Shown here: positions 1-64,000 of the stretch, piece after piece | Position numbering within the stretch: the first letter of the stretch is position 1 | How the letters are laid out: each line of letters opens with the position of its first letter | Source of the DNA: Candidatus Omnitrophota bacterium | GTDB taxonomy: Bacteria > Omnitrophota > Gorgyraeia > Duberdicusellales > 4484-171 | DNA: 64,000 bases | NCBI GenBank assembly: GCA_037146775.1 | Contig: JBAWWL010000006.1 | Location: 15,120 to 79,119 of the forward strand | Reading direction: 5' to 3' | Translations under genes and position numbers: made by a program | The notes under the pieces: generated by a model | Told to the model about the DNA's origin: nothing | Databases searched by the model: none | Seen by the model: only the letters and a program-made list of their open reading frames with translations

Positions 1-117
1 AAAGCGTTACCTCGCTAATACCTGATTTTCCGGCAATCAAATTTTTCCAGAATTCGTCTTTGCCGATACCTATCGAAGAAACAATACCTAAACCGGTTAC
101 CACCACTCTTTTACTCA
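1..117 (-). CDS. fabF: 3-oxoacyl-ACP synthase II, N-terminal fragment (the gene continues beyond the window start)
   Basis: The reverse complement of 1-117 translates to MSKRVVVTGLGIVSSIGIGKDEFWKNLIAGKSGISEV, a typical KAS II N-terminus; an ATG is at 115-117. Confidence 0.6.
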
Positions 118-137
118 TACGATCACTACCTTACAAA

Positions 138-581
138 TCACAACTTCACTCCAAACACAATCCTTCCCTCCGCCACGACTTCGTCCTTTACCAAGGCTAC
201 TGCTCGCACAATACCGGCGTTTCCAATAATTTTATCTTCATGCACTTGGAGTATCAGCTGGTCACCAACCATAACCGGCTTCAAAAACTTCACTTCTACT
301 TTACCTAAAAAATACGTAGGTTTCTTTGCGGCAATTTCCGGCTTCAAGGCAGCAAAACCTATAATACTGGCCTGAGCCATAGCTTCAATAATAATCACGC
401 CGGGAAGAATAGGCTTATCGGGAAAATGGCCGACAAAAAAGTAATCGTTAATGGTAACGTTTTTAAGGCAGGTAATCTTTTTCTCTTGCGGATTTATATC
501 CAAAACTTTATCGATGAAAAGGAATGGATATTTTTGCGGTAAAACTTCTTGAATTTTCTGAATATCCCAGATGCCCTCCAT
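138..581 (-). CDS. fabZ: 3-hydroxyacyl-ACP dehydratase FabZ
   Basis: 147 aa with a hot-dog fold and the HFPDKPILPGVIIIEAMAQ active-site region; located between fabG and fabF. Confidence 0.85.
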   Translation of the reverse strand: MEGIWDIQKIQEVLPQKYPFLFIDKVLDINPQEKKITCLKNVTINDYFFVGHFPDKPILPGVIIIEAMAQASIIGFAALKPEIAAKKPTYFLGKVEVKFLKPVMVGDQLILQVHEDKIIGNAGIVRAVALVKDEVVAEGRIVFGVKL

Positions 582-679
582 ATTATTTGTTTAAAAGTTT
601 TTCTGCCATATTGATATTGTTAAAACACCATGCTATTAATGATACTGATAAATTGTTTATTCTTTATCTAAATGCGCAC

Positions 680-1426
680 CTATATCGCCAAACCTCCGTC
701 AATCTTTATAGTTTCTCCGGTAATATAGCTTGCCTGATCCGAAGCAAGAAACACGCACAAGTACGCCACTTCATTCGCTTCGCCCAAACGTTTCTGTGGT
801 ATACTGTTTATAATTTCTTTTTTAAAATCATCCCGCAAACCGCTCACCATATCCGTGTTGATAAAACCCGGACACACCACATTTACCCTCACGCCATACG
901 CAGCCACCTCTTTCGCCAAAGCCTTGGAAAATCCGATAATTCCTGCCTTAGAGGCGCTATAATTAGTCTGGCGCGGTAAACCGGTAATACCACTCACTGA
1001 ACTCATGTTTACGATGCATCCTTTTTTTTGTTTCAAAAAAGTAGTTATAGCCGCTCGGGTCATATTAAAAGTTCCGCCTAAATTGGTATCTACAACTTCT
1101 TTCCAGTCATCCATAGTCATCATCATCAACGCCTTATCTTTAGTTATGCCGGCATTATTCACTAAAATATCCAGATGAGAGAACTGGGCTAAAGCCTTCT
1201 CTACCACCTGGCGGCACTGATTGTAATCTTTAATGTCTGTTTTAATACCGCTACCGCTGGTACCCAACGCCTTAATTTCTTCCTCTAATTTTTTTGCTTC
1301 GGCTTCGCTCTTGTTGTAAGTAAAGACAATCTGCGCTCCGGCCTTAGCAAATTCCAAGCAGCACGCACGCCCGATTCCTCGCGCACCGCCGGTAATGATT
1401 GCGATTTTACCTTTTAAATCAGCCAT
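680..1426 (-). CDS. fabG: 3-oxoacyl-ACP reductase FabG (SDR family)
   Basis: 248 aa; TGGARGIGR Rossmann motif, NNAG and YxxxK SDR motifs; stop codon is TAG. Confidence 0.85.
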   Translation of the reverse strand: MADLKGKIAIITGGARGIGRACCLEFAKAGAQIVFTYNKSEAEAKKLEEEIKALGTSGSGIKTDIKDYNQCRQVVEKALAQFSHLDILVNNAGITKDKALMMMTMDDWKEVVDTNLGGTFNMTRAAITTFLKQKKGCIVNMSSVSGITGLPRQTNYSASKAGIIGFSKALAKEVAAYGVRVNVVCPGFINTDMVSGLRDDFKKEIINSIPQKRLGEANEVAYLCVFLASDQASYITGETIKIDGGLAI

Positions 1427-1494
1427 AGCTTATAATAACATAATTTATCTAGGTTACAATACTACTTCTGGCCAAAACCTGCCAAACCGCTCGC

Positions 1495-2736
1495 TTAGTT
1501 TTTATCAATGTATTTTTCCAATACGCACGCGCTGTTGTAACCACCCGGGCCGAAAGAAACCACCAATGCCAGCTTAACATCTTTCTTTTGTGCCTTATTG
1601 GGCACACAATCGATATCGCACTCCGGATCTTTTTCGCCCTGATGTATGGTCGGCGGAACAATTCCATGCTCGAATGCCCCGATGCAGGAAGCAATCTGCA
1701 GGGCTCCTGACGCTGAGAGAGTTTCTGCGGTCATTGATTTTATAGCACTTACCGGAATAGCCTCTAAGGCTTTGCCGAAAATACGCTTTAAAACCTTCAC
1801 CTCGATTTTGTCTAAATCCAGGGATGAATTCGCGCAGCTGGAAATATAATCGATATCTTTCAATCCTACCCCGGCCTCATCCAGCGCTGCCCGGATTGAC
1901 TTCTCGATACCTTCCCCTTGAGAATGTATTCTTCCAATCTTGACACCGTCGAAGCAACTTGCGACGCTACGCACCCTTGCAAAAATAGAAGCTCCTCTTG
2001 AATATGCGGTTTCCCGGTTTTCCAGACAAAACATACCGGCAGCCTCTCCCAAAATCGGCCCATTTCTGCGTTTATCGAAAGGACAGCTTAAGGCTGCGCC
2101 CTTAATCCCAGCCATATATCCCACTTTATGAAAACCAAAGAATAAGCTAAGATCAAGGGCCTCTACCGCTCCGACAAGCGCTATCTTGGCTTTGCCGGTA
2201 GACAAAACCGTAAGAGCGTACCGTAAGGCTTCCAATCCTGCGGTATATCCGGTAGCAAGAGAAACATTAAATCCCTGAATATTAAAACGGATAGAAACCT
2301 GAGATGACGCAGCGTTAAGAACGGTTGAAGGAAAAAGCGCCGGATTAGAAAACTCAAGGCCATCCTTGATCACTTCCCTGTCAAACTTGATCATCGCCCA
2401 AAGGTGAGGAAAAGTCGTACCAGTACTCACGCCAATATCGTCGGTATTTGCTTCGGTAATCTCTAATTTTGCTTCGTCCAATACCTGCTTGGCAGCGCAC
2501 ATCAAGAAAAGCCCGCTTCTATCTATGTTGCGTAAACCTTTTGGCCCAAGATATATTTTTGGATCAAAATTTTTGAGTTCCGCAGCCACGTTGACCGAGA
2601 ACTTTTCGGTAGGAAAAGATTCGATTTTTGAGACAGAGCTCACACCTTCTTCTATGCTTTTCCAGAAAAGCTCTTTACCTATACCATTAGGGCTCACCAC
2701 CCCGATACCAGTGATAAAGAATTCTTTATTTTGCAT
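1495..2736 (-). CDS. Ketosynthase (FabF/FabB)-like protein lacking the Cys-His-His catalytic triad
   Basis: Thiolase-fold KAS homologue. The active-site region reads SLATGYTAG where TACTSG is expected (no Cys), and the His motifs read SSCANSS and KSMTAETL (no His). Start is probably the MQNKEFFITGIG methionine; the maximal ORF runs to 2799. Confidence 0.7.
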   Translation of the reverse strand: MQNKEFFITGIGVVSPNGIGKELFWKSIEEGVSSVSKIESFPTEKFSVNVAAELKNFDPKIYLGPKGLRNIDRSGLFLMCAAKQVLDEAKLEITEANTDDIGVSTGTTFPHLWAMIKFDREVIKDGLEFSNPALFPSTVLNAASSQVSIRFNIQGFNVSLATGYTAGLEALRYALTVLSTGKAKIALVGAVEALDLSLFFGFHKVGYMAGIKGAALSCPFDKRRNGPILGEAAGMFCLENRETAYSRGASIFARVRSVASCFDGVKIGRIHSQGEGIEKSIRAALDEAGVGLKDIDYISSCANSSLDLDKIEVKVLKRIFGKALEAIPVSAIKSMTAETLSASGALQIASCIGAFEHGIVPPTIHQGEKDPECDIDCVPNKAQKKDVKLALVVSFGPGGYNSACVLEKYIDKN

Positions 2737-2932
2737 CTTTATTATTGTAACTGAAATATTAATTTTGTAAACCCCATCATTGCATCGGGTTGGGCACATA
2801 TAAAGAAGGAACTGTCGCCTTTTAAACTCCGGAAACCGCTACCAGGCAAATAAACATTATGAAAACGCTTTCAGGATACACCCTCTATACCCTTGCAGCA
2901 CTGTAAAGAAAAATGTTATCTTTTCAATGAGG

Positions 2933-2993
2933 GCTCTCTTCGGAGAGCTAAAGCCACGGACCCTCTCCCTATCAAGGGGGAGGGGTTTTTTTT
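2933..2993 (+). terminator. Orphan intrinsic terminator or small-RNA 3' end
   Basis: Hairpin GCUCUC-UUCG-GAGAGC at 2933-2948 with a UUCG tetraloop, then a 9-bp stem CCCTCTCCC / GGGGGAGGG with loop TATCAA at 2961-2984, then T8 at 2986-2993. No plus-strand gene lies upstream. Confidence 0.5.
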
Positions 2994-3202
2994 ATAGAAA
3001 ACTAAGCCTGATAAGGGTTTATGGCAGGCCGAAACTGTACGGCATTGGAACCGCAATTATCGCTTTTCTAAAGGCAAACAGAATCAGGACATATTACCCA
3101 AAGACATAGGATACGGGAGGATTAATAAACCGCTACTAAACCGGTATTTTAAAGGACCGGAATATCGCATATAGCTGCCAGGGAAATAAAACAAAAAATG
3201 CT

Positions 3203-4975
3203 TTAAACTTGAAATAACTTACGCAGATGTTCGGCTTTCAACTCTCTTAAAGCCTGACGAATCAATTTTTTGTTGGAGGGATTTTTGTATTGAATAAGCG
3301 CGCGCTGCATTTGTCTTTCCCGAAACGTTTTTGCCGTATACACTAGCTGCCCGGTAAAAGGATCCTTGCCGGTATAATACATACAGCCGGCAAGAGTCAT
3401 CGGCAAAGGAATAAAATCCTGGATTTGTTCAGGATAAATATGGCGCCGTATAAGATAAAGACCAAGCTTAAGCGCATCCTCTAAGCGCGCGCCCGGATGT
3501 GCGACAATGAAGTATCTTACCAAATAAAGCTCTTTTTTGACTTTAGCGTTCATTTTACCGAAAGCAGCGGCAAACCGTTCGTACGAGCCGCTATCGGATT
3601 TATTCATTACCTTTAGCACACTGTCCACCGCATGTTCCGGGGCAACCTTCATTTGACCACTGATATGAAACCTACACAGCTCTTCGAGATAGTTTTCGGC
3701 AGACTGGTCGGCCAGCAAATCATAACGGAAACCGCTGCCGACAAAAAGATGTTTTACTTTTGGAATTTGACGAATCATTCTGTAAAGAGCTGTGGTTTGC
3801 TGATAGCCAAGATTAAGATCTTTGCATTTTGTGGGCAAGAGACAATTCTTATTTTCGCAAAAACCTCGTTTTCCCCATACATTACAGCTTGCCCGGTACA
3901 GATTGGCGGTAGGACCGCCGATATCGCTGATAGTGCCCTTAAAGTCGCTTTGCTCGGCAAGTATTCTTGCTTCCTTCACAATCGAAGCGGGACTTCTGCT
4001 TTGTACGATCCTGCCCTGATGGAAATAAAGCGAGCAAAAGCTGCATTCGCCGCAACAGCCGCGGTGAGAAATAATCGAAAATTTAACCGTTTCAAACCCC
4101 TTCAAACCGCCGGCCGCAGCATAAACCGGATGACACTTACGGCTGTACGGCAATTCATAAATTTTATCCAGCTGTTCTGCCTCAAGCGGCAGCGCCGGTG
4201 GCTGCTGGATAACAAATCTGTCAGCGTGGCGCTGCGCAACTTTCTTTGCCGCAAAAGGATTCATCTCCCGATAGATCATCTTAAATGCTTGATTGAATTT
4301 TTCTTTGTCGGCCTTGATGTCTTCAAAGGAAGGAATTTCCACACAATCGGATAGTTTTTCAACCTCTTTTCCGATAGTAACCGTTCCCCGGATCGAGGCC
4401 ATAGCAATATCCCGGCCTCCCTCAAGATATCGAGCAATTTCCACCACCTGCGTCTCTGCCATGCCATAAGCAAGAATATCCGCTTTGGCGTCAACCAAAA
4501 GAGAACGCCTGATACAATCATCCCAATAATCATAATGAGCGAGCCGACGCAAACTCGCCTCGATACCGCCCAAAACTATCGTAATGTCACCAAAAGCTTC
4601 TCTGACTCTGTTAGCGTACACAAGTATTGCCCGGTCAGGCCGCAATCCGGCTCTGCCACCGGGAGAATAATCATCGCCATGCCGTAATTTTTTGTTGGCA
4701 GTATAGTTGGCAACCATAGAATCGGTATTACCGGAAGTGATACCGAAGAATAAACGCGGCCGGCCTAAACGCGCAAAATCATCCTTACTGCGCCAGTTAG
4801 GCTGGCTGATAATTCCCACCTTATACCCTTCCCTCTCCAAGACACGGCTGATGACCGCAGTACCGTAAGAAGGGTGATCAACGTACGCGTCGCCGGTGAT
4901 CAGAATGATATCCAGTTCTTTCCATCCTCTTTTCTTTATGTCTTGGGCCGAGATAGGTAAAAAATTATCGCGCAT
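3203..4975 (-). CDS. ygiQ: YgiQ-family radical SAM protein (UPF0313)
   Basis: 590 aa; radical-SAM cysteine cluster HRGCCGECSFCS; conserved YgiQ N-terminal domain (ITGDAYVDHPSYG). Confidence 0.8.
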   Translation of the reverse strand: MRDNFLPISAQDIKKRGWKELDIILITGDAYVDHPSYGTAVISRVLEREGYKVGIISQPNWRSKDDFARLGRPRLFFGITSGNTDSMVANYTANKKLRHGDDYSPGGRAGLRPDRAILVYANRVREAFGDITIVLGGIEASLRRLAHYDYWDDCIRRSLLVDAKADILAYGMAETQVVEIARYLEGGRDIAMASIRGTVTIGKEVEKLSDCVEIPSFEDIKADKEKFNQAFKMIYREMNPFAAKKVAQRHADRFVIQQPPALPLEAEQLDKIYELPYSRKCHPVYAAAGGLKGFETVKFSIISHRGCCGECSFCSLYFHQGRIVQSRSPASIVKEARILAEQSDFKGTISDIGGPTANLYRASCNVWGKRGFCENKNCLLPTKCKDLNLGYQQTTALYRMIRQIPKVKHLFVGSGFRYDLLADQSAENYLEELCRFHISGQMKVAPEHAVDSVLKVMNKSDSGSYERFAAAFGKMNAKVKKELYLVRYFIVAHPGARLEDALKLGLYLIRRHIYPEQIQDFIPLPMTLAGCMYYTGKDPFTGQLVYTAKTFRERQMQRALIQYKNPSNKKLIRQALRELKAEHLRKLFQV

Positions 4976-5001
4976 ATTTAAGAATATTACGGATGAGAAA
5001 C

Positions 5002-5700
5002 TTATTTCTTGAAAGGCGAGTTGACCATATGTATTTTTATAGCCTTAACGGAAAATATCCAACATAGGACAAAAACAAGTAACATCGCACACACCCCAAA
5101 GATTAATCCACTGAAAGCGAAAAAATTGAAAAACCCGTGAGCAAATATCGCTAGCCCCAGGCCAGCATAGATATACCGTCGTTCGTGTTCTTTGCTATCC
5201 GTGAATTTTGCCAAACCCAGGTAATAACCCATAATGACTCCACAAAACGCGTGTAAAGGAACTGATATAAGCGCACGGAAAACTCCGACATTTAACACAC
5301 CAAATAATCCAAAGCGGCCGTAACTGGACAAGAGGTACAGTATATTTTCCAGAGTTGCAAAACCGAGCGAAATCATGACTGCATAGACAATGCCATCGTA
5401 AGGTTCGTTAAATTCATTGCTTCGATATACCAGCGCACGAAAAACCATGAACTTAAGCCCCTCTTCCACTAATGCCGCCACCACAAAAGCCTGCAAGAAA
5501 ATACGTACCACAAATTCATTAATAGCTGCCACAAAGCTCAGCAACGCTACCTCTACCACCATCGCCACAAAAGTTATCATGAATCCGTAAAAAAACGATA
5601 GCGCCAGGAACCGTAGCGGTTCTCTCTCATACTTATCTTTATGGTAGAAATACAACAGTAAGGCAATGACAGGAGCTATGGCCATCAATGCTATGATCAT
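5002..5700 (-). CDS. PrsW-family intramembrane metalloprotease
   Basis: Polytopic membrane protein carrying the EExxK motif (VEEGLKF) and the FxxxH motifs (HAFCG, FAHGFFNF). Confidence 0.65.
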   Translation of the reverse strand: MIIALMAIAPVIALLLYFYHKDKYEREPLRFLALSFFYGFMITFVAMVVEVALLSFVAAINEFVVRIFLQAFVVAALVEEGLKFMVFRALVYRSNEFNEPYDGIVYAVMISLGFATLENILYLLSSYGRFGLFGVLNVGVFRALISVPLHAFCGVIMGYYLGLAKFTDSKEHERRYIYAGLGLAIFAHGFFNFFAFSGLIFGVCAMLLVFVLCWIFSVKAIKIHMVNSPFKK

Positions 5701-5799
5701 ATTACCCTCCGAAAAGCAAATTTTAACATACGCGTATGCTTACGCAATGTTTCTTTTGATTGAATGTTCTCGACCGTCACGAATATGCTATAATAATAA

Positions 5800-7083
5800 T
5801 TGCCTATGCAAGCAACCATTAAAAAAATCGTCTATCCCGGGAAGAGTCTCTGCGTGTCCGGAGGAAAAGTAATTTTTACCGACGAAGGCCTCCCCAACGA
5901 ACTGGTGAAGCTGGATATACGCAGTCAGAAATCAAATTATACAAGAGCCCAAACATGCCAAGTTTTAAAAGCTTCTCCGTGGCGCGCACACACACGCTGC
6001 GACCATTATAAAGTGTGTTCTCCCTACCAATACATCAACTACCCATTCCAGCTGCACATAAAACAAGAACAGCTCGCAGAAATTTTTCTGCGCACACTTA
6101 AAATAAAAAACGAAAACATAGAGATAAAAGCGTCTCCACGAATATGGGGGTATAGAAATAAGGTACATTTGCATGTGCGTTGGCAGAAAAAAACCGCAAG
6201 TCTCGCCTACCATCTGCCGGAAATAAATGACCGGTTCATACACATAACCTGCTGTTTTCTGATATCCGAAGAAATGAACCGGCTGGCACAAGCAATACTC
6301 GCAATAATATCGCGCCACGAAGAAAGCGCGATACAAGAAATTGGGATAAAAGAAAGCTCGTCAAAAAAAGAGTTACTTCTTGTCCTCTATGCGGATTCGT
6401 CTCGTTTAACGCAAAAATTTTTGGATAGCGTAATCGAGCTGCCCAAAACTTTTTCCATAGAGGGCATCATAGGTATTACCGGCGGAAACAAAGCAAGAAA
6501 AGAAAATTTGATTTGGGGAAAAAGTTATATCGAAGAAAAAATTGAAGGATACATGTTCCGTATCGGTGCGCAATCATTTTTCCAGGTCAACACCGCAATG
6601 CTTACCACCATGTGTAACGATATAGCTCAAAGTACACATTTTAACGCGGGAGAAACTATTGCCGATCTTTACTGTGGGGTAGGAACTTTTGGTATTCTTC
6701 TTGCAAAAAAAGTATGCCGGGTAATCGGCATAGAGGCTAGCCGGGAAAATACGCTCCTCTTAGAGCAAAACTTAAAAATAAACCATATCGAAAATTTTAC
6801 CGTTTACAATGAATACAGTGAAACATGGTTCAGAAAACGGGTAAAAGAACCTGCGGATACGCTGATCATAGACCCTCCGCGCAAAGGCATCGGAAAAGAA
6901 ATCTGCGAACACCTGCTTAAATATTCCTGTCAGCGTATTATATATATCTCTTGCGACCCTGCCACACTGCTGCGAGATCTAAAAATATTGCTGGCCGGTT
7001 ATAGCCTCGAACGTATAACCGGTTATGATTTTTTTCCGCATACACCGCACATCGAAACCTGCACTTTGCTCGTTAAAAAATAA
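5800..7083 (+). CDS. rlmD: 23S rRNA (uracil-C5)-methyltransferase, RlmD/RumA/TrmA family
   Basis: N-terminal TRAM-like domain; SAM-binding motif DLYCGVGTFG; IIDPPRKG; catalytic Cys region ISCDPATLLRDL. Confidence 0.8.
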   Translation: MPMQATIKKIVYPGKSLCVSGGKVIFTDEGLPNELVKLDIRSQKSNYTRAQTCQVLKASPWRAHTRCDHYKVCSPYQYINYPFQLHIKQEQLAEIFLRTLKIKNENIEIKASPRIWGYRNKVHLHVRWQKKTASLAYHLPEINDRFIHITCCFLISEEMNRLAQAILAIISRHEESAIQEIGIKESSSKKELLLVLYADSSRLTQKFLDSVIELPKTFSIEGIIGITGGNKARKENLIWGKSYIEEKIEGYMFRIGAQSFFQVNTAMLTTMCNDIAQSTHFNAGETIADLYCGVGTFGILLAKKVCRVIGIEASRENTLLLEQNLKINHIENFTVYNEYSETWFRKRVKEPADTLIIDPPRKGIGKEICEHLLKYSCQRIIYISCDPATLLRDLKILLAGYSLERITGYDFFPHTPHIETCTLLVKK

Positions 7084-7127
7084 AATACCACAGCCCAAAC
7101 AAAAAACCAATAACCCGGCAATCGGGA

Positions 7128-8348
7128 TCAAAGATGTTTTAAAAAGGCAGTAACGGCAGTAATATCGGAAGTTTTAAGAAAAGTGCTGGTAGATAAAGTC
7201 AGATGCCCTTCGGCAATAAAACGGCCATTAGGAGAATCACCGGAAGGAATAAAATCTTTCAGATAATCGTAATCACCAATCGAGAAAGCATAGAGCTGCG
7301 ATACGCCCAACCCGCGATTTTCAAGCGCTGTATACGCCCGGTTTCTTAACTCAGGGTCATCGAACAGAAGCACAAGAAAGGGGTATGTCGCCCTATCACC
7401 CGCTGATTCCTGGATAATTCTAATACCGTTTACACCGACCAACTCATTAAAGTAGCATTGTGCCTTTAGCCTTTGCGCCTCTATCTCTGTCTCTAAGCGT
7501 TCAAAGCAAATATGGGCTATCCGTTTTCTAAAACCGGAAACACGATGGGTGGGAAAATTTACTTCATACTCCTCACGAAGCCCTCGTAAACGATTTCCCC
7601 GTAGATTCCAAAAAAGTTCAGGAAGCCGAAAAACAAACCAGAACAAGAACGGCCGATAAAACATTGCGTAGCCGAGTAATTCAGAAATTTTCAGGCTTTC
7701 GGATAAAAAATCATTTTTTACCAAGCTTCGGCACGTATGCTCAATATTGTCGGCATAAATATTATTATTGGCGACGACAACTCCCCCCTCATAAGTCGTC
7801 AGCCCCTTGCCGCGGCAGAGGCTAAAAAAAGAAAAATCACTGAAGCTGCCGATTTTTTTTCCCCGAAAACTTGCGCCCAGCGACTGAGCGCAATCTTCGA
7901 CGACAAAAAGCTTATAGGTATGCGCGATATTCTCGATTATTTCAAGATTTACCGCGATACCCGCCAGATGAACCGCAATAATAGCCAGGATATCATTGGA
8001 TTGGGCACAAAGATTATCTAAGGCGGTAGGATTAAAATTGAAATCATATTGGTTGATATCACACACCGCAACCTTAAGTCCTGCTCGCTGTATCGCCAAA
8101 GGAACAAGCGGACAGACATAGGAAGGTATAATAACTGTTTTTTTAGATGAGAGCCTTTTCAGGGACTCTAAAATAAAGTATAGGGCAGCAGTTCCCGAAT
8201 AAGTTACCTTCGCATGATTTGCTTTCAGATAATGCTCAAAATCTGCCTCCAAAGAACCTCGATAGCTTCGGGGATCACATAGAGCGAGCACCTCTCTTAG
8301 AGCGATGGGAAAACCGGCAGTAGGAGGAATTTCTCTAAATATGGCCAT
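7128..8348 (-). CDS. DegT/DnrJ/EryC1/StrS (ArnB-like) PLP-dependent sugar aminotransferase
   Basis: 406 aa with DegT-family architecture; the PLP-lysine region reads SLCRGKGLTTYEGG. Confidence 0.8.
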   Translation of the reverse strand: MAIFREIPPTAGFPIALREVLALCDPRSYRGSLEADFEHYLKANHAKVTYSGTAALYFILESLKRLSSKKTVIIPSYVCPLVPLAIQRAGLKVAVCDINQYDFNFNPTALDNLCAQSNDILAIIAVHLAGIAVNLEIIENIAHTYKLFVVEDCAQSLGASFRGKKIGSFSDFSFFSLCRGKGLTTYEGGVVVANNNIYADNIEHTCRSLVKNDFLSESLKISELLGYAMFYRPFLFWFVFRLPELFWNLRGNRLRGLREEYEVNFPTHRVSGFRKRIAHICFERLETEIEAQRLKAQCYFNELVGVNGIRIIQESAGDRATYPFLVLLFDDPELRNRAYTALENRGLGVSQLYAFSIGDYDYLKDFIPSGDSPNGRFIAEGHLTLSTSTFLKTSDITAVTAFLKHL

Positions 8349-8420
8349 AAATATTTATTTGTAATTGCTATTGGCTAATTTTATGCTAAAATCAATTTTC
8401 AAGCAAGATATTTTGCTCAT

Positions 8421-8831
8421 ATGTTTAAAAAAAGAATTACTCTTAAAATTCTTCTGTTTCTAATTGCCTCGGATATATTAGAAACCTGCACTCATTATTG
8501 CTTTAAAAAAAGTACTTTACCGGTCAGTGAGATTACCATTAACGGCTTTTCTTCTGCGGTTTCTTTTTTTCGTATTGTAGTTTTTTCTCCTTTTTTATGG
8601 TTAGGATTTCTTTTTGTCGGCTTGACTTTCGTGGTCTGGTCAACGATTCTTTCTAAAATAGATTTAAGCGTCGCGGTCCCGGCAGCCAGTTTCAGCTATA
8701 TATTGGTTCCTCTTGTCTCGATAGTATTCCTACACGAACAGATAGACACACTCAGATGGTGCGGCATCGCGATGATATTGCTGGGTATTATTTTTGCCTC
8801 CATAAGCAGCAAGGAAAAACGAATAGTCTGA
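8421..8831 (+). CDS. Small 4-TM EamA/SMR-like membrane protein, ArnE-like flippase subunit
   Basis: 136 aa, hydrophobic. The C-terminal HEQIDTLRWCGIAMILLGIIF resembles ArnE. It is paired with a second small membrane protein 1 nt downstream. Confidence 0.5.
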   Translation: MFKKRITLKILLFLIASDILETCTHYCFKKSTLPVSEITINGFSSAVSFFRIVVFSPFLWLGFLFVGLTFVVWSTILSKIDLSVAVPAASFSYILVPLVSIVFLHEQIDTLRWCGIAMILLGIIFASISSKEKRIV

Positions 8832-8832
8832 T

Positions 8833-9219
8833 ATGTATTCCAGTATATTTTTTCTTTTAGGGCTCATAGCGCTGGCGGATGTTTTTGACACCACGAGAGA
8901 GCTCTGCCTTAAATCAGCGATAAATTCCTTAGACGGCTATTCCCCCAATACCATCAAGAAGGTGTTACAGTTTGTCTGGACACTTGTTCGTCTACCGAAG
9001 GTATGGATAAGTTTTCTGTGCAGCGTCCTTTCTCTTTTTCTTTATCTCTTCGTCCTATCCAAAGCTGACTTAAGCGTTGCCTTCGCCCTTGACAGCATGC
9101 ATTATATATTTATTGCTTTTGCCGCTAAATGGGTGCTGAAAGAAAAATTCGGCGTTATGCGCTGGATGGGAACAATTTGTGTAGCGATCGGTATAACGCT
9201 GGTAAGCTTCAGCCACTAA
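8833..9219 (+). CDS. Small 4-TM EamA/SMR-like membrane protein, ArnF-like flippase subunit
   Basis: 128 aa hydrophobic protein forming a tandem pair with the preceding ORF; divergent from the DegT gene. Confidence 0.5.
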   Translation: MYSSIFFLLGLIALADVFDTTRELCLKSAINSLDGYSPNTIKKVLQFVWTLVRLPKVWISFLCSVLSLFLYLFVLSKADLSVAFALDSMHYIFIAFAAKWVLKEKFGVMRWMGTICVAIGITLVSFSH

Positions 9220-10733
9220 TGAAGTTCTGATTTCAGAAATTCTAACGCTAAATCAGCCGCATCAAGGCCGGAAAGAAAACAGGCGTGCACGCCGGCACCG
9301 GGACGCGTCCAGGCTCCTGTCAAAAAAAGCCCTTCCACTTTTGTTTCTTGACTTAAACGATTAATGCCCGACTGTTTAACGGTTTGCGCAAAACCATAAA
9401 TTGTTCCTTGCGGCGATAAGGTAAAACGCTCCATGGTACGCGGAGTAGCTATTTCTTTTATTTCGATAGAGCCGGAAAGACCGGGAAGGTAACGTTCGGC
9501 ACGCCTAATGAGAATATCCGCCAAAACAAGTTTTTTCTTTGCATATTCCTCACCGCCCAAGCTCCTCCATCTTTCATAAGTATCGAAGACAATAATTGAA
9601 AGCGTGCCTTTACCCTCGGGGGCAAGGCTTGCATCGAGCTGCGAATGATCCACCATTTCGAAAGGACAATGTTCAAAGTCCTGTTGTGCATAGTAGCTGA
9701 AGTTCTTGTCGTGATCGTAGGTTTCGTTAACGGAAAACATGAAATGATCCATTCCTAATTTTTTCGCGGAAACCTTCAGCCCCAGATACACCTGGAACGC
9801 GGATGTCGATTTTTCCAGCGAAGACAATTTCTTGCGATATCCATTTTTTACCGTATCATCGTCAAGAAGCTCGGTAAGCGTACTTGTGGCGTTCGCGTTG
9901 GAAATAATTGTTTTCGCCGTAAACGTTTCCCCCTTGTCAGTGAGCACCGCACTCACTCTTTTACCTTGTTGAGTAATTATTCTGGTAACGGTCGTATTGT
10001 AGCGTACTTCCGAGCCCTGCTCTCTGATTTTTGCAACCATCGCCTCGAACAATTTACCAACACCCCCTTTTATATAAGCTGTTTTCTCAAAATAATAGCC
10101 GCGAAAACCTAACAAGAAATAAAGTGCAGATAATCTGCTGGGCGCAAGGCCAAAGAAATACCAAAGATTGGCAATAATGCTTCTGAGCTTTTCATCCTGA
10201 ATATGCCTCGCCAGGAACTGGCCCGTAGTTAACCGGGCAACCCGTATAACCTTCAAAGAACGAATCAAAGCAGCCACACATTGCATCCACGAAGTAAATT
10301 GAGATGCGGTAAACCTGTCAAATTGGGCGAAGAATACATCCAGCTCATGGAAAAGTCTGTCGAGATTCTTTATTTCCCGGGGAAAACTGTTTTTGAGGAA
10401 TTCTACAAGGTGTTCGCGGTTAAAATCAACGACAAAGTCGTGCCCAGGATAAATAATACGCAAGAAATCTTTCAATACGATAAAATCTACTGTTTTATCA
10501 ACCCCTGTCTATTCTAAAAAATTTCTTATTTCGCTGCCCGGACAAAGACCATCAACGCAGTGCACCGAAGCCTCAAAAGTAAAACCTTTGCGTTTGAAAG
10601 TAGTAGCAAAACCGCCGGCGAGCGGCTGATGTTCCAAAACCAGAACCCGCTTCCCTTGATCCGAAAGTTCAAGCGCTGCGCTCAAACCGCCAACCCCTGC
10701 GCCGATTACGATAGCATCATATTGCTGCATCAT
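9216..10733 (-). pseudogene. Phytoene-desaturase (CrtI)-family FAD/NAD(P) oxidoreductase interrupted by a single in-frame TAG at 10509-10511
   Basis: N-terminal Rossmann motif YDAIVIGAGVGGLSAA is in the 74-aa ORF (10509-10733). The rest of the protein (9216-10475) is in the same frame. Read-through gives ...EIRNFLE*TGVDKTVDFIVLKDFLRIIYPG... Confidence 0.6.
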
Positions 10734-10735
10734 CG

Positions 10736-11575
10736 CTACGATGAGAGGCGGTTCAGGAAGCTGATCATCGCTTCGACAACCTTATCTCTCTCTTTATCAA
10801 TAGTGATCATGTGGTAACTGTCTTGAAGCAAAACCAGAGATTTATCGGCTGAACCGATATGATCCAGAATGTAGCGGGAATTTTTCGAACTGGTCATGTC
10901 ATCCTCATGCGCATGAAGAAGAAGAATAGGAGTTCTCACCGAAGAAAGTTCTTTTTTTACGACGCGAGCAAAAAGAGTGTGCTGGTAGAGACAGGCAATA
11001 GGAAAAAATGGGCTGCCAAAAAGGACCGAATCATTAGCAGAATGCCCAGCTTGAGGCTTGGTGTATGCACGATGAATATGTTCACGCAGCACCTCATCCT
11101 TTAAACCATAAGGCCAATCCTCCTTAATATTGATCGCGTTACGCAAAAAAGGTATATGCCAAACCAAAGGAAGCAGTGCCTGCCCTTTATGGATCGCCCA
11201 ACCGTCATAAGATATGGTAGGAGCGAGACCGATAAGTCCGCAGATCTGACCCGGCAAAAGATACGAAAGGTGAATTCCCACAAGCGCGCCCATAGAAAGG
11301 CCGGCCACAAATACTTGCGCATGGTCCTTCTGCAGCGCTTTAAAGTCTTCCAGGCATAGCGCAACAATTTCCTGCCAAGTAACTTTTTTGAGCTCACTCA
11401 ATGTGTGACAATGTCGAGGTAATGTATCGCAAAGCACACTATAGCCGGCCTTATTAAGACGCTTGCCGACATAGCGCATCTCAGAAGGAGTGCCGGTAAT
11501 GCCATGAACAAGCAGCACTGCCGTCTTGCTGCCTTTGAGAAAAAAGCTATATTTTTTCGAACCGTTATTCTCCAT
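10736..11575 (-). CDS. Alpha/beta-hydrolase (esterase/lipase fold)
   Basis: GxSxG nucleophile elbow (GLSMG); the HG oxyanion region reads VLLVHGITG. The maximal ORF extends to 11722; the start was chosen at MENNGSKK. Confidence 0.65.
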   Translation of the reverse strand: MENNGSKKYSFFLKGSKTAVLLVHGITGTPSEMRYVGKRLNKAGYSVLCDTLPRHCHTLSELKKVTWQEIVALCLEDFKALQKDHAQVFVAGLSMGALVGIHLSYLLPGQICGLIGLAPTISYDGWAIHKGQALLPLVWHIPFLRNAINIKEDWPYGLKDEVLREHIHRAYTKPQAGHSANDSVLFGSPFFPIACLYQHTLFARVVKKELSSVRTPILLLHAHEDDMTSSKNSRYILDHIGSADKSLVLLQDSYHMITIDKERDKVVEAMISFLNRLSS

Positions 11576-11654
11576 GAATTTTTTATTATACCATAAAAAT
11601 TTTCGGTATAAAGTTTTATTGTAATTACCGAAACCCTCTGTTATAGTATTTTCC

Positions 11655-12827
11655 ATGCTCAAAGATGATGCCATGCTCAACTTTACCGTCACAGACACCC
11701 TCGATAATATACCCCAAAACACCTGGGATCGTCTGTTTGGCTATGACCTTATCGAAAGCTACGGCTATCATAAAACGTTACATGAGGCGAAATTAAACGA
11801 GTTCGCTACCTACTATCTGATAGGAAAAAGGAATGACGCAACAGTAGCGATTATTCCTTTTTTCACGATGGAATTTTCTTTCACTACGCTGATACGCGGC
11901 CCACTGCAACGCATCGTTTTTGGCATACGCAAATTCTACAAAAACTTCCTTACCATGAAAATTGTTTTTATCGGCTCGCCTACTACCGAGTCCTTTCATA
12001 TAGGAGTAGCGGAAACGGAAAATAAAAATTGCATCATCGACCACGCATACAAAAAAATCGAAACATTTTCTCGTACGCACCACATTAACACAATTTTATT
12101 TTATAATCTTACCAACGCGGACCAGTCGCTCATGAAACATCTTTTAAACAACGGTTTCGCAGGGATGGAAGACTTTCCGGGAGCGCGGCTTGAAATACAA
12201 GCAAAATCGTTGGATGAGTATATCGCACATCTTGGTTCTAGCACGCGAAAAGATATACGCCGAAAACTACGTAAATCAACTCAAGCCGCAGTGCTTGAAA
12301 CCGAAATACGAGAAACGGTCGATGGAATAATCGACGATCTCTACAAGCTCTATCTCAATAATTTTAACGAATCAGATATTCATTTCGAAATACTGACTCC
12401 CGAGTTCTTTACCAAGTTATGCCACAACATGCCCGGCATAGTTAAATGTTTTGTTACTCGCCATAACGGAAAAATCGTCGCCTTCAATATGTGTTTCGTG
12501 AAAGGAAACTTCTGTATTGATAAATTTATCGGCCTCGACTACACGGTCGCCCTCCAATACAACCTCTACTACACCACCATTTGCTATAACATTGACTGGT
12601 GTATTAAAAACGGTATACGCTATTATCAGCCGGGCCAGGGCGACTATGACGCAAAAATCAGGCTCGGCGCTAAGCTTATCCCGCTTTATATTTTTATCAA
12701 AAGCTTCAATCCCCTATTGAACTTTTTCATGAAGCCGATCATTCAGCTGACACAGCCGAAAAACTTTGACCCTGCCCTGAAAAACCTCGCTAAATACCGA
12801 AAAGAAGTATTCCTTCGGGAAGGATAG
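11655..12827 (+). CDS. FemAB-like / BioF2-like GNAT-fold acyltransferase (PF04339-like)
   Basis: 390 aa; the N-terminal TWDRLFG...ESYGYHKTLHEA...IPFF pattern matches the FemAB_like family; a basic RKDIRRKLRK segment is present. Confidence 0.55.
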   Translation: MLKDDAMLNFTVTDTLDNIPQNTWDRLFGYDLIESYGYHKTLHEAKLNEFATYYLIGKRNDATVAIIPFFTMEFSFTTLIRGPLQRIVFGIRKFYKNFLTMKIVFIGSPTTESFHIGVAETENKNCIIDHAYKKIETFSRTHHINTILFYNLTNADQSLMKHLLNNGFAGMEDFPGARLEIQAKSLDEYIAHLGSSTRKDIRRKLRKSTQAAVLETEIRETVDGIIDDLYKLYLNNFNESDIHFEILTPEFFTKLCHNMPGIVKCFVTRHNGKIVAFNMCFVKGNFCIDKFIGLDYTVALQYNLYYTTICYNIDWCIKNGIRYYQPGQGDYDAKIRLGAKLIPLYIFIKSFNPLLNFFMKPIIQLTQPKNFDPALKNLAKYRKEVFLREG

Positions 12828-12828
12828 G

Positions 12829-13788
12829 TTAACTCGCTAAAACAGATTGAAGGATTTTTAGGTTGGTAATTTCGTTAAGTGCATTAATACGCTCAAGATC
12901 TTGCGCTAAAAAAGTATTTTTTGGATGATCAAAGAAAGAAATAACGCGTTTAACCAAACTTCTCAGGTAAATCGATGAATATTCTCCGGTAATATCCATT
13001 CCCGCTACATTTTTTTTGCTTTTTAAAATACCGATGGCCGCCAGCAACCAGTCAAGCGGTATAGATCCTTCTTCCCAATTAGTTACCGCGTGAGCTCTCG
13101 TGAGGCAATCTTTGTCGATACTGATATAAATATCATCCGTAGGAATACGGGCCGCCAATTCTTCGAGGAAAGATTCGATACTTTTTTCCGCGAGGTTTTG
13201 CCACTGTATTGTGGAACAAAAATATCCTTTTTTTGTATTGAGACAGCTGACACCATCCAGGGGCCGCAAAAAAACTTTTGCTGGCGGCCGGCTATAGGGG
13301 AAAATCTCGACTTTTCGATTTCTCAAGCCGCAAAAAGACGCGGTCAAAAGACCACGGGTCGACAGATCTTCGCATGACGGTCCAAGCAAAATAACTTTTT
13401 TTACGTTTTCACGGGCAGCTACGGTATTTACCCATGAACCACAGCTTAACTGCGGCGGAAGACCGTCCCAGTCCGGATGATGGTCGAAAACGACAAGGCT
13501 GATCGGCTGAGCAAACTGCGCAAGCAACGCAATAGAAATATGATGAAAATCTCCGGAGCCATACAGAGTAGTGATATTTCTTTCCTGGGGAGATAATTTA
13601 TGTTGCAGACGTTCCAGGCCTTTCCTGTCGGCCCAATAACGCAGGTAAGGAGCTTCAGAGGTACAGTCAACAATCTTTGTGAGAAATGGCGGTACCGAAA
13701 AATCTCTAAGCAGGTTTCGCTGCTTAAGGATGCTGTCGTCAAAATTGAGAATACGGATCTTATTGCGACAAAGTGCTAATGGTGCCAT
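12829..13788 (-). CDS. Arginase/agmatinase/formiminoglutamase-fold metallohydrolase
   Basis: Metal-binding motifs of the ureohydrolase fold: SGDFHHIS, FDHHPDWDG, SIDKDCL. Confidence 0.6.
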   Translation of the reverse strand: MAPLALCRNKIRILNFDDSILKQRNLLRDFSVPPFLTKIVDCTSEAPYLRYWADRKGLERLQHKLSPQERNITTLYGSGDFHHISIALLAQFAQPISLVVFDHHPDWDGLPPQLSCGSWVNTVAARENVKKVILLGPSCEDLSTRGLLTASFCGLRNRKVEIFPYSRPPAKVFLRPLDGVSCLNTKKGYFCSTIQWQNLAEKSIESFLEELAARIPTDDIYISIDKDCLTRAHAVTNWEEGSIPLDWLLAAIGILKSKKNVAGMDITGEYSSIYLRSLVKRVISFFDHPKNTFLAQDLERINALNEITNLKILQSVLAS

Positions 13789-15191
13789 TAAGGCTGTTTT
13801 TTAAGCGCAAGCGTAAGCGCCTCCTCAAAAAGCTCAACTGCCAAGTCCATTTCGCGTTCTGTTATATAAAGAGAGGGCGCGAGAGTAAAAGTATTCTTAT
13901 AGTATCCTCCGACATCCAAAATTAATCCGCGGCGGCTGCCTCCGGCGGATAATTTACCGCTTAAACCAATCTCGCAAATCTTGTCAGTAAGTGCCTTGCT
14001 GGGAGTAAAACCGTCTTTCTCGCACATCTCAATCCGGATTGCCAGCCCTAATCCATTTACGTCACCAATCTGAGGATATTTTTTTTGCAAAGCTTTCAGG
14101 CGCCTAAGAAGATACTTTCCCTTTTCGTTCACTGATGTCTCAAAGTCAGACTCCTCTATGATATTCAAGGTTTCTAGGCCAACGGCAGTACCTAAGGTGT
14201 TCGAGGAGAATGTCGAGTGAGTCGATCCGGGAGGAAATACGTCAGGCGAAATCAATTCTTCCTTAGCCCAGACGCCGCTTAGAGGATTCAGTCCGTTAGT
14301 AAGAGCTTTGCCAAAAACAATAATATCGGGAACGACATCAAAGTTCTCAATAGCCCAGAATTTTCCTGTCCGGTAAAAACCCATCTGTATCTCATCGTCT
14401 ACCAGAAATATATGGTAACGATCGAAAATTTTTTTCATTTCCTTAAAATACTCTTGGGGCGGAATAATATACCCGCCGGTACCCTGCACCGCTTCCACGT
14501 AAAATGCCACAAATTCGCTTTCGTCAACCTTGGAATCATATACCGAATAATATTCGGTTTCAAAAAGTTTTTCGAATTGCTTTACGCAATACAAATCGCA
14601 TTCATCGCGCTCTTTACCATAGAAACACCGGAAACAGTAAGGATACGGAACGAAGAAAGCCCGGTTGGCAAAATGCCCAAAACGGCGGCGGTAGCGATAG
14701 CTGGAAGTAATGGAACTGGCTTCAAGGGTCCTGCCGTGATAACTGCCAAAGAAAGAAAACACCAAGTTCTTGCCTGTAACATTACGGATCAATTTTTGTG
14801 AATCTTCCAACGCCGAGGCTCCGCCGACATTAAAATGGACTCTGCCTTTTGTTTTAAACTTTTTTTCATTGAGCCGGCATAGCTTGGTAGCCAATTCCAC
14901 TTTTTCACGGTGCAAATACTGACAAGCAAGCTGCGGCAATTTATCGATCTGACTCTTTAAAACGTTGTTCAGCCGTTTGTTACCGTAACCGAAATTAGCC
15001 GCGGAATACCACATCTGCAAATCCAGATATTCAACACCTTCTTCGTCGTAAAGATAGATATCTTTTGCCCGTTCGAAGATTTTTGGTTGTTTGGAATAAT
15101 GAACGGTATCGCCCCAGGAACAATACTTCTCTTCCAGCTTCAATAACTCCTGCTGTGATCTCGTCGCAGCTATTTGTTCTTTTACATTCAT
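13788..15191 (-). CDS. Class III PLP-dependent aminotransferase
   Basis: 467 aa; DDEIQMGFYRTGKFWA motif; catalytic Lys region FGKALTNG; glycine-rich GGASALE. Confidence 0.8.
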   Translation of the reverse strand: MNVKEQIAATRSQQELLKLEEKYCSWGDTVHYSKQPKIFERAKDIYLYDEEGVEYLDLQMWYSAANFGYGNKRLNNVLKSQIDKLPQLACQYLHREKVELATKLCRLNEKKFKTKGRVHFNVGGASALEDSQKLIRNVTGKNLVFSFFGSYHGRTLEASSITSSYRYRRRFGHFANRAFFVPYPYCFRCFYGKERDECDLYCVKQFEKLFETEYYSVYDSKVDESEFVAFYVEAVQGTGGYIIPPQEYFKEMKKIFDRYHIFLVDDEIQMGFYRTGKFWAIENFDVVPDIIVFGKALTNGLNPLSGVWAKEELISPDVFPPGSTHSTFSSNTLGTAVGLETLNIIEESDFETSVNEKGKYLLRRLKALQKKYPQIGDVNGLGLAIRIEMCEKDGFTPSKALTDKICEIGLSGKLSAGGSRRGLILDVGGYYKNTFTLAPSLYITEREMDLAVELFEEALTLALKKQP

Positions 15192-15232
15192 CTTCTTGCC
15201 TCCTTATCTAACATAAGGCCCTACCGCCTGCA

Positions 15233-15976
15233 TTAGCTATCCATACTTTTGAGATAGTTGTAAACCGTACCCAAATGCTCGAACGGAACATGCACTCTGT
15301 CGATACGCTTAAAATGATCGAGTAGATTACCCTTAGCGAATACAAGATCGGCGTGCGTAGCGGGACAAATATCCGAGAATCCATCGCCAATATATATCGT
15401 GAACTTTTCGCTTCGGCCATGATTAAAAATATGCGCGCGCTTACAGTTCGCGCACTTAAAACACTGCTTATTGGCGTGAGGAAACATAACACGAAACTTA
15501 TCGCGATCAAAGGTCAGCCGGTTTGAATAAACATCGATACCGTCGATGCCGTTTTTGTCGAGGATATAATTAATAATAAAAGAAAAACTGTCGCTTACAA
15601 TGGCGATTGGGACTTGCCTGCGCTTCAAAAGCTTGAGAAGTTTAGGAAAATAGGCGTCGACTTCTATCTTGGAAAGATAGGTAAGTAAATTTGGCTTGGT
15701 TATTCTTACTAAATTCATCTGTCCTTTAAGGCATTCCCGGGAACCAATTTTACCCTCCCGCCACTTCTCTTCAATTACCACCCATTCTTCGTTCATAGAA
15801 AAACGCTTGATGATATCGTCCAGCACGTCGAACGAAGTAATGGTATTGTCAAAATCGAAGAAAACCTTAGATCGAGAAAGGCAAATATGCTTACCTGCAG
15901 CCGCAGTTTCGCAAAAAACACTTTTTGGTTTCTCTCTGTGGCTTTTCCTTTTTGGCATTAATACGCTGCTTTTCAT
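15233..15976 (-). CDS. HAD-superfamily phosphatase (HAD-IB, PSP/MtnX-like)
   Basis: Motif I FFDFDNTIT; motif IV YIGDGFSD. The true start may lie downstream of the annotated Met. Confidence 0.7.
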   Translation of the reverse strand: MKSSVLMPKRKSHREKPKSVFCETAAAGKHICLSRSKVFFDFDNTITSFDVLDDIIKRFSMNEEWVVIEEKWREGKIGSRECLKGQMNLVRITKPNLLTYLSKIEVDAYFPKLLKLLKRRQVPIAIVSDSFSFIINYILDKNGIDGIDVYSNRLTFDRDKFRVMFPHANKQCFKCANCKRAHIFNHGRSEKFTIYIGDGFSDICPATHADLVFAKGNLLDHFKRIDRVHVPFEHLGTVYNYLKSMDS

Positions 15977-16185
15977 TTTCTAAAAAATCCGTTCGCGTAA
16001 CGATATACAAGAAGCAAAATAATTATATACCTTAACCGCGATTATACATACTGGTCATATAGATAGCCGTTTTTTTAAAATCTAAATTTATATTTTAGCA
16101 CTAAAAACCACTTTTTGTAATATTTTTTTAGAAGGCCTGCGCAGGATAAAAAACCGTGCAGATAGACGGCAAACGGATGCGCACA

Positions 16186-16581
16186 TTAGTCGGCAGAAAC
16201 AATCTTCCATGAAGTAAGCCTGTTGGCCCGGTCAAAATAAAGATATATTCTTTCTGAGTTAAAATAATGTGTTGGATGGCGATAAAGCAATACTTGCCGC
16301 AGTGTACCTTCAAAATTCTCTTCTTTCGATAAAATCGGCTCGTAATACATTTCAATGATATACCTTTTTAAAATACCTGGCTGTAATTTATTAGATTTCA
16401 CGTCCTGCTGTAATTGATTAAACCCTCGTTCCTGTTTTTTTAAATAACATTCCATATCGTTTTGGCTATCCGCCGCGTTTTGCAAAGTGAGTAATTCGTC
16501 CATATGACTCATCGTAGCGCAGCCGCTGGCAAAGAATATACCGACTATGCTCATTGTTTTCGTATAAAAATTATACGCCAT
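16186..16581 (-). CDS. Hypothetical lipoprotein
   Basis: Signal peptide with lipobox FFASGC; no recognisable domain. Confidence 0.4.
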   Translation of the reverse strand: MAYNFYTKTMSIVGIFFASGCATMSHMDELLTLQNAADSQNDMECYLKKQERGFNQLQQDVKSNKLQPGILKRYIIEMYYEPILSKEENFEGTLRQVLLYRHPTHYFNSERIYLYFDRANRLTSWKIVSAD

Positions 16582-16602
16582 AACAGTCTTTATAATTATC
16601 GG

Positions 16603-17163
16603 TTATTTTTTCTGCCAACTATAGCTGTTACCACTATACACTTCAAACCAAGAACCGCCGGGTGCACGTTTGTAGTCATCATCAAAAAACATCTTTCTCA
16701 CCTCTTGAATACCCACACCGTTTTTCGTGGCAGTTGCCTGATAAATAGTATCCCGGTCTTGATTTTCTGCCCTCAACGCCTCCTGAACCTTTGATTGCTC
16801 GTCGGCAGGCATATTTTTAGAAACTATTTCTAAATCAGCATTTTTATTTTCACCGATATATTCCTTTTTAAAATATTCGGTTATCGTGTCTTTGCGCACT
16901 CTGCGGCGTTCAATCGCGGACGAAAGCCCCGAAGAAGATTCCTGGGCATACACGGCTTCAATAAACAGAATCGCATTCATCTGTTTTTCTTTGGCGGTAC
17001 CGTAAATCTGATCCTGGATAGACTCGACATCCTTTGCCACATGCTGATAGACGTCAACCCGCATATTAATATCTACCTGTAGCGGCTTTGCGGTTTGCAG
17101 ATTAACCTTGGCACAGCCTATCATCACGATAGACACGATAAACAAGGAAATAATTATCTTCAT
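16603..17163 (-). CDS. Lipoprotein, possible YnbE-like/YdbL-like (DUF1318) fusion
   Basis: Lipobox VMIGC; the N-terminal ...INMRVDVYQHVAKDVE resembles the YnbE lipoprotein motif; located downstream of a YdbH-like gene. Confidence 0.4.
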   Translation of the reverse strand: MKIIISLFIVSIVMIGCAKVNLQTAKPLQVDINMRVDVYQHVAKDVESIQDQIYGTAKEKQMNAILFIEAVYAQESSSGLSSAIERRRVRKDTITEYFKKEYIGENKNADLEIVSKNMPADEQSKVQEALRAENQDRDTIYQATATKNGVGIQEVRKMFFDDDYKRAPGGSWFEVYSGNSYSWQKK

Positions 17164-18308
17164 TGCAAACCTCCTGCGCTATTATGAAAATTAATTGTAA
17201 CGCTTCTTTTACCCATACTTTCCGAAAAGAAATTCATCTCGAGGCTAACTGCGTCTTTGCCCTGACCTATATGCACAACTCCTTTATTATACTCATAATT
17301 TTTAAGATTATCAACTAAGGCATCATATGAAGTTTGATCAAGATAACCGCGTAAAAATTCAAGTGATGCCTCTTTTTTAATATGTATCAATCCGCCGGCC
17401 TGATTAGAAAAATTTCCTTCAAGCTTTTTTAGATTATCGCCCTCGAAACAAAGCGCGAGTGTTCCGTCAAAGCCTCCGGTAATACTAACGTTTTCTTCGC
17501 CGGCGACAAGCGCGACAACATTCTCTAACGACGCCTGCCTGAAACCGACTTGCAAACAGAAATTATTAGCGTTGCGCAGATCAATCTCACCGCTTGCATA
17601 GGCAGAACGGCCAAAAATAATATTCTTTGTTATCGGGAACAATACGCGGTATTTTTCCATCTTGAGAGGAAATACAAGATCATTAAACTCCTTCTGCTTC
17701 AAACGCAGCATAGGTATACGAAATACATAAAGGCCACCTTTTATTTTACGTAAAGTAATATGGTTCGCCTCAACATCGGAAGAATGAATATTGCAATCGG
17801 TGATTTCAAAATGCTCCAAGGTTATACGTTCACGGCCAATATGTGTTCTTAATGAAAATTGTATATCGGCGGCACCAAGACGTTTATCGTTCATACTTAA
17901 TCTTACGTTGCGCAAATCAATGGTTATTGGAACAAGCTGTACACTTATGTTCTGTTTTCCTGTCTTTTTGGCAACATCAACGGAACGTAAGGCCGGAAAA
18001 TTTTTTATTGTGCACGCTGCATCCTGCAAATATAACTTTGATACGCTAAGCCGGGAAATACCGTACAGACGAAACGAAACATAGCCGCTATTAAACGTCA
18101 CTTCAACGATATCGTTGGTGAATGTAAAATCCGTTATCGTAATACCGCTAAAAGAAAGATGTATTTTTTTTATGTTACAGGTAGCCTGAAAGTTTTTAGC
18201 AAGATAACGCGCAAGGTACATACGTAGCAGGTGGTCTTTTAAGAAGAAAAATGCCAGCGTCAGGACAATAACGCAGCACACAAATCCCTTGAGCACTTTT
18301 TTCGCCAT
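17160..18308 (-). CDS. YdbH/AsmA-like membrane-anchored protein (putative intermembrane lipid transport)
   Basis: N-terminal TM anchor and a beta-rich repetitive body; overlaps the downstream lipoprotein gene by 4 nt. Family assignment is tentative. Confidence 0.35.
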   Translation of the reverse strand: MAKKVLKGFVCCVIVLTLAFFFLKDHLLRMYLARYLAKNFQATCNIKKIHLSFSGITITDFTFTNDIVEVTFNSGYVSFRLYGISRLSVSKLYLQDAACTIKNFPALRSVDVAKKTGKQNISVQLVPITIDLRNVRLSMNDKRLGAADIQFSLRTHIGRERITLEHFEITDCNIHSSDVEANHITLRKIKGGLYVFRIPMLRLKQKEFNDLVFPLKMEKYRVLFPITKNIIFGRSAYASGEIDLRNANNFCLQVGFRQASLENVVALVAGEENVSITGGFDGTLALCFEGDNLKKLEGNFSNQAGGLIHIKKEASLEFLRGYLDQTSYDALVDNLKNYEYNKGVVHIGQGKDAVSLEMNFFSESMGKRSVTINFHNSAGGLQ

Positions 18309-18320
18309 AATAGCTCGTCT

Positions 18321-19133
18321 TTACTTCTTTGGTAACTGGAGACTTTCAATAAAAATACGCAGCGAAGCAGTATAAAGCGTCTGTGAATCCAAAAATGCGC
18401 TATTGTGGCCGCCCTTAAGTTCGACAAAATGCTTCGGCCCAGGCGCAGCATCATACAATTTTTTTGCTAACACGTACGGAACTATCTCATCATCCCTGCT
18501 ATGAAGCAATAAAACCGGCGCATACATTTTTTTAATCTTTCGTAAGGAATCAAAGCGTAACGACAGAAACCAGGAAGGTAAATATGGATACAGAGTCCGG
18601 GCCATATCTTTTGCGTTACTGAACGCCCCTTCCAAGATCAGCGCCTTCACCGGATGTCGCACGGCAAGGTCTACCGCCGCTACCGCGCCTAAAGACTCGC
18701 CGTACAAAATAATTTGTTCTGGGGATAACGCCCGGCTCCGAATAAGATAGGTATAGGCAGCCTGCGCATCCTTATACAATCCAGCCTCGGAAGGCTTCCC
18801 TGCGCTTCGGCCATAACCCCGATAATCAATGATATAAACATTCAGCCCCGCTTCATGAAGTAATTTTAACTTATCCAGGCGATAACTAATATTACCAGCA
18901 TTGCCAGTAAAAAATAAGACCGTATATGCGGCATCCGGTGCCGGAATAAACCAGCCATACAGCATGAGGCCGTCTTCAGTCCTGCAAGGTGCCTCCTCGA
19001 AGATCATTCCTAGCGCATCCGGCGCACACTCCATGACTTTAGAAGGAAAAAATATACCTCTATTCTCAAGATATTTGGTATAACTAAGAAGCACCATCAC
19101 GCCTACAATGACGACTAAAATAACTTTGAACAT
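18321..19133 (-). CDS. Alpha/beta-hydrolase
   Basis: N-terminal TM segment; GESLG nucleophile elbow; HSRDDEIVP region carrying the catalytic Asp/His. Confidence 0.7.
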   Translation of the reverse strand: MFKVILVVIVGVMVLLSYTKYLENRGIFFPSKVMECAPDALGMIFEEAPCRTEDGLMLYGWFIPAPDAAYTVLFFTGNAGNISYRLDKLKLLHEAGLNVYIIDYRGYGRSAGKPSEAGLYKDAQAAYTYLIRSRALSPEQIILYGESLGAVAAVDLAVRHPVKALILEGAFSNAKDMARTLYPYLPSWFLSLRFDSLRKIKKMYAPVLLLHSRDDEIVPYVLAKKLYDAAPGPKHFVELKGGHNSAFLDSQTLYTASLRIFIESLQLPKK

Positions 19134-19177
19134 ACTTTATCTTTGTCTGCCGGTCTTAACGCGCGTAGCGCTTTAAA

Positions 19178-19852
19178 CTATGGTTCCAAAGTTTCTCCAC
19201 GCAAAATAGCCGGTATATTTGCCGCTTCTATACGCATACCGCCGTCATGCTCGATAACAATAGTATATACGAAGCCGGGAATAAACCTTGTACCCGGAGC
19301 TTCTATCTGGGCATTTTTTATTCCGATACGTTTTGCTGCGTTTGATGGCATGGCATATTCCCAAAATTTCCCCCAAAGAGCAGCCTCAAATGCATTCTTT
19401 GCTTTGCCCACGCGGTAACCTGCCGGTACTTCATTAAGTTTACTTATTTCATAGCTTTCGGTATTTTTCCCGTCCAGCATAAAAACTTTCCAAAACAAAT
19501 ACACGCTCTTACCGCGCAAGCGGTCCGCACGTTCAATATATAAATCGTCAAAACGTATCACAAGCGATTGAAACTGAATAATATTTCCGGAAAAGGTAAA
19601 ATATTTCGGCTCTAGAGGGTTGCCTTGCACATCGTATTCCAAAAACTTGATAGTTGTAGAATCTCGGTTAGCCTGCGTATCGTGCCTCACGCTTGTTACC
19701 ATCACTTGGGCAATACGCGAATCTGTTTCCAGACGAGCGATAATTTGTTTAAGTATCTTATTTTCGTGCAAAAACTTAAGCGAAAATTGGTACACAATAA
19801 AAATAAGAATAATGACAACGATAATCCGCATAAGGTATAATATGGCACGCAT
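19178..19852 (-). CDS. Hypothetical membrane-anchored protein
   Basis: N-terminal TM helix (IIVVIILIFIVY); no recognisable domain. Confidence 0.35.
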   Translation of the reverse strand: MRAILYLMRIIVVIILIFIVYQFSLKFLHENKILKQIIARLETDSRIAQVMVTSVRHDTQANRDSTTIKFLEYDVQGNPLEPKYFTFSGNIIQFQSLVIRFDDLYIERADRLRGKSVYLFWKVFMLDGKNTESYEISKLNEVPAGYRVGKAKNAFEAALWGKFWEYAMPSNAAKRIGIKNAQIEAPGTRFIPGFVYTIVIEHDGGMRIEAANIPAILRGETLEP

Positions 19853-20041
19853 ATGGCTTAAGGCAGAAAGTGCTAAAGTTTACTCATTACACAAAAAAAC
19901 CGCATCTCAGGCAGCGAAGCATCACGCAGATAGGATAGATAACCCCTATTTTGCGGTCTCAATCTTCCGATGCGCATCAGGAGACTTCATTCGTTCTTAC
20001 TTAAGCTGCAACGTTTGAACTGGTTACGCGGCGACAAATTT

Positions 20042-20419
20042 TTACAATTCGCCAGGAATAACGTTTTGGTTCTGACGTATTAACACAAGGACGGAAGACT
20101 GAGACGCCACAATATAGCGTTTTTTATCAAAAGTGATCTCAATGCCCTGATCGCGTAAAAAAATGCAATAGTCGCCTTCCTTGGCCTGTAAAGGAAAATA
20201 TTTATCCGTAGAATTCTTAGCCCAAGGTTCACGATCTGAAAGTGAAGGATCAGGGATTGGATAACCGGGGCCTGCCTTGACAATGCGGCCGGTTTGTACG
20301 CGCTCCTTCTCCCTCACGTTCTGAGGAAGATAAAGACCTGCGTCGGTTTTCCCCTCGCCATCATCCGGTTCAATAAGAACCTTATCGCCAACTAAAATAA
20401 GCTCATTCATCATAATCAT
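20042..20419 (-). CDS. GroES-fold (Cpn10-like) protein
   Basis: ILVGDKVLIEP...GEGKTDAGLYLP...RIVKAGPG resembles GroES, with an insertion in the roof-hairpin region. No groEL is adjacent. Confidence 0.45.
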   Translation of the reverse strand: MIMMNELILVGDKVLIEPDDGEGKTDAGLYLPQNVREKERVQTGRIVKAGPGYPIPDPSLSDREPWAKNSTDKYFPLQAKEGDYCIFLRDQGIEITFDKKRYIVASQSSVLVLIRQNQNVIPGEL

Positions 20420-20486
20420 ACCCTCGAATTACAATTTCTGTAAAAAAATCTCTTAAAACCACCGGGATTTTAATCTGAACAATTTA

Positions 20487-21032
20487 TTACTCGGGTTGCG
20501 ACCGCACATTATCCTTAAGAATACGCCTGAGATCATATTCGAGATGCCGATTCTCGGTAGTAGTAAAAACAAGCAAATATAGCCCGACGCTTTTAACAAA
20601 CCCGTAAAAATTAGGTAGCGTTGTGGTCCCAAAAGCTTTAGCGGTATCACTAAAGCAAATATAAAATTCATCCCTGTCACCGCGAAAACTACGATCAGAA
20701 AAAAACCCTCTTTTAACTTCGGAGGTACGTGAGCTTTCAAGCCTAATACTCTTTATTTTTTGATAGTCGACAGGCATCTGAGGCGTATCGCTATAGTTTT
20801 GTGGACCAAAATCTTCTAATTCCTTATATTTACTTTTTAGCCTCCATAGTTCGGTATAAATATTTTTCATAATAGCATTTGCCTTCTCTACCACCTCCCG
20901 GGAAGCCGCTTCCTGAGACGTTGTTGCCGGAGAATCGGTATTTTCTTCCTGTGCATGCAAATTATGTACGGTCAAAAAAGAAAGGATACAGAATACTATC
21001 GCGCCATTAGATATCTTTTTCATACACACCAC
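20487..21032 (-). CDS. Hypothetical secreted protein
   Basis: Cleavable signal peptide (AQEEN); no recognisable domain. Confidence 0.4.
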   Translation of the reverse strand: MVCMKKISNGAIVFCILSFLTVHNLHAQEENTDSPATTSQEAASREVVEKANAIMKNIYTELWRLKSKYKELEDFGPQNYSDTPQMPVDYQKIKSIRLESSRTSEVKRGFFSDRSFRGDRDEFYICFSDTAKAFGTTTLPNFYGFVKSVGLYLLVFTTTENRHLEYDLRRILKDNVRSQPE

Positions 21033-21074
21033 TGCGTCTTTTAAGCCGCCAGCGACACATAACGCATTTTTATA

Positions 21075-22490
21075 TTAAATCAAACCTTCTTCTATCATTG
21101 CAACAAACGTATCAACAACTGCGGGATTAAATTGTGAATGCTTGTTATTTTTAAGCTGCGCGAGCGCCTCTGTCTTGCTTAACGCCGAACGATAGGCACG
21201 ATCGGAAACCATCGCATCATAAGCGTCCGCCACCGATAAAATCGCAGCAAAAATATTAATACTATCTCCTCTTAACCGATCGGGATAGCCTGCTCCGTCA
21301 TAACGCTCATGATGCCCCCTCACTATCGTCAACATTTCTTCGGTAATAAGCACCGGCCTCAACATCTCCTCGCCGATAAGGGGATGTTGCTTAATAATCT
21401 CCCATTCTTTCTCGGTTAAACTTTCTTTTTTATTCAATACACTTTCCTGGATTCCCAACTTACCGATATCGTGGAGAAGAGCAATCTCTCTCAAAAGCTT
21501 GGCCTTTTCGGGAGGAAATCCCATACGCAATGCTATTTTTTCTGCATATACCGCAACCGATTCGGAATGGCCCTTGATATAAGGATCTCGCGCTTCTAAG
21601 ATCCGTACCAGAGACTGCACCACATCGTAAAAGTAGCTCATCAGCTTTTTCTGAGAATCATTGAGAGCTTTTGCCATCCGGTTAAACGACGCCGCCAAAA
21701 GCGCTATTTCGTCGTCGCTCTTTATGTGCACCTGATAATTCAATTCTCCTTTCGCTATACGACGGGTTCCCTCGACCAACTCCTTGATAGGCCGAACAAT
21801 CCGTTTTGACGCAAACATACCCAACAGAAGCGATACCAATATCCCCAATAACAAAACGAGCAACGCGCGAATATGTACTGTTCTCTGAAGCGTGTAAATA
21901 TCACGGGCTTCGATATCGACCCCCACCATCGCAACCGCACGGTTAGCTTTATCGAAGATAGGTGCATAACCCGACAGGGTTACGCCCCACTCATCGATTT
22001 CAAGCTTAATATCTGCCGACGGGCCTTCGAAAGCCTTGGACATCTGAGGAAAACGCGCTACCGCATATCGATCACCGGGATAAGAATGTGTTTGCGCGCC
22101 TTTCTTTTTCCCCATAACCGGGTCGGGATCGGCAATAAACTGCCACACGCCTTCCTGATCTGTCTTGGCCATCGTATAGATATATTTGATAAGCGGATTC
22201 GCCCGCTTAATATCTTTTAATTTTGCAACAACGGTTTTATATGCCGAAGAATCCACCCCTTCTTCGGAGAGCGGTATCGCCATAAGCGTTTGCGCATCTA
22301 TGGCAAACGAAGCCATTTGCGCAATAATCATTAGTTTTTCCCTTAGCTGCTGGAACTGGGAATTAAGGGCAAACCGATAGATCAATAAATTACTTATTGT
22401 CCCCATAAAAAGCATCGAGGCGACTAAAAGTAATGTGACCTTTGCCTGAAAACTGCTCAGAATTCTACGCCATCTACTCATATACACCAT
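21075..22490 (-). CDS. Sensor HD-GYP c-di-GMP phosphodiesterase (periplasmic sensor, TM, HAMP, HD-GYP)
   Basis: HAMP segment; HD motif HDIGKLGIQESV; GYP motif HHERYDGAGYPD; two TM segments flank an extracytoplasmic domain. Confidence 0.8.
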   Translation of the reverse strand: MVYMSRWRRILSSFQAKVTLLLVASMLFMGTISNLLIYRFALNSQFQQLREKLMIIAQMASFAIDAQTLMAIPLSEEGVDSSAYKTVVAKLKDIKRANPLIKYIYTMAKTDQEGVWQFIADPDPVMGKKKGAQTHSYPGDRYAVARFPQMSKAFEGPSADIKLEIDEWGVTLSGYAPIFDKANRAVAMVGVDIEARDIYTLQRTVHIRALLVLLLGILVSLLLGMFASKRIVRPIKELVEGTRRIAKGELNYQVHIKSDDEIALLAASFNRMAKALNDSQKKLMSYFYDVVQSLVRILEARDPYIKGHSESVAVYAEKIALRMGFPPEKAKLLREIALLHDIGKLGIQESVLNKKESLTEKEWEIIKQHPLIGEEMLRPVLITEEMLTIVRGHHERYDGAGYPDRLRGDSINIFAAILSVADAYDAMVSDRAYRSALSKTEALAQLKNNKHSQFNPAVVDTFVAMIEEGLI

Positions 22491-22531
22491 GCCTCATCAT
22501 CATACCGTAAATATAATAGACGAATAGTATT

Positions 22532-22559
22532 ATTATAAAAGAATTATTGACTATTGCAA
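22532..22559 (-). promoter_or_regulatory. Sigma70-like promoter for the HD-GYP gene
   Basis: On the minus strand: TTGCAA (22554-22559), 16-nt spacer, TATAAT (22532-22537); about 40 nt upstream of the start. Confidence 0.4.
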
Positions 22560-22601
22560 GAAGGGTAAAGAAACGGCAGGAAAAAGCTTAAACCTCTGGC
22601 A

Positions 22602-22931
22602 TTAATTAACTTTTGCCAAAAACTGTGAGATACTTTGCTGGCTTTCGTTACTCGCTTCAACAAATTCCAAGCCGGCATTATACTTTTCGGAAGCTCTCAG
22701 TTTGTTACACCAAGCGACTTTTGCCTTTAAATTAATTACCGTATCAACAAGGTTAACATACACTTTCATCAAATAATCTTTAGGAAGAAACGTGTCACTG
22801 ATAATTTTTATACCGCCGGAGCTGAGGTCTTTACTGACGGTGTAAAAATAGTTTCCTTGCGGAAGGCTCTTGCATTCCACCGGAAACGAAATGTTAACCC
22901 GTGGATATCTTCTTCTTTCCTCCACTATCAC
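22602..22931 (-). CDS. PilZ-domain c-di-GMP receptor
   Basis: RRRYPR (RxxxR) and DLSSGG (DxSxGG) motifs. Confidence 0.7.
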   Translation of the reverse strand: MIVEERRRYPRVNISFPVECKSLPQGNYFYTVSKDLSSGGIKIISDTFLPKDYLMKVYVNLVDTVINLKAKVAWCNKLRASEKYNAGLEFVEASNESQQSISQFLAKVN

Positions 22932-22936
22932 TCCCT

Positions 22937-23347
22937 TTACAATACCGAAACGTACTCGCGATATCGTAATCCTGGCCCCAATAATTTCTTTAATTCAAAG
23001 GGCAACGCTCTGTCAAACTTAACGCCCACGTGCCAGCCATCACGCACTTTCTTGCACCAACAGACACACCCATTTAGAACAAAGGACACTTTTTCCTTTG
23101 TGGAAAATTTAAGGGTAACATGGCTACGGGAAGGAAGATGGACAGGAGAAAAAATACTAGCACCTTGTACGCTAATATCCCTGCATTGCACCGGGTAGCT
23201 TTGAGTTTCGGAAAGAACTAAATTGCCCTGAAGTGAACATAAAAACCGCTCTGCGCGGCGCCAGCACTGGAATGTTTCGCTGATAGCCGATTGCGACGGC
23301 CCTACCACTTTCGTGTTTTGTGCGCTTTCTGTTTTTTTTAGGCTCAT
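22937..23347 (-). CDS. PilZ-domain protein
   Basis: WRRAER (RxxxR) and DISVQG motifs; in tandem with the preceding PilZ gene. Confidence 0.55.
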   Translation of the reverse strand: MSLKKTESAQNTKVVGPSQSAISETFQCWRRAERFLCSLQGNLVLSETQSYPVQCRDISVQGASIFSPVHLPSRSHVTLKFSTKEKVSFVLNGCVCWCKKVRDGWHVGVKFDRALPFELKKLLGPGLRYREYVSVL

Positions 23348-23682
23348 AAAAAATAATACTGGATCCGTGGCTTTGAGCTAAGAATCCAGTTTTTCATAAG
23401 ACAAAGAAACTTATTCTTTTAGTATAAATCCAATCTCATTTATAAAATACCATATTTTTCAATGATTTTCAAGTCAGCAGACAGATAATTCTTGTTCAAT
23501 ACTGCGCACAAACTGACCTTTGAGATGAACCTTGTCACGATCCCCTCCCATGATTTACGTTTTCCTGAAAAACATCATATATCGCAAACAAAAAATATCC
23601 AATACAGACATGATATAAGTGGTGACGCTTAACGTAGAAAATCTTCTCTCTCAGACCCCGGTTATTACAGCGGAAAAAGCAT

Positions 23683-23715
23683 AAAAAAACGCTACGCGCT
23701 TGTCAGCGAGTAGCG
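23683..23715 (-). terminator. Rho-independent terminator after exbD
   Basis: 9-bp interrupted stem at 23690-23715 (CGCTACGCGC / GCGAGTAGCG, 6-nt loop), followed on the minus strand by U7. Confidence 0.55.
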
Positions 23716-23778
23716 GAAATTCGCTCCAATTTATTCCAAAATAGCTTATTTTGCGCTCTGATCTCGTTTACACCCCGC

Positions 23779-24207
23779 CTATCGCCTGTCCAAGGCAGTT
23801 ACGGCAATGTTGATATTCTTGATATGTAAGCCGCTCAAAACATCCAGCACTTTCGCTATATATTTAAACTGAGCACTCTTGTCGGCGTGAAGAACCACAC
23901 CCACCTCTGGATTTTTAGCACAAACCGCCTCAACATTATCGACCAACTCCTCGAGGGTTACTGCTTCTTTCTCCACATAAATTACGCCCTTGTTATTAAC
24001 CGAAATATTTAACTGCCGCTTAGCGGTAATATCCTCCCCTTTCTTTGCGTCCGGAAGATTAATGCCTAATTTTTTCATGCGGCCAGAGCTGAACGTATAG
24101 AGCAGGCTAAAGGAAATAAAAAAGAAAATGAACATATTTAAAACAATATCCGTCATTGCTACGGACTCAAGAGAAACTAAATAATCTCTTTTTCCGGAAA
24201 TTTTCAT
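23779..24207 (-). CDS. exbD: ExbD/TolR biopolymer-transport protein
   Basis: 142 aa; single TM followed by the periplasmic ExbD fold; immediately downstream of exbB. Confidence 0.8.
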   Translation of the reverse strand: MKISGKRDYLVSLESVAMTDIVLNMFIFFFISFSLLYTFSSGRMKKLGINLPDAKKGEDITAKRQLNISVNNKGVIYVEKEAVTLEELVDNVEAVCAKNPEVGVVLHADKSAQFKYIAKVLDVLSGLHIKNINIAVTALDRR

Positions 24208-24828
24208 TTATTTTTTCCCCTCGTTTACCTCGGTAATTAATTCGAGCAGTTGGATCGAATGATTCGTAAGCTCGTTTGCAATCACTTTTATCCTGCTGAT
24301 AAAATAATTATAACAAAGAGAAAGCGGTATGGCGACTATCAAACCGGCAGCGGTAGTAATCATTGCTTCGTACATGCCGCCCGCCAAAGCGCTGACTGTA
24401 ACATTGGCTCCGGCGTGTTCCCAGGACATAAACGCTCTGATCAATCCGGTGATGGTTCCAAGAAATCCAAGCAACGGCTCAAGACCAATAATTGACACAA
24501 GTATTCCAAAACGTTTTTCAAGCCGCTGGACCTGATTATTTCCCGCTTGCTCCATTATTTTTTCAAGCCTCTCTCTGGGAAGGCTGCGGCGCTCTATTCC
24601 GATTTTAAAAACTGCCGCCAAGGGGTGATGCGTATGTTCACATAATTCCAAAGCTGCCTGTATATTGCGCGCCTTGATCTCTTTAAAAACTGTTTGTATA
24701 AATTTAAAAGTATCCAGCCGGACCCCTCTAAATACCAGCAGCCTTTCGATCACCACGGCCAATCCTATTATTGAACCAAGTATTATCGGAACCATTACCG
24801 GTCCGCCCTTGATGATAAAATTAAGCAT
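24208..24828 (-). CDS. exbB: MotA/TolQ/ExbB proton-channel protein
   Basis: 206 aa, 3 TM; conserved ExbB C-terminal region; start overlaps the stop of the hydrogenase protease gene by 8 nt. Confidence 0.8.
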   Translation of the reverse strand: MLNFIIKGGPVMVPIILGSIIGLAVVIERLLVFRGVRLDTFKFIQTVFKEIKARNIQAALELCEHTHHPLAAVFKIGIERRSLPRERLEKIMEQAGNNQVQRLEKRFGILVSIIGLEPLLGFLGTITGLIRAFMSWEHAGANVTVSALAGGMYEAMITTAAGLIVAIPLSLCYNYFISRIKVIANELTNHSIQLLELITEVNEGKK

Positions 24829-25327
24829 AGATCTCCTTTTTGCGCTTATCGCAAATATTCAAAGCTTCTATTATGATATCAGAAACGCGTGTAACTCTTT
24901 TTTTCATTTCCGGCGAAATAGGTTTATTGAATACGATCGAACGAGGCTGTACCCCGATACACACCACCTCACAGGGAAACGATTGCTTTAAATATGCCGC
25001 CATCACCGACAACGGCAAACGGTGTGTGCAGAATGAAATCGCGTCTATCTCCTCCGGAGTGAATAATAGCGCCTGCGTGCGCGGCTTCTTTATCTGCGCA
25101 GCGTCGACCATCACAATGTGCGTTGGTCTAAATTTTTTTATCTCGCCGGTAAGATTCTCCGGGGCGGTCGAGCCAAGAAAAACTTTTATGCGTACCTGAC
25201 GCAAGGCAAGATGTTTTTGGATTTCCTGCGCAACCAACATACCGCATGCGTCATCTCCGCGAATTTCAGATCCGATACCTACGATCGCGACTCTTCTGGC
25301 CCCGCGCAGCCTATTTTGTAGTTGCAT
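24821..25327 (-). CDS. hycI: Hydrogenase maturation endopeptidase (HycI/HyaD family)
   Basis: VAIVGIGSEIRGDDACG motif; start probably MQLQNRLRG; the maximal ORF extends to 25381. Confidence 0.75.
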   Translation of the reverse strand: MQLQNRLRGARRVAIVGIGSEIRGDDACGMLVAQEIQKHLALRQVRIKVFLGSTAPENLTGEIKKFRPTHIVMVDAAQIKKPRTQALLFTPEEIDAISFCTHRLPLSVMAAYLKQSFPCEVVCIGVQPRSIVFNKPISPEMKKRVTRVSDIIIEALNICDKRKKEIYA

Positions 25328-25685
25328 TTTGAGCGTTTGCACGGAATACCACCTTAAGTTTACCAGCGTCAAGCTGCGCAAGTTCTACATCCGGTGTAGC
25401 TTCTAAAGCTTTCTTGGGGCAAGAATCAACGCACTGAGCACAGTAAATACACCGCCCTAAATCAATAACCGCTTCAAACTGCTTATCTCCGACCTTGTTA
25501 ATCGTGATTGCGCCGGTAGGACAATCCTTAATACACAATTTGCAACCGATACACTTCTGGGGATCATAGCTAAGTTTACCTCTGAATTTTTTAGGCATAT
25601 CAAACTTTTCATAAGGATAAAGTATAGTGCTTGGTTTTTTGAAAATAGACTCAAGAAGCTGACGTATCATTTTTCCCGGTCTCAT
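25311..25685 (-). CDS. 2x[4Fe-4S] ferredoxin subunit (NuoI/MbhN/HycF-like)
   Basis: Two motifs, CIGCKLCIKDCP and CIYCAQCVDSCP. Confidence 0.8.
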   Translation of the reverse strand: MRPGKMIRQLLESIFKKPSTILYPYEKFDMPKKFRGKLSYDPQKCIGCKLCIKDCPTGAITINKVGDKQFEAVIDLGRCIYCAQCVDSCPKKALEATPDVELAQLDAGKLKVVFRANAQNATTK

Positions 25686-26644
25686 TGTAAAACCATCCCT
25701 TTAATGAAAAGATTGATCAATAACTGCACAAACGCCAGCGGTACCATATATTTCCAGCAAAAAATGATCATCTGGTCTATACGCAAACGTGCAAAAAGCG
25801 CCCGGGAAAGCGACAGTATGGCCACAATACAGAAAATCTTCCCCATAAATATACCGAAACGCAGAAAGGGGCCACACGTATAGCCAAAAGGCAGGAATAC
25901 CGCTGCCAAGAAAGCCGCTCCTACCACCATTTCAATGTTCAATGTCAAACGCAACATCGCAAAAAACCTTCCGCTATACTCGGTGAAGATTCCCGCCACC
26001 ACCTCGGTTTCTGCTTCCGGAATATCAAAAGGCGCTTTTTCTAATTTTGCTAAAAGTGCTAAAACCGCGACGCCAAAACCAATAACGTTATATAGCCAGT
26101 ACCAGGGATGCGTATCATAAAATACGGCAATACGCGAAAGCGACCAGCTGTCGGCCAATAACGCCGAAGATAATACCGCGATAAATAAAGGGACTTCGTA
26201 AGAAAAAAGTTGTGTGAGCGAACGTACCGAACCGATTCTGGCAAAAAGCGAAGTTGAATACCAGCCGCCGATAAAAAATGCGAGCGTAGGAATGGTCAAA
26301 AGATAAAGCACTACTATGACATCTCCATCAAAAGAGTATAACGCACGCATATTCCATAATGGAATATAAAAAATAGTCGTGACGGTGGCACTTAAGGCAA
26401 CCAGCGGCATTAACTTAAACATACTCTGATTAGCTGCCCGCGGTATGATAGCCTCTTTACCTAATAGTTTAATAAAATCAGCGACCGGCTGAAACCATGG
26501 CGGGCCAATTCTATTTTGCAGCCGTGCATATAATTTCCGGTCGATAAATTCCGCAAAAAAGCTAATGACAGTTAAAAAAAGAAATCCCGGGAATATTAAA
26601 ATACAAAAAAGATCTTTAAGGTATCTGAACATTTCAGCCATCAA
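25682..26644 (-). CDS. Membrane subunit, NuoH/MbhM/HycD-like
   Basis: 320 aa polytopic NuoH-family protein. Confidence 0.8.
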   Translation of the reverse strand: MMAEMFRYLKDLFCILIFPGFLFLTVISFFAEFIDRKLYARLQNRIGPPWFQPVADFIKLLGKEAIIPRAANQSMFKLMPLVALSATVTTIFYIPLWNMRALYSFDGDVIVVLYLLTIPTLAFFIGGWYSTSLFARIGSVRSLTQLFSYEVPLFIAVLSSALLADSWSLSRIAVFYDTHPWYWLYNVIGFGVAVLALLAKLEKAPFDIPEAETEVVAGIFTEYSGRFFAMLRLTLNIEMVVGAAFLAAVFLPFGYTCGPFLRFGIFMGKIFCIVAILSLSRALFARLRIDQMIIFCWKYMVPLAFVQLLINLFIKGMVLQ

Positions 26645-27876
26645 AGCCTGACTTTGTCGGAAAAACTTTTATTAAGATCTGAAAAATCTACCCCTTGCTT
26701 CTTATACCACTCAATACTGTAGTTACGTAACTTCCCCCATTCGATAATTTCGTTATCCTTTTTGCCGCCATATTCAAGAGAAATTAGTCTGTCCGTACAG
26801 GAAAAACAGGGGTCAATCGCCGCGATCACGATCGGCATATCGGCGAGGTAGCGATCTTTAAGCATTTGTTTTACCGCTTTCATATTAGCTAAGGTCGGCG
26901 CCCGTACTTTTACCCGTTCGGGCTTGTCAGTTCCGTTAGATTTTACATAATGCATATCTTCTCCGCGTGGAGCTTCATAACGGCTAATCGCTTCTCCTGC
27001 CTTAACCGTACGCGGTGCCCTGACGACGATAGGGCTATCCGGCAAATTCGTTAATATTTGCCGTATTATTTTATACGCCTGCATCAATTCTTTAAGCCGC
27101 ACAAGGGTTCTGCCGTACACATCACCATGAGTATCAGTAATCACCTCAAAAGAAACTTGGTCATAAGCAGCATAAGGGTCATCCCGGCGCACGTCGCGAT
27201 CTACGGCCGAAGCTCGGCCAGTGGGGCCAACCGCACCCAGACGCACTGCTTCTTCGTGAGATAGAACACCGACGCCGGAAAGCCTCTTGATAAGCGTGGT
27301 TTCTTCGGTACCTATCTCAATATAATACTTTGTGCGTTCCTCAAGCGTATCTATCGCTTTAAGAACATCTGTAATTTGAGTTTTATCGATATCACGCCGC
27401 ACTCCGCCTATGGTATTAATACCATAGTTTACGCGATTCCCTGTAAGTAAGGCTAAAATATCCATCACCACTTCCCGGTCACGCCAGGTATACATCAATA
27501 ATGTGTCAAAACCTATTTCGTGGCCGGCCACTCCCAGCCAAAGATAGTGGCTATGGATACGCTCTAACTCAGCGACAAGAGTACGAATATACAACGCTCT
27601 CTGAGGAACGGTTAAACCGATTAACTCCTCAACCGCCTGCACAAAACATGTTGAATGAGCGTGCGAACAGATACCACAAATACGCTCAATAAGATAGAGG
27701 TCTTGGATATAAGTTCTCTCTTCGCAGGCTTTCTCTATTCCACGATGGTTATAACCAAGCCGTATATCCACACCTTTGATTTTCTCACCCTTGAGCGCAA
27801 TGCTAAAACTTGCCGGCTCCTTAAGCGCGGGGTGTTGTGGCCCTATGGGAATTTTAAATTTATGCGCATGCGTCAT
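26641..27876 (-). CDS. Group 4 [NiFe]-hydrogenase large subunit (NuoD/MbhL/EchE-like)
   Basis: N-terminal nickel-binding RICGICSHAH (RxCGxCxxxH); C-terminal DPCFSCTDR followed by a 48-aa extension of the kind removed by HycI-type proteases; strong Shine-Dalgarno AAAGAGGAGA. Confidence 0.85.
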   Translation of the reverse strand: MTHAHKFKIPIGPQHPALKEPASFSIALKGEKIKGVDIRLGYNHRGIEKACEERTYIQDLYLIERICGICSHAHSTCFVQAVEELIGLTVPQRALYIRTLVAELERIHSHYLWLGVAGHEIGFDTLLMYTWRDREVVMDILALLTGNRVNYGINTIGGVRRDIDKTQITDVLKAIDTLEERTKYYIEIGTEETTLIKRLSGVGVLSHEEAVRLGAVGPTGRASAVDRDVRRDDPYAAYDQVSFEVITDTHGDVYGRTLVRLKELMQAYKIIRQILTNLPDSPIVVRAPRTVKAGEAISRYEAPRGEDMHYVKSNGTDKPERVKVRAPTLANMKAVKQMLKDRYLADMPIVIAAIDPCFSCTDRLISLEYGGKKDNEIIEWGKLRNYSIEWYKKQGVDFSDLNKSFSDKVRL

Positions 27877-27897
27877 AATATTCTCCTCTTTACTGCT

Positions 27898-27988
27898 CAG
27901 GAATCAGAGGCCAGAAACCAGATGCCAGACACCAGAATTCAGGGAACAGAGGTCGGAAGTCAGAGAACAAAAATCAGAAGACAGAAAA
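27898..27988. repeat. Tandem array of 13 degenerate 7-bp units (CAGANNN), upstream of the large-subunit start
   Basis: caggaat cagaggc cagaaac cagatgc cagacac cagaatt cagggaa cagaggt cggaagt cagagaa caaaaat cagaaga cagaaaa, followed by the hairpin GGAGAAA-aacc-TTTCTCC at 27990-28007. Confidence 0.75.
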
Positions 27989-28082
27989 AAGGGAGAAAAA
28001 CCTTTCTCCTTCTTGTCTTTTACTGTCCGCCCCACATTCTCTTCTTGCTTTCTTTTATTCTTTTTCATCTGCTCTCTACCAT

Positions 28083-28643
28083 CTAGGTTTTATCCTTTAT
28101 ATCACGACTTCCATCTTCTATCCTCTGTCTTCTGTCATCTGTCATCTGACCTCTGTCTTCTGTCCTCTGACTTCTGTCATCTGTCATCTGAATTCTGTCT
28201 TTCGGTTTCCAGTCTTTACGCAAAGGAAACTCATCCATCGGCCAGTCATCAGGCAGTGGATAACGATGTGAAGGCGACAAAGTATCAATTTTTATACCCA
28301 ATAAATCCATCATTTCCCTTTCATAAATCTCCGCATAAGGAAAATACGGGGTTACGGTTTTAAAAACAGGATTGTCTCTGGAAGCTCCTGTTTTAATATT
28401 CAAAAGAACCCCTTTGTTGTCAGCAAGATGGTACAGCGCCGCCATCTGGACACCCTCGTCAAGGCCGGTGATAGCACAAAGATTCCCAAATCCCAGGTTT
28501 TTTACTGCATAGTCAAATACCTCAAGGAATTGACTGCCTTCTATCTCCAAAAAAATACGGCGCTGGCGCATTATTCTGATTTTACCTTCTAAGTAATGAA
28601 AACGCGTAGTTAGTGCTTGTTGAATATTTTCTTCTGCCGACAT
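28083..28643 (-). CDS. NuoC/MbhK/HycE-N-like hydrogenase subunit with a repeat-encoded low-complexity C-terminal tail
   Basis: 30-kDa-subunit fold. The last ~35 residues come from the 7-bp repeat array; the true stop may lie earlier. Confidence 0.7.
   Translation of the reverse strand: MSAEENIQQALTTRFHYLEGKIRIMRQRRIFLEIEGSQFLEVFDYAVKNLGFGNLCAITGLDEGVQMAALYHLADNKGVLLNIKTGASRDNPVFKTVTPYFPYAEIYEREMMDLLGIKIDTLSPSHRYPLPDDWPMDEFPLRKDWKPKDRIQMTDDRSQRTEDRGQMTDDRRQRIEDGSRDIKDKT
28110..28200. repeat. Tandem array of 13 degenerate 7-bp units (TCTGNNN), inverted with respect to 27898-27988; it encodes the C-terminal tail of the NuoC-like protein
   Basis: tccatct tctatcc tctgtct tctgtca tctgtca tctgacc tctgtct tctgtcc tctgact tctgtca tctgtca tctgaat tctgtct. 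Translated on the minus strand this gives RIQMTDDRSQRTEDRGQMTDDRRQRIEDGS. Confidence 0.75.
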
Positions 28644-28667
28644 GATATAACCTTATACCTTAATTGA

Positions 28668-29114
28668 CTATTTTTCTTTTACCGGCGTTTTAAGGCTTTC
28701 TAATAATTTCACTACTCCATCGATGATCGCCTTCGGACTTGCCGGACAACCAGGAACATACGCAGAAACCGGTAATACCGAGTCAATACCCGATCCAACA
28801 TTATAACAGCCTTTAAATACACCCCCGGAGCACGCACAGGTGCCTACGGCGATGACAAATTTTGGCGCACACATTTGTTCATAGATCCGCCTCAACCTGT
28901 CTTCTACCTGTTTCGTTACCGGGCCCGAACAGACAAGGATATCCGCCTGCCGAGGACCGCTTTTAAGCTGAACACCAAAACGCTCCAGATCGTAACGCGG
29001 AGTAAGGGTAGCAATAAGTTCGATATCACACGCGTTGCACGCGCCGGTATTAAAATGCAGGATCCACGGTGATTTGATTCGTGCCCAATTTACAATTTCT
29101 TTTATGCTAGCCAT
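28668..29114 (-). CDS. [NiFe]-hydrogenase small subunit (NuoB/MbhJ/HycG-like)
   Basis: Cysteine motifs CNACDIE, GTCACSGG and VPGCP. Confidence 0.85.
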   Translation of the reverse strand: MASIKEIVNWARIKSPWILHFNTGACNACDIELIATLTPRYDLERFGVQLKSGPRQADILVCSGPVTKQVEDRLRRIYEQMCAPKFVIAVGTCACSGGVFKGCYNVGSGIDSVLPVSAYVPGCPASPKAIIDGVVKLLESLKTPVKEK

Positions 29115-29116
29115 TG

Positions 29117-29452
29117 CTATTGTTTTCTCAAAAGAATAGACAACCCGACAACCGTACCGATAACATAAAGAATCCCCATTTCGAATGTCTTAATAGTACC
29201 TACGGGGACGGTGGTGATAATCAATGTCGCTACGTGCGCCAAGGTAAAGAAAAATGCAAAAGGAAAAAAATTACTGTAATCTACCTGCGCCATATTATCG
29301 TACGTATCTTCACCGCATGCGTAAGAATCGCGACCTTCGTCAGGCTTTTTTCCAGAACGATAGGAAAGCTTGGAAAATAAATACATCAATAGCAGCGCTG
29401 CTGCCAGAATAATTAGCATAGTGATTGGCGGAATAAGTAATAAGGTTTTCAT
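29117..29452 (-). CDS. Small integral membrane subunit of the hydrogenase/Mrp module
   Basis: 111 aa with 3 TM segments; no specific family could be assigned. Confidence 0.4.
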   Translation of the reverse strand: MKTLLLIPPITMLIILAAALLLMYLFSKLSYRSGKKPDEGRDSYACGEDTYDNMAQVDYSNFFPFAFFFTLAHVATLIITTVPVGTIKTFEMGILYVIGTVVGLSILLRKQ

Positions 29453-29480
29453 GCTCTCTCAATCCCTGTTTATTAATTCT

Positions 29481-29801
29481 TTAATCTTTTAATTCCCTAT
29501 TTTTTCTTACATCCAATGAATGGGTGTGACGATACATACCTAATACCACCCCCACCGCCACGGCAATCACCACTACCTCCACCACTATCATGGTAATCAC
29601 CAGGCTCTGAGCTAAAGCAGCGTGGTTAGTAATATAACCCACCGCGATAATTGAAAGCGTAACTGCCTTCATTAATATCTCAAGGCCAATTAAAGCCCTG
29701 ATAAAGTTATATGTCACCAGTGTACAATACAACCCGACGATGAAAATCATGATAGTAAAAAGACTGAACGGCCAAAATAATTGCAATGAATTAACGATCA
29801 T
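29481..29801 (-). CDS. MrpC/MnhC/NuoK-like subunit
   Basis: 106 aa, 3 TM; GLEILMKAVTLSIIA resembles NuoK/MnhC. Confidence 0.65.
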   Translation of the reverse strand: MIVNSLQLFWPFSLFTIMIFIVGLYCTLVTYNFIRALIGLEILMKAVTLSIIAVGYITNHAALAQSLVITMIVVEVVVIAVAVGVVLGMYRHTHSLDVRKNRELKD

Positions 29802-30285
29802 CCTTTCCGGACTCCTTAAATAATATCACTACGCTGAATACACCGGCCAATAAAATCATTATTTGCCCTAAAAGTTCTATTGGCCTATCATTCCACAAAA
29901 CTGTACGTGCATCTTTTTCTATTTCCGGTAACGGCAAGGCCAGGCGCGGCACGACGGAAATCATATTCAAAGCCACACCTACCACTACTACAATAAACGG
30001 CAAATACCAGAACCTGCGAATCCTATCTTTCATATGTTGCAGAACCTCTTCACGCGTAAGTGGGTGAGTTAAGCTGATGGTACTGATGAATAAAACCGGG
30101 ATTAAACCAGCGCACACCGAAAGTTCAAACACCGCTGCCAAAGGCGAACGCAACATAAACATAATCATAGTAAGCAATGAGCTCATCATAGCAAGACAGA
30201 TGGCTGAACGCAACAAACTCCTGGTCATAGCTGCCCAGAGGGCAACGGCTGTTAACGATATAAGAATAAGGATGAACGCAAGCAT
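29791..30285 (-). CDS. MnhB/MrpB-domain membrane subunit
   Basis: 164 aa polytopic protein of MnhB type. Confidence 0.5.
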   Translation of the reverse strand: MLAFILILISLTAVALWAAMTRSLLRSAICLAMMSSLLTMIMFMLRSPLAAVFELSVCAGLIPVLFISTISLTHPLTREEVLQHMKDRIRRFWYLPFIVVVVGVALNMISVVPRLALPLPEIEKDARTVLWNDRPIELLGQIMILLAGVFSVVILFKESGKDDR

Positions 30286-31719
30286 TTAACCTCCGACGAA
30301 AAAACGTACCGGTAATATAAAAACATCCAATATAAAAGGAAAAAATAAACCTGCCGCTACTACAATAAACGCGAGCACTATCGACGCTAACACCAAGCCA
30401 AAACCAGCTTCGTGCGTATGAGCTAAATCTTGCCGCAATTTTCCGAAAAATACCATCCGTTGCATTGCTAAAAGATAACTCAAAGTTAAAACGCTTGCTA
30501 AAATCGCCGCAAAAGCAATAGCAAAATGCCCGGTCTGCCATAAAGCTATTACGATAAGAAGCTTGCTCCAAAAACCTGCCAACGGCGGGACACCGGCGGC
30601 AGACAGACTGGCAAGAACTGAAGTAAAACCGGTAACCGGCATGGTTTTAGAAAGCCCTCCCATCCGATGCATATCCGTTGTGCCGGTTTCCAGTTCCAAA
30701 GCAGCCGCGTTGACGAATAACAGTGACTTAAAAATCGTATGATTGAAAAAATGAAAGGCTGCTGCTGCCATGCCTAAGGGCGTTGCGCAACCAAGACCCA
30801 GCATAATATAGCCTACCTGGCTGATACTGGAATAGGCGAGCATTCTTTTCAAATCACTTTGAGCCAACGCAGCTAAAGCTGCAATAAATATGGAAAGTAA
30901 GCCGATACTTAAGATAACCATGTCCACCGAAGCATCCGGCATAAAAACAAAACTCACTACTCTTATCAGAGCATACACGCCTAAAATCTTGGATACTATA
31001 CCAGCGAGAAATAAAGAAACGGCTGCGGAAGAATGAGAATACACATCAGGAAGCCAGGCATGAAACGGAACAAGTCCTGCTTTTACGGAAAGTCCGCTGA
31101 TAAAAAGCCCCACAGCAAGCATAGCCAGAAACGTATGCTCCGAACGGGGAAGTGCCTGATGTATTGCCATAAAATGAGTGCTGCCGGTAATAAGGAGTAA
31201 AATGGCTATTGATAACAGCATAAAAACCGAAGCAACGATGGAAAGAACGATATATTTAAATGTCGCACTCATCGCCCGCAAGTCTTTTTCGAAAGAAATA
31301 AGAACATAGGAAGCCACCGCGGTGATTTCAATAAAGACATACAGAGAAAAAATATCAGCCACCAAGACCACCGCGTTCATCCCGCTTACCGCGAACAACA
31401 ACAGATTAATAAAGTTAAATTTGCGCCGCTGATCTTTATGCACAGAGGCGGCCACCACTAACGTCAAGGACGCTACAATACCGATACAAAGCAGCATTAG
31501 AATACTTAAACCGTCCAGCATAAGCCCGAATTTAAACATAGAGCCGGGCAATTGGAAACTTGTAGCATAGGATGGTATAGTCAGAAAAAACGACAGAACT
31601 GCCTGGGCGCCAAACAAAAGTAAGCTCCACCAAAATATAAATCCGCGTCCTCTATTGAAAAAAGGAAGATTAAAAATGATGACGCTTAAAAATGGGACTA
31701 CTATCAATAGGGATAACAT
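30286..31719 (-). CDS. Mrp antiporter-like subunit (MrpD/NuoM-like)
   Basis: 477 aa proton-pumping-subunit family (WLPDVYSHSSAAVS). Confidence 0.8.
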   Translation of the reverse strand: MLSLLIVVPFLSVIIFNLPFFNRGRGFIFWWSLLLFGAQAVLSFFLTIPSYATSFQLPGSMFKFGLMLDGLSILMLLCIGIVASLTLVVAASVHKDQRRKFNFINLLLFAVSGMNAVVLVADIFSLYVFIEITAVASYVLISFEKDLRAMSATFKYIVLSIVASVFMLLSIAILLLITGSTHFMAIHQALPRSEHTFLAMLAVGLFISGLSVKAGLVPFHAWLPDVYSHSSAAVSLFLAGIVSKILGVYALIRVVSFVFMPDASVDMVILSIGLLSIFIAALAALAQSDLKRMLAYSSISQVGYIMLGLGCATPLGMAAAAFHFFNHTIFKSLLFVNAAALELETGTTDMHRMGGLSKTMPVTGFTSVLASLSAAGVPPLAGFWSKLLIVIALWQTGHFAIAFAAILASVLTLSYLLAMQRMVFFGKLRQDLAHTHEAGFGLVLASIVLAFIVVAAGLFFPFILDVFILPVRFFVGG

Positions 31720-31723
31720 ATTT

Positions 31724-33568
31724 TTATCTACCTTTAATTGAATAAAAGAGAAATACCACCACGAGAGATAACCCCGCCAACGCCCACCCTAAATATACGG
31801 AATAATTTTCTGTATGCCTCCTCTTAATAACACCGGCGAGCCATACAATAAACTTTGCCACTACACCTTCGTATAACCAGTCTATTTTTCTGTCTACCCA
31901 AAAAGCAATCGCGCACATCCTTTTTAAAAAAATACGGCCGACATCGTACGGGTCGAAGAATCTACGTTCGGCTCGATCGTATACCCCGCGAAGCAAAGGT
32001 GCGCGGCGTATATGATCGGCGGCATGCAGGCCGCTGCCGGACATCTTTACTCCAAAAATATGATTCAAAAATGCCAGCACCAAGACTATCACAGTCGCAA
32101 TCGTAAGTTTCAGATTTAAAGGAAAAACAGTAAAACTATGACCGTGTAACCTCTCCTGGCCCAATACAGGGGCAATCAGCTTAGCCAGAGGTACACTATT
32201 GAACAAACCGAATAATATACAGAAGAGACTTAAAACGATCATAGGAACTAACATACCCCAGGATGCTTCTTGTGCGCTTTTGTTTTTTTCCGAGACACCG
32301 CCAAAGAATACGGCATGGCCGAGCTTTAAAAAAGAGGCGGCCGTGAAGAAAGATCCTATAATTGCCGCAAGATAAAAAATAAGCCCCCTACTCAGGGCTG
32401 CTTCATAAATTAATTCTTTAGAGAAAAATCCGTTAAAGGGTGGAACTCCCGATATCGAAACAGCGGTAACAGCAAAACATACGAAGGTTACCGGCATTTT
32501 CTTCATCAAGCCGCCCAAAACTTCTAAATCAGCCGTTCCTGTTTGTTTTTCTACCGAGCCGGCAGTAAGAAAAAGAGCGCTTTTGTAAATTGCGTTATTA
32601 ATCATATGAAACAATCCACCCACAATACCTATGGGCAACGCCGTACCGATACCTAAGATCATGTAACCCACCTGGCTGATAGCATGATATGAAAGAAGCC
32701 GTTTATAGTTTTTCTGGATCAAGGCCATCATGACCGCCAGAAGTATAGTGCCTGAGCCAATAATCATAAGTAAAACACTCAACCAGGAAGCCGGGTTAAG
32801 CTGAAACAAATCCAAGGAAATTCGGGTGAGAAAATAGATACCTAAAAGTTTTTCTAAAACTGCAGGCACCAGGGCCATGAAAGGCACGTCGCTTGCAATG
32901 GCGGCGTCGGGTATCCAGCTGTGAAACGGCATAGAGCCGGCCTTAGAGATAGCACCAATCATCAAAAGAATAAATGCAACCACAGACATCCCCTGCAAAG
33001 GAAGATTAATCTTTGACATAGTCAATGTTCCGGCGAGATAGCCACAGAGAGCTATACCGATCATCATACACAAATCCGCGATACCGGTTATTATAAAAGC
33101 TTTTGTTGCCGCTTTAAACGCGTGGTTTGAGCCGATAGCTATCATCCCGAAAAGAACCAAAAGCAATCCCTCCCAGAAAAATAGCATCAGGAACAAGTTA
33201 TCAGAAAGCACTGCGCCGCAGGCAAAAGCAATGGTTATCAAAAAATAGGAGTAAAACTGCCGCAAGTGCGCCTTAGCGCTCATGAAAAAAACTGAGTACA
33301 GAGAGATCAAAAACCCGAATCCATTGACTGCCAGCATAATAAACGCGCTGAAGCGGTATAATCGTAAAGAAAATTCAAAAGACGGCCCCAGCCAAGGCAA
33401 AATATACACGCAATCATTTTTAAATAGAAATAAAGTCAATAAAAAATTGGCTGCCGTAGCAGAGAGCGTAATACATTCTCTTACCTTACGTAACCTATGC
33501 GGAACAAAAAATGTTCCTAAGGCAGCGGCTAAGGGTATAAGTATTGGCAGAAATAGCAGCTTATTCAT
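31724..33568 (-). CDS. Mrp antiporter-like subunit (MrpA/NuoL-like)
   Basis: 614 aa (WIPDAAIASDVPFMA); C-terminal extension typical of NuoL/MrpA. Confidence 0.8.
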   Translation of the reverse strand: MNKLLFLPILIPLAAALGTFFVPHRLRKVRECITLSATAANFLLTLFLFKNDCVYILPWLGPSFEFSLRLYRFSAFIMLAVNGFGFLISLYSVFFMSAKAHLRQFYSYFLITIAFACGAVLSDNLFLMLFFWEGLLLVLFGMIAIGSNHAFKAATKAFIITGIADLCMMIGIALCGYLAGTLTMSKINLPLQGMSVVAFILLMIGAISKAGSMPFHSWIPDAAIASDVPFMALVPAVLEKLLGIYFLTRISLDLFQLNPASWLSVLLMIIGSGTILLAVMMALIQKNYKRLLSYHAISQVGYMILGIGTALPIGIVGGLFHMINNAIYKSALFLTAGSVEKQTGTADLEVLGGLMKKMPVTFVCFAVTAVSISGVPPFNGFFSKELIYEAALSRGLIFYLAAIIGSFFTAASFLKLGHAVFFGGVSEKNKSAQEASWGMLVPMIVLSLFCILFGLFNSVPLAKLIAPVLGQERLHGHSFTVFPLNLKLTIATVIVLVLAFLNHIFGVKMSGSGLHAADHIRRAPLLRGVYDRAERRFFDPYDVGRIFLKRMCAIAFWVDRKIDWLYEGVVAKFIVWLAGVIKRRHTENYSVYLGWALAGLSLVVVFLFYSIKGR

Positions 33569-33575
33569 CTTATTA

Positions 33576-35018
33576 TTAGTGGCTCATTATTTGCCAAGTG
33601 GCAACCTTGGCAAAAATAAAAGGAAAATTAATCAAGATCCCGCTCGCCAAAGAAAGGATTGCCAGCGTTACCACACAGGCGAGCATCCCTGGCGAACCCT
33701 CTATAGCTTCTGGCCCGTGCGTTTCTCCCATAAAAACCATGTTGAATACCCTGAAAAGATACGCAATAGTTAAACAAGCTCCCGCTAAAAAAAGAAATAT
33801 AATATAGAAATTCCCGGACTCTGCCGCAGCGCTAAAAACCATATACTTGCTAAAAAACCCTCCAAAAGGCGGTATCCCCATTACGGAAAAAGCGCAAAAC
33901 AAAAAAGATACAGCGGTAAGAGGCATGGTCTTGATAAGCCCTCCGAGAGAGGTAATATCTCTTGTTTTCGTGTTCTGTTCGACAATACCGGCGCAAAGAA
34001 AAAGTCCGGCCTTGGAAATACCGTGCATAAGAATATATAACAGCGCGCCGATAATACCGATTTCCTTGCCGAGAGCAAATCCAAGAAAAATAAAACCTAT
34101 CTGGCTAATAGTGGAATACGCGATGATCCGTTTTAAGTCCGTTTCTATCAAAGCTGCTCCTCCGGCCACCAGAGCGCTCACACCCGCACTACAAGGTATG
34201 ATGGTATGCCAAATAAACGAAACATCAAAAGTTGCCACAAAAATCCTGGCAAAAACATACACCCCTATTTTAACCAGCACGGCCGCATGCAGAAGTGCTG
34301 TCACCGGAGAAGGCGCAATACCGGCATCAGGAAGCCAAGTCTGAAAAGGCAGCGTGGCTGATTTGGCGAATATGCCGCACAAAAGCAGCAACACCACCAT
34401 ATTATCCAACGGCCGGGACTTAAAAACTTCTCGTATAACCGCAAGGTCAAACGAGCCAGCCTGCTGATAGATAGAAATAAAACCGATCAGCATCAAAAGC
34501 GATCCGAAGATCGTTATGAGAAAAGCTTTATCAGCGCGCAGAATATAGTGTTTCTCCCTGAAAAAACCGATCAAACGCCAGCTACATACGGCGGTTATTT
34601 CCCAAAAAACATATATAAATATCAAGTTGGCGGAAAAAACCAGCCCCATCATCGCCCCCAGGAATAAGGTAACCATAGAATAATATTCGTTCTGATTTTC
34701 ATAATGGCTGATATAGCTAAAAGAATAAAGTAGAATAACCGTGCTCAAAAATGCCGACACGCAAGCCATAAAAACAGCTAATGAGTCGGCAGTAAACACA
34801 AGATTGAAACCCTGCGGGAATTGTCGCGCAAAGATCAAGGTTTTCCCGGATATTACCAACGGTATCAGCGACAAAGAAAGCACAAACGAAGAAAAAATCA
34901 AAATAAAGGAAAAAATATTTCGTAACCGGGCATTATATCGACCTAATAACGGCAGGAAAAATGCTCCAGCAAGAGGGATAAAAATAGTGCTCAAAAGTAT
35001 CATTTTGTATTTAATCAT
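33576..35018 (-). CDS. Mrp antiporter-like subunit (MrpD/NuoN-like)
   Basis: 480 aa (WLPDAGIAPSPVTA); its start overlaps or abuts the mgtA stop. Confidence 0.8.
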   Translation of the reverse strand: MIKYKMILLSTIFIPLAGAFFLPLLGRYNARLRNIFSFILIFSSFVLSLSLIPLVISGKTLIFARQFPQGFNLVFTADSLAVFMACVSAFLSTVILLYSFSYISHYENQNEYYSMVTLFLGAMMGLVFSANLIFIYVFWEITAVCSWRLIGFFREKHYILRADKAFLITIFGSLLMLIGFISIYQQAGSFDLAVIREVFKSRPLDNMVVLLLLCGIFAKSATLPFQTWLPDAGIAPSPVTALLHAAVLVKIGVYVFARIFVATFDVSFIWHTIIPCSAGVSALVAGGAALIETDLKRIIAYSTISQIGFIFLGFALGKEIGIIGALLYILMHGISKAGLFLCAGIVEQNTKTRDITSLGGLIKTMPLTAVSFLFCAFSVMGIPPFGGFFSKYMVFSAAAESGNFYIIFLFLAGACLTIAYLFRVFNMVFMGETHGPEAIEGSPGMLACVVTLAILSLASGILINFPFIFAKVATWQIMSH

Positions 35019-37617
35019 AACCGAATTTCCTGATAAACCACCCTTTCACTATCTGGACTAAGATGAGATACGTGAGGACCATAAAAAATAGAAACACAAA
35101 ATAAAGCGGCGGCGGAGCCACGAAACTAAAAGCGCTCGCCAAAGGCGAAAATGGGATCGCGATACCGATAGTAACTATTAAAATCGAAGTCAAAATCAAA
35201 AAACGGCTGGGACGGCTTTCAATAAAAGGAATTTTTCCGGTACGTATTATATGGATAACCAGCGTCTGGGTGCACAGGGACTCGATGAACCATCCAGTAT
35301 GGAAAAGCGCCGGGTTATTCCAAGTGTTAAAAACAAAAAGCATTATACCATAGGTAAGAAAATCGTAAATCGAACTTAAAGGCCCTATGATAACCATAAA
35401 ATTCCTGATCGCCTTCACATTCCAGGGCCTGGGCTTACTTAAATAATCCCTATCCACCTCATCAGTAGGTATCGCCACTTGGGAGAGGTCATAAAGAAAA
35501 TTATTGAGCAATATCTGGATAGGTAACATCGGCAAAAACGGCAAGAACAGACTGCCGCCGGTCATACTAAGCATATTGCCAAAATTGGAGCTGGAGCCCA
35601 TCTTGATATATTTAACGATATTACCGAAGGTTTTTCTGCCCTCCATAACGCCGTCTTCAAGCACCATAAGGCTTTTCTTCAAAAGTATAATATCCGCTGA
35701 TTCCTTGGCAATATCCACCGCATTATTTACGGAAATGCCTACATCCGAAGCTTTAAGGGCGGGTGCATCATTGATACCGTCACCGAGGTAACCGACGATG
35801 TGCTGGTTATTATGCAAGGCGTGGATAACCCGTTCTTTTTGCAACGGTGCAAGCCGAGCAAAGACAGTGGTGGTTTTCACTACTTCCCGGAGTTCCTGAT
35901 CACTCATTGTTTCGATCTGGATACCAGTAACCAGACCTTTCACGTCCAACCCCACTTCTTTGCATATTTTCTTGGTTACCAACTCGTTATCACCGGTTAA
36001 AACCTTAACTTCCACTCCTAAATTTTTAAGAGCTCTGATGGCTTTCTTGGCCGTAGGCTTTGGCGGATCAAGAAACGCTAAATAACCTTTAAGCACCAAA
36101 TCTTTTTCATCTTCTTTCGAATACACGTCTTTTGCGGTATCGATATCCTTATAAGCAACAGCCAAAACCCTGAAACCTTCGGAACTTAGCTTATCATATT
36201 CCTCTTTAAGATCGGCAAGTATCAAATACTCCATATCCAGGAATTCTCCGTCTATTTCGTACTTCGAACATCGTTTAAAAATTTCCTCCGGTGCACCCTT
36301 GGAAATAATACGTCGTTTACCGTCCATATCAACCACTACCGACATTATTTTTCTGGAAAAATCAAAGGGTATTTCGTCTATCTTTCTAAATTTTTCCGTC
36401 AACACTTCCTGGTGCTTTAAAATAGCGCGGTCAAGAAGATTTTTTAAACCAGTCTGAAAAAAACTATTAAGGTAAGAAACCCGCAGAACATCCTCGTCTT
36501 CCCTGCCTACCACATCGCAGTGCCTTTCCAAAACTATATGGTCCAGGGTTAAGGTGCCGGTCTTATCGGTGCAGAGCACATCCATTGCTCCAAAATTCTG
36601 TATGGAGTTTAAGCGCTTAACAATAACCTGTTTCTTCGACATCTTGATCGCACCCTTGGAAAGATTGATCGCCACCAGCATCGGCAACATTTCCGGAGTC
36701 AAACCAACCGCCACACCAAGAGAAAACAACAAGGACTCAATGAGGTTTCCGCGCCGCAGCGCGTTGATAGCGAAAATAAAGCATACCATAAAAAGCATAG
36801 CGCGGATCATCAGCCAGGTAAATCTTTGTATCCCTTTGTCGAAACTCGTTTCCACCCTAATGGTAGCCAGCCGGCGCGATAGCTCTCCAAACCGGGTATT
36901 AATGCCGGTTTTTATCGCAACGCCTAAAGCCGTTCCGCTCACCACGCTTGAGCCCATAAAGACAATATTAGACAGCTCTGAAATGGAATTATTTTTCGGC
37001 TGGATAACATCCGAGTTCTTTTCGATGGGGAATGATTCTCCGGTTAAAGAAGCCTGGTTAATAAAAAGATCTTTGGAAGAAATAATCCTTAAGTCAGCCG
37101 GGATCATATCGCCGGCGAACAAATCAACGATATCTCCGGGGACTATCTCCCTGATGTTGATTTCTTGTGCCTGGCCATCACGGTACACGGTAGCGGTAGT
37201 ACGCACCATTTCTCTTAATTTTTCGGCTTCTTTGCTGGAACGGTATTCTTGAACAAAGGAAAGAAAAACGCTCATTAGAACCATCGCAAAAACCAGTATG
37301 GCGCTGATTTTGCCTCCAAAAAATAACGAAAAGGTTCCAATAATAATCAGCACGATAACGAGTGGGTTGAGAAACTTGGAAAGAATTTGTGCGAAAATAG
37401 TACGCTTTTTCTTCTTGGCAGGCTCATTGGGACCGTACACAGAAAGGCGCTCGCGGGCATCTTTCGTCGAAAGCCCCTTTTCGGAAGTTTTCAGTCTCTC
37501 AAAAATCGCTTTAAGAGAGGCGCTCACAAAACCAACCTCAAAACCTGCAAACTGACCCCGGTCACCTGGAGAAAGAGGTGTAACGTGAGTAGTGTTTGGC
37601 TTCCAAGATATTCTCAT
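35011..37617 (-). CDS. mgtA: Mg2+-importing P-type ATPase MgtA
   Basis: 868 aa; phosphorylation site CTDKTGTLT; MgtA-specific AGDMIPADLRI, QASLTGESFPIEK and LTGDNELVTKKICKEVGL. Confidence 0.85.
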   Translation of the reverse strand: MRISWKPNTTHVTPLSPGDRGQFAGFEVGFVSASLKAIFERLKTSEKGLSTKDARERLSVYGPNEPAKKKKRTIFAQILSKFLNPLVIVLIIIGTFSLFFGGKISAILVFAMVLMSVFLSFVQEYRSSKEAEKLREMVRTTATVYRDGQAQEINIREIVPGDIVDLFAGDMIPADLRIISSKDLFINQASLTGESFPIEKNSDVIQPKNNSISELSNIVFMGSSVVSGTALGVAIKTGINTRFGELSRRLATIRVETSFDKGIQRFTWLMIRAMLFMVCFIFAINALRRGNLIESLLFSLGVAVGLTPEMLPMLVAINLSKGAIKMSKKQVIVKRLNSIQNFGAMDVLCTDKTGTLTLDHIVLERHCDVVGREDEDVLRVSYLNSFFQTGLKNLLDRAILKHQEVLTEKFRKIDEIPFDFSRKIMSVVVDMDGKRRIISKGAPEEIFKRCSKYEIDGEFLDMEYLILADLKEEYDKLSSEGFRVLAVAYKDIDTAKDVYSKEDEKDLVLKGYLAFLDPPKPTAKKAIRALKNLGVEVKVLTGDNELVTKKICKEVGLDVKGLVTGIQIETMSDQELREVVKTTTVFARLAPLQKERVIHALHNNQHIVGYLGDGINDAPALKASDVGISVNNAVDIAKESADIILLKKSLMVLEDGVMEGRKTFGNIVKYIKMGSSSNFGNMLSMTGGSLFLPFLPMLPIQILLNNFLYDLSQVAIPTDEVDRDYLSKPRPWNVKAIRNFMVIIGPLSSIYDFLTYGIMLFVFNTWNNPALFHTGWFIESLCTQTLVIHIIRTGKIPFIESRPSRFLILTSILIVTIGIAIPFSPLASAFSFVAPPPLYFVFLFFMVLTYLILVQIVKGWFIRKFGYD

Positions 37618-37722
37618 ACGTATTATATTGTTTTCATGTTATACGGTTAATCAAAAAATAAATAAGTCTTCCAGTATATCTACCGAAAGACTTTATATTC
37701 TTTACCTTAACTCGAATGGACG

Positions 37723-37750
37723 ATTTTACTCTTCTTCATTCATTTGTCAA
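37723..37750 (-). promoter_or_regulatory. Sigma70-like promoter upstream of mgtA
   Basis: On the minus strand: TTGACA (37745-37750), 16-nt spacer, TAAAAT (37723-37728); an AT-rich leader of ~100 nt runs to the mgtA start. Confidence 0.45.
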
Positions 37751-37824
37751 TATTTTTAGGTGATAGGTAGCGCTTCCGGCGTTTCTAAATTGTTATCAAA
37801 GAATTTTCAAGCGTAAATTATATC

Positions 37825-38679
37825 CTAGCAGAATTCGCGAGGCAGCTCTTGGCGGGCTCTTGCATGCTGAATCACAAGACGGGCGTCTTCTTCGCGGATT
37901 TTAACCGTTTCTACGCCTATGTCAAATGCGTGCTCCGATAGCTGCGTAACTCTTACAATTTTGACCACAGCCGAGATGGGGGAAACAGAAACTTCCTTTG
38001 GAAGGTCGATTTGCAATACTACATAAGAGCCTACCGGCAGAACTTTTTCCGACTGAAACAAAAACCCATGAAAACTTATATTTTTTGTTTGAGATCGTCT
38101 ATACTGTTCTTGCAAAGGAAAATGTATGTCGATTTTGGCGTTTAACCGGACCGACCTCCGACGTTCACTGCCATCATACCGATCATCATCCAGAGATATC
38201 GCAACCCCATGATCACTTTTACCTGCGCCAGGGGTAATAGTAATATGATAATAGTTTTCAATGGCTTTTATGATATCTGAAATGAGGCCTACAAAAGGTT
38301 GTATTCTGTAGCCGGTTTTCTCTTCAACCTCTCTGATAGCGTCAGTATCAGCCGGATCAGCCATAACTACCGTGATAACGTTATCTATCTTATCTATCGG
38401 AATAAGCCAGTATTTCTGGACTAGATCTTGAGGTATAAGCCGGATAATATCTTGAGGAATTGCATACGCTTCCAGAGGAAGATAAGGAAAACCAAACTGG
38501 GCACAGATGCATTTGGCCAAATCCTCTTCCTTTATATACTTCGCAGTAAGTAAATATTGCGTTACGCCTATGCCGGACTTACTCTGATAGTGAAGCGCTT
38601 CTTTTAAAATATCTTCGGTAATAAGTTTATGCTCTAATAAAATTTGGCCTATTTTTTTCTTCTTCAAAACTGAAAACAT
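37825..38679 (-). CDS. MshEN (T2SSE_N)-PilZ fusion c-di-GMP receptor
   Basis: Tandem 24-residue MshEN motifs KIGQILLEHKLITEDILKEALHYQ and GVTQYLLTAKYIKEEDLAKCICAQ; C-terminal PilZ (ERRRSVR, NISFHG). Confidence 0.7.
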   Translation of the reverse strand: MFSVLKKKKIGQILLEHKLITEDILKEALHYQSKSGIGVTQYLLTAKYIKEEDLAKCICAQFGFPYLPLEAYAIPQDIIRLIPQDLVQKYWLIPIDKIDNVITVVMADPADTDAIREVEEKTGYRIQPFVGLISDIIKAIENYYHITITPGAGKSDHGVAISLDDDRYDGSERRRSVRLNAKIDIHFPLQEQYRRSQTKNISFHGFLFQSEKVLPVGSYVVLQIDLPKEVSVSPISAVVKIVRVTQLSEHAFDIGVETVKIREEDARLVIQHARARQELPREFC

Positions 38680-38831
38680 TTTTGTTTAAGGATGTCTTCT
38701 TATATGTCCATCTCAAATATCCGACACAACTGCAGGGAATGTTATCAAGCCGAAGTATTGTTCTGTTTCGAAAAAATTTTATTTGGATTTATACTTACCT
38801 TAAAAGTTTTCAGATGCCGCCATGCAAATAT

Positions 38832-39527
38832 TTACTTTATCTCGTAAGAAAGTATGATGGCTTCGGCGATTTCCTTCATATGTAAACGCCGGTTCATGCT
38901 CGCCTTACGAATGAGGTCGTAAGCTTCTTCTTCCGTAAGATGTTTTTCTTTCATTAGAATACCTTTCGCGCGTTCGACTTTTTTCCGCGCCTCCAACTCT
39001 TCCTGCGCGATACGAGCCTTCACCAACAACTCGGTATTCTCAATCGCAACCGCTGCCTGGTTCGCTACGGTGCTTAAAAGATCGATGTCTCTCTGGGCAA
39101 ACTTGTATACCTGAGTAGTGTAACAATTGATAACTCCAAACGCTTTATTTTTTACCATCATGGGAACGCTAAGCATCGATACCAAACCTTCTTTTTTAGC
39201 GAGCGTTTTTTCCTTATAACGCGCATCCAGGAGTACGTCAGCGATAAAAATCGGTTTTTTCTCTTTAGCGACAAGCCCGACTATCCCCTCCCCGACCTTC
39301 AAAGAACGTTCTTTCAGATAATCCTGACTCATTGCCTGGGTTGCCCGTATCTTTAACTCCTGCGTGCGCTCGTCTAAAAGCCATAAGGAGCAGATTTTTG
39401 CGCCCACCACGTTTGCGGTAAGTGTAACGATAAGCTTAAGCACATCTTCCAGATAAAGATCAGAAGTCATGGCTTTGCTTATTTTACTGAGAGTTTCAAG
39501 ATAATCTTTATATGGTGACTTCTTCAT
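38832..39527 (-). CDS. GAF and ANTAR domain RNA-binding regulator
   Basis: N-terminal GAF domain; the C-terminal ANTAR helix pair reads EARKKVERAKGILMKEKHLTEEEAYDLIRKASMNRRL. Confidence 0.75.
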   Translation of the reverse strand: MKKSPYKDYLETLSKISKAMTSDLYLEDVLKLIVTLTANVVGAKICSLWLLDERTQELKIRATQAMSQDYLKERSLKVGEGIVGLVAKEKKPIFIADVLLDARYKEKTLAKKEGLVSMLSVPMMVKNKAFGVINCYTTQVYKFAQRDIDLLSTVANQAAVAIENTELLVKARIAQEELEARKKVERAKGILMKEKHLTEEEAYDLIRKASMNRRLHMKEIAEAIILSYEIK

Positions 39528-39591
39528 AACACACGCGGCAAAGTTACGCTGTAGATTAAAATTTTTTTCGGATCGTATACCGGATTAGCCT

Positions 39592-40926
39592 CTATAAAAT
39601 AGGAAGATATGTCTTAGTTTCGTATTCGTGAACCTGTTTACGATACTCATCCCATTCAATCTTTTTGCTCATAATCAGGTTAGTAAATACATGTTCTCCT
39701 ACTGTTTCTTTCAGCAGCTCGCTTTTTTCTGTAATTTCAATAGCCTCAACTAAGCTGCCCGGAAGACACTTGACGCCCAGACTTTCCATCTCCTCGTAAC
39801 TTAGATTGTACACATCGCGTTCAAGCGGTTCAGCCAGCGGATATTTGTTTTCAATTCCTTTTAAACCTGCTGCCAGCATACAGGAAAATGCCAGATAAGG
39901 ATTACAGGCCGGATCCGGAGAACGAAACTCAATACGCGTGGCTTTTTCTTTACCGGGCTTATACATAGGAACCCGCACGAGGGTGCTGCGATTGCGGCGC
40001 GCCCAGCAGATATAAACCGGCGCCTCATAACCGGGAACAAGCCGCTTATAGGAATTAACCCACTGATTACACACTAAGGTTATTTCCGGAGCATGTTTTA
40101 ATAATCCGGCGATATAACTCTTCGCTTCCCCGGATAAATAATACTTATCATTAGGGTCAAAAAAAGCGTTCGCATTGCCCCTGAACAACGACTGATGGGT
40201 GTGCATACCGCTGCCATTGACTCCGAATATCGGCTTTGGCATAAATGTTACATAGAGACCGTATTTTTGCGCGATCTCTTTAGCCACCATTCGATAGACC
40301 ATGACAATATCCGCCATCGCCAAGGCATCGGTATAACGCAAATCAATTTCGTGCTGGGAAGGAGCAACTTCATGGTGTGAATATTCAACCTGGATCCCCA
40401 TCTCTTCTAACGTAAGAATAATTTCTCTGCGCACTTCATTTCCCGCATCAAGCGTGGTCAAATCAAAATATCCGCCCTCATCAATGACTTGAGTTGATTT
40501 TTCATCCTTAAATATAAAGAACTCAAGTTCCGGGCCGGTATAAAAAGTAAACCCCTTGGCCTTTGCTTTTTCCAAGTTTTTTCTCAAAATATAGCGTGAA
40601 TCGCCCTGGTAAGACGTGCCATCAGGATTAAGAATATCGCACAGCATTCCAGCAACAGCTTTCTCTTTTGGCCGATAAGGAAGCAAGGTAAAAGTGGTCG
40701 GATCAGGCATAGCCATCATATCCGACTCATCAATCCTGGCAAAGCCCTTAATCGACGAACCATCAAACCCCATACCTTCATTCAAGGCACCTTCAAGCTC
40801 GTCGCGCGTAATGGAAAAACCCTTCATCTGTCCGGTAATATCCGCAAACCAGAGCTTGATAAATCTGACATCTTTTTCTTTTACCATGTTTAAAATATCT
40901 TTTTTGCTGAAATTATTTTTACCCAT
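39592..40926 (-). CDS. glnA: Glutamine synthetase type I
   Basis: 444 aa with full GSI architecture; Shine-Dalgarno AGGAGGGG upstream. Confidence 0.9.
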   Translation of the reverse strand: MGKNNFSKKDILNMVKEKDVRFIKLWFADITGQMKGFSITRDELEGALNEGMGFDGSSIKGFARIDESDMMAMPDPTTFTLLPYRPKEKAVAGMLCDILNPDGTSYQGDSRYILRKNLEKAKAKGFTFYTGPELEFFIFKDEKSTQVIDEGGYFDLTTLDAGNEVRREIILTLEEMGIQVEYSHHEVAPSQHEIDLRYTDALAMADIVMVYRMVAKEIAQKYGLYVTFMPKPIFGVNGSGMHTHQSLFRGNANAFFDPNDKYYLSGEAKSYIAGLLKHAPEITLVCNQWVNSYKRLVPGYEAPVYICWARRNRSTLVRVPMYKPGKEKATRIEFRSPDPACNPYLAFSCMLAAGLKGIENKYPLAEPLERDVYNLSYEEMESLGVKCLPGSLVEAIEITEKSELLKETVGEHVFTNLIMSKKIEWDEYRKQVHEYETKTYLPIL

Positions 40927-40985
40927 ATCCCCTCCTTATTTTAGGGCATGTACGCAGTTAAAAAATCAGTAAAGCTCTTGATTAT

Positions 40986-41003
40986 CCGCAAACCGCTTGC
41001 CGG
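40986..41003 (-). promoter_or_regulatory. Candidate sigma54 (-24/-12) promoter or hairpin upstream of glnA
   Basis: The minus strand reads CGGCAAGCGGTTTGCG, with GG and GC at the correct spacing. The same sequence can also fold as AAACCG/CGGTTT. Confidence 0.3.
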
Positions 41004-41194
41004 TTTCACACAGAAAATATCCGGCAAAACTTGCTATTATTGTAGCAGGCTTTTTGAGTAAATCAATAATTAAGTACGGGTTTATGTTGACTTTTACGGG
41101 TGGATAAAAATAGAAAGATTTGAGGTTCGCAACATATACATTAAATAAAATACATCCGGAGCGCTTAGCTAACTATTCCACACAAATCCACTGC

Positions 41195-41740
41195 TCAATG
41201 TTCTTTGATGAACTTTTCACCGCTCCATGCCCACAATTCCCAAGTATCTAATTGTTCTGTCGAACAATCCGCGGTACCACTTTTATTCTTGCCGATCTTA
41301 ACCCGGCTTAAACCCGAATCAAAGTCTCCGTCTACACCGCAACTGCTTTCCGCAGTAAACAGCCTAGAGAGGCGATTGTCTTTTATATCATAGATAACCA
41401 AAGCAAGCATACCTTTTGCTTCATAATATACGACTATTTGCTTGTAGTCGTTATTATTTAGATCAATAAATTGTATTTTGGTAAACCGGCCGGGGACGGT
41501 AAATGTGTTCACCTTATTTTTGGACGGTTCCTTGTCCTTCTTGGTGATGGTGACCAACGCATCGGCTTGTGCATCAAACCTATCCGTGACTTCAACAACC
41601 TCCGCAATCATATCGTTATCCAAGTCAACTTTAAACTGCTCAACACCTTTGGGCAATTTCTCTTTTTTGCCATTCAGAGTAAGGCATGAGCTAAACGAAA
41701 CAGCCAGTAATACCAGAACCACTAAGCGCATTATTCCCAT
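41195..41740 (-). CDS. Hypothetical lipoprotein
   Basis: Signal peptide with lipobox FSSC; no recognisable domain. Confidence 0.4.
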   Translation of the reverse strand: MGIMRLVVLVLLAVSFSSCLTLNGKKEKLPKGVEQFKVDLDNDMIAEVVEVTDRFDAQADALVTITKKDKEPSKNKVNTFTVPGRFTKIQFIDLNNNDYKQIVVYYEAKGMLALVIYDIKDNRLSRLFTAESSCGVDGDFDSGLSRVKIGKNKSGTADCSTEQLDTWELWAWSGEKFIKEH

Positions 41741-41794
41741 GACGATACCCCCATAAAAAGTATTATAACCGTTTTTAATAATTGAACAATAGTT

Positions 41795-41838
41795 TATGTT
41801 AGGATGAAAACGAAAGAGGCATCCTCCCGTATCGGGAA
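41795..41838 (-). terminator. Rho-independent terminator after gdhA
   Basis: Stem AGAGGCATC...GATGCCTCT with an inner TCCCG/CGGGA stem at 41806-41838, followed on the minus strand by UUCGUUUUC. Confidence 0.5.
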
Positions 41839-41869
41839 GATGCCTCTGGATAGTTAACAGTTACGCTAA

Positions 41870-43246
<1,377 letters not shown>

Positions 43247-43260
43247 TTATTTTTATGTGG

Positions 43261-44679
43261 TTATTGGCTGACAGTATCAAGCATTGCTTGTGCAGCTTTT
43301 TTCGCCATCCCCATGGCCTCAATAACCGTTCCTTCTCCTCCGACGATATCACCGCCGGCAAAAACACCCTTTACCGAAGTCTCCATGGTATCCTGGTTTA
43401 CTATCACATCCGCGTAAGAATCTGTTTTTAGCTGCGGCGTAACACTGGTAAGTATCTGATTTGCCTTCAATCCTATGGCGATAATTGCTTCATCGCATTC
43501 CAATTCGAAATCACTGCCTTTGATCTCGATTGGCCGTCTGCGACCAGACGCATCCGGTTCGCCCAACTCACATTGTAAACATTTTATATTGTGTACCAAA
43601 CCCTGTTCATCGCCAAGAAACGCCTCTGGTTTCACCAAAAGCCTAAACTTCACGCCTTCTTCTTTAGCATGCTCAATCTCAAGGCGGCGGGCCGGCATCT
43701 CTATTTCGGTACGCCGATACAAAATAGTAGTATCGGGCGCTATATCATTCATTTTTTGCAACCTCAACGCTACGCGCGCTGAATCCATGGCGGTATTACC
43801 TCCGCCGACGACAACAATATGTCTGCCGATGGTAACAGGAGTATGGGTTTTAGGAAACGCATACGCTGACATGAGGTTCACTCGGGTCAAAAACTCATTC
43901 GCGGAATACACATTACAAAAATTTTCGCCCGGGATACCCAGAAATGATGGTATACCCGCTCCCAAACCAAGAAAAATTCCGGTATAACCCTGAGTGAAAA
44001 GTTCCTCCAAGGTGATATTTTTACCGACAATAAAATTCGGGATAAAAGTCACCCCCATGGCTTTTAACGAATTGATTTCGGAATCCAAAATATCTCGCGG
44101 AAGACGGAACGGAGGTATACCGTAGCGTAATACCCCTCCTAATTTATGCAAGCTTTCGAACATGTCGACTTTTATGCCGGCCCTGGCCAGTTCTCCGGCA
44201 CAGCATAACCCTGCCGGCCCGGAACCCACCACCGCCACCTTCTTAACGTTGGACGTTGGACGTTGAACGTTGAACGTTGAATTTTGATTATGCATCCCAT
44301 AGTCGCCGACAAACCGCTCAAGAAAATGTATGTTGATCGCCTGGTCGGACGCGTAAGGAGAACCTTTTTTCGTGAGCACGCAGGCATTACGGCACTGATA
44401 TTCCGCCGGGCACACTCTTCCGCAGATAGAAGGAAAATTATTTTTCTCTCTGATGGTAAGATACGCCCCTTGATAATCTTTTTGCGTAATCTGATAAATG
44501 AACTTTTTGATATCGATTCCCACAGGACAACCGGAACTACAGGCCGGATTTTTGCACTGCAGACAACGCGATGCTTCGTGAAGCGTCTCTTCTTCGCTAT
44601 AGCCGGCAACAACCTCCTGGAAATTATTAACCCTGACAGCGGCAGCCACTTCTTTAATCTTAACCGGATCTTTTCTCAT
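43261..44679 (-). CDS. nfnB: GltD-like FAD/NAD(P) oxidoreductase (NfnB/SudA-type, glutamate synthase small-subunit family)
   Basis: N-terminal Fe-S cysteine cluster, VAVVGSGPAGLCCA and a second NAD(P)-binding fold; paired with a PyrK-like subunit. Confidence 0.8.
   Translation of the reverse strand: MRKDPVKIKEVAAAVRVNNFQEVVAGYSEEETLHEASRCLQCKNPACSSGCPVGIDIKKFIYQITQKDYQGAYLTIREKNNFPSICGRVCPAEYQCRNACVLTKKGSPYASDQAINIHFLERFVGDYGMHNQNSTFNVQRPTSNVKKVAVVGSGPAGLCCAGELARAGIKVDMFESLHKLGGVLRYGIPPFRLPRDILDSEINSLKAMGVTFIPNFIVGKNITLEELFTQGYTGIFLGLGAGIPSFLGIPGENFCNVYSANEFLTRVNLMSAYAFPKTHTPVTIGRHIVVVGGGNTAMDSARVALRLQKMNDIAPDTTILYRRTEIEMPARRLEIEHAKEEGVKFRLLVKPEAFLGDEQGLVHNIKCLQCELGEPDASGRRRPIEIKGSDFELECDEAIIAIGLKANQILTSVTPQLKTDSYADVIVNQDTMETSVKGVFAGGDIVGGEGTVIEAMGMAKKAAQAMLDTVSQ
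44245..44279. repeat. 7-bp tandem repeat (RACGTTG, 5 units) inside the nfnB linker region
   Basis: aacgttg gacgttg gacgttg aacgttg aacgttg; translated on the minus strand it gives STFNVQRPTSNV, between the Fe-S domain and the FAD-binding domain. Confidence 0.7.
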
Positions 44680-45506
44680 TGCACCTTATGTAAATTGCAC
44701 ATATGTTTTTCCTGCGCCGCGTATACTCTGTTGCGCTTGGTAAGTTCATCCCAATCAACAGTCCACGCGTCAAATTCCGGGCCATCCACACAGCTAAAAC
44801 GCGTTTGGTTGTCAACCGTCACCCGGCAACACCCGCACATTCCTGTTCCATCAACCATAAGCGCATTAAGCGACACCATGGTTTTAGTCTGAAAATCCTT
44901 AGTAACCCCCGCAACGTTTTTCATCATTGGAATAGGGCCAACCGCATATACCAAACCGTAAGAACCCCGCGGCAACAACTCTTTTAAGACATCCGTCACA
45001 AAACCTTTCTTGCCATAAGAACCATCGTCAGTAGTAACATGAAACTCGTCAGAGATACTTCTTAGCTGCTGCTCCAGGATAAGCAACGTTTTGGTGCGCG
45101 CGCCCAAAATAGTCGTCAGGTGATTACCGGCGTCTTTTAAAGCTTTTGCTACCGGATAAATTTCCGCGATCCCCACTCCACCACCGACCAAAATCACTTT
45201 GCCATATTGTTTAATTGCGGTAGCATGCCCCAGTGGTCCGGCAAGCGCATACAAAGAATCGCCTTCTTGTAGCTGGGCCAATAATTTTGTGGTAAATCCC
45301 AACTCTTGAAAGATTAAAGTAATGGTGCCTTTAAGCGTATCGTTCGATACAACCGTAAGCGGTATACGTTCACCTTCTTCACGTACCATCAATACCACAA
45401 ACTGGCCCGGTTTTGCCTTACGAGCAATGTGTGGAACATGAACAGTTATGCGGATAACTCTCACTCCTCCCACATCGGAAAGTACTTCTTTTTCGGTTAT
45501 ATTCAT
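44676..45506 (-). CDS. nfnA: PyrK-like FAD/NAD-binding iron-sulfur subunit (NfnA/SudB-type)
   Basis: 276 aa; ferredoxin-NADP-reductase fold with a C-terminal [2Fe-2S] motif (CGCCRV); overlaps nfnB by 4 nt. Confidence 0.75.
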   Translation of the reverse strand: MNITEKEVLSDVGGVRVIRITVHVPHIARKAKPGQFVVLMVREEGERIPLTVVSNDTLKGTITLIFQELGFTTKLLAQLQEGDSLYALAGPLGHATAIKQYGKVILVGGGVGIAEIYPVAKALKDAGNHLTTILGARTKTLLILEQQLRSISDEFHVTTDDGSYGKKGFVTDVLKELLPRGSYGLVYAVGPIPMMKNVAGVTKDFQTKTMVSLNALMVDGTGMCGCCRVTVDNQTRFSCVDGPEFDAWTVDWDELTKRNRVYAAQEKHMCNLHKVQ

Positions 45507-45576
45507 TGGCTCACCTCTTGACTACAGAAACAACTGCGGATATATCCGTGGAATCTGCCATCTATCCGCCGGAAGC

Positions 45577-45624
45577 ATATAAAAAGATAAAGGCGTCCTC
45601 CTCATGGTGCGGAAAAGGACGCCT
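45577..45624 (-). terminator. Terminator-like hairpin downstream of cobO
   Basis: Stem AGGCGTCCT / AGGACGCCT with a 16-nt loop, followed on the minus strand by UUAUCUUUUUAUAU. Confidence 0.4.
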
Positions 45625-45760
45625 CTGTCCTAAAGCGCATTTATTGTACAACTGAAAAAATAACTGTCAAGAAAAAATTACTTTTTTACCTATTATATAC
45701 ACATCACTCATCTAAGCCCATTAAAACGTATCGAGATTACAAACGAAAAGCTCTCTATGC

Positions 45761-46285
45761 CTAATATTCGACGCCCTGCCTTGCGACACATTTCTTATCA
45801 AAAGGATGTTTTACCTTTTCAACATACGAAACATAATCAGCCAAGCGCAAAATCTCTGACGGCGCCCTTCGGCCAGTAACAACGACCTCTATGGCATGCG
45901 CTCTTTTGAGGATATCCGTCACTTTTTTACTTGCGACAAAACCTTCGGCAATGGCATCCAAAATTTCGTCGAAAACAATCATATCAAACTTTTTAGTTCT
46001 TATAAAACTTTCTATTTTTGTTAAACTTCTTTCAATGGATTTCTTGATCTGGCCTGTGTTGACTTTTTGATTCTTCAGAAACATGGGGTGAATTTGATTT
46101 TTAAAACGTTCAATGACAATGCCGGCCTTGTGCACACGCACTGCCCGTATTTCTCCGCAAGGATACTTGATGTCTTTCAAGAATTGCGCCACATATACAC
46201 GCCTGCCCCAACCCGACGCCCTCAACGCAAGCCCTAAGGCCGCAGTAGTCTTTCCCTTACCATTTCCTATATAACAATGGATCAT
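45761..46285 (-). CDS. cobO: Cob(I)yrinic acid a,c-diamide adenosyltransferase (CobO/BtuR)
   Basis: The P-loop reads GNGKGKTTAALG, as expected for this adenosyltransferase family; length is 174 aa. Confidence 0.8.
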   Translation of the reverse strand: MIHCYIGNGKGKTTAALGLALRASGWGRRVYVAQFLKDIKYPCGEIRAVRVHKAGIVIERFKNQIHPMFLKNQKVNTGQIKKSIERSLTKIESFIRTKKFDMIVFDEILDAIAEGFVASKKVTDILKRAHAIEVVVTGRRAPSEILRLADYVSYVEKVKHPFDKKCVARQGVEY

Positions 46286-46293
46286 TTACGCAC

Positions 46294-46941
46294 CTATTTC
46301 CAGACATATTTCAATGCCAGCCATCCCCCTAATACAAGCAATACGAAAACGACTGAAAGAATATCAAAATATTTTTCAATGGAATCAGCGATTTTTTTGC
46401 CGAAAATACGTAACGCCCCCGCAACAAGAAAAAACCTGCCTGCGCGGCCAATAATTGAAGCAACCACCAGGATGGTGAGCGAAATCTTAAACAAACCGGC
46501 GGCTATGGTAATCACCTTGTATGGTATTGGCGTAAAGGCAGCGGTGAATACCGTAAAAAACGCATTGTTGGCGTACATACGGCCGACTTGTTCGATCGTC
46601 GCCTGCATATGGTACATATCAACGATTCGCTTACCGACTAATTCATAGAATTCCCACCCAATCCAATATCCGAGTAACGCTCCACACACCGAGCCAACGG
46701 TACAAATGGTTGCGTAGCGAAACCATTTCTTAGGCTGGCCCAAAACCATAGCAATAAGCAAGACGTCGGGAGGAATAGGGAAAAAAGAACTTTCAATAAA
46801 TGCCACGCCAAAAAGCGCATAGGGTGCCCGTTTTGTTTGCGCCCAATGAATAGTCCAATCATACATTCTTTTAAGCCAGCGTATCGGTGCTTTTATGACA
46901 GATTTTATACCCATACACACTCCTTTTTTACGTAAACACAA
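46294..46941 (-). CDS. DedA-family membrane protein
   Basis: The GVAFIESSFFPIPPDVLLI segment matches the DedA family. Confidence 0.75.
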   Translation of the reverse strand: MCLRKKGVCMGIKSVIKAPIRWLKRMYDWTIHWAQTKRAPYALFGVAFIESSFFPIPPDVLLIAMVLGQPKKWFRYATICTVGSVCGALLGYWIGWEFYELVGKRIVDMYHMQATIEQVGRMYANNAFFTVFTAAFTPIPYKVITIAAGLFKISLTILVVASIIGRAGRFFLVAGALRIFGKKIADSIEKYFDILSVVFVLLVLGGWLALKYVWK

Positions 46942-47589
46942 TTAACAAAATCCGTATTTTCCCACCAATGGTACAAACATACAACCGCAGATTATTTCTT
47001 TGTCTATTCGCTCTTCATCTATCTTGGTAACCACCATCAAATCTTGACTGGCCAGCCCGCCAACCGGAAGTACAATTTTACCGCCTACTTTGAGCTGCGT
47101 AAGCCACTCTGGCGAGATAGCGGGCGCTGCCGCAGTAATAATGATTTTATCGTAAGGCGCGTGTTCTGACCAACCCAATGTTCCATCACCGATTGTAATT
47201 TCAACGACATAGCCCAAGGCGGTAAGCTGCACTTTCGCGCTTTGAGCCAAAAGCGGGATTCGTTCAACACTAAAAACCCGTGCCCCCAAAGAAGCTAAAA
47301 TTGCAGCCTGATAACCGCTGCCAGTACCTATCTCTAAAACCCGCTGTCCGGCACACAGCGCAAGTCTCTCTGTCATAAGAGCAACAATGTAGGGCTGAGA
47401 AATCGTCTGCCCCTCAGAGATAGCAAGAGGATAATCTTCGTAAGCCAGGTGCCGTTGATTTTCGGGAACAAAAAAATGGCGAGGAACGGCCCGTAAAGAC
47501 GCTAAAACGTTTTCGTTGCAAATCCCGCGTTTGATTATCTGGTCCGCTACCATTTTATCTCTGAGAGCCGTAAAATCAGCTTCTGTCAT
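46942..47589 (-). CDS. pcm: Protein-L-isoaspartate O-methyltransferase
   Basis: VLEIGTGSGYQAAILA SAM-binding motif; the PCMT signature reads SQPYIVALM. The maximal ORF extends to 47745. Confidence 0.8.
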   Translation of the reverse strand: MTEADFTALRDKMVADQIIKRGICNENVLASLRAVPRHFFVPENQRHLAYEDYPLAISEGQTISQPYIVALMTERLALCAGQRVLEIGTGSGYQAAILASLGARVFSVERIPLLAQSAKVQLTALGYVVEITIGDGTLGWSEHAPYDKIIITAAAPAISPEWLTQLKVGGKIVLPVGGLASQDLMVVTKIDEERIDKEIICGCMFVPLVGKYGFC

Positions 47590-48253
47590 GGTTGAGACGG
47601 AATAAAAGATTGATAAACCGCGCCGCATCGGCAAAGGGGCGAATATTACTTTTTTTATGTTTAAAATAAATGCTTTGAATGGGGATACTTTTAATTGCAA
47701 AGCCTGCCCGCGACGCATTAAACAATATTTCCGATTCGATTTCAAACTTATCGGTATGCACCTGTATTTTTTCCAGGACTTCTTTCTTGATCAAACGGAA
47801 CCCGCACTGAGAATCGGGAATAACTTGACGAGTAAGGCGCGAAATGAGCCAAGACATTAGTTTGTTCGTGATAATCCTGACTCTCGGCATAGAAAAAGGA
47901 TTATGCATGCGGTTGCCTAACACAAAATGCGTACCCCGGTTCGCCTCGTCTAAAAAAAGCGGTAAATCTGAAGGGGCATGCTGGCCGTCTGCATCCATAG
48001 TAATAAGATAATCGAATACCTCTCGCTCCAGGAGATACGCGATAGCTTCCCGTAACGATCTGCCCTTACCTAAATTTCTTTTGTGCCGGATAACATGGTG
48101 AGCGTGCTGCGCGGCAATACCATAAGTACAGTCCCCTGAACCATCGTCAACCACTATAGTAGCTAACCCGCGTTTTTTAAGCTCTTGCAGCAACACGCCC
48201 AAAGCCTCTCCTTCATTGTATGCCGGAATAACCACCCAAACCTTCATTTTCAC
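47576..48253 (-). CDS. Family 2 glycosyltransferase (polyprenol-phosphate sugar synthase-like)
   Basis: VVIPAYNE...VVDDGSGD...DADGQH motifs. Confidence 0.75.
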   Translation of the reverse strand: MKMKVWVVIPAYNEGEALGVLLQELKKRGLATIVVDDGSGDCTYGIAAQHAHHVIRHKRNLGKGRSLREAIAYLLEREVFDYLITMDADGQHAPSDLPLFLDEANRGTHFVLGNRMHNPFSMPRVRIITNKLMSWLISRLTRQVIPDSQCGFRLIKKEVLEKIQVHTDKFEIESEILFNASRAGFAIKSIPIQSIYFKHKKSNIRPFADAARFINLLFRLNHDRS

Positions 48254-48281
48254 CTACGTATACCTCACAACGAATCCGCTA

Positions 48282-49121
48282 TTATTCAAGCCAGTATTTT
48301 GTAAAAAGATACCATTGCTGAGGATATTTTTTCAGATATTTTTCCAAAACTTTCGCGTACGCTTCAAGTACCATTTCTTCGCTGGTTAGTTTTTGTCCCT
48401 GGATATCGATAGGTGCTTCAAATATTAAGCGGTAAAATATTCTTTTTTCCCGCACAAGAAATGCCGGAACGATACAAGCACCCGTTTTAAGCGCAAAAAA
48501 AGCCGGCCCCTTAGGAAGCCTCACTCGATGGCCCATCATGGTTATTTCGAGCCCTCCGCCAAAGAAATCTCTATCGCCCAAAAACGCCACAACGGTAGGC
48601 TCGCGCAACAAAGAAACGCATTTCCTTACCGTCACGCCTGCGGGAATAATATGTATACCGACCATTTTGCGCTGACGATTAAAAAGTTCATTGATACGCT
48701 GATCTTTATGAGGAAGAGCAACCGCGTGTACCGTGTAACCCAAAAGGGACGTAATCGCACCGGCAAGCTCATAATTACCCAGATGTGCGGTCACCGTTAA
48801 TACACCCTTGTTTCCATCGAGCGGCTGGGGCAGATACTCCAGCCCGCTAACGGTTACATATTTTTCAATAAAACGTTTATCCAGCTTTTCATATCGGAAA
48901 AAATCAACTAGGTAATACGCGAAATTGATAAAAACCTCTCGAGCCACACGCTTCGCTTCTTTGGCATCAGGAATAATAGCCGACAGGTTATACATAAGAG
49001 CTTCCCGCTCTTTTCTGGAAAAATAAAATTTAAGCACCGCTATGCACTTTGCGATGCGGTAGCAGAACACACGCGGAAAAATGAGCGTGAGTCTTTTCGC
49101 TAAAACATAAAAATAATACAT
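48282..49121 (-). CDS. LpxL/HtrB-like lysophospholipid acyltransferase
   Basis: 279 aa of the LPLAT superfamily (TAHLGNYE). Confidence 0.6.
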   Translation of the reverse strand: MYYFYVLAKRLTLIFPRVFCYRIAKCIAVLKFYFSRKEREALMYNLSAIIPDAKEAKRVAREVFINFAYYLVDFFRYEKLDKRFIEKYVTVSGLEYLPQPLDGNKGVLTVTAHLGNYELAGAITSLLGYTVHAVALPHKDQRINELFNRQRKMVGIHIIPAGVTVRKCVSLLREPTVVAFLGDRDFFGGGLEITMMGHRVRLPKGPAFFALKTGACIVPAFLVREKRIFYRLIFEAPIDIQGQKLTSEEMVLEAYAKVLEKYLKKYPQQWYLFTKYWLE

Positions 49122-50236
49122 TATAACGCCAATCTGATGATAAGTTCAGCTATACGTAACGAAGAATTCGCAAGCGATATTCTTTTTGCCCGCTCTTTTA
49201 GGCCGAACATATTCTGCGCATCCTCCAAAAGCTTTTTCGCTTCTTCCCCCACTAAAGCGGGCTCGTCCGCTCTGATCACCGCCTGCTTGCTTAAAAGATA
49301 GTTTACATTCCTTTCCTCTTGGCCGGGTATAGGCTTGGTAATAATAATCGCTAGGCCCTTGGCAAGTGCTTCCGAAATAGTAATACCACCGCTTTTAGTG
49401 ACAATAACGTCGGCGACATCCATCAAACGATGTATAAAGTCAACATATTCGAAACAAAATATGGGTTTTTTGAAACGAGATTTATTATCAATGAACCATT
49501 CATATAACTTTTTGTTCTTGCCGCATACCACAATAGTTTGAAAATCACAACTTGAGTCGTCAAGAGTTTGCGCTATCTTCGCTATCGGGCCTATCCCCAA
49601 CCCTCCGCCCATGATCAGAACCGTACGCAATTGTTCGTTGAATCCGAATTCCCTGACTACCTGTTCTCTCGGTTGAGAGGTAAGAAACTTCACAGAAATA
49701 GGAATACCCAATATTTCTATTTTGTCTTCGTTCACCCCTTCACGTATTAATGCCTCTTTCGCCTCGCTACACGCAACAACGTATTTATCAACGGCAGGAT
49801 GCAACCAGAATCCGTGCGGATGGTAATCGGTAACTACGGCAACCAGCGGTATTTTGATACCAAAATGCTTTTTAAAATCAGCGACTAAGCCGCAGGGAAA
49901 TGCCTGAGTAGCCACAAAACAATCAGCGGGAAATTCTTGCAGTAAACGGGACAATGGTTCAAAAGTGCGTTCGTTAACAAACTTACGTAAGGGGTTCAAA
50001 TTTTTTATGATTGGTTTTCGATCATATATACTACCCCACAAATACGGTACATGTTTTATAACGGCGGTATACATGCCGTCCACGAACTTTTCGGTCCGTG
50101 GATAAAAATATCCAAACCCGTTTACGTTACGCAGCAAGAGGCTGGGATCACGCTCCAGGAGCGCTTCTTTGATATTACTCGCTGCCTTGCTGTGGCCGCC
50201 AAATTCAGAAATATAAAACAGTATAATCCTTTTCAC
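49121..50236 (-). CDS. MGDG-synthase/UgtP-like diacylglycerol glycosyltransferase (GT28)
   Basis: The N-terminal MGDG_synth-type domain reads ISEFGGHSKAAS; the C-terminus has a GT-B fold. Confidence 0.7.
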   Translation of the reverse strand: MKRIILFYISEFGGHSKAASNIKEALLERDPSLLLRNVNGFGYFYPRTEKFVDGMYTAVIKHVPYLWGSIYDRKPIIKNLNPLRKFVNERTFEPLSRLLQEFPADCFVATQAFPCGLVADFKKHFGIKIPLVAVVTDYHPHGFWLHPAVDKYVVACSEAKEALIREGVNEDKIEILGIPISVKFLTSQPREQVVREFGFNEQLRTVLIMGGGLGIGPIAKIAQTLDDSSCDFQTIVVCGKNKKLYEWFIDNKSRFKKPIFCFEYVDFIHRLMDVADVIVTKSGGITISEALAKGLAIIITKPIPGQEERNVNYLLSKQAVIRADEPALVGEEAKKLLEDAQNMFGLKERAKRISLANSSLRIAELIIRLAL

Positions 50237-50286
50237 GTGTGTGTATACCTCTGGCGCAATATGTTTTTCATTTTATAGTGTGATAC

Positions 50287-51450
50287 TTACGTGCGAAACG
50301 GATAGGCTTTCAGAAATGCATCAACAGCGCAGGGCGCAAACTGCTTTCCTCTATTACGCACTATCTCGGCACGAGCTTGCTCTCGAGAAATACCCTTATG
50401 ATACGGCCTGTCGGTCACCATCGCGTCAAACGTATCGGCAAGGGCAATGATCGAAGCTATCAAGGGAATTTGACGCCCCTTAAGACGGAACGGATAGCCA
50501 TTACCATCATATTTTTCGTGATGATACTTGACCCCCAGTAATACCTCCTGAAACGCCTCGATATGCTCTAAAATAGCCGCACCCACAAGAGGGTGAGTTT
50601 TAACCAATTTCTTTTCTTTTTTGTTTAGCCGCACGTTTTTATGAAGAATGTGTTCCGGAATCCCGATCTTTCCTATATCATGCAAAAGCGCGGCTATGTT
50701 AAGATTCTCCACAAAACGTTCCCAGTTTTTGATAGGTTTGCTCTTGCGCAAAACATGCGCAATATGAAGCGCATATTTTGCCACTCGCTCGGTATGGCCA
50801 ATTGTATATTTATCTTTTGCCTCAATGCTTGAGGCAAGTGACGCGATCGTCTGCAGCAGAAGCCGTTTATTGGCGTCAATTTGGCGGTTAAGATCTTCAA
50901 TGAGCCAGGCATTTTTGAGCGCCATAACTATATCCGAAGCGAGCGTTGAAAGAAAGCTCAGCTCGGCGTCGTGAAATTTTTTTTTATTTGCCTTCTCTCC
51001 CAAAAACAAAACCCCAACCAAGTCATTGCGGAAAAAACCGGGAATACACGCGTGAGCCTGATACGAAAAAAGTGCGTCTTTGACTTCCTCTAAAAATTTC
51101 TTCATTGGGGCATTTTCCCCGATCCCAAAAGACTCACATGCGCCGCTGACCCCATCGGCAGTAATTATTTCTCCGGGGAAATAAATACTTTTATCGGTAA
51201 AACACCTGATAAGAGGATTGTCTTTTCGTATTTTCGCAAAACCAGCCGGTATTTTAAACCCTCGGCTGCCGCGGGAAACCTGCAGCACATATTCATCCCT
51301 TTTTTTATCATAAATAAACATGCCTGCATGGCTCAATCCGACAGCACGGACAATCGTGCGTAAAATCATTTTTATCAACGTATTCGCCCGATGAATCATA
51401 ATAGTCTGACGGGCAGCTTTTTCCAATGCTTTACGATAATCGAGCTTCAT
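50287..51450 (-). CDS. GAF-HD-GYP c-di-GMP phosphodiesterase
   Basis: N-terminal GAF domain; HDIGKIGIPEHILHK and HHEKYDGNGYP motifs. Confidence 0.8.
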   Translation of the reverse strand: MKLDYRKALEKAARQTIMIHRANTLIKMILRTIVRAVGLSHAGMFIYDKKRDEYVLQVSRGSRGFKIPAGFAKIRKDNPLIRCFTDKSIYFPGEIITADGVSGACESFGIGENAPMKKFLEEVKDALFSYQAHACIPGFFRNDLVGVLFLGEKANKKKFHDAELSFLSTLASDIVMALKNAWLIEDLNRQIDANKRLLLQTIASLASSIEAKDKYTIGHTERVAKYALHIAHVLRKSKPIKNWERFVENLNIAALLHDIGKIGIPEHILHKNVRLNKKEKKLVKTHPLVGAAILEHIEAFQEVLLGVKYHHEKYDGNGYPFRLKGRQIPLIASIIALADTFDAMVTDRPYHKGISREQARAEIVRNRGKQFAPCAVDAFLKAYPFRT

Positions 51451-51495
51451 AGTATGTTCTTACGGGTATGTTCTATACATGAAAACTGGCAGGAG

Positions 51496-51870
51496 TTAAG
51501 GGTTACCGATATACATTTCAACCTTCTGTCGTAGTTCATGCAAATCTAACGGTTTTGTAATATAATCCAACGCGCCGCATTTCTTCGCTTTCTGTTGACA
51601 TTTCTTGTCATCTTTACCGGTAATCATGATGACCTTCAGGGAGGCGTCTGCCGCCCTAAGTTCTTCAAGCACGGCAATACCATCTTTGTCGGGCATTTGG
51701 ATATCCAAAAAAACATAATCCGGTTTATGCTCGCGATATGCAGCAAGAGCCTCTTGGCCTTTATTTATCTTAATGACGTCGAAATTAAAACGCCTTAAGA
51801 AATGTTCTAAGAAATCAACAATTTCCTGTTCGTCGTCTACCACTAATGCTTTTTTTCTGGCATCATTCAT
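51496..51870 (-). CDS. Stand-alone response-regulator receiver (CheY-like)
   Basis: DD...D acidic pocket (VVDDEQE, FLDIQMPDKDG), T (MITGK) and K (ITKPLD). Confidence 0.8.
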   Translation of the reverse strand: MNDARKKALVVDDEQEIVDFLEHFLRRFNFDVIKINKGQEALAAYREHKPDYVFLDIQMPDKDGIAVLEELRAADASLKVIMITGKDDKKCQQKAKKCGALDYITKPLDLHELRQKVEMYIGNP

Positions 51871-51983
51871 TTTTTAATACCATAGAAACTATTTTCATCA
51901 ATACTATCATATTTATTGCGCAGGGTAAATATCTTTTTGGTAGGAAAAAACAGACCATTATCGCAAAACAGTTGCCAAGGAAG

Positions 51984-53321
51984 CTAAATTAAAGAAAGAT
52001 ATTCCTTCCCTTCCAGGAAAGGGTTTAAGGAGCGCTCGATTTTATAGCCGGGCTTTTTCTCGCTTAAATTAAGTATTCCTTTTTTCTCTGAAGGGACTAG
52101 CACTTCTACGGTAGGAAAAAATATATCTTCCGCATTCTCTTCTCTGACTACGGCAATATAACCGTCCTCAAGAACCACGATAGTACCTCTCGGCCACACC
52201 CCCATTATCTTGAAAAATTTTTCCAAAAGAAAAGGATCAAACGCCCCGGCACTTTCCCGCATCATTAAATCATAAATCATCCGTGGCGGATAATCTCTCT
52301 TGTACGTTCTACGTTGCATCAGCGCATCATACACGTCACAGATCGAAACCAGCAAAGAAATAATATGAGGCTTTTGCTTAAAAGAAAGCTTCGGATACCC
52401 TTTCATATCGTAGCGTAAGTGATGTTCAAACGCCACGACCGCCGGCAACATTCCCAGCGTATCCACATATTGCAAGAGCATCTCGGCCCCCTGGATCGTG
52501 TGACTTTGTATAGTCAAAAATTCTTCGCTCGACAGTTTATCCGGCTTGGTAATAATACGCTTCGATATGTAAATCTTACCGATATCGTGGAATAATGCGG
52601 CAATGCCGACATCCAACATATCATCCTTTGAAAGCCCAAGCATCGCAGCAAAATTCATAGACAGAATCGAAACATTTAAAAGATGCGTAAACGTCGAAAC
52701 ATCATATTTTTTAATCCCTGCAAGTTTAGCAAACTCTTCATAATTACCCACGAGATTATCTACCACCATCATCATGGTAAACTTAAGCCCTACTCCATCC
52801 ACCTCTTTGTTGTCAAGCAGCACATCGACAAACTGAGAAGTCCGCTCTAACGAATTATCATAATAGTCTTGATAACCCGTCGGCTGCACCGCAACGGCTT
52901 CGGACGAAGAAAGCCCGAGTTTACTCACCAGAACATTTCGAATGCCCTGCACAGAAAAATATTCCTGCACATCTTTAGGAGCTTTATCGCGGGTTAACGC
53001 AAGATATTCCACAAATTTTGCTAATTCATCTCTGGACAGGCCACGGTGAAAAATAATTTTTTCTATTCCCCGCTCTTTGAATAAAGAAATAATTAATTTT
53101 GCTTTTTTGCTCAACTCAAAGAAAATTTCTTTTTCAAAAATAAGCTCATCCCCGACCACCCCTATCACCAGTTCTTCTTTTTCGTCTAAGAGTGCGACAA
53201 GACTGGCGTAATTTTTATCAAGAAATTCCATGAATTTAGGATGCGCGGTAGTATAAATCTTAGCTATCTGGAACAAAGACAACAAATCCTTTAAAAAACA
53301 CTCAATCCTTTCGCGCATCAA
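51984..53321 (-). CDS. HD-GYP phosphodiesterase with an N-terminal DUF3391-like domain
   Basis: HDIGKIYISKRIIT and HHLRYDMKGYP motifs; the N-terminal ~120 aa are paralogous to the N-terminus of the upstream 643-aa protein. Confidence 0.75.
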   Translation of the reverse strand: MMRERIECFLKDLLSLFQIAKIYTTAHPKFMEFLDKNYASLVALLDEKEELVIGVVGDELIFEKEIFFELSKKAKLIISLFKERGIEKIIFHRGLSRDELAKFVEYLALTRDKAPKDVQEYFSVQGIRNVLVSKLGLSSSEAVAVQPTGYQDYYDNSLERTSQFVDVLLDNKEVDGVGLKFTMMMVVDNLVGNYEEFAKLAGIKKYDVSTFTHLLNVSILSMNFAAMLGLSKDDMLDVGIAALFHDIGKIYISKRIITKPDKLSSEEFLTIQSHTIQGAEMLLQYVDTLGMLPAVVAFEHHLRYDMKGYPKLSFKQKPHIISLLVSICDVYDALMQRRTYKRDYPPRMIYDLMMRESAGAFDPFLLEKFFKIMGVWPRGTIVVLEDGYIAVVREENAEDIFFPTVEVLVPSEKKGILNLSEKKPGYKIERSLNPFLEGKEYLSLI

Positions 53322-55233
53322 GCTCCTCTATTGTCCGCTTAGCCAAAAAACGTAAGCGACGATTCCAAAAGAATCTTCGCTGAGCCAAACGTCTTAAGTA
53401 CTCCTTCGCCTCTCTTAACCCAACATCGCGGACAATCTTAACATTTTCCTCCAAAAACTTATTCCTAAACCACAACTGATCCGAAAAACTAAGCAGCAAC
53501 TCCGCCGCCTTTTGGCGTTGTCCCTGGTCTTTCATAAGAGCAATCACAGCCTGCTTTTTAATTATTACACCGGACTCCTCCAAAAGCGCATATAAGAAAT
53601 CTGCCTCCAGATAAGAAGCCTGCTCGAGTGCCCGTAATATTTCTAACTTCAGAAAACTGTCACACACATAAAAAATATCCTTTAAAAACTTAAAAGAATA
53701 TATATTATCCACTTTGCATACACTCTCGATAAGCTTTTTCATAAAAGCTATATCATCGACTTTTCTTTTGATACGCTGAAAAAGGGCATCAATTTCGTCA
53801 GGAAAAAATTTTAAAAATAACTCGATAATATAAGAGGTATGGGCACTGCCGCTAAATATCTTATCAATATACGTATCGACGCCAATAGTGCTTTTTTGCA
53901 TATAGCCGACAAAAAAGCCGGGATCAAAACCGATATCATCGCTCAACATCGTCTCTTCCGCAAAAGCGCTAATACGTGTTCCTAATTCCTCAAACCCCTG
54001 GAATTGGGCAACATTTTTCTTTTTTATGTCCTCTAAGGCCGTAGCCAATGTGGTAAGATAAGCAAAATCCTTGTCTTTAACGATAGCATCAAACTCTTTT
54101 ATAATACTATTCGCAACGCGCTGCAGTTGCTCTCCTCTTTTTTCTTGTGTAAGTACATTCAACTGCAGAAGCCGGTAATTTTTCGTAACCAGTTGGCGGT
54201 TGAATGAAATGGCGCCATCCTTAAATGACTCTTCCATAAGAGTGGAGAGGTAACGATGGTATAGCTCGGAAAAAAATGGATCGTCCACCTGAGAGAATAC
54301 TTCGACGACCCTTTTGATCATTGCCGGATTAGCGCGTAACTCGGCTTTTACCTTGTCGGTAAACGCAACAGTAAACGCTTGCCGATATTTCTGACCTAAC
54401 AATTTCGAAAAAAGCACTAAGTTAAGAGGGTCGAATCGTTCATTCGCTGCCATCTCACCCCACAATGTGTCAACAAATTCTTTTTCGGTGGCATATTGCA
54501 AAAATGATTTCAATTGCTCAGTCTTACCTGCATCGAGAGATGCGCGGTCTTGCAACACCGTTCGCAGTAACTTTTTGGTACACCGGTACAACCGCTCCCG
54601 ATCGTTTTCCTTAAGATAAGCAAATAGCTGCTCAACATTTTCTCGAACAGTAGCATCGTCAAAAATCTTTGTGCCAGAAGTGGTTATAAACTTCTCAAAA
54701 TGATCGGCGATATCGGTTATCGCGGGTGCGTTTTTCTTTCCAAGCGCTTCCCTCAAGAGATACCCCCACACATCTGTGCATTCCTCGATTCCTCCGGCCT
54801 GCAGCAACTCTGAATAATCGAGCTCCGTCAATCGGATATGCGTAATATTTTCTTTTCCCAGAATAAAAGACAGTCCTCCCCGTTTAAGAATTTCACTCGG
54901 CATAAGAGCAATACTATTTAAAAAAACTATCAGCTCCTCGACGGTAATGCCCTGGCGTATTTCGATAGTCTTTATTTTTCGGCGATGGAACGCATGTGCG
55001 AGATCTTTATAAAGCTGCTCTCCTTCCCAATATTTTTCAGCACAAAAAAGCGAAACGGGGGTGACGCCGACAGTTAAAGGGTCCGATATAGCCAGAAGAA
55101 CGTATATGCTCTCTTCCAGGCTTTCGACAGATTTGATAAAAGCGGGGTGCTCCTTAAAATAAATAGAAGTAGTATTGAAGGCTACGCGTAGCTTTTTGAA
55201 AAAATCTTCGTATAACGTTTCTCTTTCCATCAA
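53302..55233 (-). CDS. Large alpha-helical hypothetical protein occupying the ftsZ position of the dcw cluster
   Basis: 643 aa with no tubulin GGGTGSG signature. Its N-terminus is homologous to the HD-GYP N-domain. The start overlaps the ftsA stop (ATGA) and the end overlaps the HD-GYP gene. Confidence 0.5.
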   Translation of the reverse strand: MMERETLYEDFFKKLRVAFNTTSIYFKEHPAFIKSVESLEESIYVLLAISDPLTVGVTPVSLFCAEKYWEGEQLYKDLAHAFHRRKIKTIEIRQGITVEELIVFLNSIALMPSEILKRGGLSFILGKENITHIRLTELDYSELLQAGGIEECTDVWGYLLREALGKKNAPAITDIADHFEKFITTSGTKIFDDATVRENVEQLFAYLKENDRERLYRCTKKLLRTVLQDRASLDAGKTEQLKSFLQYATEKEFVDTLWGEMAANERFDPLNLVLFSKLLGQKYRQAFTVAFTDKVKAELRANPAMIKRVVEVFSQVDDPFFSELYHRYLSTLMEESFKDGAISFNRQLVTKNYRLLQLNVLTQEKRGEQLQRVANSIIKEFDAIVKDKDFAYLTTLATALEDIKKKNVAQFQGFEELGTRISAFAEETMLSDDIGFDPGFFVGYMQKSTIGVDTYIDKIFSGSAHTSYIIELFLKFFPDEIDALFQRIKRKVDDIAFMKKLIESVCKVDNIYSFKFLKDIFYVCDSFLKLEILRALEQASYLEADFLYALLEESGVIIKKQAVIALMKDQGQRQKAAELLLSFSDQLWFRNKFLEENVKIVRDVGLREAKEYLRRLAQRRFFWNRRLRFLAKRTIEELDARKD

Positions 55234-56378
55234 AAATATTCTTTATATATCCTGAGAAAACGATGGAAAAACGAATCTTGGCCGCCACGGATTCGCTCAA
55301 GATACCGGCATGCCGCGTAACAGGCGCAACCGTACGACAAAGACTCCCCCACGCCAGCGGCAGCAACAACTACGGATTGCGGTATAAAACTTTTCAAGAA
55401 ATCAGCAAAACCATCCTTTGCATTTAAACGCCCCGTAACAGTGAGGTTAAACTCCTGAGGTACATCTTTACGGATAGCTTCTATGATAACGTTTATTTCA
55501 TTCTTTATGTATTCCTTAACAAATGAATTGACGGTATTCGTACTCACGTTAAGATACGTATCTGCGTTTTTGATACTTACCTCTTTAAAATACGGCAACT
55601 CCCGGAATGATATATAGCGATCAAATACCTCTTGGGATAAAGACACAGGAATGAAATGTTTCTTTGCCAGCTCCTGCAAGATACTTTTTAAACCGAAAGC
55701 AAATTCCTGCACGCACAAAAGATTTCCTTCTACAAATATCGCGACATTACTTTTTTCGTAACCAATGTCAATAATACCGGCGGCGTTTGCCGAAATCAAT
55801 TGTGTGCCGTTTGCGGAAACCGAACTTGCGGCTGCAAAAATCATACCACCCAGCTTTTTCTCTAGATGCGAGAATACCCCCTCTATATCCTTACGAAATG
55901 CATCTTTTACCCACACAAGAAGCGATTTCAACTTTATTTTTTTCGCAACCACGCCCACAGGCGGCCGCACATAGCTTTTCCCTTCAACTTCATAACGCAG
56001 CACAAAATGATGCATACAAAAATCATCCCAGTCTAGATACGCGTCTTCGACATATTTTTTCGTAAATAAAATATCGCCGGAGGTGATTTTTTTACGTTTC
56101 CCTAAAGGAACTATGGATTCAACCACGCGCCGCTGTTCCAGCCCCCATGGGACATTGAGATACACCGTATCGACAGAAATAGAGAGCGCTCGAGCCTCTT
56201 CCTCTATAGCCTTGACAATAGCCGCCGCGTTCGCTTGCAGAAAATGAGAAAAGTTGTTACCATCAAAAGGTATAGCCAATTGCGTTTCGCGCAGACAATA
56301 CGCTTCGGACTTCGCCAGCCTCACCAGCGAAAAAAAAGTTTTATCCGGCCTGACATCTATGCCGCAAACCATTTTCAT
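55230..56378 (-). CDS. ftsA: FtsA-like actin-fold cell-division ATPase
   Basis: Actin/Hsp70-fold motifs (VCGIDV..., GIIDIGYEKSNVAIF, NLTVTGRLNA). The C-terminal amphipathic segment reads FFHRFLRIYKEYF. Overlaps ftsQ by 4 nt. Confidence 0.6.
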   Translation of the reverse strand: MKMVCGIDVRPDKTFFSLVRLAKSEAYCLRETQLAIPFDGNNFSHFLQANAAAIVKAIEEEARALSISVDTVYLNVPWGLEQRRVVESIVPLGKRKKITSGDILFTKKYVEDAYLDWDDFCMHHFVLRYEVEGKSYVRPPVGVVAKKIKLKSLLVWVKDAFRKDIEGVFSHLEKKLGGMIFAAASSVSANGTQLISANAAGIIDIGYEKSNVAIFVEGNLLCVQEFAFGLKSILQELAKKHFIPVSLSQEVFDRYISFRELPYFKEVSIKNADTYLNVSTNTVNSFVKEYIKNEINVIIEAIRKDVPQEFNLTVTGRLNAKDGFADFLKSFIPQSVVVAAAGVGESLSYGCACYAACRYLERIRGGQDSFFHRFLRIYKEYF

Positions 56379-57127
56379 CGTCTGTATCCCACGTATGCTT
56401 TCCTATAACGCAAATCAATATACTCAACCAAAGAAAGATCGCCCCTAAGCTGCTCTTTCAAAAGGTTTTCCAGAATGTAGAGTTTACGGGAAAATTCCTC
56501 TTTGCCAATAATCACTTTTGTATCTCCCATCATAAAATAAAAACTCTGCGGCTGCGTCGTATTAATCGCCGTAACAGGAAACTTTCTAAACACTTTATGC
56601 TTATTCAATTCGTCACTTAAGATAACCGCCGCAGTTAACCGTGGGTCTTTGAGACGCATTCCTCTGCGCAGACGAAAATGATAATCAGCCACCTCCAAGA
56701 GAATGATATTTTGAAATGCGCGAGAAGAAGGATCGCTCGTGATCACCCCTTCTCTGTCAATCAAACAAAAACCTTGGCTGGTGAGCTGTGCAAACGGCTT
56801 TCTTGTTTTAATATCTATGCGCACCGCCGAAGGAAATTCCTTGGTAATATGTATTTCTTTATATTCGGGATGAATAGTACGTATATATGTATAAATGTTT
56901 TTCGCAGGTAAATGGAAAAGGGATACGCCTAATAACCGCGTCTTAATGCTTTCCTCTATCGTAATATTCGCGCGCACCTGCCGTACGATAAAGAAGTTGC
57001 TCGCAAGAATTCGTATCGCACAAAACAACGCCAGCACGATAAGAACCAGCGACGCCCCTATCCACGCAAAAAAAGGGTTAAACTGAGAACTAACTTTTCC
57101 TGACTTCTTGAAATTGTTTTTTTTCAT
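56375..57127 (-). CDS. ftsQ: Cell-division protein FtsQ/DivIB
   Basis: N-terminal TM anchor; POTRA-like region; located between ddl and ftsA. Confidence 0.65.
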   Translation of the reverse strand: MKKNNFKKSGKVSSQFNPFFAWIGASLVLIVLALFCAIRILASNFFIVRQVRANITIEESIKTRLLGVSLFHLPAKNIYTYIRTIHPEYKEIHITKEFPSAVRIDIKTRKPFAQLTSQGFCLIDREGVITSDPSSRAFQNIILLEVADYHFRLRRGMRLKDPRLTAAVILSDELNKHKVFRKFPVTAINTTQPQSFYFMMGDTKVIIGKEEFSRKLYILENLLKEQLRGDLSLVEYIDLRYRKAYVGYRR

Positions 57128-58043
57128 TGAGGGCTAACCAAACCATTCTTGCGACAAGTTCATCAAAGCTAATCCCACAGCACCGAGCCGAAAGCGGCAG
57201 GAGACTGTGAGTGGTCAACCCGGGTATAGAATTTACCTCTAAAACATATACGGCGTTGTCGGTCCGCAGACGTATATCCACCCGAGAAAAATGTTTACAC
57301 CCTAAAGCCTGATGTGCGCGTAAAGCTTCTTCCTGTATGCATTGATAAAGTACGTCGTCTAATTGTGCAGGGACAACAAATTCGGCTAAACCATCACTAT
57401 ATTTCGTTGTAAAATCAAAATATCCTTTTTTTGGAATAATTTCAACAACCGCCAAGGGTTTTTCTTCTAAAATACCGACCGTAAATTCCCGGCCTTCAAT
57501 ATATTCTTCTATGACTACCTTGTTTTGAAACGCACAGGCTTTGCCCAGGGCTGCAGGAAGAGATCCCGCGTCGGTTACAACGGAAACACCCAGGCTGGAG
57601 CCGGCAAAATACGGTTTCACCACCACCGGATAGGTGATACCATACGGTATACCCTTCCCTTCCTCGTAAACTAAAAAGCCGGGGGTGGGTACTTTGCATT
57701 TTATAAACATCTTTTTTGAAAATATTTTATTCATAGCCAAATAGCTCGCTGCCTGCCCCGAACCGGTGTAAGTAATCGAAACCTCGTCAAGAATTTTCTG
57801 AATGCGACCATCTTCCCCAAACTCACCATGAAGAGCGATAAAAGCTACGTCGATATTGCTTGCAGATAAAAGCTCTTTCACTTTTTCCGGTTCGCAGGTT
57901 ACGATATCGATAAAGACAGAGCGAACATTGTTTCTTCGTAACGCGTTATAAGCTTCCTGACCTGAAATAAGAGATATTTCTCGCTCTCCCGACACCCCTC
58001 CGGCTAAAACACCCACCGTAAGACTATCTGGAATTAATCCCAT
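57090..58043 (-). CDS. ddl: D-alanine--D-alanine ligase
   Basis: 317 aa with ATP-grasp architecture; VGVLAGGVSGEREISLISG N-terminus. Confidence 0.85.
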   Translation of the reverse strand: MGLIPDSLTVGVLAGGVSGEREISLISGQEAYNALRRNNVRSVFIDIVTCEPEKVKELLSASNIDVAFIALHGEFGEDGRIQKILDEVSITYTGSGQAASYLAMNKIFSKKMFIKCKVPTPGFLVYEEGKGIPYGITYPVVVKPYFAGSSLGVSVVTDAGSLPAALGKACAFQNKVVIEEYIEGREFTVGILEEKPLAVVEIIPKKGYFDFTTKYSDGLAEFVVPAQLDDVLYQCIQEEALRAHQALGCKHFSRVDIRLRTDNAVYVLEVNSIPGLTTHSLLPLSARCCGISFDELVARMVWLALNEKKQFQEVRKS

Positions 58044-58921
58044 CGTTGAATTTCCTCCTCTAACATAACGCCAAATTTATGATATACCGCATCCTTGATA
58101 TGGCCTATAAGATAATTTACATCGTCGCATGAAGCATTTTTAAGATTGATAATAAAATTTGCATGCCTCATCGAAATCTGAGCGTCGTTTTTCTTCAAAC
58201 CCTTCAAGCCGCAGGCATCAATAAGAAAACCGGCTGCCGCGCTGGCTGTGTTTTTAAAAATACAGCCACAACTAGGATATTGATAATCCTGAGTCTTCAT
58301 GCGCTCTCTAATGTAATACCCCACAGACGCTTTTATATTTGCGGTACGCGGTAAAACAAACCATGCGCGTAATACTATTGATTCTTGCAACGAAGACTGC
58401 CGATACCCAAGTGTGATTTCTTCTTTTGGTATTTTTTTCACTGTACCATTTACATCCATAACCTCAATTTCTTTTAAGAAATGTGTTACGCCTCTGCCGA
58501 AAGCCGACGCATTCATCGCGATGAGGCCACCGACAGTCGCCGGGATAGCCGCCAAGTTATCAAAACCGGCAAGTTTATGTTGTATCGTATAGCGTATAAC
58601 TTTTGAAAGCATAGTACATGCGCCAACTTCCAAGGTAGTATCAACGGAAGTTATATAGTCGAAGCCTCCGCCCAGCTTTATCACTGCTTTCTTAATCGGC
58701 CCATCGCTGGCCAAAAGGTTTGAACCACCGCCCAATAAATAATACGCGCCTTGCAGCCGCTTAACTACTTTTTGTAACCCTTCCATATTATGCGCGATAA
58801 AGAAAAAAGGCACCTGACCGCCTATTTTTATGGTGGTAAGATGTTTTAAAACGCAATTATGCCTTAACTCTAGAGCGCTCGAACTCATTAACAATACCAT
58901 CCATAATAGTGTTGATATCAC
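58034..58921 (-). CDS. murB: UDP-N-acetylenolpyruvoylglucosamine reductase
   Basis: FAD-binding motifs (TIKIGG, LLGGGSNLL); start may be at 58888. Confidence 0.85.
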   Translation of the reverse strand: MISTLLWMVLLMSSSALELRHNCVLKHLTTIKIGGQVPFFFIAHNMEGLQKVVKRLQGAYYLLGGGSNLLASDGPIKKAVIKLGGGFDYITSVDTTLEVGACTMLSKVIRYTIQHKLAGFDNLAAIPATVGGLIAMNASAFGRGVTHFLKEIEVMDVNGTVKKIPKEEITLGYRQSSLQESIVLRAWFVLPRTANIKASVGYYIRERMKTQDYQYPSCGCIFKNTASAAAGFLIDACGLKGLKKNDAQISMRHANFIINLKNASCDDVNYLIGHIKDAVYHKFGVMLEEEIQRWD

Positions 58922-60236
58922 CCGCCCCTAAACCCATCACCAGATCCCCTGGTTCTAGCCGGGGAGGAATGATATCGACAAGTTCCTCTTTGGCCACATG
59001 CTGTATGTTACCTCTAAAATATTTTTTAATCTCCTCCAGGAGAAAATGCGCGTCTACGCCCGCGATTGGTTTCTCTGACGCCGCATAAATATCCGTCACG
59101 ATCAACTCATCAACAGCGCCAAAGCAACGCGCAAATTCTTTATAAAGCGCTTCAACACGAGAAAAACGATGCGGTTGAAAGATAACAAAAAGACGCTTCG
59201 GCCGCAAATACCGCGCTGCGTTAAGCACTGCGGCTATTTCGGTAGGATGGTGTGCATAATCATCAACAAAAATAACATCGTTTAGTTTCTTCTTAACCTG
59301 AAAACGCCTTTTCGTCCCCTTGAAACCCTTCAAAAGGTTTACTACTTTAGCTACGTCCTCGCCCATATACAAGAAAAAGGAAATAACCGCAAGTGTATTT
59401 AAAACATTGTGCGTACCTAAAAGCGGTATACTCACAGGGCATATATATATATGGTCCACAAAAAGATCAAAACAAGTAAAATTCCCGTCAAACGTAACAT
59501 TAGCGGCGCTTACTTTATTATGCGCCCCAAAACCATAAAGAGTTCCTCCTGCTTTCTGCACAATATCCATAACTGTCGGTTCGTCTCCGCAGCCGATAAC
59601 CATACCTTTTGTTTGGTACGCAAACTGCAAAAAGCTTTTCTGTAAATCCTCTATCGTACGATAATAATCAAGATGTTCATGGTCTATATTGGTAATGATC
59701 GACACCCACGGATTATAATATAAAAAACTTCCGTCGCTTTCGTCGGTTTCAATAACGAAATAATCCTGTCCCCACCACGCATGGCGTGCATAATTCAAAG
59801 GCAATCCTCCCACAAAAACAGTGGGCTCATACCCCAAAGAAGTCATTAAATAGCCGATTAAGGAAGTAGTGGTGGTCTTGCCGTGGCTGCCGCTTACAGC
59901 GATAGCTTTCTTATCCCAGGAAAGCAATCCTAAAAGTTTACCGCGGGGTAAAATCGTCACCCCTCTTCTTTGCGCTTCTTGAATTTCCGGGTTATCCTGT
60001 TTGATGGCCGAAGAATAACACACCAGGTCAACATCAGCGCTCATATGCTCGCTGCAATGTCCGATAAAAACCTCAATACCGTTTTCCCGAAGCAACTTAA
60101 TCGTATAGTTTTCGTGCACATCTGAACCGCTGACATTAAACCCCTTATCTTTTAAAAGAAGCGCCAGGCCGCCCACCCCGATACCGCCGATACCTACAAG
60201 ATAGATATGTTTTACTCCTGATAGAACTGCTTCCAT
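58857..60236 (-). CDS. murC: UDP-N-acetylmuramate--L-alanine ligase
   Basis: 459 aa; IYLVGIGGIGVGGLA; Mur ligase P-loop GSHGKTTTT. Confidence 0.9.
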   Translation of the reverse strand: MEAVLSGVKHIYLVGIGGIGVGGLALLLKDKGFNVSGSDVHENYTIKLLRENGIEVFIGHCSEHMSADVDLVCYSSAIKQDNPEIQEAQRRGVTILPRGKLLGLLSWDKKAIAVSGSHGKTTTTSLIGYLMTSLGYEPTVFVGGLPLNYARHAWWGQDYFVIETDESDGSFLYYNPWVSIITNIDHEHLDYYRTIEDLQKSFLQFAYQTKGMVIGCGDEPTVMDIVQKAGGTLYGFGAHNKVSAANVTFDGNFTCFDLFVDHIYICPVSIPLLGTHNVLNTLAVISFFLYMGEDVAKVVNLLKGFKGTKRRFQVKKKLNDVIFVDDYAHHPTEIAAVLNAARYLRPKRLFVIFQPHRFSRVEALYKEFARCFGAVDELIVTDIYAASEKPIAGVDAHFLLEEIKKYFRGNIQHVAKEELVDIIPPRLEPGDLVMGLGAGDINTIMDGIVNEFERSRVKA

Positions 60237-60997
60237 TGCGTCTCTAGCTCCTCCCTGCCGTTGATGGAACTGTAACTTTTTGATAAAGCCTCGTCAAAGC
60301 CACAGCCTTGACGTAAAAAATACAATACATTATAAAAGTTATCACCCGAACCTTTCTTGATAAGAAAATGTATAATGGAATATGACTGGAGATAAAAAAC
60401 ATCAACATATTCTTTAGGCTTACCGTCAAGTGTTGCGGGCCCCATCTGATACAATTCTGAAAACGGTATGTATTGATTGTGTTCAATGGTTGTTTTTAGG
60501 GTTGAAAGTTCTGCCTCATAGGAACTACCCCCGTGTTTAGCATCAACATACATCGCAACGCCTTCATCAAACCACAGCGGTAATTTTCCCTCACCAACAT
60601 ATTCGCGAAAAATGATGTGCACCAACTCATGGCGCAGCAGCGAAGAAAAGTTATCTTGATGGGGATACGTATAAATTGTTTTTTGCCGGTAGTCCACGCA
60701 GGCGCCCGACCATTCGGAACAAGGAAAGCTGGCAAGATAATCGTTTTTGTCTTTCGCTATAATAATTTTTGCCCGGTTATCCCACAACCACAAGGTATCC
60801 CGCACGAGGCGAAATTCCTGAGTGACGCTTTTATAAAAATCCTCAGCCATGTCTTTGACGGTATACACATAGCTTTCGTCTAATTCTCGAGGCGAAATGA
60901 TCACGAAATGGTCTGAACGTAATTCCTTTTGATCGCTAGCTTCTACCGGCATACTCACCACACACATACCCACGAGCATGAACACAAAATTCTTCAA
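60212..60997 (-). CDS. Secreted HExxH zinc-metallopeptidase-like protein (Peptidase_MA-like)
   Basis: Signal peptide; HELVHIIF...LWFDEGVAMY (HExxH plus a downstream Glu); paralogue of 62021-62815; overlaps the murG 3' end. Confidence 0.5.
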   Translation of the reverse strand: MKNFVFMLVGMCVVSMPVEASDQKELRSDHFVIISPRELDESYVYTVKDMAEDFYKSVTQEFRLVRDTLWLWDNRAKIIIAKDKNDYLASFPCSEWSGACVDYRQKTIYTYPHQDNFSSLLRHELVHIIFREYVGEGKLPLWFDEGVAMYVDAKHGGSSYEAELSTLKTTIEHNQYIPFSELYQMGPATLDGKPKEYVDVFYLQSYSIIHFLIKKGSGDNFYNVLYFLRQGCGFDEALSKSYSSINGREELETQWKQFYQE

Positions 60998-61997
60998 ATG
61001 GCACCCCCAGCCGTACGGTTCTTAACTTTGCCGCTATCTCACGTTGCAGATCGCCGTTAAAAAGAAGTTTCTTTACAGTATCACGAAATATATGAAACGA
61101 AAAATCATGCTGCATCATTACAAACGCTGCTCCCTGCCGTGTAAGATACTCAGCGTTCTGCCGCTGATGCCCTCCGGCTGCCGGATGCGGAATAAGCACC
61201 GACGGCAATGCATAATAACAAATTTCTGCTATGGTGGAAGCGCCCGATCTGGCAATCACCACGCTCGCGGCGCTATAGAGCAATTCCATCTCATAGTAAA
61301 AACTACGCACTAATGCCTTTTGTTCTATTGTATTATACATTTTCGAAATTTCAAAGTATTCTCTTTCGCCGGTCAAATGAATGATTTGATAGGAACCGTG
61401 AAGGTCTGAAACGAGTCGCATGAAAATGCTGTTCAAAAAAGAAGAACCCTGGCTTCCGCCAAAACAAAGAATTACCGGTATATCATCAAAACCCAACGCA
61501 CACAAAGCTTCCTTCCTGGAAATTTTCCTTATATTAGAACGCAAGGGTATACCGATGGTTTTTTCCTTAGGTTTTTGCCCTCCCTCCTCAAACCCTCGCC
61601 AGATGTTACGAACGAATAGCGACAAAATCCGGTTTGCCTTGCCAAAAGTAACGTTAGGCTCATATATCACTGTATTAAGTAAAAATAAGGAGCCGAACAA
61701 TATTAAGAAAAAACTGTCCCTACCTCCAAAACCAATGACCACCTGCGGCCTTAACCGCGCTATCAGATAAAGAGCCTCAACGGCACGATAAGGCAACTCC
61801 AGAAAAATATTTCTTGAACGAAAACTCTTGCCATACACCGCAAACGCCTCTTTGACTACATAGGCCTTAAGAGAATCTGAGGTTACAAAAAATGAGATAT
61901 GCATTGCTTGGGCGGGCGGCTGGCTAAGGCACTTCCCTAATGTCAGTGCAGGAAATATGTGCCCGCCGCTCCTATCACATGCCAGTAAAACTCTCAT
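60936..61997 (-). CDS. murG: Undecaprenyldiphospho-muramoylpentapeptide beta-N-acetylglucosaminyltransferase
   Basis: 353 aa with a GT28 fold; the N-terminus reads MRVLLACDRSGGHIFPAL. Confidence 0.85.
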   Translation of the reverse strand: MRVLLACDRSGGHIFPALTLGKCLSQPPAQAMHISFFVTSDSLKAYVVKEAFAVYGKSFRSRNIFLELPYRAVEALYLIARLRPQVVIGFGGRDSFFLILFGSLFLLNTVIYEPNVTFGKANRILSLFVRNIWRGFEEGGQKPKEKTIGIPLRSNIRKISRKEALCALGFDDIPVILCFGGSQGSSFLNSIFMRLVSDLHGSYQIIHLTGEREYFEISKMYNTIEQKALVRSFYYEMELLYSAASVVIARSGASTIAEICYYALPSVLIPHPAAGGHQRQNAEYLTRQGAAFVMMQHDFSFHIFRDTVKKLLFNGDLQREIAAKLRTVRLGVPFEEFCVHARGYVCGEYAGRS

Positions 61998-62020
61998 ATT
62001 TTATATACACCTCTGGAATG

Positions 62021-62815
62021 CTACAAAAGATAAAACCTTCGCCATGACTCTTCAAATTGAGCCATACCGTCTATCCCGTTAAAAGACTTTCTCAACGCAT
62101 CATCAAGGCTATTACCATCTTTAAGATAACTCAAAAATTCACTGAAATCTTCACGGCTGAAACGTTTTATCAAAAAATAGACCATGCAAAATGCCTGCGC
62201 ATAGAAAAGCCCAACATCGGTATTGTTACCAAGGGTATAAATGCCGTTGATATCGGAAAATTTCAGGTATCGGTTGCCCGGTATCAACTGCTTCATCAGC
62301 GAAACAGCGGATTGCTCATTGAGTGAATCACGATATTCGATGTACTGGGCCATTCCTTCGTCCAGCCATAACGGTAAACGGTTATAACCGACGTATTCAC
62401 GAAAAATAATATGGGTCAGCTCATGGGAGAGTATACGGGAGAAGTTTTCTTGCCCCGGAAACGTATACATTATCCTGTTATAGTAATCTACGCAAGCACC
62501 TGACCATTCTGGGCAGCCAAAAGCCCGCACGTAAGTCTCTTTGTCTTTCGCTATAACTATCTGCGCCCTATTGCTCCACGCCCACAATGCCGCCCTGGTA
62601 AGCCCAAACTCCTGAACAATTTTACGATAAAAATATTCTGCGTCGTCCTTGATTTTATAAACTATAGTTTCTGCTTGTGGCGCATAAAGTATTACAAAAT
62701 GATCGGAACGTAATTCTTTATACTCTTTTGTCTGCGCGTCTACCCTTAAAGATGCGGTAGCGCTCCAGAGAATCGCCACCGCCATAACTATCGCTTTCTT
62801 CATGCGCACCCCCAT
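62021..62815 (-). CDS. Secreted HExxH zinc-metallopeptidase-like protein (Peptidase_MA-like), paralogue
   Basis: Signal peptide; HELTHIIF...LWLDEGMAQYI; about 50% identical to 60212-60997. Confidence 0.5.
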   Translation of the reverse strand: MGVRMKKAIVMAVAILWSATASLRVDAQTKEYKELRSDHFVILYAPQAETIVYKIKDDAEYFYRKIVQEFGLTRAALWAWSNRAQIVIAKDKETYVRAFGCPEWSGACVDYYNRIMYTFPGQENFSRILSHELTHIIFREYVGYNRLPLWLDEGMAQYIEYRDSLNEQSAVSLMKQLIPGNRYLKFSDINGIYTLGNNTDVGLFYAQAFCMVYFLIKRFSREDFSEFLSYLKDGNSLDDALRKSFNGIDGMAQFEESWRRFYLL

Positions 62816-62824
62816 TATCCGACA

Positions 62825-63949
62825 CTATGTCAAATCTTCTTCACTTCGAGAGGCATTAAAAAACAGTCCAAGCAAAACATAGTGCACAATAAGATTACTG
62901 CCGCCATAGCTCACAAAAGGAAGCGGCAACCCTTTCGTAGGAAAAAGACCGCAGCTTACGCCCATATTAACAGCTATCTCTAAAAAGAAAATAAGTATCA
63001 CCCCTAAAAGAATACTCTGACGAAAATCATCCCGGCAGTTTTTAGCGATATCTATCATTCTGTGAAAAAGAACTAAAAAGACGGCTACGAGCCCAAGCGA
63101 ACCAAGCAAACCGAATTCCTCTGCGATAATGGAAAAAATAAAATCGGTGTGGGCGGCCGGAAGAAAAAACAGTTTCTGCCTCCCTTCTCCCAATCCTACA
63201 CCCCACAGCCCTCCCTGGCCATACGCAATTTGGGATTGGATTAACTGGAAACCCGCATCACGCGGGTCCGCAAAAGGATTAAGATAGCCGGTAATTCTTC
63301 GAAAACGATAGGGATAAAATGTGATAAGGAAAAAAGAAAGAATAGCTCCGAGAGCAATAACAAAAAGCAGGTGCCGGCCGCGCGCATGATGCATAAAAAG
63401 AAAAAGAAGCGTCCAGACGATCCAAAACATTGCAGTTCCCAGATCGGGCTGTAATACCACCGATACGCATATCAATCCCATAACGATACCTAGGGGGATC
63501 AAAGTTCTGGCTTTTCTGATCAGCATTTTCCTCTTTATGACATAATCAACGCAATACATTAAAAAGAAAATTTTTAGCAACTCGGAAGGTTGGAAATTGA
63601 ACCCGCCAAGAGTAAACCATCGCCGCGCACCGCCGGCTTTTTTACCGATTATCAAAAGTACGAGTAAAATAAAAATTGTCGCAAACAAAAATTCTTTCGC
63701 ATGCGCACGCAAAAAATCAAGATCACACAAAAGTGTCAGGAAGAATAGTACCAATCCCGCTATAAAGAAAATAAACTGCTTCTTAAAGAAAGAGGCAGGA
63801 TCGGATGTAGTTTTGTACGCATAAAGGCTGGAAGATTCGTACACCATAAGCGTACCGAAAAGCGTCAGGAACAATACCAGTAGAAAAATGAACCTGCGCT
63901 CCTTGCGCAAATCTTTCGGATGAGCAACGCTTACATATGAATCGTACAT
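62825..63949 (-). CDS. ftsW: SEDS-family peptidoglycan polymerase FtsW
   Basis: 374 aa, 10 TM, FtsW/RodA family; position upstream of murG. Confidence 0.85.
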   Translation of the reverse strand: MYDSYVSVAHPKDLRKERRFIFLLVLFLTLFGTLMVYESSSLYAYKTTSDPASFFKKQFIFFIAGLVLFFLTLLCDLDFLRAHAKEFLFATIFILLVLLIIGKKAGGARRWFTLGGFNFQPSELLKIFFLMYCVDYVIKRKMLIRKARTLIPLGIVMGLICVSVVLQPDLGTAMFWIVWTLLFLFMHHARGRHLLFVIALGAILSFFLITFYPYRFRRITGYLNPFADPRDAGFQLIQSQIAYGQGGLWGVGLGEGRQKLFFLPAAHTDFIFSIIAEEFGLLGSLGLVAVFLVLFHRMIDIAKNCRDDFRQSILLGVILIFFLEIAVNMGVSCGLFPTKGLPLPFVSYGGSNLIVHYVLLGLFFNASRSEEDLT

Positions 63950-64000
63950 ATTTGCAGTTTGACGGCCACTAGGCCCATAAACTATTCACTGTCTCTATAA

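Follow-up and report, generated by a model that had tools for sequence, protein, structure and literature searches.

Opposed heptanucleotide repeat arrays between mbhK and mbhL of an Omnitrophota hydrogenase operon appear to belong to a widespread class of inverted repeat pairs

Two tandem arrays of a 7-nt unit, placed on opposite strands, lie at the junction between two genes of a [NiFe]-hydrogenase operon in Candidatus Omnitrophota. Does this repeat pair constitute a phase-variable switch belonging to the hydrogenase, as put forward in a preliminary description of the locus, or is it one instance of a more general element? The question was addressed using the window, that is, the whole 64-kb stretch of DNA that was analyzed, together with relatives of the operon and repeat pairs from other genomes.

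The operon is of the Mbh type (group 4 [NiFe]-hydrogenase), with every gene considered here on the − strand. It encodes Mrp-like antiporter subunits, a NuoB-like small subunit, a NuoC-like subunit, the large subunit, a NuoH-like subunit, a ferredoxin subunit, and a HycI-type protease. As the two proteins flanking the junction have their closest solved structures in the membrane-bound hydrogenase of Pyrococcus furiosus (6CFW, chains K and L), the corresponding genes are referred to as mbhK and mbhL. The first of these (28083-28643, − strand) codes for a NuoC-like protein (Complex1_30kDa) of 186 aa that is identical to NCBI MEI8349673.1 from a Candidatus Omnitrophota metagenome-assembled genome; its conserved part ends near residue 147 and is followed by a lineage-specific tail of 39 aa. 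The second (26641-27876, − strand), encoding the [NiFe]-hydrogenase large subunit of 411 aa, starts with an ATG at 27876 and is preceded by the Shine-Dalgarno (SD) sequence AGAGGAG at 27883-27889. Read in the sense direction, the end of mbhK runs through one array (array B) and is closed by a TAG (28085-28083), after which come the spacer, the second array (array A), 8 nt, the SD sequence, and the mbhL start codon.

The basic layout reported in the preliminary description holds. Each array consists of 13 CAGANNN units and the two are opposed: when the window was scanned for four such units with at most two mismatches, all 20 matches fell within arrays A and B, as compared to 0.02 predicted from shuffled sequences. 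Array A (27898-27988, + strand) lies in the 5′-UTR of mbhL, where the sense (−) RNA reads (NNNUCUG)13; this is the pyrimidine-rich 3′ arm, with a purine content of 27%. The array does adjoin the SD sequence, ending 8 nt upstream of it. It is degenerate, the CAGA core being exact in nine of the 13 units and carrying one mismatch in the remaining four, and all 13 units are distinct from one another. Array B (28107-28200, − strand) is the purine-rich 5′ arm. Its best register covers 28107-28197, with an additional degenerate unit extending to approximately 28200. This array is cleaner than array A (exact core in 11 of 13 units, eight unit types, consensus CAGA-D-G-W) and is made up of one CAGAATT unit followed by two 42-nt blocks differing at five positions, the block at 28149-28190 comprising six units or 14 codons (QMTDDRSQRTEDRG). 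TRF reported 77% matches at period 7 and, because array B contains the two 42-nt blocks, also periods of 14 and 21 nt. The units of both arrays are thus heterogeneous and do not form the homogeneous, near-perfect tract typical of a contingency locus. The spacer between the arms (27989-28106, − strand; 118-121 nt, depending on the register) holds the mbhK stop codon. It is 73% purine on the sense strand, i.e., pyrimidine-rich on the + strand as previously described, and it also contains the small 7-bp hairpin noted before (27992-28009), which is accompanied by a U-run (U6) and is terminator-like on both strands. Lag-7 autocorrelation was the sole short-period signal in the window and was confined to two sites, arrays A/B and 44245-44281; besides its single CAGANNN locus, the window contains a further heptad array at 44245.

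Translation bears out that array B codes for the last part of the 186-aa NuoC-like ORF, giving rise to a low-complexity C-terminal tail that includes QMTDDRSQRTEDRGQMTDDRRQRIEDGS. In MbhK, neither the Pfam domain nor the match to 6CFW chain K extends much past residue 147, and 30 homologues terminate 2-15 residues past an invariant PLRKDWKP motif, directly after which array B begins. Only one frame is open through the array; in both others, CAGATGA units supply a TGA within a few codons. It had been suggested that 7-bp slippage would shift the reading frame of the NuoC-like gene. Since the array lies past the conserved domain and a TGA follows early, a one-unit slip would merely shorten the non-conserved tail and would not inactivate MbhK. 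In metagenomic relatives with heptad hairpins at the same junction (loci designated by L numbers), the mbhK stop codon is found before the 5′ arm (L171, L186, and L136), inside it (L121 and L127), or after it (L179), and read-through into the array is therefore not conserved. Judging from these comparisons, the MbhK tail appears to be dispensable and its odd annotated C-terminus to be the product of repeat read-through.

The cluster of MbhK sequences at 90% contains a second member, of 200 aa, which is encoded on contig CAZTHQ010000006.1 of assembly GCA_964613555.1. This contig and the window are 99.98% identical over 20.6 kb, with four mismatches and a single indel: the 42-bp block at 28149-28190 occurs once more in the contig, adding another QMTDDRSQRTEDRG to the tail. 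Array B has 19 units in GCA_964613555.1 and 13 in the window, a difference that is in frame, while array A, the spacer sequence, and the spacer orientation are the same. A difference in repeat number, as implied by the preliminary description, is thus found, but it preserves the reading frame and may reflect either real variation or assembly collapse, because exact 42-nt tandem duplications can be collapsed by short-read assemblers. Relatives L121 and L204 are identical over their 1,004 shared bases, which is uninformative with respect to population variation.

The predicted folding of the sense transcript from 28215 to 27860 yielded −109.3 kcal/mol, versus −85.5 ± 4.8 kcal/mol for dinucleotide shuffles (z = −5.0), and in this respect the expected stable hairpin is indeed predicted. 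It is a long imperfect RNA hairpin (27912-28197, − strand) in which 28197-28114 pairs with 27912-27988 through 67 base pairs, eight of them G-U, in stacks of 1-14 bp. The antisense strand folds to −103.4 kcal/mol, near the sense value. As both strands fold about equally well, nothing favors the sense-strand RNA in particular; the near-equality is also seen in L121, making strand asymmetry uninformative as a test for action at the RNA level. Stability fell to −82.7 kcal/mol when the UCUG core of arm A was scrambled, while the real fold was no stabler than those obtained after permuting the arm-A units (mean −112.2 kcal/mol) or shuffling the variable bases (mean −109.8 kcal/mol). Beyond the core, there was no unit-by-unit complementarity between the arms, the variable positions matching at a frequency of 0.33, no better than in shifted registers. 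The results of scrambling, permutation, and shuffling indicate that duplex stability rests wholly on the 4-nt CAGA/UCUG core together with the purine/pyrimidine asymmetry of the arms. The arms bear no sign of having been selected for specific pairings.

According to the preliminary description, the arrays would form a duplex of about 90 bp hiding the ribosome-binding site of mbhL. The long duplex is retrieved in the prediction, at 67 pairs and −109.3 kcal/mol, but the occlusion is not, as the helix stops at 27912 and leaves the SD sequence outside. In the minimum-energy structure, the AGAGG of the SD sequence pairs locally with a CCUCU (27906-27910) left over from array A. For the SD sequence, the mean probability of being unpaired is 0.2-0.4, depending on the amount of flanking sequence folded. 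In silico, a larger number of B units titrates array A and SD accessibility rises modestly, from 0.41 to 0.69, from 0.21 to 0.28, and from 0.24 to 0.41 in three sequence contexts; the modeled effect on the SD sequence would therefore be small and context-dependent. A search of positions 27000-29000 with the Rfam 15 covariance models at a permissive E-value gave chance-level matches only (best E-value 0.4, none near the gathering score). A terminator scan identified three sites with a small hairpin and a U-run in the region versus 1.1 expected, which was judged not above chance, and the long hairpin has no U-tract after its stem.

Whether the repeat pair belongs to the hydrogenase can be read from the relatives of the operon. 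In 80 metagenomic relatives, the distance between PLRKDW and the IPIGPQHP of MbhL is normally 50-60 nt. The closest one, L122 (MbhK 78% identical), has no array at the junction, and the hydrogenase thus does not need it. An expanded K-L junction with inverted CAGANNN arrays occurs in L121/L204 (MbhK 63% identical), and the same junction carries unrelated units in other relatives, namely GATAGAA (L127), an ATTCGAA-like unit (L171), GAATGAT (L179), an AAAGTTN-like unit (L186), and a CTTTAGN-like unit (L136). Period 7 was detected in 11 segments of the relatives' loci, versus 0-3 for periods of 5, 6, 8, 9, and 10. Heptad arrays are also present at other junctions, with several arrays per 3 kb; using crude ORF calls, they were located at three of 53 K-L junctions versus four of 233 others, an enrichment that is modest at most. 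Arm lengths and spacers vary freely from locus to locus.

A cross-genome scan for exact matches to five CAGANNN units, with one genome per species, returned at least 120 loci. Among the matches listed are Planctomycetota, Acidobacteriota, Verrucomicrobiota, Omnitrophota, and Desulfobacterota, as well as Bacteroidota, cyanobacteria, Streptomyces, and others. Arm order is strikingly uniform: in all 19 pairs among the matches listed that have the two arrays within 300 nt, the CAGA array precedes the TCTG array, the opposite order being absent. Based on crude ORF calls, the CAGANNN pairs among the matches listed are flanked by co-directional or convergent neighbors or, in three cases, are situated inside a called ORF; none lies between divergent genes. 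A detector that makes no assumption on the unit found 23 purine-first and two pyrimidine-first pairs, and nine of the ten pairs built from other units were purine-first. The existence of unrelated units, the occurrence at other junctions, and the spread over many phyla argue that the element is neither hydrogenase-specific nor a fixed sequence family. At the level of the class, the arrays thus behave as a generic repeat, recurring at no fewer than 120 CAGANNN loci, and the idea of a device specific to this locus is not upheld.

Several known systems resemble the locus in part. REP/BIME elements are transcribed intergenic stem-loops located after stop codons within operons; they can protect upstream mRNA and change the expression ratios of operon genes. 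Unlike the arrays described here, they have a conserved sequence of about 35 nt, are linked to RAYT transposases, and lack tandem heptads. The GGGAATC heptamers of Xanthomonas are present as 70-75 convergent inverted pairs in each genome (Rehm et al. 2015, PMC4692102). These pairs favor the gaps between aligned ORFs and the vicinity of stop codons, are underrepresented where ORFs diverge, and are for the most part transcribed (PMC4692102). The GGGNATC SSRs of Xanthomonas and Nostoc share with the present locus tandem 7-nt units in variable copy number, one array per strand in convergent orientation, and a purine- or G-rich arm that comes first, but their unit is G-rich, forms G-quadruplexes, and prefers four units (PMC4692102). 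At the mbh locus, by contrast, CAGANNN lacks G-tracts, there are 13-19 units per arm, and one arm lies inside a coding tail. The layout of an inverted pair is present here, with 13 units per arm on opposite strands, 118 nt apart, and the CAGA arm first; the pair is placed between the co-directional mbhK and mbhL, and its 5′ arm overlaps the end of mbhK.

The unit itself has a counterpart in Geobacter metallireducens, in which eight pairs of MTYCTGA x5 on opposite strands, e.g., at proB-proA, were named class 3 predicted global regulator binding sites and proposed to bind IHF/HU (Aklujkar et al. 2009, PMC2700814, Additional file 9). The reverse complement of MTYCTGA is TCAGRAK, so that the TCAGA/TCTGA core and the arm order are shared with the mbh locus, as are the variable spacer and the intergenic sites inside operons (PMC2700814). 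The G. metallireducens arrays differ in being shorter, in amounting to eight BLAST-recognizable pairs in one genome, and in having no reported coding overlap (PMC2700814). TAACTGA heptamers, for which a role in translation was proposed, are found in marine Beggiatoaceae, cyanobacteria, and Bacteroidetes (MacGregor 2015, PMC4679880). Like the arrays studied here, they are intergenic and share a CTGA motif, and they adjoin start codons; on the other hand, they are nearly always direct arrays, 2-6 units long, with only one inverted example, and the unit is fixed genome-wide (PMC4679880). In the summary of earlier work given there, heptanucleotides are the most abundant long SSR class, possibly as a result of contacts between DNA polymerase and template (PMC4679880).

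The sole experimentally worked-out mechanism for such a heptamer element is that of Haemophilus influenzae hmw1A/hmw2A, where a 5′-UTR tract of (ATCTTTC)n supplies one of the two arms of a long hairpin (Rapun-Araiz et al. 2025, PMC12721329). This hairpin is processed by RNase III, and repeat number determines expression (PMC12721329). In silico, the mbh locus likewise presents a heptamer SSR as one arm of a long predicted 5′-UTR RNA hairpin (67 bp, z = −5). The hmw repeats are, however, perfect and mutate at a high rate, their partner arm is a G-rich region that is not itself repetitive, and the element is downstream of a promoter (PMC12721329), whereas at mbh both arms are degenerate arrays and the site is intercistronic. 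Taken together, these comparisons suggest that the locus exemplifies a widespread class of heptanucleotide inverted pairs that has been reported before, and that it is not a hydrogenase-specific switch.

What, then, might the pair do? We favor, with about even confidence, the view that it is a slippage-generated heptanucleotide repeat pair forming an intercistronic RNA hairpin that tunes expression at most. Replication slippage, by 7 nt at a time and by blocks of several units such as that of the 42-bp variant, would have given rise to the arrays, probably along with templated copying between the arms of the imperfect palindrome. The purine-rich arm would have grown over the 3′ end of mbhK, where, because one frame has no stop codon, the array is read as a charged tail of 30-44 aa, presumably a by-product. 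Provided that mbhK and mbhL are transcribed as one mRNA and that this RNA folds in vivo, the CAGANNN and NNNUCUG arms of the mbh operon mRNA would form the imperfect hairpin of about 67 bp via their 4-nt core. Such a hairpin would most likely act post-transcriptionally, as a processing or stability element and possibly as an RNase III substrate, and could stabilize the upstream segment. It may also be a mild modulator of mbhL translation initiation, with left-over UCUG/CCUCU units pairing with the SD sequence. If it affects expression, changes in array length would tune mbhL and would not switch the hydrogenase on or off.

The main rival, which we regard as rather unlikely, holds that the pair is a neutral by-product of heptanucleotide slippage wherever intergenic DNA tolerates arrays, with no selected function and a negligible effect on expression. 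It fits the decay of arm A into 13 different units, the lack of unit-level complementarity between the arms, the absence of the element from L122, the fact that the relatives' loci each have their own unit sequence, and the at most modest enrichment at the K-L junction (3/53 versus 4/233). Three observations are nevertheless hard to obtain from slippage alone, namely that 23 of 25 pairs are purine-first, that pairs are depleted between divergent genes both here and in Xanthomonas (PMC4692102), and that the TCAGA/TCTGA core recurs across phyla. Moreover, a 67-bp helix in an mRNA is unlikely to be without any effect.

At the other extreme, inverted heptad arrays with a TCAGA/UCUGA-type core in nearly constant purine-first order may be a cross-phylum functional element that sets expression ratios within operons such as mbh. 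They would then be read in a 7-nt register by a conserved factor, for instance a single-strand binder of the cold-shock type or a DNA-binding protein that recognizes heptads, or serve as a U-tract-independent pause or termination signal. We consider this reading speculative and unlikely. The sites concerned are gene 3′ ends and intercistronic regions in Omnitrophota, Planctomycetota, Acidobacteriota, Desulfobacterota, and others.

The phase-variable, riboswitch-like device with which we started, with the duplex masking the ribosome-binding site of mbhL and slippage frameshifting mbhK so as to switch the hydrogenase, now seems very unlikely. A stable duplex is predicted, array length differs between assemblies, and hmw provides a precedent (PMC12721329). 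Against this, the SD sequence is outside the duplex, a frameshift would alter only the non-conserved tail, and the class is generic and untied to hydrogenases. The heterogeneity of the units and the fact that the sole variant is an in-frame 42-bp block likewise speak against on/off control.

Very improbable as well is action at the DNA level, whereby heptad-spaced CAGA/TCTG cores on opposite strands bind a nucleoid-associated or heptad-reading protein. Ribbon-helix-helix proteins, e.g., omega of pSM19035, bind 7-bp heptads. In keeping with such a protein, the arms share only a 4-nt core, which is also part of the Geobacter class 3 sites (PMC2700814), the two strands are equivalent in folding, and the 21-nt superperiod of array B equals two turns of B-DNA, although the latter is also accounted for by block duplication and the coding frame. 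The heptad pairs of relatives, with entirely different units, do not fit one sequence-specific protein, and the sites avoid divergent (promoter) regions. Finally, a miniature inverted-repeat transposable element at the mbhK end or an invertible DNA switch flanked by the arrays, as the inverted arms around a spacer and the lack of the element in L122 might suggest, is hardly credible given that arm lengths and spacers vary freely between loci and that the neighbors are all hydrogenase subunits with no adjacent recombinase. Transposition was rejected, as no target-site duplication or flanking direct repeat was seen and the spacer does not recur elsewhere in the window or in about 200 loci, except for its own copy in L203; inversion was rejected on the same spacer orientation in GCA_964613555.1.

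For this locus, the result is mainly corrective: the repeat pair is real but does not speak for a phase switch particular to the hydrogenase. Beyond this locus, heptanucleotide repeat pairs abound in many uncultured phyla, and experiments in Geobacter metallireducens, Xanthomonas, or other culturable carriers could take the almost constant purine-first arm order and the shared core of 4-5 nt as starting points. The position of the elements next to stop codons and their recurrence, with unrelated units, at a single operon junction offer a further one. If RNA hairpins and RNase III enable these pairs to tune operons, in the manner of hmw, they would represent a widespread and evolvable regulatory layer.

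In almost all inverted heptad pairs, both at loci carrying CAGANNN arrays in many phyla (L001-L120) and at the loci of metagenomic relatives (L121-L202), the purine-rich arm comes first, on both strands; examples lie at L003 4845-4918, L077 5326-5426, and L090 4271-4404 and 5700-5840. This polarity holds for all 19 of the CAGANNN pairs among the matches listed and for 23 of the 25 pairs found by a generic detector. Complementarity is limited to a 4-nt core in some heptad pairs, such as that of L077.

Within the window, a mechanically called 54-aa ORF, MKKNKRKQEENVGRTVKDKKEKGFSPFFLSSDFCSLTSDLCSLNSGVWHLVSGL (27904-28068, minus strand), starts in the spacer, runs through nearly all of array A, the pyrimidine-rich 3' arm of the inverted pair, and stops 14 nt upstream of the Shine-Dalgarno sequence of mbhL (hydrogenase large subunit). 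It is probably spurious; its translation, should it occur, would unwind the 3' arm. Adjoining array A, off the centre of the inverted pair, is a small hairpin (27990-28011) with a T-run on both strands, resembling a bidirectional terminator, and the count of such terminator-like hairpins in this region does not exceed the chance level.

The second heptanucleotide array of the window, (A/G)ACGTTG x5 (44245-44281), has a unit containing the palindrome AACGTT, and its predicted RNA fold gained no stability over shuffled sequences. It is enclosed by a 472-aa ORF (43261-44679, minus strand), in which an apparent dinucleotide-binding motif, KKVAVVGSGPAGL as read from the DNA, follows directly downstream. 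The array might reflect a linker inserted in frame, or the 472-aa ORF may in fact be two genes.

Structured insertions of different kinds are repeatedly accepted by the junction between mbhK (the NuoC-like gene) and mbhL. Two relatives have an expanded junction in which ordinary G+C-rich palindromes, one of GCGGATATCCGC type and one a hairpin of the form GGGCGCC...GGCGCCC, take the place of heptads (L123 1938-2089; L129 1471-1641). Several others (L131, L155, L159 and L181-L183) have only about 22 nt between PLRKDW, which ends the conserved part of MbhK, and the MbhL motif IPIGPQHP, and therefore mbhK and mbhL must overlap there, whereas a gap of 206 nt separates them in the window. At other junctions of the relatives' hydrogenase gene cluster, further heptad arrays and inverted pairs are found (L123 750-928 and 1392-1501; L140 127-201; L179 1448-1501; L132 397-478 and 925-980), built from different units, including CCAATAA/TTGGTTA, GGCTATG/CATAGCC and GTGAGAC x5. 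Intergenic DNA in the genomes of the operon's relatives thus seems to carry heptad hairpins as a general trait.

Follow-up and report, generated by a model that had tools for sequence, protein, structure and literature searches.

c-di-GMP receptors with MshEN and PilZ domains

The literature describes PilZ and MshEN as the two dedicated receptor domains for c-di-GMP with a broad distribution, and ComFB has recently been proposed as a third. In the consensus of c-di-GMP-binding MshEN motifs, (R/K/L)-L/I-G occupies positions 1-3, Leu stands at 17 and 21 and Gln at 24 (PMC5013675, PMC11731258). In motif II, the residue at position 1 stacks on guanine and the amide of the Gly at position 3 binds guanine N7; in V. 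cholerae MshE and T. thermophilus PilF GSPII-B, backbone amides bind phosphate, N7 and O6. The GSPII-B structures indicate that position 1 must stack on guanine (K or L is found there); a Lys at this position goes with higher affinity in GSPII-B, and a hydrophobic residue, as in L-L-G, with very high affinity according to the PilF work. Ligand stabilisation is gone in the MshE variants G40I and G11L, and XpsE, which has R38G and G40L among its changes, is a non-binder. In engineered PilF GSPII-A, an Ala at the motif II Gly position causes a ~10-fold loss, and binding is abolished when the position-1 Arg is reverted to Ser as well; part of the reason why GSPII-A does not bind lies in an Ncap motif on helix alpha1. 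MshEN-type domains also serve as protein-binding modules, as in the X. citri PilB(N)-PilZ complex (7LKO) and in the docking of GspE/EpsE ND1 on GspL/EpsL.

The window analysed here, a 64,000-nucleotide stretch of contig JBAWWL010000006.1 from a Candidatus Omnitrophota bacterium, encodes a protein in which the two domains are joined (MshEN-PilZ). Its N-terminal half has the same two-subdomain fold as MshE (5HTL) and PilF GSPII-B, but unlike MshE and PilF it carries no ATPase domain and its C-terminal partner is PilZ. With single-domain and YcgR/MotI-type PilZ receptors (MotI, YcgR, MapZ) it shares RRxxxR, (D/N)xSxxG, a barrel with a C-terminal helix and an enzyme-free adaptor logic, whereas the partner of PilZ is PilZN/YcgR-N in MotI and YcgR and a MshEN/GSPII domain here. 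The nearest functional analogue is the X. citri PilB(N)-PilZ-FimX complex, in which a MshEN-like domain and a PilZ-fold protein meet in a c-di-GMP pathway, and of which MshEN-PilZ is the covalent counterpart. In Xanthomonas, however, PilB(N) and PilZ are separate proteins acting on the type IV pilus, and c-di-GMP is bound by neither of them but by FimX; MshEN-PilZ, unlike Xanthomonas PilZ, has the canonical binding motifs and no pil gene context. E. coli NfrB, a glycosyltransferase with a C-terminal MshEN domain, likewise joins MshEN to something other than a secretion ATPase, but NfrB is an enzyme activated via its own MshEN, whereas MshEN-PilZ has a PilZ domain and no catalytic domain.

Both domains are well known, and a natural fusion of the two is previously undescribed in the literature searched, in which the term 'MshEN-PilZ' was not found either. 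Wang et al. 2016 (text and supplement) report MshEN fusions with REC, HD-GYP, CheA, CheX, cyclase and kinase domains and mention no PilZ fusion; a preprint reviewing PilZ names MshEN in passing and describes no fusion of PilZ to it. Database annotation of the family goes no further than 'PilZ domain-containing protein'.

Domain organization and family distribution

The MshEN-PilZ gene is a complete open reading frame on the minus strand, at exactly the position given by an earlier sequence-only reading of this DNA, and the two 24-residue stretches quoted there correspond to residues 9-32 and 38-61. It is organised as follows:

37825..38679, minus strand: MshEN-PilZ open reading frame, complete, 284 aa, ATG to stop
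38584..38655, minus strand: MshEN motif I, residues 9-32 (KIGQILLEHKLITEDILKEALHYQ); K-I-G, L25, L29 and Q32 kept, position 10 K, not G
38497..38568, minus strand: MshEN motif II, residues 38-61 (GVTQYLLTAKYIKEEDLAKCICAQ); degenerate, G-V-T for (R/K/L)-L-G
38245..38496, minus strand: MshEN_C / ND1-like alpha/beta subdomain, residues 62-145, with a conserved VVMADPxD (Pfam and fold)
38167..38244, minus strand: linker, residues 146-171, low-confidence and predicted disordered (AlphaFold2 model)
37855..38166, minus strand: PilZ domain, residues 172-275, beta-barrel and C-terminal helix (Pfam, model, Foldseek and profile)
38146..38163, minus strand: PilZ RRxxxR, R173-R174-R-S-V-R178 (RRRSVR, residues 173-178; motif and family counts)
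38065..38082, minus strand: PilZ (D/N)xSxxG, N200-I-S202-F-H-G205 (NISFHG, residues 200-205; motif and family counts)

An alternative TTG start at codon 5 yields the 280-aa form that NCBI lists as 'PilZ domain-containing protein'. A conserved Y168-x-G170 in the linker directly precedes the PilZ RRxxxR.

MshEN and PilZ domains are both present: curated cut-offs are passed and the fold search agrees. Pfam MshEN (PF05157, T2SSE_N) scores 65.3 bits on residues 62-145 (cut-off 23.1, E 4.9e-18) and Pfam PilZ (PF07238) 38.5 bits on residues 172-272 (cut-off 22.5, E 1.6e-9). The two models that the sequence-only reading had proposed for checking its fusion are both above their curated cut-offs, and the fusion itself is borne out by these scores and by Foldseek. 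The NCBIfam model NF053729 ('c-di-GMP_motif, MshE-related', 53 residues) covers residues 9-61 with 39.5 bits, barely over its cut-off of 38, and the NfrB model gives 51.8 bits on residues 7-144; NCBIfam PilB/GspE models align to residues 9-156 alone, with scores far under their cut-offs. A search of PDB sequences with the protein matched the N-domains of PilF, PilB, MshE and XpsE. No T2SSE ATPase domain was found C-terminal to MshEN, and the protein stops after PilZ; the claim that it has no enzymatic output domain is correct, and the idea of an adaptor that went with it also holds.

In an AlphaFold2 model built from 20 homologues (mean pLDDT 71, pTM 0.50), residues 10-62 form a four-helix bundle and 84-144 an alpha/beta subdomain, 146-177 are a disordered linker, and 180-275 fold into a beta-barrel plus C-terminal helix; at this pTM, contacts between MshEN and PilZ are not reliable. 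The predicted MshEN helices span residues 10-16, 22-35, 39-45 and 51-62, and the predicted PilZ strands lie within 184-260, followed by a helix at 263-275. In Foldseek, the top structural match of the N-terminal half is ligand-bound MshE (5HTL; E 7e-10, rmsd 2.2 A, TM 0.84 on the target) and the second is PilF GSPII-A; the C-terminal half matches the c-di-GMP-bound PilZ domains of MotI (5VX6), YcgR (5Y6G) and MapZ (5XLY), as well as Alg44 and BcsA.

The module is shared by a sizeable family. Close relatives form 24 clusters at 90% identity, with both domains in all of them, and those bearing names are called 'PilZ domain-containing protein [Candidatus Omnitrophota bacterium]'. An exhaustive profile search of 1.84 billion representatives gave 27,648 matches, 285 of them at E<=1e-30; when the best 150 of the 27,648, which were inspected, are pooled with the closer relatives, the whole module is found in at least 99 proteins with ~70 distinct 50%-identity representatives. 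A chance or artefactual origin is ruled out by these 24 and ~70 clusters, in which the motifs are kept. All six full-module matches in GTDB (one genome per species) are Omnitrophota, and among the matches listed the named representatives of more distant clusters are also Candidatus Omnitrophota. The family is apparently restricted to this phylum, and it most likely represents a previously undescribed, phylum-restricted group. Most of the pooled members are long forms of 340-1031 aa with the module at the C-terminus, in which one N-terminal hydrophobic helix is followed by a stretch of 70-750 residues enriched in E, K, Q and L, called coiled-coil-like by composition alone. The protein of the window is truly short and soluble: the GAF-ANTAR gene ends 152 nt upstream and leaves no space for an extension.

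The PilZ and MshEN ligand sites

Residues at key positions were counted in 98 distinct proteins with the whole module, gathered from sequence, GTDB and profile searches. The PilZ site is almost invariant:

PilZ R173: 91/98
PilZ R174: 98/98
PilZ R178: 98/98
PilZ D/N200: 96/98
PilZ S202: 89/98, with Cys in 7 more
PilZ G205: 95/98

The family profile puts RRxxxR and NISxxG in register with RRQYVR and NISAGG of B. subtilis MotI (5VX6, tabled as YpfA), at an E-value of 0.02 that reflects low similarity to solved PilZ domains; the family profile was needed for this, as a phmmer search of PDB sequences with the PilZ half as a single query gave no match. The RxxxR and N/DxSxxG motifs that had been claimed for the C-terminus therefore align to those of a verified binder with no loss of motif residues. 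Judged by sequence, they are the signature of a working c-di-GMP site, and the intact motifs, the fold and the neighbouring turnover genes suggest that the PilZ half binds c-di-GMP.

The MshEN half aligns to V. cholerae MshE without gaps over residues 7-69, with identical numbering, and the residues compare as follows (MshE, then MshEN-PilZ):

Motif I: R9 to K, L10 to I, G11 to G, G18 to K, L25 to L, L29 to L, Q32 to Q
Motif II: R38 to G, L39 to V, G40 to T, G47 to K, L54 to L, L58 to I, Q61 to Q

The K-I-G of motif I is comparable to K167-L168-G169 of PilF GSPII-B, and both motif-terminal Gln residues are present as in MshE and GSPII-B; the protein differs from these two in having G38-V39-T40 in motif II, against R/L-L-G, and a Lys at position 10 of both motifs. 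Motif I agrees with the extended consensus (R/K/L)LG...L...L..Q except at position 10 (K, not G/A/S). Motif II retains L54, I58 and Q61, also has K at position 10, and lacks the required (R/K/L) at position 1 and Gly at position 3, where G38 and T40 stand instead. Even under the relaxed pattern with which Wang et al. 2016 searched, motif I fails through its K at position 10, and motif II through G at position 1, T at position 3 and K at position 10. The sequence-only reading had seen both MshEN motifs at the N-terminus and deduced a dual sensor, which is not supported as stated, motif II being degenerate. It had also named loss of motif residues against verified domains as the outcome that would count against it; such loss is seen in MshEN motif II, and neither in motif I nor in PilZ.

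The same departure runs through the family. Position 1 of motif II is G in 25, N in 24, S in 22 and T in 8 proteins (79 of the 98), with no R/K/L among the residues listed; position 3 is T in 61, L in 12, S in 8, V in 5, A and I in 4 each and G in 2 (n=98). Position 4 is Q in 74/98 and position 5 is Y in 73/98, so that T40-Q41-Y42 forms a conserved signature specific to the family. The motif-terminal glutamines are largely kept (Q32 in 82/98, Q61 in 74/98), and the leucine clusters are also retained. The non-binders PilF GSPII-A (S39/A41) and XpsE (R38G/G40L) resemble MshEN-PilZ in that motif I is largely kept and motif II is degenerate, but they have lost terminal Gln residues (H33/R62 in GSPII-A, Q61V in XpsE), whereas the MshEN-PilZ family keeps them and has its own T-Q-Y.

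Twenty-two stand-alone MshEN proteins of <=200 aa, the next-best relatives without PilZ, served as an internal control. Their motif II is L-L-G (L in 18/22, G in 20/22, with Q at position 24 in 21/22), and the Gly of motif I is present in all 22; two exceptions bear the T-Q/D-Y signature and are taken to be fragments of the fused MshEN-PilZ family. At the two control loci read in detail, one from an Omnitrophota genome and one from a Planctomycetia genome, the stand-alone gene is the immediate upstream neighbour of pilB (L016) or is flanked by pilT and pilB (L025). The alignments indicate that the motif II change is a family trait and not a private mutation, and that loss of the stacking residue and Gly coincides with the PilZ fusion, because the stand-alone controls keep L-L-G and the fused family does not. 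Position 1 [G/N/S/T] and position 4 [Q/E] of motif II may form a helix N-capping box, which would satisfy the backbone amides to which phosphate, N7 and O6 are bound in MshE and GSPII-B. Canonical c-di-GMP binding by the MshEN-like domain is probably weak or absent. PilF GSPII-C, whose R-L-E aligns to motif II, might have been a precedent for a residue other than Gly at position 3, but it was set aside because it has three motif copies and the binding pair is not established.

Genomic neighbourhood and proposed function

Two upstream genes lie on the same strand as the MshEN-PilZ gene:

38832..39527, minus strand: GAF-ANTAR regulator, upstream neighbour, 152-nt gap to the MshEN-PilZ gene
39592..40926, minus strand: glnA, type I glutamine synthetase

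They belong to a nitrogen-assimilation block (NfnA-like / GltD-like / GDH / glnA / GAF-ANTAR), and downstream of the MshEN-PilZ gene are a P-type ATPase gene and then a Mrp/NiFe-hydrogenase-like cluster; the surroundings had been described correctly on both sides. The window also encodes three HD_5/HD-GYP-type proteins and one REC gene. Rfam at the gathering threshold gave no match in the whole window, and a permissive Rfam scan of 37500-41900 gave chance-level matches alone; the predicted folding of the 166 nt that precede the gene is no better than that of shuffled sequences (z = 0.46). A riboswitch or ANTAR-type leader is unsupported by these scans and by the shuffle folding. Promoter and terminator counts over 37400-41300 are near shuffle expectation, and the coding strand of the gap between the GAF-ANTAR and MshEN-PilZ genes holds no promoter-like or terminator-like match.

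A GAF-ANTAR gene adjoins MshEN-PilZ homologues in five further loci (numbered L below). The order GAF-ANTAR then MshEN-PilZ occurs in the window, L058 and L006-8 (33-nt gap in L006-8); L002 has MshEN-PilZ, nitroreductase, glnA and GAF-ANTAR, and L005/L010 and L009 have GltD-like, MshEN-PilZ and Glu_synthase, with Amt, PII and GS within ~7 kb. The gene has stayed inside the nitrogen block through several rearrangements. On a neighbour-joining tree the loci with a nitrogen context all group into a single clade; an apparent outlier, P0023, is the L005 lineage with a fast-evolving MshEN-PilZ gene, since its neighbours share 65-83% identity with the L005 neighbours. L005 has ~12 kb of synteny with the window (HD_5, MGDG synthase, acyltransferase, PCMT, NfnA-like, GltD-like). 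Because of the single clade and this long-range synteny, the nitrogen-gene association is mostly inherited, and its value as independent evidence is weakened. In other clades the neighbours are HD-GYP, GGDEF, pyrR-pyrB-pyrC, GAF histidine kinase, REC protein, ECF sigma factor or unrelated genes. The immediate upstream neighbour of the homologue is a HAMP-HD-GYP gene in L001, L059 and L065; in L011 such a gene lies divergently to the homologue, in L013 the start of the homologue is overlapped by a GGDEF gene, and some homologues (L001, L059) adjoin GT2 gene clusters. No conserved partner gene was found across the homologue loci.

We propose that MshEN-PilZ is a single-site c-di-GMP adaptor in which PilZ is the sensor and the MshEN-like domain a docking or output module, a reading to which we give an even chance. 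It is supported by the HD-GYP and GGDEF genes adjoining homologues, which link the family to c-di-GMP signalling. The protein would be a soluble c-di-GMP receptor or adaptor without enzymatic output, sensing through its C-terminal PilZ domain, where the ligand would be clamped by the RRxxxR arm and the N/DxSxxG strand as in MotI, YcgR and MapZ. In PilZ proteins of the YcgR/MotI type, c-di-GMP binding orders the linker that bears RRxxxR. By analogy, the RRxxxR arm of MshEN-PilZ would sit at the end of a flexible linker of ~30 residues that becomes ordered on ligand binding, and the ordered linker may shift the position or accessibility of the MshEN-like domain in a conformational relay. The MshEN-like domain, whose second half-site lacks the stacking residue and Gly, most likely has no independent high-affinity c-di-GMP site; it may instead act as a docking module, in the way that MshEN-type N-domains engage PilZ in Xanthomonas and GspL/EpsL in type II secretion systems. 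Candidate partners in the window lineage would be nitrogen-assimilation proteins, and in the long forms the module would be held at the membrane on a coiled-coil stalk.

Against a single site speak the retained Q32/Q61 and leucine clusters, the glutamines being lost in the non-binders XpsE and GSPII-A, and the strongly conserved T40-Q41-Y42 is more suggestive of selection for a function than of decay; the MshEN ligand site could have been remodelled, because the glutamines, leucine clusters and T40-Q41-Y42 are all conserved. A true dual sensor, in which both domains bind c-di-GMP, maybe with unequal affinities, as a two-threshold or cooperative adaptor, and in which the T-Q-Y motif II holds the second guanine differently, e.g. 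with the position-5 Tyr stacking in place of the position-1 Arg, is unlikely. These conserved residues favour it, as do a motif I that fits the extended high-affinity consensus with a favourable Lys at position 1, the NF053729 score over its cut-off and the best superposition on ligand-bound MshE (5HTL); yet replacement of the stacking residue and Gly that motif II lacks kills or greatly weakens binding in two experimental systems, the motif II Gly is found in 2/98 family members against 20/22 stand-alone relatives, and the putative N-capping box would occupy the amides that bind guanine and phosphate. Very unlikely, in our estimate, is a MshEN half re-tooled so that GG-x-[ILV]-T-Q-Y and the kept glutamines form an altered second half-site, with a nitrogen output in the window lineage; it might be a two-site two-threshold sensor, share a composite MshEN/PilZ site or sense a second nucleotide (such as cGAMP or pGpG), and in the window lineage the signal could be fed into GS/GOGAT or ANTAR-controlled nitrogen assimilation. 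We know of no c-di-GMP effector linked to either.

An adaptor that couples c-di-GMP to glutamine synthetase, glutamate synthase or the GAF-ANTAR antiterminator is quite unlikely. Nitrogen genes do adjoin the MshEN-PilZ gene in several arrangements (window, L058, L006-8, L002, L005/L010, L009), GAF-ANTAR and the MshEN-PilZ gene are 33 nt apart in L006, and the gap in the window has no promoter- or terminator-like match; but all such loci, P0023 being of the L005 lineage, form one clade with largely inherited synteny, other clades adjoin HD-GYP, GGDEF, pyr, GAF histidine kinase, REC or unrelated genes, and no ANTAR-type or other structured leader was found in the window. Regulation of a type IV pilus or type II secretion system, in which the MshEN-like domain mimics the PilB/GspE N-terminus and competes for PilM/GspL-type platform proteins under PilZ/c-di-GMP control, we regard as highly improbable. 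It is in keeping with the stand-alone MshEN genes beside pilB/pilT among the closest PilZ-less relatives (the two loci read in detail) and with the binding of GspE ND1 to GspL and of Xanthomonas PilB(N) to PilZ, but tblastn with PilB, PilT and GGDEF queries found no PilB ATPase or PilT homologue in the 64-kb window or in 236 kb flanking 30 full-module loci.

Whichever way the MshEN site has gone, the family is a natural experiment on its fate, decay or remodelling, once a PilZ sensor is attached: motif II has changed in a defined and conserved manner, and unfused paralogues of the same phylum keep L-L-G. The tie to nitrogen assimilation is weak and would be new if true. The uncultivated phylum Omnitrophota gains a defined candidate c-di-GMP effector family of at least ~70 clusters at 50% identity, most members of which are membrane-anchored coiled-coil-like proteins.

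Genomic surroundings of the MshEN-PilZ gene

On one side, the MshEN-PilZ gene adjoins a block of nitrogen-assimilation genes.

Window 41870-45506, minus strand: NfnA-like, GltD/NfnB-like and NADP-type glutamate dehydrogenase genes

The NfnA-like product carries an FAD/NAD-binding domain and a DHODB Fe-S domain. Immediately downstream of these genes are encoded a 181-aa protein, GlnA and a GAF-ANTAR protein; the 181-aa protein, located between the glutamate dehydrogenase-side genes and glnA, has no match in Pfam. In related genomes the window arrangement is replaced by a GltD-like gene, the MshEN-PilZ gene and then a stand-alone Glu_synthase (PF01645) gene.

On its other side, the MshEN-PilZ gene is followed by a short intergenic element.

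Window 37664-37750, minus strand: sigma-70-like site, hairpin and T-rich tail, between the MshEN-PilZ stop codon and the P-type ATPase start (37617)

The sigma-70-like site (TTGACA, 16 nt, TAAAAT) matches at 11 of 12 positions and precedes a hairpin of 13 pairs and a T-rich tail, which lie about 50 nt ahead of the start of the MgtA-like P-type ATPase gene; no Rfam model matches this region at the gathering score. The hairpin could be the terminator of the glnA/GAF-ANTAR/MshEN-PilZ unit; alternatively, the element could be an attenuator-type leader of the MgtA-like ATPase gene. The ATPase itself seems to be part of the Mrp/NiFe-hydrogenase-like operon, an assignment based on the 8-nt overlap of its ORF with the first Mrp/Mbx-type antiporter-like gene (window 35011-35018) and on the gene orders in two homologous loci: the ATPase gene and then mrpD lie downstream of the MshEN-PilZ gene in L003, as in the window, and an mrpD homologue directly follows it in L058.

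Architecture and divergence of the MshEN-PilZ family

Among the matches listed, most relatives are long forms (protein clusters P0027, P0029, P0034, P0075 and about 55 others; L014:9581-10831), in which an N-terminal transmembrane helix is followed by 70-750 E/K/Q/L-rich residues and then by MshEN-PilZ. The length of this stalk is strongly variable, and its composition suggests a coiled-coil-like structure. Omnitrophota also have a further unusual PilZ architecture; its gene is the second one upstream of that for a divergent MshEN-PilZ protein.

L015:8240-8965, Omnitrophota MAG: STAS-PilZ fusion protein (STAS 59 bits, PilZ 47 bits)

Measured against the window protein, the MshEN-PilZ proteins of L009 (= L071; 703-1521) and L005 (8001-8840) reach an identity of only about 40%; the flanking GltD-like and Glu_synthase genes show 65-83% identity between the two loci. 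In this lineage the MshEN-PilZ gene seems to be diverging much more rapidly than the genes around it.

c-di-GMP-type genes and stand-alone MshEN proteins

Other genes of c-di-GMP type occur elsewhere in the window, and tblastn detected no GGDEF gene within its 64 kb.

Window 21075-22490, 50287-51450 and 51984-53321, all minus strand: three proteins of HD_5/HD-GYP type, of which one also contains HAMP
Window 51496-51870: single-domain response regulator (REC)

Stand-alone MshEN proteins of 147-183 aa are encoded in Omnitrophota and Planctomycetia (L016, L025 and about 20 more loci: L017-L030, L038); in L016 and L025, the two loci read closely, they adjoin pil genes.

L016:9998-10498: stand-alone MshEN, immediately upstream of pilB
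L025:9974-10438: stand-alone MshEN, immediately upstream of pilB (order pilT, MshEN, pilB, pilB)
L016:5954-9979, Planctomycetia MAG: 1341-aa GGDEF protein, encoded just ahead of the gene pair for stand-alone MshEN and PilB

The GGDEF domain of the last protein is N-terminal and is followed by an AAA/STAND-like, repeat-rich region. The stand-alone proteins have [Q/K/R]-L-G as motif I and L-L-G as motif II; very high c-di-GMP affinity was tied to a hydrophobic residue at position 1 in a study of PilF GSPII-B (PMC11731258). These free-standing MshEN proteins may be uncharacterised pilus regulators.

Follow-up and report, generated by a model that had tools for sequence, protein, structure and literature searches.

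Protein X, an unannotated protein of about 640 residues, and HD-GYP1, a predicted phosphodiesterase encoded directly after it, are on balance probably the subunits of a single cyclic-di-GMP phosphodiesterase module, obligate and specific to Omnitrophota. In the window, the whole 64,000-nucleotide stretch analysed here from a contig of a Candidatus Omnitrophota MAG, the pair occupies the slot at the end of the dcw cluster usually taken by ftsZ, yet it does not stand in for FtsZ functionally. An earlier note had proposed a c-di-GMP-hydrolysing division component at this position. The pair does sit there and is conserved, but X is not a Z-ring analogue and division is not singled out as its role. 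The pair is a candidate for connecting second-messenger signalling with division in the absence of FtsZ.

The dcw cluster and its terminal genes

The genes described here, from ftsW to the lipid A-type acyltransferase gene, all lie on the minus strand. The distal dcw block (57090-63949), the order of which is kept in related loci, comprises ftsW (62825-63949), murG (60936-61997), murC (58857-60236), murB (58034-58921) and ddl (57090-58043), all identified by Pfam hits on the identical contig. The order from ftsW to ftsA, which had been called canonical, holds as an order, but the run is broken by two genes for secreted MA-clan peptidases (Peptidase_MA_2 in a Pfam scan; 62021-62815 and 60212-60997). 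On this contig, mraZ-rsmH-(119 aa)-ftsI-murE-murF-mraY-murD lies upstream of the window. The cluster departs from the canonical definition (mraZ-rsmH-ftsL-ftsI-murE-murF-mraY-murD-ftsW-murG-murC-murB-ddl-ftsQ-ftsA with a final ftsZ): all genes through the ftsA-like one are there and in order, with the peptidase genes as extras, but the cluster closes with X where ftsZ would be expected. The ftsQ-like gene (56375-57127; 250 aa; Pfam FtsQ_DivIB_C E 1e-5, 26.8 bits against a cut-off of 21) overlaps both ddl and the ftsA-like gene.

The ftsA-like gene (55230-56378) encodes a divergent actin-fold protein of 382 aa, labelled 'hypothetical protein' by NCBI. The best and sole significant relative of its family profile is FtsA (PDB 7q6d, E 4.8e-9); its scores fall below the cut-offs for TIGR01174 (E 5.6e-10, 38.8 bits against 175.85) and Pfam SHS2_FTSA (18.1 bits against 25.4). 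The position after ftsQ and a C-terminal amphipathic helix agree with FtsA. The actin-fold nucleotide-binding motifs (phosphate-1 DxGT, phosphate-2 DxGGGT, adenosine GGxA) were not found in the protein, which reads GIDVRPDK, IDIGYEKS and TGRLN at these sites, and the motif columns show no conservation across 18 homologues; in the profile alignment, DIGGGT of E. coli FtsA pairs with i-s-i-g-Y-d-k-s. Judged by its sequence, the gene is only FtsA-like, with degenerate nucleotide-binding motifs. The C-terminus (...RFLRIYKEYF) forms a conserved amphipathic tail in which Y381 and F382 are invariant. The membrane-targeting end of E. coli FtsA reads ...WLRKEF, and by this likeness the C-terminal helix is a putative membrane-binding element.

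That the gene following ftsA is not ftsZ was borne out. The tubulin signature [GAS]GGTG[STAG]G is absent from all six frames of the window (regex scan), and X has no Tubulin or FtsZ_C match in Pfam. Likewise, neither the window (best E 2.9) nor about 1.1 Mb of related loci gave a match to E. coli FtsZ in tblastn. In the source genome the FtsZ search covered about 72 kb, and the reported lack of FtsZ in Omnitrophota rests on literature surveys, which found none in genuine Omnitrophota genomes; OLB16, the one 'Omnitrophica' genome that has FtsZ, has since been placed in Ca. Hinthialibacterota.

The ATGA junction described between ftsA and X at 55230-55233 was a misreading, as the sequence there is TTTTGATGG. 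The last base of the ftsA-like TGA is also the first base of the X ATG (TGATG), and the overlap reaches 4 nt only if TTG at 55233 is taken as the start of X. The overlap of X with the HD-GYP gene was confirmed (17-20 nt in the window). These start and stop overlaps are consistent with co-translation of the ftsA-like protein, X and HD-GYP1, and they suggest that the pair is co-transcribed with the dcw genes.

The same does not extend to the genes that follow. A stand-alone receiver domain (REC; 51496-51870; 124 aa; Pfam Response_reg E 4e-30) begins 113 nt beyond HD-GYP1, so its co-transcription, and that of the GAF-HD-GYP phosphodiesterase after it (50287-51450; 387 aa; Pfam HD_5 E 9e-34, GAF E 2.7e-5; canonical motif HHEKYDGNGYP), is not implied. 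REC occurs only in the closest relatives (L021, L024, L041, L050, L054-57, L060, L072) and the GAF-HD-GYP gene has the same distribution, the two travelling together. They are a lineage-specific addition, inserted separately. Genes for an MGDG-synthase-like glycosyltransferase (49121-50236) and a lipid A-type acyltransferase (48282-49121), both assigned by Pfam, follow HD-GYP1, or REC and GAF-HD-GYP, in all long dcw-linked loci.

Protein X and HD-GYP1

Protein X (53302-55233; 643 aa from TTG 55233 or 642 aa from ATG 55230) belongs to a family of 327 representatives at E<=1e-30, all of about 640 aa, restricted to Omnitrophota among the named matches; no Pfam, NCBIfam or PADLOC family matched it. 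X is not tubulin-like. A predicted HEAT/ARM-like alpha-solenoid of stacked helical hairpins (about residues 146-643; 53305-54798) follows an N-terminal alpha/beta domain (about residues 1-145; 54799-55233; motif Y-F-K-E-H-P), the most conserved part of X. The structure prediction and fold search that had been suggested gave matches to alpha-solenoids only, the best including the PP2A A subunit, importins, AP-2 and CAND1, and returned no fold of a known filament former. The AF2 model has a pLDDT of 82.6 and a pTM of 0.43, and as it was built from only 9 aligned sequences, its domain arrangement is unreliable. Neither a Rossmann-like GTPase fold, another NTPase or polymer-forming fold, nor a GTPase/ATPase motif was found in X. 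X was considered as a Z-ring analogue and rejected, being an alpha-solenoid scaffold without an NTPase or polymer-forming fold.

HD-GYP1 (51984-53321; 445 aa from TTG or 444 aa from ATG 53318) consists of an X-like N-terminal domain (52917-53321), the HD-GYP catalytic domain (about 52197-52709) and a C-terminal beta domain (about 51987-52196). It scores above the curated Pfam cut-offs (HD_5 49.7 bits against 27.2; HD 49.9 against 22), has the HD-GYP fold and carries the catalytic motifs FHDIGK, EHHLRYDMKGYP and CDVYDAL. The H..HD..H..HH..D and GYP residues line up with PmGH, and H244, D245, H299, H300, G307, Y308, P309, D328 and D331 are invariant in 30 homologues. With its metal-binding site and GYP motif intact, the enzyme looks active. 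From inspection of the alignment with PmGH, the counterpart of the PmGH third-metal glutamate is presumably missing. The substrate is probably c-di-GMP; the cGAMP-specific HD-GYP V-cGAP3 (5z7c) is also a significant match, and some HD-GYP enzymes cleave 3'3'-cGAMP, not c-di-GMP. Judged by median identity to the window (about 50%, with MurB at 47, MurG at 50, FtsQ at 35 and the FtsA-like protein at 40), the conservation of HD-GYP1 is housekeeping-like, on par with MurB and MurG. Within the block, X shows the lowest conservation (32%).

Several observations tie the two proteins together. HD-GYP1 lies directly 3' of X in every locus whose contig continues, mostly with an overlap of 8-20 nt, and two reverse look-ups from HD-GYP1 homologues both found X upstream. 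Their N-terminal domains share 31% identity (BLASTP, E 3e-7), align over 172 columns (hhalign, X 5-187 against HD-GYP1 2-172, 96.6%, E 5.9e-10) and carry an invariant Tyr/His motif (Y..HP); by this sequence similarity the domains are paralogous, and their AF2 models have the same topology and an equal order of secondary structure. The domain did not match any known sensor fold. A PAS-GGDEF cyclase gene stands immediately upstream of the pair in four loci (L001-L004), and a GGDEF gene adjoins it in a fifth (L073).

In the module as we picture it, X and HD-GYP1 would form a physical complex with HD-GYP1 as the catalytic subunit and X as the non-catalytic partner, its solenoid of roughly 500 residues being a typical protein-docking platform. 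The paralogous N-domains may pair, or sense one ligand through the conserved Y..HP motif. This would give a pseudo-dimer with a docking surface in place of one 'catalytic' half, and the docking surface could position or regulate c-di-GMP hydrolysis. In the lineage of the window the pair appears joined to the dcw operon at its 3' end through the TGATG overlap with the degenerate ftsA-like gene, so that it would be made alongside the late cell-wall and division proteins.

Placement across Omnitrophota

The ftsA-X-HD-GYP arrangement is conserved across many Omnitrophota, so the chance adjacency that the earlier note associated with a lack of conservation does not apply. Of 35 informative dcw loci, covering 28-35% X identity, 33 have X as the next gene after the ftsA-like one, with gaps of -4/-1 to +94 nt and often with overlapping stop and start codons. 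The dcw-linked loci make up the basal grade of an NJ tree, and the linkage is therefore old, possibly ancestral. A role of the pair at the division site is possible: the X solenoid would dock on the divisome, for example on the FtsA-like protein, and HD-GYP1 would clear c-di-GMP locally and so gate septal peptidoglycan synthesis. Such a regulator would suit the placement and age of the linkage, the absence of FtsZ in published surveys and an FtsA-like protein that keeps its 1C insert and amphipathic tail but has lost its ATP motifs. There is also precedent for c-di-GMP-metabolising proteins functionally tied to cytokinesis, namely Myxococcus DmxA (PMC11255338) and E. coli YfiN (PMC4992967). 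We nevertheless consider it unlikely. A sister clade of 28 loci has the pair away from dcw with HD-GYP1 conservation unchanged (49% against 50%), and in one sub-lineage, which has lost X-HD from the dcw end, the gene next to the ftsA-like one is an IS110 element or REC; the genomic context thus does not point specifically to division. Synteny covers the whole run from dcw to the downstream genes (MGDG, Lpx and others), and the adjacency may simply be inherited. A bolder version, in which the nucleotide-blind FtsA remnant recruits X and X-bound HD-GYP1 lowers c-di-GMP locally to a minimum at which septal peptidoglycan synthesis is licensed without FtsZ, is a quite improbable conjecture. If true, X/HD-GYP1 would belong to the core of the divisome, would define the phylum and would have taken over the place of ftsZ in the dcw operon.

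The neighbours of the pair in the sister clade are mostly glutamate, glutamine and carbamoyl-phosphate genes. Of these 28 loci, 20 have gdhA, glnA, gltB/D, carA/B, pyrG or nadE no more than 10 kb from the pair, often with gdhA directly upstream on the same strand, and gltD-gdhA-x-glnA-GAF/ANTAR lies 7-12 kb downstream in the window and likewise in other long-enough dcw-linked loci. The pair could accordingly tune c-di-GMP to a glutamine/glutamate-type metabolite through the common N-domain, for which the invariant Tyr/His motif would suit a ligand-binding site, leaving the ftsA adjacency as meaningless inherited synteny. This is unlikely: the neighbours vary in identity and orientation with gaps of 34-1480 nt, which makes the operon link weaker than the ftsA-like overlap, the N-domain matches no known sensor fold, and the argument from a conserved core neighbourhood holds for the nitrogen genes too. 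Very improbable is a structural replacement of FtsZ, in which X, regulated by HD-GYP1, would itself organise an FtsZ-independent divisome or serve as its cytoskeletal element. The ftsZ position in a phylum reported without FtsZ, the phylum-specificity and the constant length of X would fit, but X has no GTPase/ATPase motif or tubulin signature, its fold is a generic alpha-solenoid with no known filament former, its low conservation is the poorest of the block, its best-conserved part is the domain common to a signalling enzyme, and it is unlinked to dcw in about 40% of loci. The obligate two-subunit phosphodiesterase thus remains our preferred reading.

Comparison with known systems

The closest systems for comparison are the solved HD-GYP phosphodiesterases PmGH (4mcw), Bd1817 (3tm8), PA4781 (4r8z) and DvhD (9rbz). 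HD-GYP1 differs from these in its unannotated N-terminal alpha/beta domain, which is not REC, GAF or PAS, in its C-terminal beta domain, and in always being encoded with a 640-aa partner bearing a paralogous domain. The alpha-solenoid of X, co-encoded with a metal-dependent phosphohydrolase, recalls HEAT-scaffold holoenzymes such as that of the PP2A A subunit, by analogy and not homology. DmxA and YfiN are reportedly diguanylate cyclases, encoded outside the dcw cluster in hosts that have FtsZ, whereas HD-GYP1 is a predicted phosphodiesterase with a scaffold partner at the dcw end in a phylum reported without FtsZ. As in the FtsZ-less Chlamydiota and Planctomycetota, the setting is a PVC-superphylum lineage with peptidoglycan genes and no detectable FtsZ. 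In those two phyla FtsA has been lost too and the dcw cluster is fragmented, whereas the Omnitrophota genome keeps an intact mraZ-to-ftsQ cluster together with a degenerate FtsA.

The end of the dcw cluster and the absence of FtsZ

Gene assignments were made from Pfam matches on the ORFs of the window and on contig CAZTHQ010000006.1 (Candidatus Omnitrophota MAG GCA_964613555.1), which equals the window over 18,771 identical bases; the same proteins bear NCBI locus tags of the form WCI77_.... All relevant genes lie on the minus strand. Past base 64000 of the window are mraZ, rsmH, a 119-aa gene, ftsI, murE, murF, mraY and murD, followed within the window and in this order by ftsW, Peptidase_MA_2, murG, Peptidase_MA_2, murC, murB, ddl, an ftsQ-like and an ftsA-like gene. 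After the latter come the Pfam-less gene of protein X (642/643 aa; 53302-55233), the phosphodiesterase gene HD-GYP1 (HD_5/HD; 51984-53321), the stand-alone receiver gene REC (51496-51870), a GAF-HD-GYP gene (50287-51450), an MGDG-synthase-like glycosyltransferase and a lipid A-type acyltransferase. The earlier note had described a cluster end at which ftsA is followed by a 643-aa protein without tubulin signature and an HD-GYP gene, which is correct save for small corrections to the junction and to the identity of "ftsA". Instead of the ATGA start/stop overlap read there, the junction (...TATTTTTGATGGAA) has one base common to TGA and ATG, and the overlap reaches 4 nt only with TTG at 55233 as the start. 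X and HD-GYP1 do overlap, by 17-20 nt, and 113 nt separate HD-GYP1 from the start of REC.

The two Peptidase_MA_2 genes encode secreted MA-clan metallopeptidase paralogues with HExxH and signal-peptide-like N-termini (62021-62815 and 60212-60997, minus strand), one copy between ftsW and murG and the other between murG and murC. The murG/murC copy is found again in nearly all related Omnitrophota dcw loci, and these proteins could be septal or cell-wall hydrolases specific to Omnitrophota.

Judged by its sequence, the product of the "ftsA" gene (55230-56378, minus strand) is related to FtsA but has strongly diverged from it. The profile of its family matches FtsA structures (7q6d, E 4.8e-9) and TIGR01174 (E 5.6e-10), but scores are far under the curated family cut-offs. 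All three actin-fold nucleotide-binding motifs are replaced (GIDVRPDK, IDIGYEKS, TGRLN), in columns that are not conserved among its own homologues, and the C-terminal amphipathic tail (...IYKEYF) is conserved. The protein looks like an FtsA remnant no longer able to bind nucleotide, kept in a phylum reported to be without FtsZ.

That the next gene is not ftsZ is borne out: the tubulin signature is absent from all frames of the window, and tblastn with an approximate E. coli FtsZ sequence as query found no match in either the window or some 1.1 Mb of related loci. Pende et al. 2021 (PMC8178401) report that Planctomycetes, Omnitrophica and Chlamydiae lack FtsZ. Of five 'Omnitrophica' genomes in the supplementary table of that study, four are without FtsZ, and an FtsA is present in three of these four, with the columns read as FtsZ, SepF and FtsA, an order taken from the figure legend. 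The only one with FtsZ there, adjoining its FtsA, is OLB16, as likewise in Rivas-Marin et al. 2016 (PMC5147048), and NCBI taxonomy now puts OLB16 in Candidatus Hinthialibacterota. A 2025 paper places Omnitrophota among phyla with 'highly conserved' dcw genes, in a text without per-gene data, and two large Omnitrophota genome studies make no mention of FtsZ, dcw or c-di-GMP. Absence of FtsZ is thus plausible for Omnitrophota as a phylum, and this genome may share it.

Protein X, HD-GYP1 and their common domain

A word-indexed search returned eight relatives of X at 32-35% identity, and an exhaustive profile search extended the family to 327 representatives at E<=1e-30. The best 150 matches listed are all of one and the same architecture, at about 640 aa, whether full-length or truncated; among some 1,636 further weaker matches, many are presumed to consist of the N-domain only. 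No fitting family was found for X in Pfam, NCBIfam or PADLOC. Pfam matches to DUF1456 and Phage_TAC_15 were rejected as spurious, as no matched stretch is over threshold by itself and DUF1456 is under its cut-off. A defence-system reading was dropped as well, since PADLOC showed no more than a generic HD similarity to Cas3 and Cas10.

The AF2 model of X (pLDDT 82.6, pTM 0.43) has an alpha/beta domain from residue 1 to about 145 and helices only thereafter, in the solenoid region, with unreliable domain packing because of the low pTM. Invariant residues cluster in the N-domain (Y25, E28, H29, H83, R85, K88 and L138-D139-Y140-S141). Pfam searches at E<=10 with the isolated N-domains of X and HD-GYP1 and with the C-terminal beta domain gave no credible match, and in structural searches for the N-domain the match lists were dominated by the solenoid or the HD domain.

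In HD-GYP1, the HD-GYP domain is over the Pfam cut-off, 30 homologues have the HD, HH, GYP and CDxYDAL residues without variation, and the alignment with the active enzyme PmGH has an E-value of 1.3e-31. The catalytic domain is preceded by an N-domain homologous to the one in X, as seen by BLASTP (31% identity, E 3e-7), by hhalign of X 5-187 with HD-GYP1 2-172 (96.6%, E 5.9e-10) and in the same order of secondary-structure elements. The best 120 HD-GYP1 homologues are all full-length, at 49-59% identity, and every one with an organism name is from Omnitrophota/Omnitrophica, from which the pair of X and HD-GYP1 appears to be specific to this phylum. Genes related to c-di-GMP are dense in the window, where three HD-GYP proteins (HAMP-HD-GYP, GAF-HD-GYP and HD-GYP1) and an MshEN-PilZ receptor are encoded within 64 kb (21075-22490, 37825-38679, 50287-51450 and 51984-53321, all minus strand), which makes it likelier that an HD-GYP gene lies close to any given operon by chance.

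Distribution and genomic context of the pair

A scan of GTDB species representatives with a four-sequence sub-alignment of X found at least 38 loci or species with X, a lower bound because two narrow peptide patterns were used. A metagenome scan with the FtsA-like family added 20 loci; such searches returned dcw-linked relatives only. Nearly all of the 38 loci bear the label Omnitrophota. A few are assigned to Planctomycetia, Eubacteriales, Methanosarcinales or Aminicenans; these share the Omnitrophota-type synteny, and their labels or bins are probably wrong. Contigs deposited under such names, as Methanosarcinales archaeon, Candidatus Aminicenans, Eubacteriales or Planctomycetia (L013, JAIWAR010000001.1; L042, AWNV01000103.1; L012, L014, L039 and others), carry the dcw cluster with peptidase insertion, the ftsA-like gene, X and HD-GYP1. 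Since some Omnitrophota have been described as epibionts of methanogens, the archaeal label is intriguing.

The order ftsA-X-HD-GYP is conserved in many relatives. HD-GYP1 directly follows X wherever the contig continues (42 loci, with 37 distinct sequences, and 13 loci of a second set), mostly with an overlap of 8-20 nt, and in two reverse look-ups that began with HD-GYP1 homologues the overlapping gene upstream was likewise Pfam-less and 644 aa long. In 33 of 35 informative dcw loci, which are not all independent, X is the gene directly after the ftsA-like one, at gaps of -4/-1 to +94 nt. The other two loci, L060 and L072, come from a single sub-lineage and have an IS110 transposase or a REC gene in that place. 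This sub-lineage (L060 9092-9307; L072 11173-13107) has a 390-aa FtsA-like protein with no X/HD-GYP1 after it, and in L072 the IS110-family transposase is followed by REC-GAF-HD-GYP-MGDG. REC and GAF-HD-GYP occur only in the closest relatives of the window. Median identity to the window among dcw-linked loci is 64% for ftsW, 59% for ddl, 58% for murC and MGDG, 50% for murG and HD-GYP1, 47% for murB, 40% for the ftsA-like gene, 35% for ftsQ and 32% for X.

In a neighbour-joining tree of X and HD-GYP1, loci outside dcw form one nested clade and dcw-linked loci a basal grade. HD-GYP1 is equally conserved in the non-dcw clade (49% median identity to the window). The gene upstream of the pair there varies (gdhA in many; carB, nadE, glnA or PAS-GGDEF in others), at gaps of 34-1480 nt, and in 20 of 28 non-dcw loci glutamate, glutamine or carbamoyl-phosphate genes (gdhA, glnA, gltBD, carAB, pyrG or nadE) are within 10 kb of the pair. 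Loci of this kind include L006, L027, L030, L031, L035-L038, L040, L043, L073 and L074. GGDEF cyclase genes adjoin the pair in some lineages.

The window itself has gltD (43261-44679), gdhA (41870-43228), glnA (39592-40926) and a GAF-ANTAR regulator gene (38832-39527) 7-12 kb downstream of the pair, all on the minus strand. Between gdhA and glnA is a 181-aa ORF (41195-41740, minus strand) with no Pfam match at E<=1e-5, as is also the case for a 382-aa ORF at 17160-18308 (minus strand). Membrane subunit genes of complex I / Mrp-antiporter-like type form a run (25682-35018, minus strand; Proton_antipo_M x3, NADHdh and Complex1_49kDa, the last with a NiFe-hydrogenase-like N-terminus) that adjoins a P-type cation ATPase (35011-37617).

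Possible roles of the pair

On balance we favour the reading in which X and HD-GYP1 belong together as a single obligate module, given their adjacency with overlapping frames, the paralogous N-domain, the nearby GGDEF genes and the housekeeping-level conservation of the enzyme. HD-GYP1 would be the active cyclic-dinucleotide phosphodiesterase of this module and X its non-catalytic partner, with the N-domain common to the enzyme plus a large docking solenoid. In the lineage of the window, the overlaps indicate that the pair is translationally coupled to the dcw operon and forms its 3' end, and it is therefore probably made together with FtsQ and the FtsA-like protein. We infer this joint production from the overlaps because the promoter/terminator scan was uninformative, with promoter-like sites at background level.

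The link of the pair to division is circumstantial. Gene context alone cannot decide on a division role, because the pair is dcw-linked in one clade and linked to nitrogen assimilation in another, and both gene sets share one neighbourhood in the window. A regulatory role at the division site, to which the coupling with the dcw operon would point, is rather doubtful in our estimation; a role in metabolic signalling with a merely inherited synteny, for which the nitrogen genes would speak, we hold to be improbable. That X structurally replaces FtsZ at the place where the Z-ring gene normally sits is highly improbable, X being no FtsZ analogue in any structural sense.

Bacterial division without FtsZ is an open question so far studied in Chlamydiota and Planctomycetota, to which Omnitrophota add a third, hardly examined case, with an intact dcw cluster, FtsQ, a degenerate FtsA and no FtsZ reported. 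The present analysis defines an apparently phylum-specific pair, a solenoid without annotation and an HD-GYP enzyme conserved like core cell-wall enzymes, fused in one major Omnitrophota lineage to the end of the dcw cluster. Even without a division role, the pair would show clearly how an HD-GYP phosphodiesterase can have a dedicated partner with a paralogous domain, a partner that belongs to a family of more than 300 sequence clusters without annotation. As such, it provides concrete, testable candidates for studies of interaction, localisation and enzymology, and a lead for work on the cell biology of Omnitrophota. HD-GYP enzymes, alpha-solenoid scaffolds and FtsZ-less PVC bacteria are known already; the family of X, the pairing of X with a dedicated HD-GYP enzyme that has a paralogous domain, and the location of both genes behind a dcw cluster that is otherwise complete, beside an FtsA without nucleotide-binding motifs, appear to be new.

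Follow-up and report, generated by a model that had tools for sequence, protein, structure and literature searches.

Two overlapping genes on the minus strand of a 64,000-nucleotide contig segment of a Candidatus Omnitrophota bacterium (the whole analysed stretch is called the window below) encode a 445-aa HD-GYP protein and a 643-aa protein whose N-termini resemble each other. What is this common N-terminal region, and what might it do in both proteins? The original prediction had aligned about 110 residues by eye, and this was confirmed using pairwise comparison. BLASTP aligned residues 1–109 of the HD-GYP protein with residues 2–110 of the large protein (31% identity over 110 aa, e-value of 3e-7). 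The N-terminal 140-mers of both proteins reached a Smith-Waterman score of 102, compared to 30.6 ± 5.4 after shuffling (z = 13.2; none of 3000 shuffles scored as high), and among all 69 long open frames of the whole window the 643-aa protein was also the best non-self match. Five further gene pairs have N-terminal similarity in register, and family-level profile comparison of the two N-domains using hhalign resulted in 96% probability (E 4.5e-9, 189 columns). Comparison of the fold predictions gave the same result, as AF2 predicts the order αα-βββ-α-β-α in both N-domains; the model for the HD-GYP protein (pTM 0.72, low confidence at residues 124–140) draws on an alignment made up mostly of HEAT-family sequences. 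The similarity had also been proposed to continue over the following ~60 residues, which holds in part: hhalign and a few pairwise alignments extend to about residue 165–195, but conservation is weak there and, as defined by the HMM, the domain extends only to about residue 134.

Both copies carry the same motifs, namely Y25-x3-H29-P30 and G95-x4-E-L-x2-F in the 643-aa protein and Y23-x3-H27-P28 and G94-x4-E99-L100-x2-F103 in the HD-GYP protein. In both families and across all phyla, conservation within the domain is highest at polar or aromatic residues in loops (Y-x3-H-P; Tyr 98%) and at an acidic Glu (87%). Based on these sequence comparisons, the two N-termini are shown to be homologous and form a predicted alpha/beta domain of ~135 residues with the signature Y-x3-H-P ... 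G-x4-E-L-x2-F.

An identity of 31% is modest and might stem from chance, from a biased composition or from a recent local duplication of no functional relevance. However, the z-score, the register kept across phyla and the early split of the two N-domain classes (see below) refute this explanation, to which we assign practically no probability. The original prediction had further named the region a probable DUF3391-type domain (PF11871), as is typical of Bd1817-family HD-GYP proteins. Position N-terminal to HD-GYP, a similar length and an “HP(F)” tripeptide in both domains speak for this label. Nevertheless, the Pfam search found no PF11871 match in either window protein at E ≤ 1 (gathering score 27.8 bits), although the same library detected DUF3391 in control gammaproteobacterial HD-GYPs with E 1e-24 to 1e-32, and with 87–113 bits in the controls L060, L068, L052 and L045. 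Among distant HD-GYPs carrying the shared domain (the N-class), none matched DUF3391 except for a 15-bit linker-helix match in L030. The profile check failed as well: hhalign of the shared-domain alignment against the DUF3391 alignment gave a probability of 0.1% (E 0.49). In the Bd1817 structure, DUF3391 begins with four strands and continues with two long helices (bioRxiv 10.1101/2021.11.05.467447), whereas in both window proteins AF2 places two long helices first, then beta-beta-beta-alpha-beta-alpha, i.e., the opposite order. Further, 3TM8 is absent from the Foldseek matches of the N-domain. The DUF3391 label was rejected on these grounds, and we consider it highly improbable.

Searches in Pfam, NCBIfam and PDB returned no matching entry for the N-domain, and its profile retrieved only noise from PDB sequences (e.g., a designed protein and the Mx1 stalk). 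No significant GAF or PAS match was found; GAF-type ligand-binding domains are enriched among the sub-threshold Foldseek matches, all with E ≥ 0.3 and TM ≤ 0.27. The N-domain is, thus, an undescribed domain outside curated families and solved structures. A defence-system origin was also rejected, as PADLOC gave just a trivial HD-domain similarity to Cas3.

The features of the locus are collected in the table. Both genes likely start at an ATG, at 55230 for the 643-aa gene, where it overlaps the stop codon of an ftsA-like gene upstream (TGATG), and at 53318 for the 445-aa gene. The two genes overlap by 17 nt, and a GAGGAG Shine-Dalgarno motif lies within the 3′ end of the 643-aa gene, 4 nt ahead of the HD-GYP ATG. 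Judged from this arrangement, the two genes are likely translationally coupled. A gap of 113 nt separates the 445-aa gene from the REC and GAF-HD-GYP genes downstream, both of which are missing in the syntenic locus L001. Rfam detected no RNA families in the window.

Table. Features of the gene pair and its downstream context, in window coordinates.
Feature	Position	Strand	Basis
N-domain + HEAT-like solenoid gene, 643 aa	53302..55233	-	ORF, junction sequence, AF2 model, family alignment
N-domain + HD-GYP gene, 445 aa	51984..53321	-	ORF, Pfam HD_5/HD, PDB relative 4mcw, orthologue starts
Shared N-domain, 643-aa protein, residues 1-~137	54823..55233	-	HMM match residues 1-134, E 3e-52; secondary structure; conservation
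HEAT/ARM-like all-helical solenoid body (predicted), residues ~149-640	53314..54789	-	AF2, Foldseek, hhalign
Shared N-domain, HD-GYP protein, residues 1-134	52920..53321	-	HMM match residues 3-134, E 2e-40; AF2 domain model; BLASTP
HD-GYP catalytic domain (predicted), residues ~202-380	52182..52718	-	Pfam, family alignment, PmGH comparison
C-terminal extension, ~65 residues (MGVWPxGTIV...)	51987..52181	-	HD-family alignment; control HD-GYP sequences
Gene junction	53302..53329	-	sequence read directly; overlaps in other loci
Downstream context: REC gene (51496-51870) and canonical GAF-HD-GYP gene (50287-51450)	50287..51870	-	

The large protein had been described as a HEAT-like helical protein from an adjacent, overlapping gene, and this description stands. 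Its AF2 model (mean pLDDT 82.5) predicts a solenoid body of about 30 helices, for which Foldseek returned karyopherins/importins, SF3b155 and beta-catenin (E about 1e-4). None of the HEAT Pfam models (PF13646 HEAT_2, PF02985) matched the 643-aa protein at E ≤ 1, which we attribute to the divergence of its sequence. Distant orthologues do match HEAT_2, with up to E 1e-36 for residues 469–554 of the partner protein in locus L019, and hhalign aligns this protein with the 643-aa protein over the full length (96.3% probability, 573 columns). By model and profile, the large protein is, therefore, an alpha-solenoid of HEAT/ARM type. It shares this architecture with the bacterial PBS-lyase/HEAT_2 scaffolds (PF13646); in contrast to them, it carries the N-domain and a family-specific ELDYSxLL...DVWxYLL segment.

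The identification of the 445-aa protein as an HD-GYP protein was corroborated by a Pfam HD_5/HD match and by its closest PDB relative, the catalytic domain of PmGH (4mcw, E 3e-31). Its metal ligands H213, H245-D246, H274, H300-H301 and D329 do not vary within the family and align with those of PmGH; the GYP motif is G308-Y309-P310. Compared to the motif HHExh[D/N]GxGYP, the protein reads EHHLRYDMKGYP: HH, D and GYP are kept, with Leu in place of Glu and Met in place of Gly. The same departure is seen in nearly all N-class HD-GYPs, which have a non-canonical EHH[L/M/I]…GYP motif without the Glu of HHE and usually without the Gly of DG. R338-T-Y-K341 corresponds to the RxY[K/R] guanine-recognition motif, which indicates c-di-GMP rather than cGAMP. 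RxYK also occurs in other Omnitrophota members where the motif was found; Gemmatimonadota and deltaproteobacterial members have RxYQ/N. The 445-aa protein is predicted to be an HD-GYP cyclic-dinucleotide phosphodiesterase, and c-di-GMP is most likely its substrate in the source organism.

Two known HD-GYP systems are instructive here. PmGH (GAF-HD-GYP, PDB 4MCW/4MDZ), a structurally characterized c-di-GMP phosphodiesterase, has the metal ligands, the GYP Tyr and RxYK in common with the window protein, which differs in having HHL for HHE, KPD for KPG, no recognizable GAF in its N-domain, and Ser209 at the position of E185. The latter places it in the binuclear rather than the trinuclear subclass. 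The Bd1817 family (DUF3391-HD-GYP; e.g., Bd1817, PA4108, VC2497) is similar in architecture: these proteins are soluble, ~420–450 aa long, and combine an uncharacterized N-domain of ~130 aa with a helical linker and HD-GYP, and the C-terminal “MGV(W/Y)PxGT.V.L” extension is common to the window HD-GYP and DUF3391-type HD-GYPs. However, their N-domain is unrelated in sequence and different in topology, they have no paralogous HEAT partner gene, and their members in the collected loci mostly show the canonical HHE..DG.GYP, unlike the window protein.

At first sight the N-domain seemed rare, since word-indexed searches retrieved just eight relatives for the large protein, one fragment for the HD-GYP N-terminus and four fragments for the combined N-domain alignment. 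An exhaustive search corrected this impression and yielded 3,155 cluster representatives at E ≤ 1e-3. The two-gene cassette is found in at least eight bacterial lineages, among them Omnitrophota, Gemmatimonadota, Nitrospirota, Desulfobacterota and Zixibacteria, with the two genes in constant order and their reading frames, as a rule, overlapping (by 4–32 nt in most other loci). In the related loci, which were gathered using the HD-family alignment as query, an N-domain HEAT protein is encoded immediately upstream of each HD-GYP whose N-domain is confident, but of none of the ~45 HD-GYPs without the N-domain. Within Omnitrophota, the cassette occurs in at least four unrelated neighborhoods. A census of 91 flanking genes revealed no conserved third gene beside it (GGDEF in 4 of 91), with a PAS-GGDEF cyclase located 9–18 nt upstream in L002–L005. 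For 58 of 61 N-domains the nearest neighbor is of the same class, and in a neighbor-joining tree one clade unites 33 HEAT-type with two HD-type N-domains. Such a separation of HEAT-type and HD-type domains into different clades indicates that both kinds stem from one ancient duplication.

Since the gene pair is kept across many phyla, both proteins probably act as one complex. Our preferred reading, to which we give an even chance, is a self-contained cassette in which the HEAT protein serves as scaffold and is paired with the HD-GYP phosphodiesterase via the paralogous N-domains. Translational coupling would supply the two proteins in a fixed proportion; the N-domains, derived from an ancestral homodimerizing domain, would associate to a pseudo-symmetric heterodimer, and the HEAT solenoid may position or gate the c-di-GMP phosphodiesterase or couple it to another partner. 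There is precedent for HD-GYP proteins inside hetero-complexes, namely RpfG with GGDEF proteins and HnoD inhibiting HnoB (bioRxiv 10.1101/2021.11.05.467447). In those cases, however, the partners are c-di-GMP enzymes contacted via the HD-GYP domain, whereas here the paralogous N-domains are the proposed site of contact, with a repeat protein that is not an enzyme as partner.

The original prediction had suggested that the two proteins bind a common partner or signal, which is plausible. The strict co-occurrence and the translational coupling suit mutual binding of the N-domains at least as well. If the N-domain of each protein instead sensed a common ligand on its own, be it a small molecule, a metal or a third protein, the two would be co-regulated without N-domain contact. 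The conserved Y-x3-H-P and Glu are what is expected of a binding site, in HD-GYP proteins the N-terminal domain generally has a sensory role (bioRxiv 10.1101/2021.11.05.467447), and the GAF-type enrichment in the fold search points in the same direction. On the other hand, those GAF-like matches are all insignificant, no pocket or ligand was found, the flanking genes offer no conserved candidate for a common partner, and independent sensing leaves obligate adjacency, fixed order and coupling unexplained, so that we regard this alternative as rather unlikely. A still less probable one is antagonism: the N-domain of the HEAT protein may compete with HD-GYP homodimerization and act as a stoichiometric inhibitor, or the HD-GYP protein may be a c-di-GMP receptor subunit that has lost catalysis. 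In favor of this, HD-GYP enzymes function as dimers, there are known cases of degenerate HD-GYPs working by protein-protein interaction (bioRxiv 10.1101/2021.11.05.467447), and the subfamily lacks the HHE Glu and mostly the DG Gly. Nevertheless, strict conservation of all metal-binding His/Asp residues, of the GYP Tyr and, in Omnitrophota members, of RxYK argues for retained catalysis.

HD-GYP proteins are the less understood of the two c-di-GMP phosphodiesterase classes, and most of their N-terminal regions are of unknown nature (bioRxiv 10.1101/2021.11.05.467447). One such region now emerges as a domain family in its own right, present in thousands of cluster representatives, N-domain HD-GYPs are matched by an N-domain HEAT partner, and an active-site variant is recognized throughout the subfamily. 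Taking the scaffold reading further, we tentatively propose, at somewhat less than even odds, that the pair is an ancient and widespread two-subunit cyclic-dinucleotide phosphodiesterase, in which an EHH[L/M/I] HD-GYP would be obligately heterodimerized via the novel paralogous N-domain with a targeting or gating HEAT subunit. Lineages would switch between c-di-GMP (RxYK) and 3′,3′-cGAMP (RxYQ/N), and in the source Omnitrophota lineage the pair would take the place of ftsZ in the dcw operon and could thereby be tied to cell division. If the complex exists, a new Pfam entry for the N-domain would be warranted, and the turnover of a second messenger would be regulated or localized in a new manner, by a dedicated non-enzymatic scaffold subunit rather than a fused sensor. 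This would also provide a testable handle on signaling in little-studied phyla, e.g., Omnitrophota, Gemmatimonadota and Zixibacteria.

The two overlapping genes were predicted to encode proteins with a common N-terminus, and pairwise alignment confirms this. Residues 1-109 of the 445-aa HD-GYP protein matched residues 2-110 of the 643-aa product, hereafter the large protein, with 31% identity (BLASTP, E 3e-7). In a permutation test, the N-terminal 140-mers scored 102, whereas shuffles gave 30.6 ± 5.4 (z = 13.2, 0/3000), and among all 69 long open frames of the window, the large protein was the best non-self match of the HD-GYP N-terminus. Five further gene pairs were recovered from public assemblies; in each of them, the two families aligned best N-terminus to N-terminus, in register. 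The two family profiles aligned with 96% probability (E 4.5e-9, 189 columns), and an HMM of the combined domain (N-domain, approx. 135 residues) covered positions 1-134 in the large protein (E 3e-52) and 3-134 in the HD-GYP protein (E 2e-40), with no further match anywhere in the window. Chance similarity is effectively refuted; the predicted continuation over the following ~60 residues is only weakly supported. AF2 models show the same element order in both N-domains (two long helices, three short strands, helix, strand, helix), which is not independent evidence since the alignment behind the HD-GYP model was dominated by large-protein family sequences. The HD-GYP N-terminus (52902-53321) also reached a Smith-Waterman score of 66 with the ftsA-like protein (55230-56378), just over the highest score that any shuffle reached with the N-terminus of the large protein (64); this is probably chance, as the target is longer.

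The original prediction named DUF3391 as the probable identity of the N-domain, and this assignment is effectively refuted. PF11871 had no match at E ≤ 1 in either protein or in distant relatives, while the same Pfam library gave 87-113 bits on four gammaproteobacterial/betaproteobacterial HD-GYPs that served as controls. Profile-profile alignment with DUF3391 yielded 0.1% probability. Further, DUF3391 in the Bd1817 crystal structure begins with four β-strands and ends with a pair of long helices (bioRxiv 10.1101/2021.11.05.467447), the reverse of the predicted N-domain order. Profile searches of PDB gave no match and Foldseek nothing significant (best E 0.32); GAF-type domains scattered among the matches at E ~1-3 are only a hint of resemblance. 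The commonest HD-GYP architecture has an undefined N-terminus, many such domains are still undescribed, and the N-domain is not among the six domains described there (bioRxiv 10.1101/2021.11.05.467447). Full-text literature searches, with incomplete coverage, found no paper on an HD-GYP/HEAT partner operon or the N-domain, although one may exist elsewhere.

As predicted, the genes are adjacent and overlap, by 17 nt. The junction sequence places the large gene's stop, TGA, at 53304-53302, and a GAGGAG Shine-Dalgarno sequence lies inside its final codons, 4 nt ahead of ATG 53318, where the HD-GYP gene probably starts, as judged from orthologue N-termini. Upstream, the large gene's ATG (55230) shares nucleotides with the ftsA-like stop codon (TGATG); downstream, 113 nt separate the HD-GYP gene from a REC gene. 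Translational coupling of the two genes is probable.

Genes, loci and lineages considered (positions in the window unless an L number, a fetched locus of a public assembly, is given).
Feature	Location	Strand	Remark
643-aa ORF (large protein)	53302-55233	minus	ORF
445-aa ORF (HD-GYP protein)	51984-53321	minus	ORF; 3' of 643-aa ORF
Segment ELDYSxLL..G...DvW.YLL	about 54760-54822		residues 138-158 of 643-aa protein
ftsQ, ftsA-like region	55228-57127; L001 6034-7970		cassette directly after it
REC gene	51496-51870		downstream of cassette
GAF-HD-GYP gene	50287-51450		canonical motif; downstream of cassette
HAMP-HD-GYP gene	21075-22490		canonical motif
Membrane protein genes, AT skew	30286-37617	minus	
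Nitrogen-assimilation genes	window 39592-44679; L006 6408-7805; L012 4595-5950; L014 4681-6015; L010 2573-4228		
PAS-GGDEF gene	L002-L005 7038-7991		one Omnitrophota lineage
Cassette copy	L043 793-4070	minus	Nitrospirae contig
Cassette copy	L043 5826-9116	plus	HD-GYP gene split, ORFs 7998-8777 and 8874-9116
RxYQ or RxYN N-class HD-GYP genes	L018, L020, L021, L028-L030, L035, L038, L040		
Omnitrophota neighbourhoods			after dcw cluster (window, L001); after PAS-GGDEF cyclase; after glnA; after gdh, elsewhere too
Non-Omnitrophota cassette lineages			Geothermincola, Desulfobacterota/Deltaproteobacteria, Geobacteraceae, Zixibacteria, Rokubacteria, many Gemmatimonadota
Non-Omnitrophota cassette lineage			Thermodesulfovibrionia/Nitrospirota, twice in one locus

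No Pfam or NCBIfam family matches the large protein significantly. It is a HEAT-type solenoid, in line with the predicted HEAT-like character: AF2 (mean pLDDT 82.5) places ~30 helices past residue 149, and Foldseek retrieved importins, transportins, SF3b155 and β-catenin (E ~1e-4) at low TM-scores, as expected of a flexible solenoid. Counterpart upstream proteins in distant lineages reach up to E 1e-36 on the Pfam HEAT_2 and PBS-lyase HEAT models, and the Omnitrophota family aligned with one HEAT_2-matching counterpart over 573 columns (96.3% probability). The segment ELDYSxLL..G...DvW.YLL, straight after the N-domain, is invariant in Omnitrophota large proteins and has no counterpart in the HD-GYP partner; an RRFFWN motif is conserved close to their C-terminus. 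Both are candidate partner-binding sites.

In the 445-aa protein, Pfam places an HD/HD_5 domain at residues ~202-380, and its closest solved relative is the c-di-GMP phosphodiesterase PmGH (4mcw, E 3e-31). The metal-binding residues H213, H245-D246, H274, H300-H301 and D329 are all invariant in the family, as are the GYP tyrosine and R338-x-Y-K341. PmGH E185 is replaced by Ser, and the protein therefore belongs to the binuclear class. Where the canonical motif is HHExh[D/N]GxGYP, this protein reads EHHLRYDMKGYP. In nearly all HD-GYPs carrying the N-domain (N-class), across phyla, the Glu of HHE is L/M/I, and the Gly is missing in most; the canonical motif is found in most HD-GYPs outside the N-class and in the window's two others. 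In all, the window encodes three HD-GYP proteins (a HAMP-HD-GYP, a GAF-HD-GYP and the N-domain type). Omnitrophota members keep the c-di-GMP type RxYK; most Gemmatimonadota and deltaproteobacterial N-class members have RxYQ/N. Since this variant was shown to favour 3′,3′-cGAMP (bioRxiv 10.1101/600031), the cyclic dinucleotide served by this one two-gene architecture may differ between phyla.

A word-indexed protein search found 8 relatives of the large protein, whereas the N-domain profile, run exhaustively in HMMER, matched 3,155 cluster representatives (E ≤ 1e-3), of which 559 reach ≤ 1e-10 and 148 reach ≤ 1e-30. The rarity was thus an artefact of the method; word-indexed searches gave 8, 1 and 4 relatives against thousands, and apparent rarity is untrustworthy for fast-evolving families. 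Full-length matches in Candidatus Omnitrophota are 40-52% identical, which makes this group the likely source of the window, and the pair occupies at least four different neighbourhoods there. All 88 fetched loci were scanned with domain HMMs. In many other lineages, an N-domain HEAT protein (550-820 aa) is encoded directly upstream of an N-domain HD-GYP, the order we call the cassette. In these loci, that neighbour accompanies every HD-GYP with a confident N-domain, usually with an overlap of 4-32 nt, and is absent beside all of the roughly 45 HD-GYPs that lack the domain. Among 91 flanking genes classified with Pfam, no third gene was conserved (GGDEF appeared 4 times). In a distance analysis, the nearest neighbour is of the same class for 58 of 61 N-domains, and one NJ clade unites all 33 domains of HEAT type with just 2 of HD type. 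This suggests an old duplication and a cassette inherited or transferred as a unit, although distances near saturation make it indicative only. One Nitrospirae contig carries two copies in divergent orientation; the split HD-GYP gene of one may reflect a frameshift, a pseudogene or an assembly error.

In the window and the syntenic L001, the cassette occupies the usual ftsZ slot of the dcw cluster, behind ftsQ and an ftsA-like gene that is very divergent (38.8 bits on TIGR01174, cutoff 175.85); no FtsZ was seen among the part of the window ORFs scanned with Pfam. The REC and GAF-HD-GYP genes are missing from the otherwise syntenic L001 and are therefore a lineage-specific insertion. Nitrogen-assimilation genes recur beside the cassette in Omnitrophota, with GDH or GlnA immediately upstream in several loci and CPSase nearby; in the window, GDH, GlnA and a GltD-like gene lie 7-12 kb downstream. 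With intergenic gaps of 130-200 nt, the proximity may reflect synteny within the lineage instead of a functional link. In L002-L005, the PAS-GGDEF diguanylate cyclase gene stops 9-18 nt ahead of the large gene, a gap at which c-di-GMP synthesis and degradation may share a transcript with the HEAT partner. Elsewhere in the window, AT skew is strongly positive (0.21-0.28) at 30-36 kb, where three Mrp/complex-I antiporter-type membrane subunits and one P-type cation ATPase are encoded on the minus strand; membrane proteins ordinarily shift base composition in this way.

The analysis shows that the N-domains are paralogous, that the two genes are obligately adjacent in a fixed order, that the catalytic residues are retained and that the partner is a HEAT solenoid. 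Overlapping, order-conserved gene pairs tend to encode subunits of one complex, and for this reason the most likely reading, which we rate about evenly balanced, is that both proteins would associate through their N-domains and the HEAT subunit would scaffold, localise or gate a c-di-GMP phosphodiesterase. In the original prediction, both N-domains would independently sense one ligand or partner. The conserved Tyr/His/Glu positions of the N-domain are consistent with such sensing, but it leaves the obligate pairing unexplained, and we consider it rather unlikely. Less probable still is that the HEAT protein acts as a decoy or inhibitor, or that the HD-GYP protein is a non-catalytic receptor.

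Probably new here are three features of an HD-GYP phosphodiesterase: an undescribed N-domain family, a paralogous HEAT partner that is obligate, and an active-site variant specific to the subfamily. The finding is solid, and its wide distribution would merit a new domain entry and simple experiments, but the mechanism is inferred.
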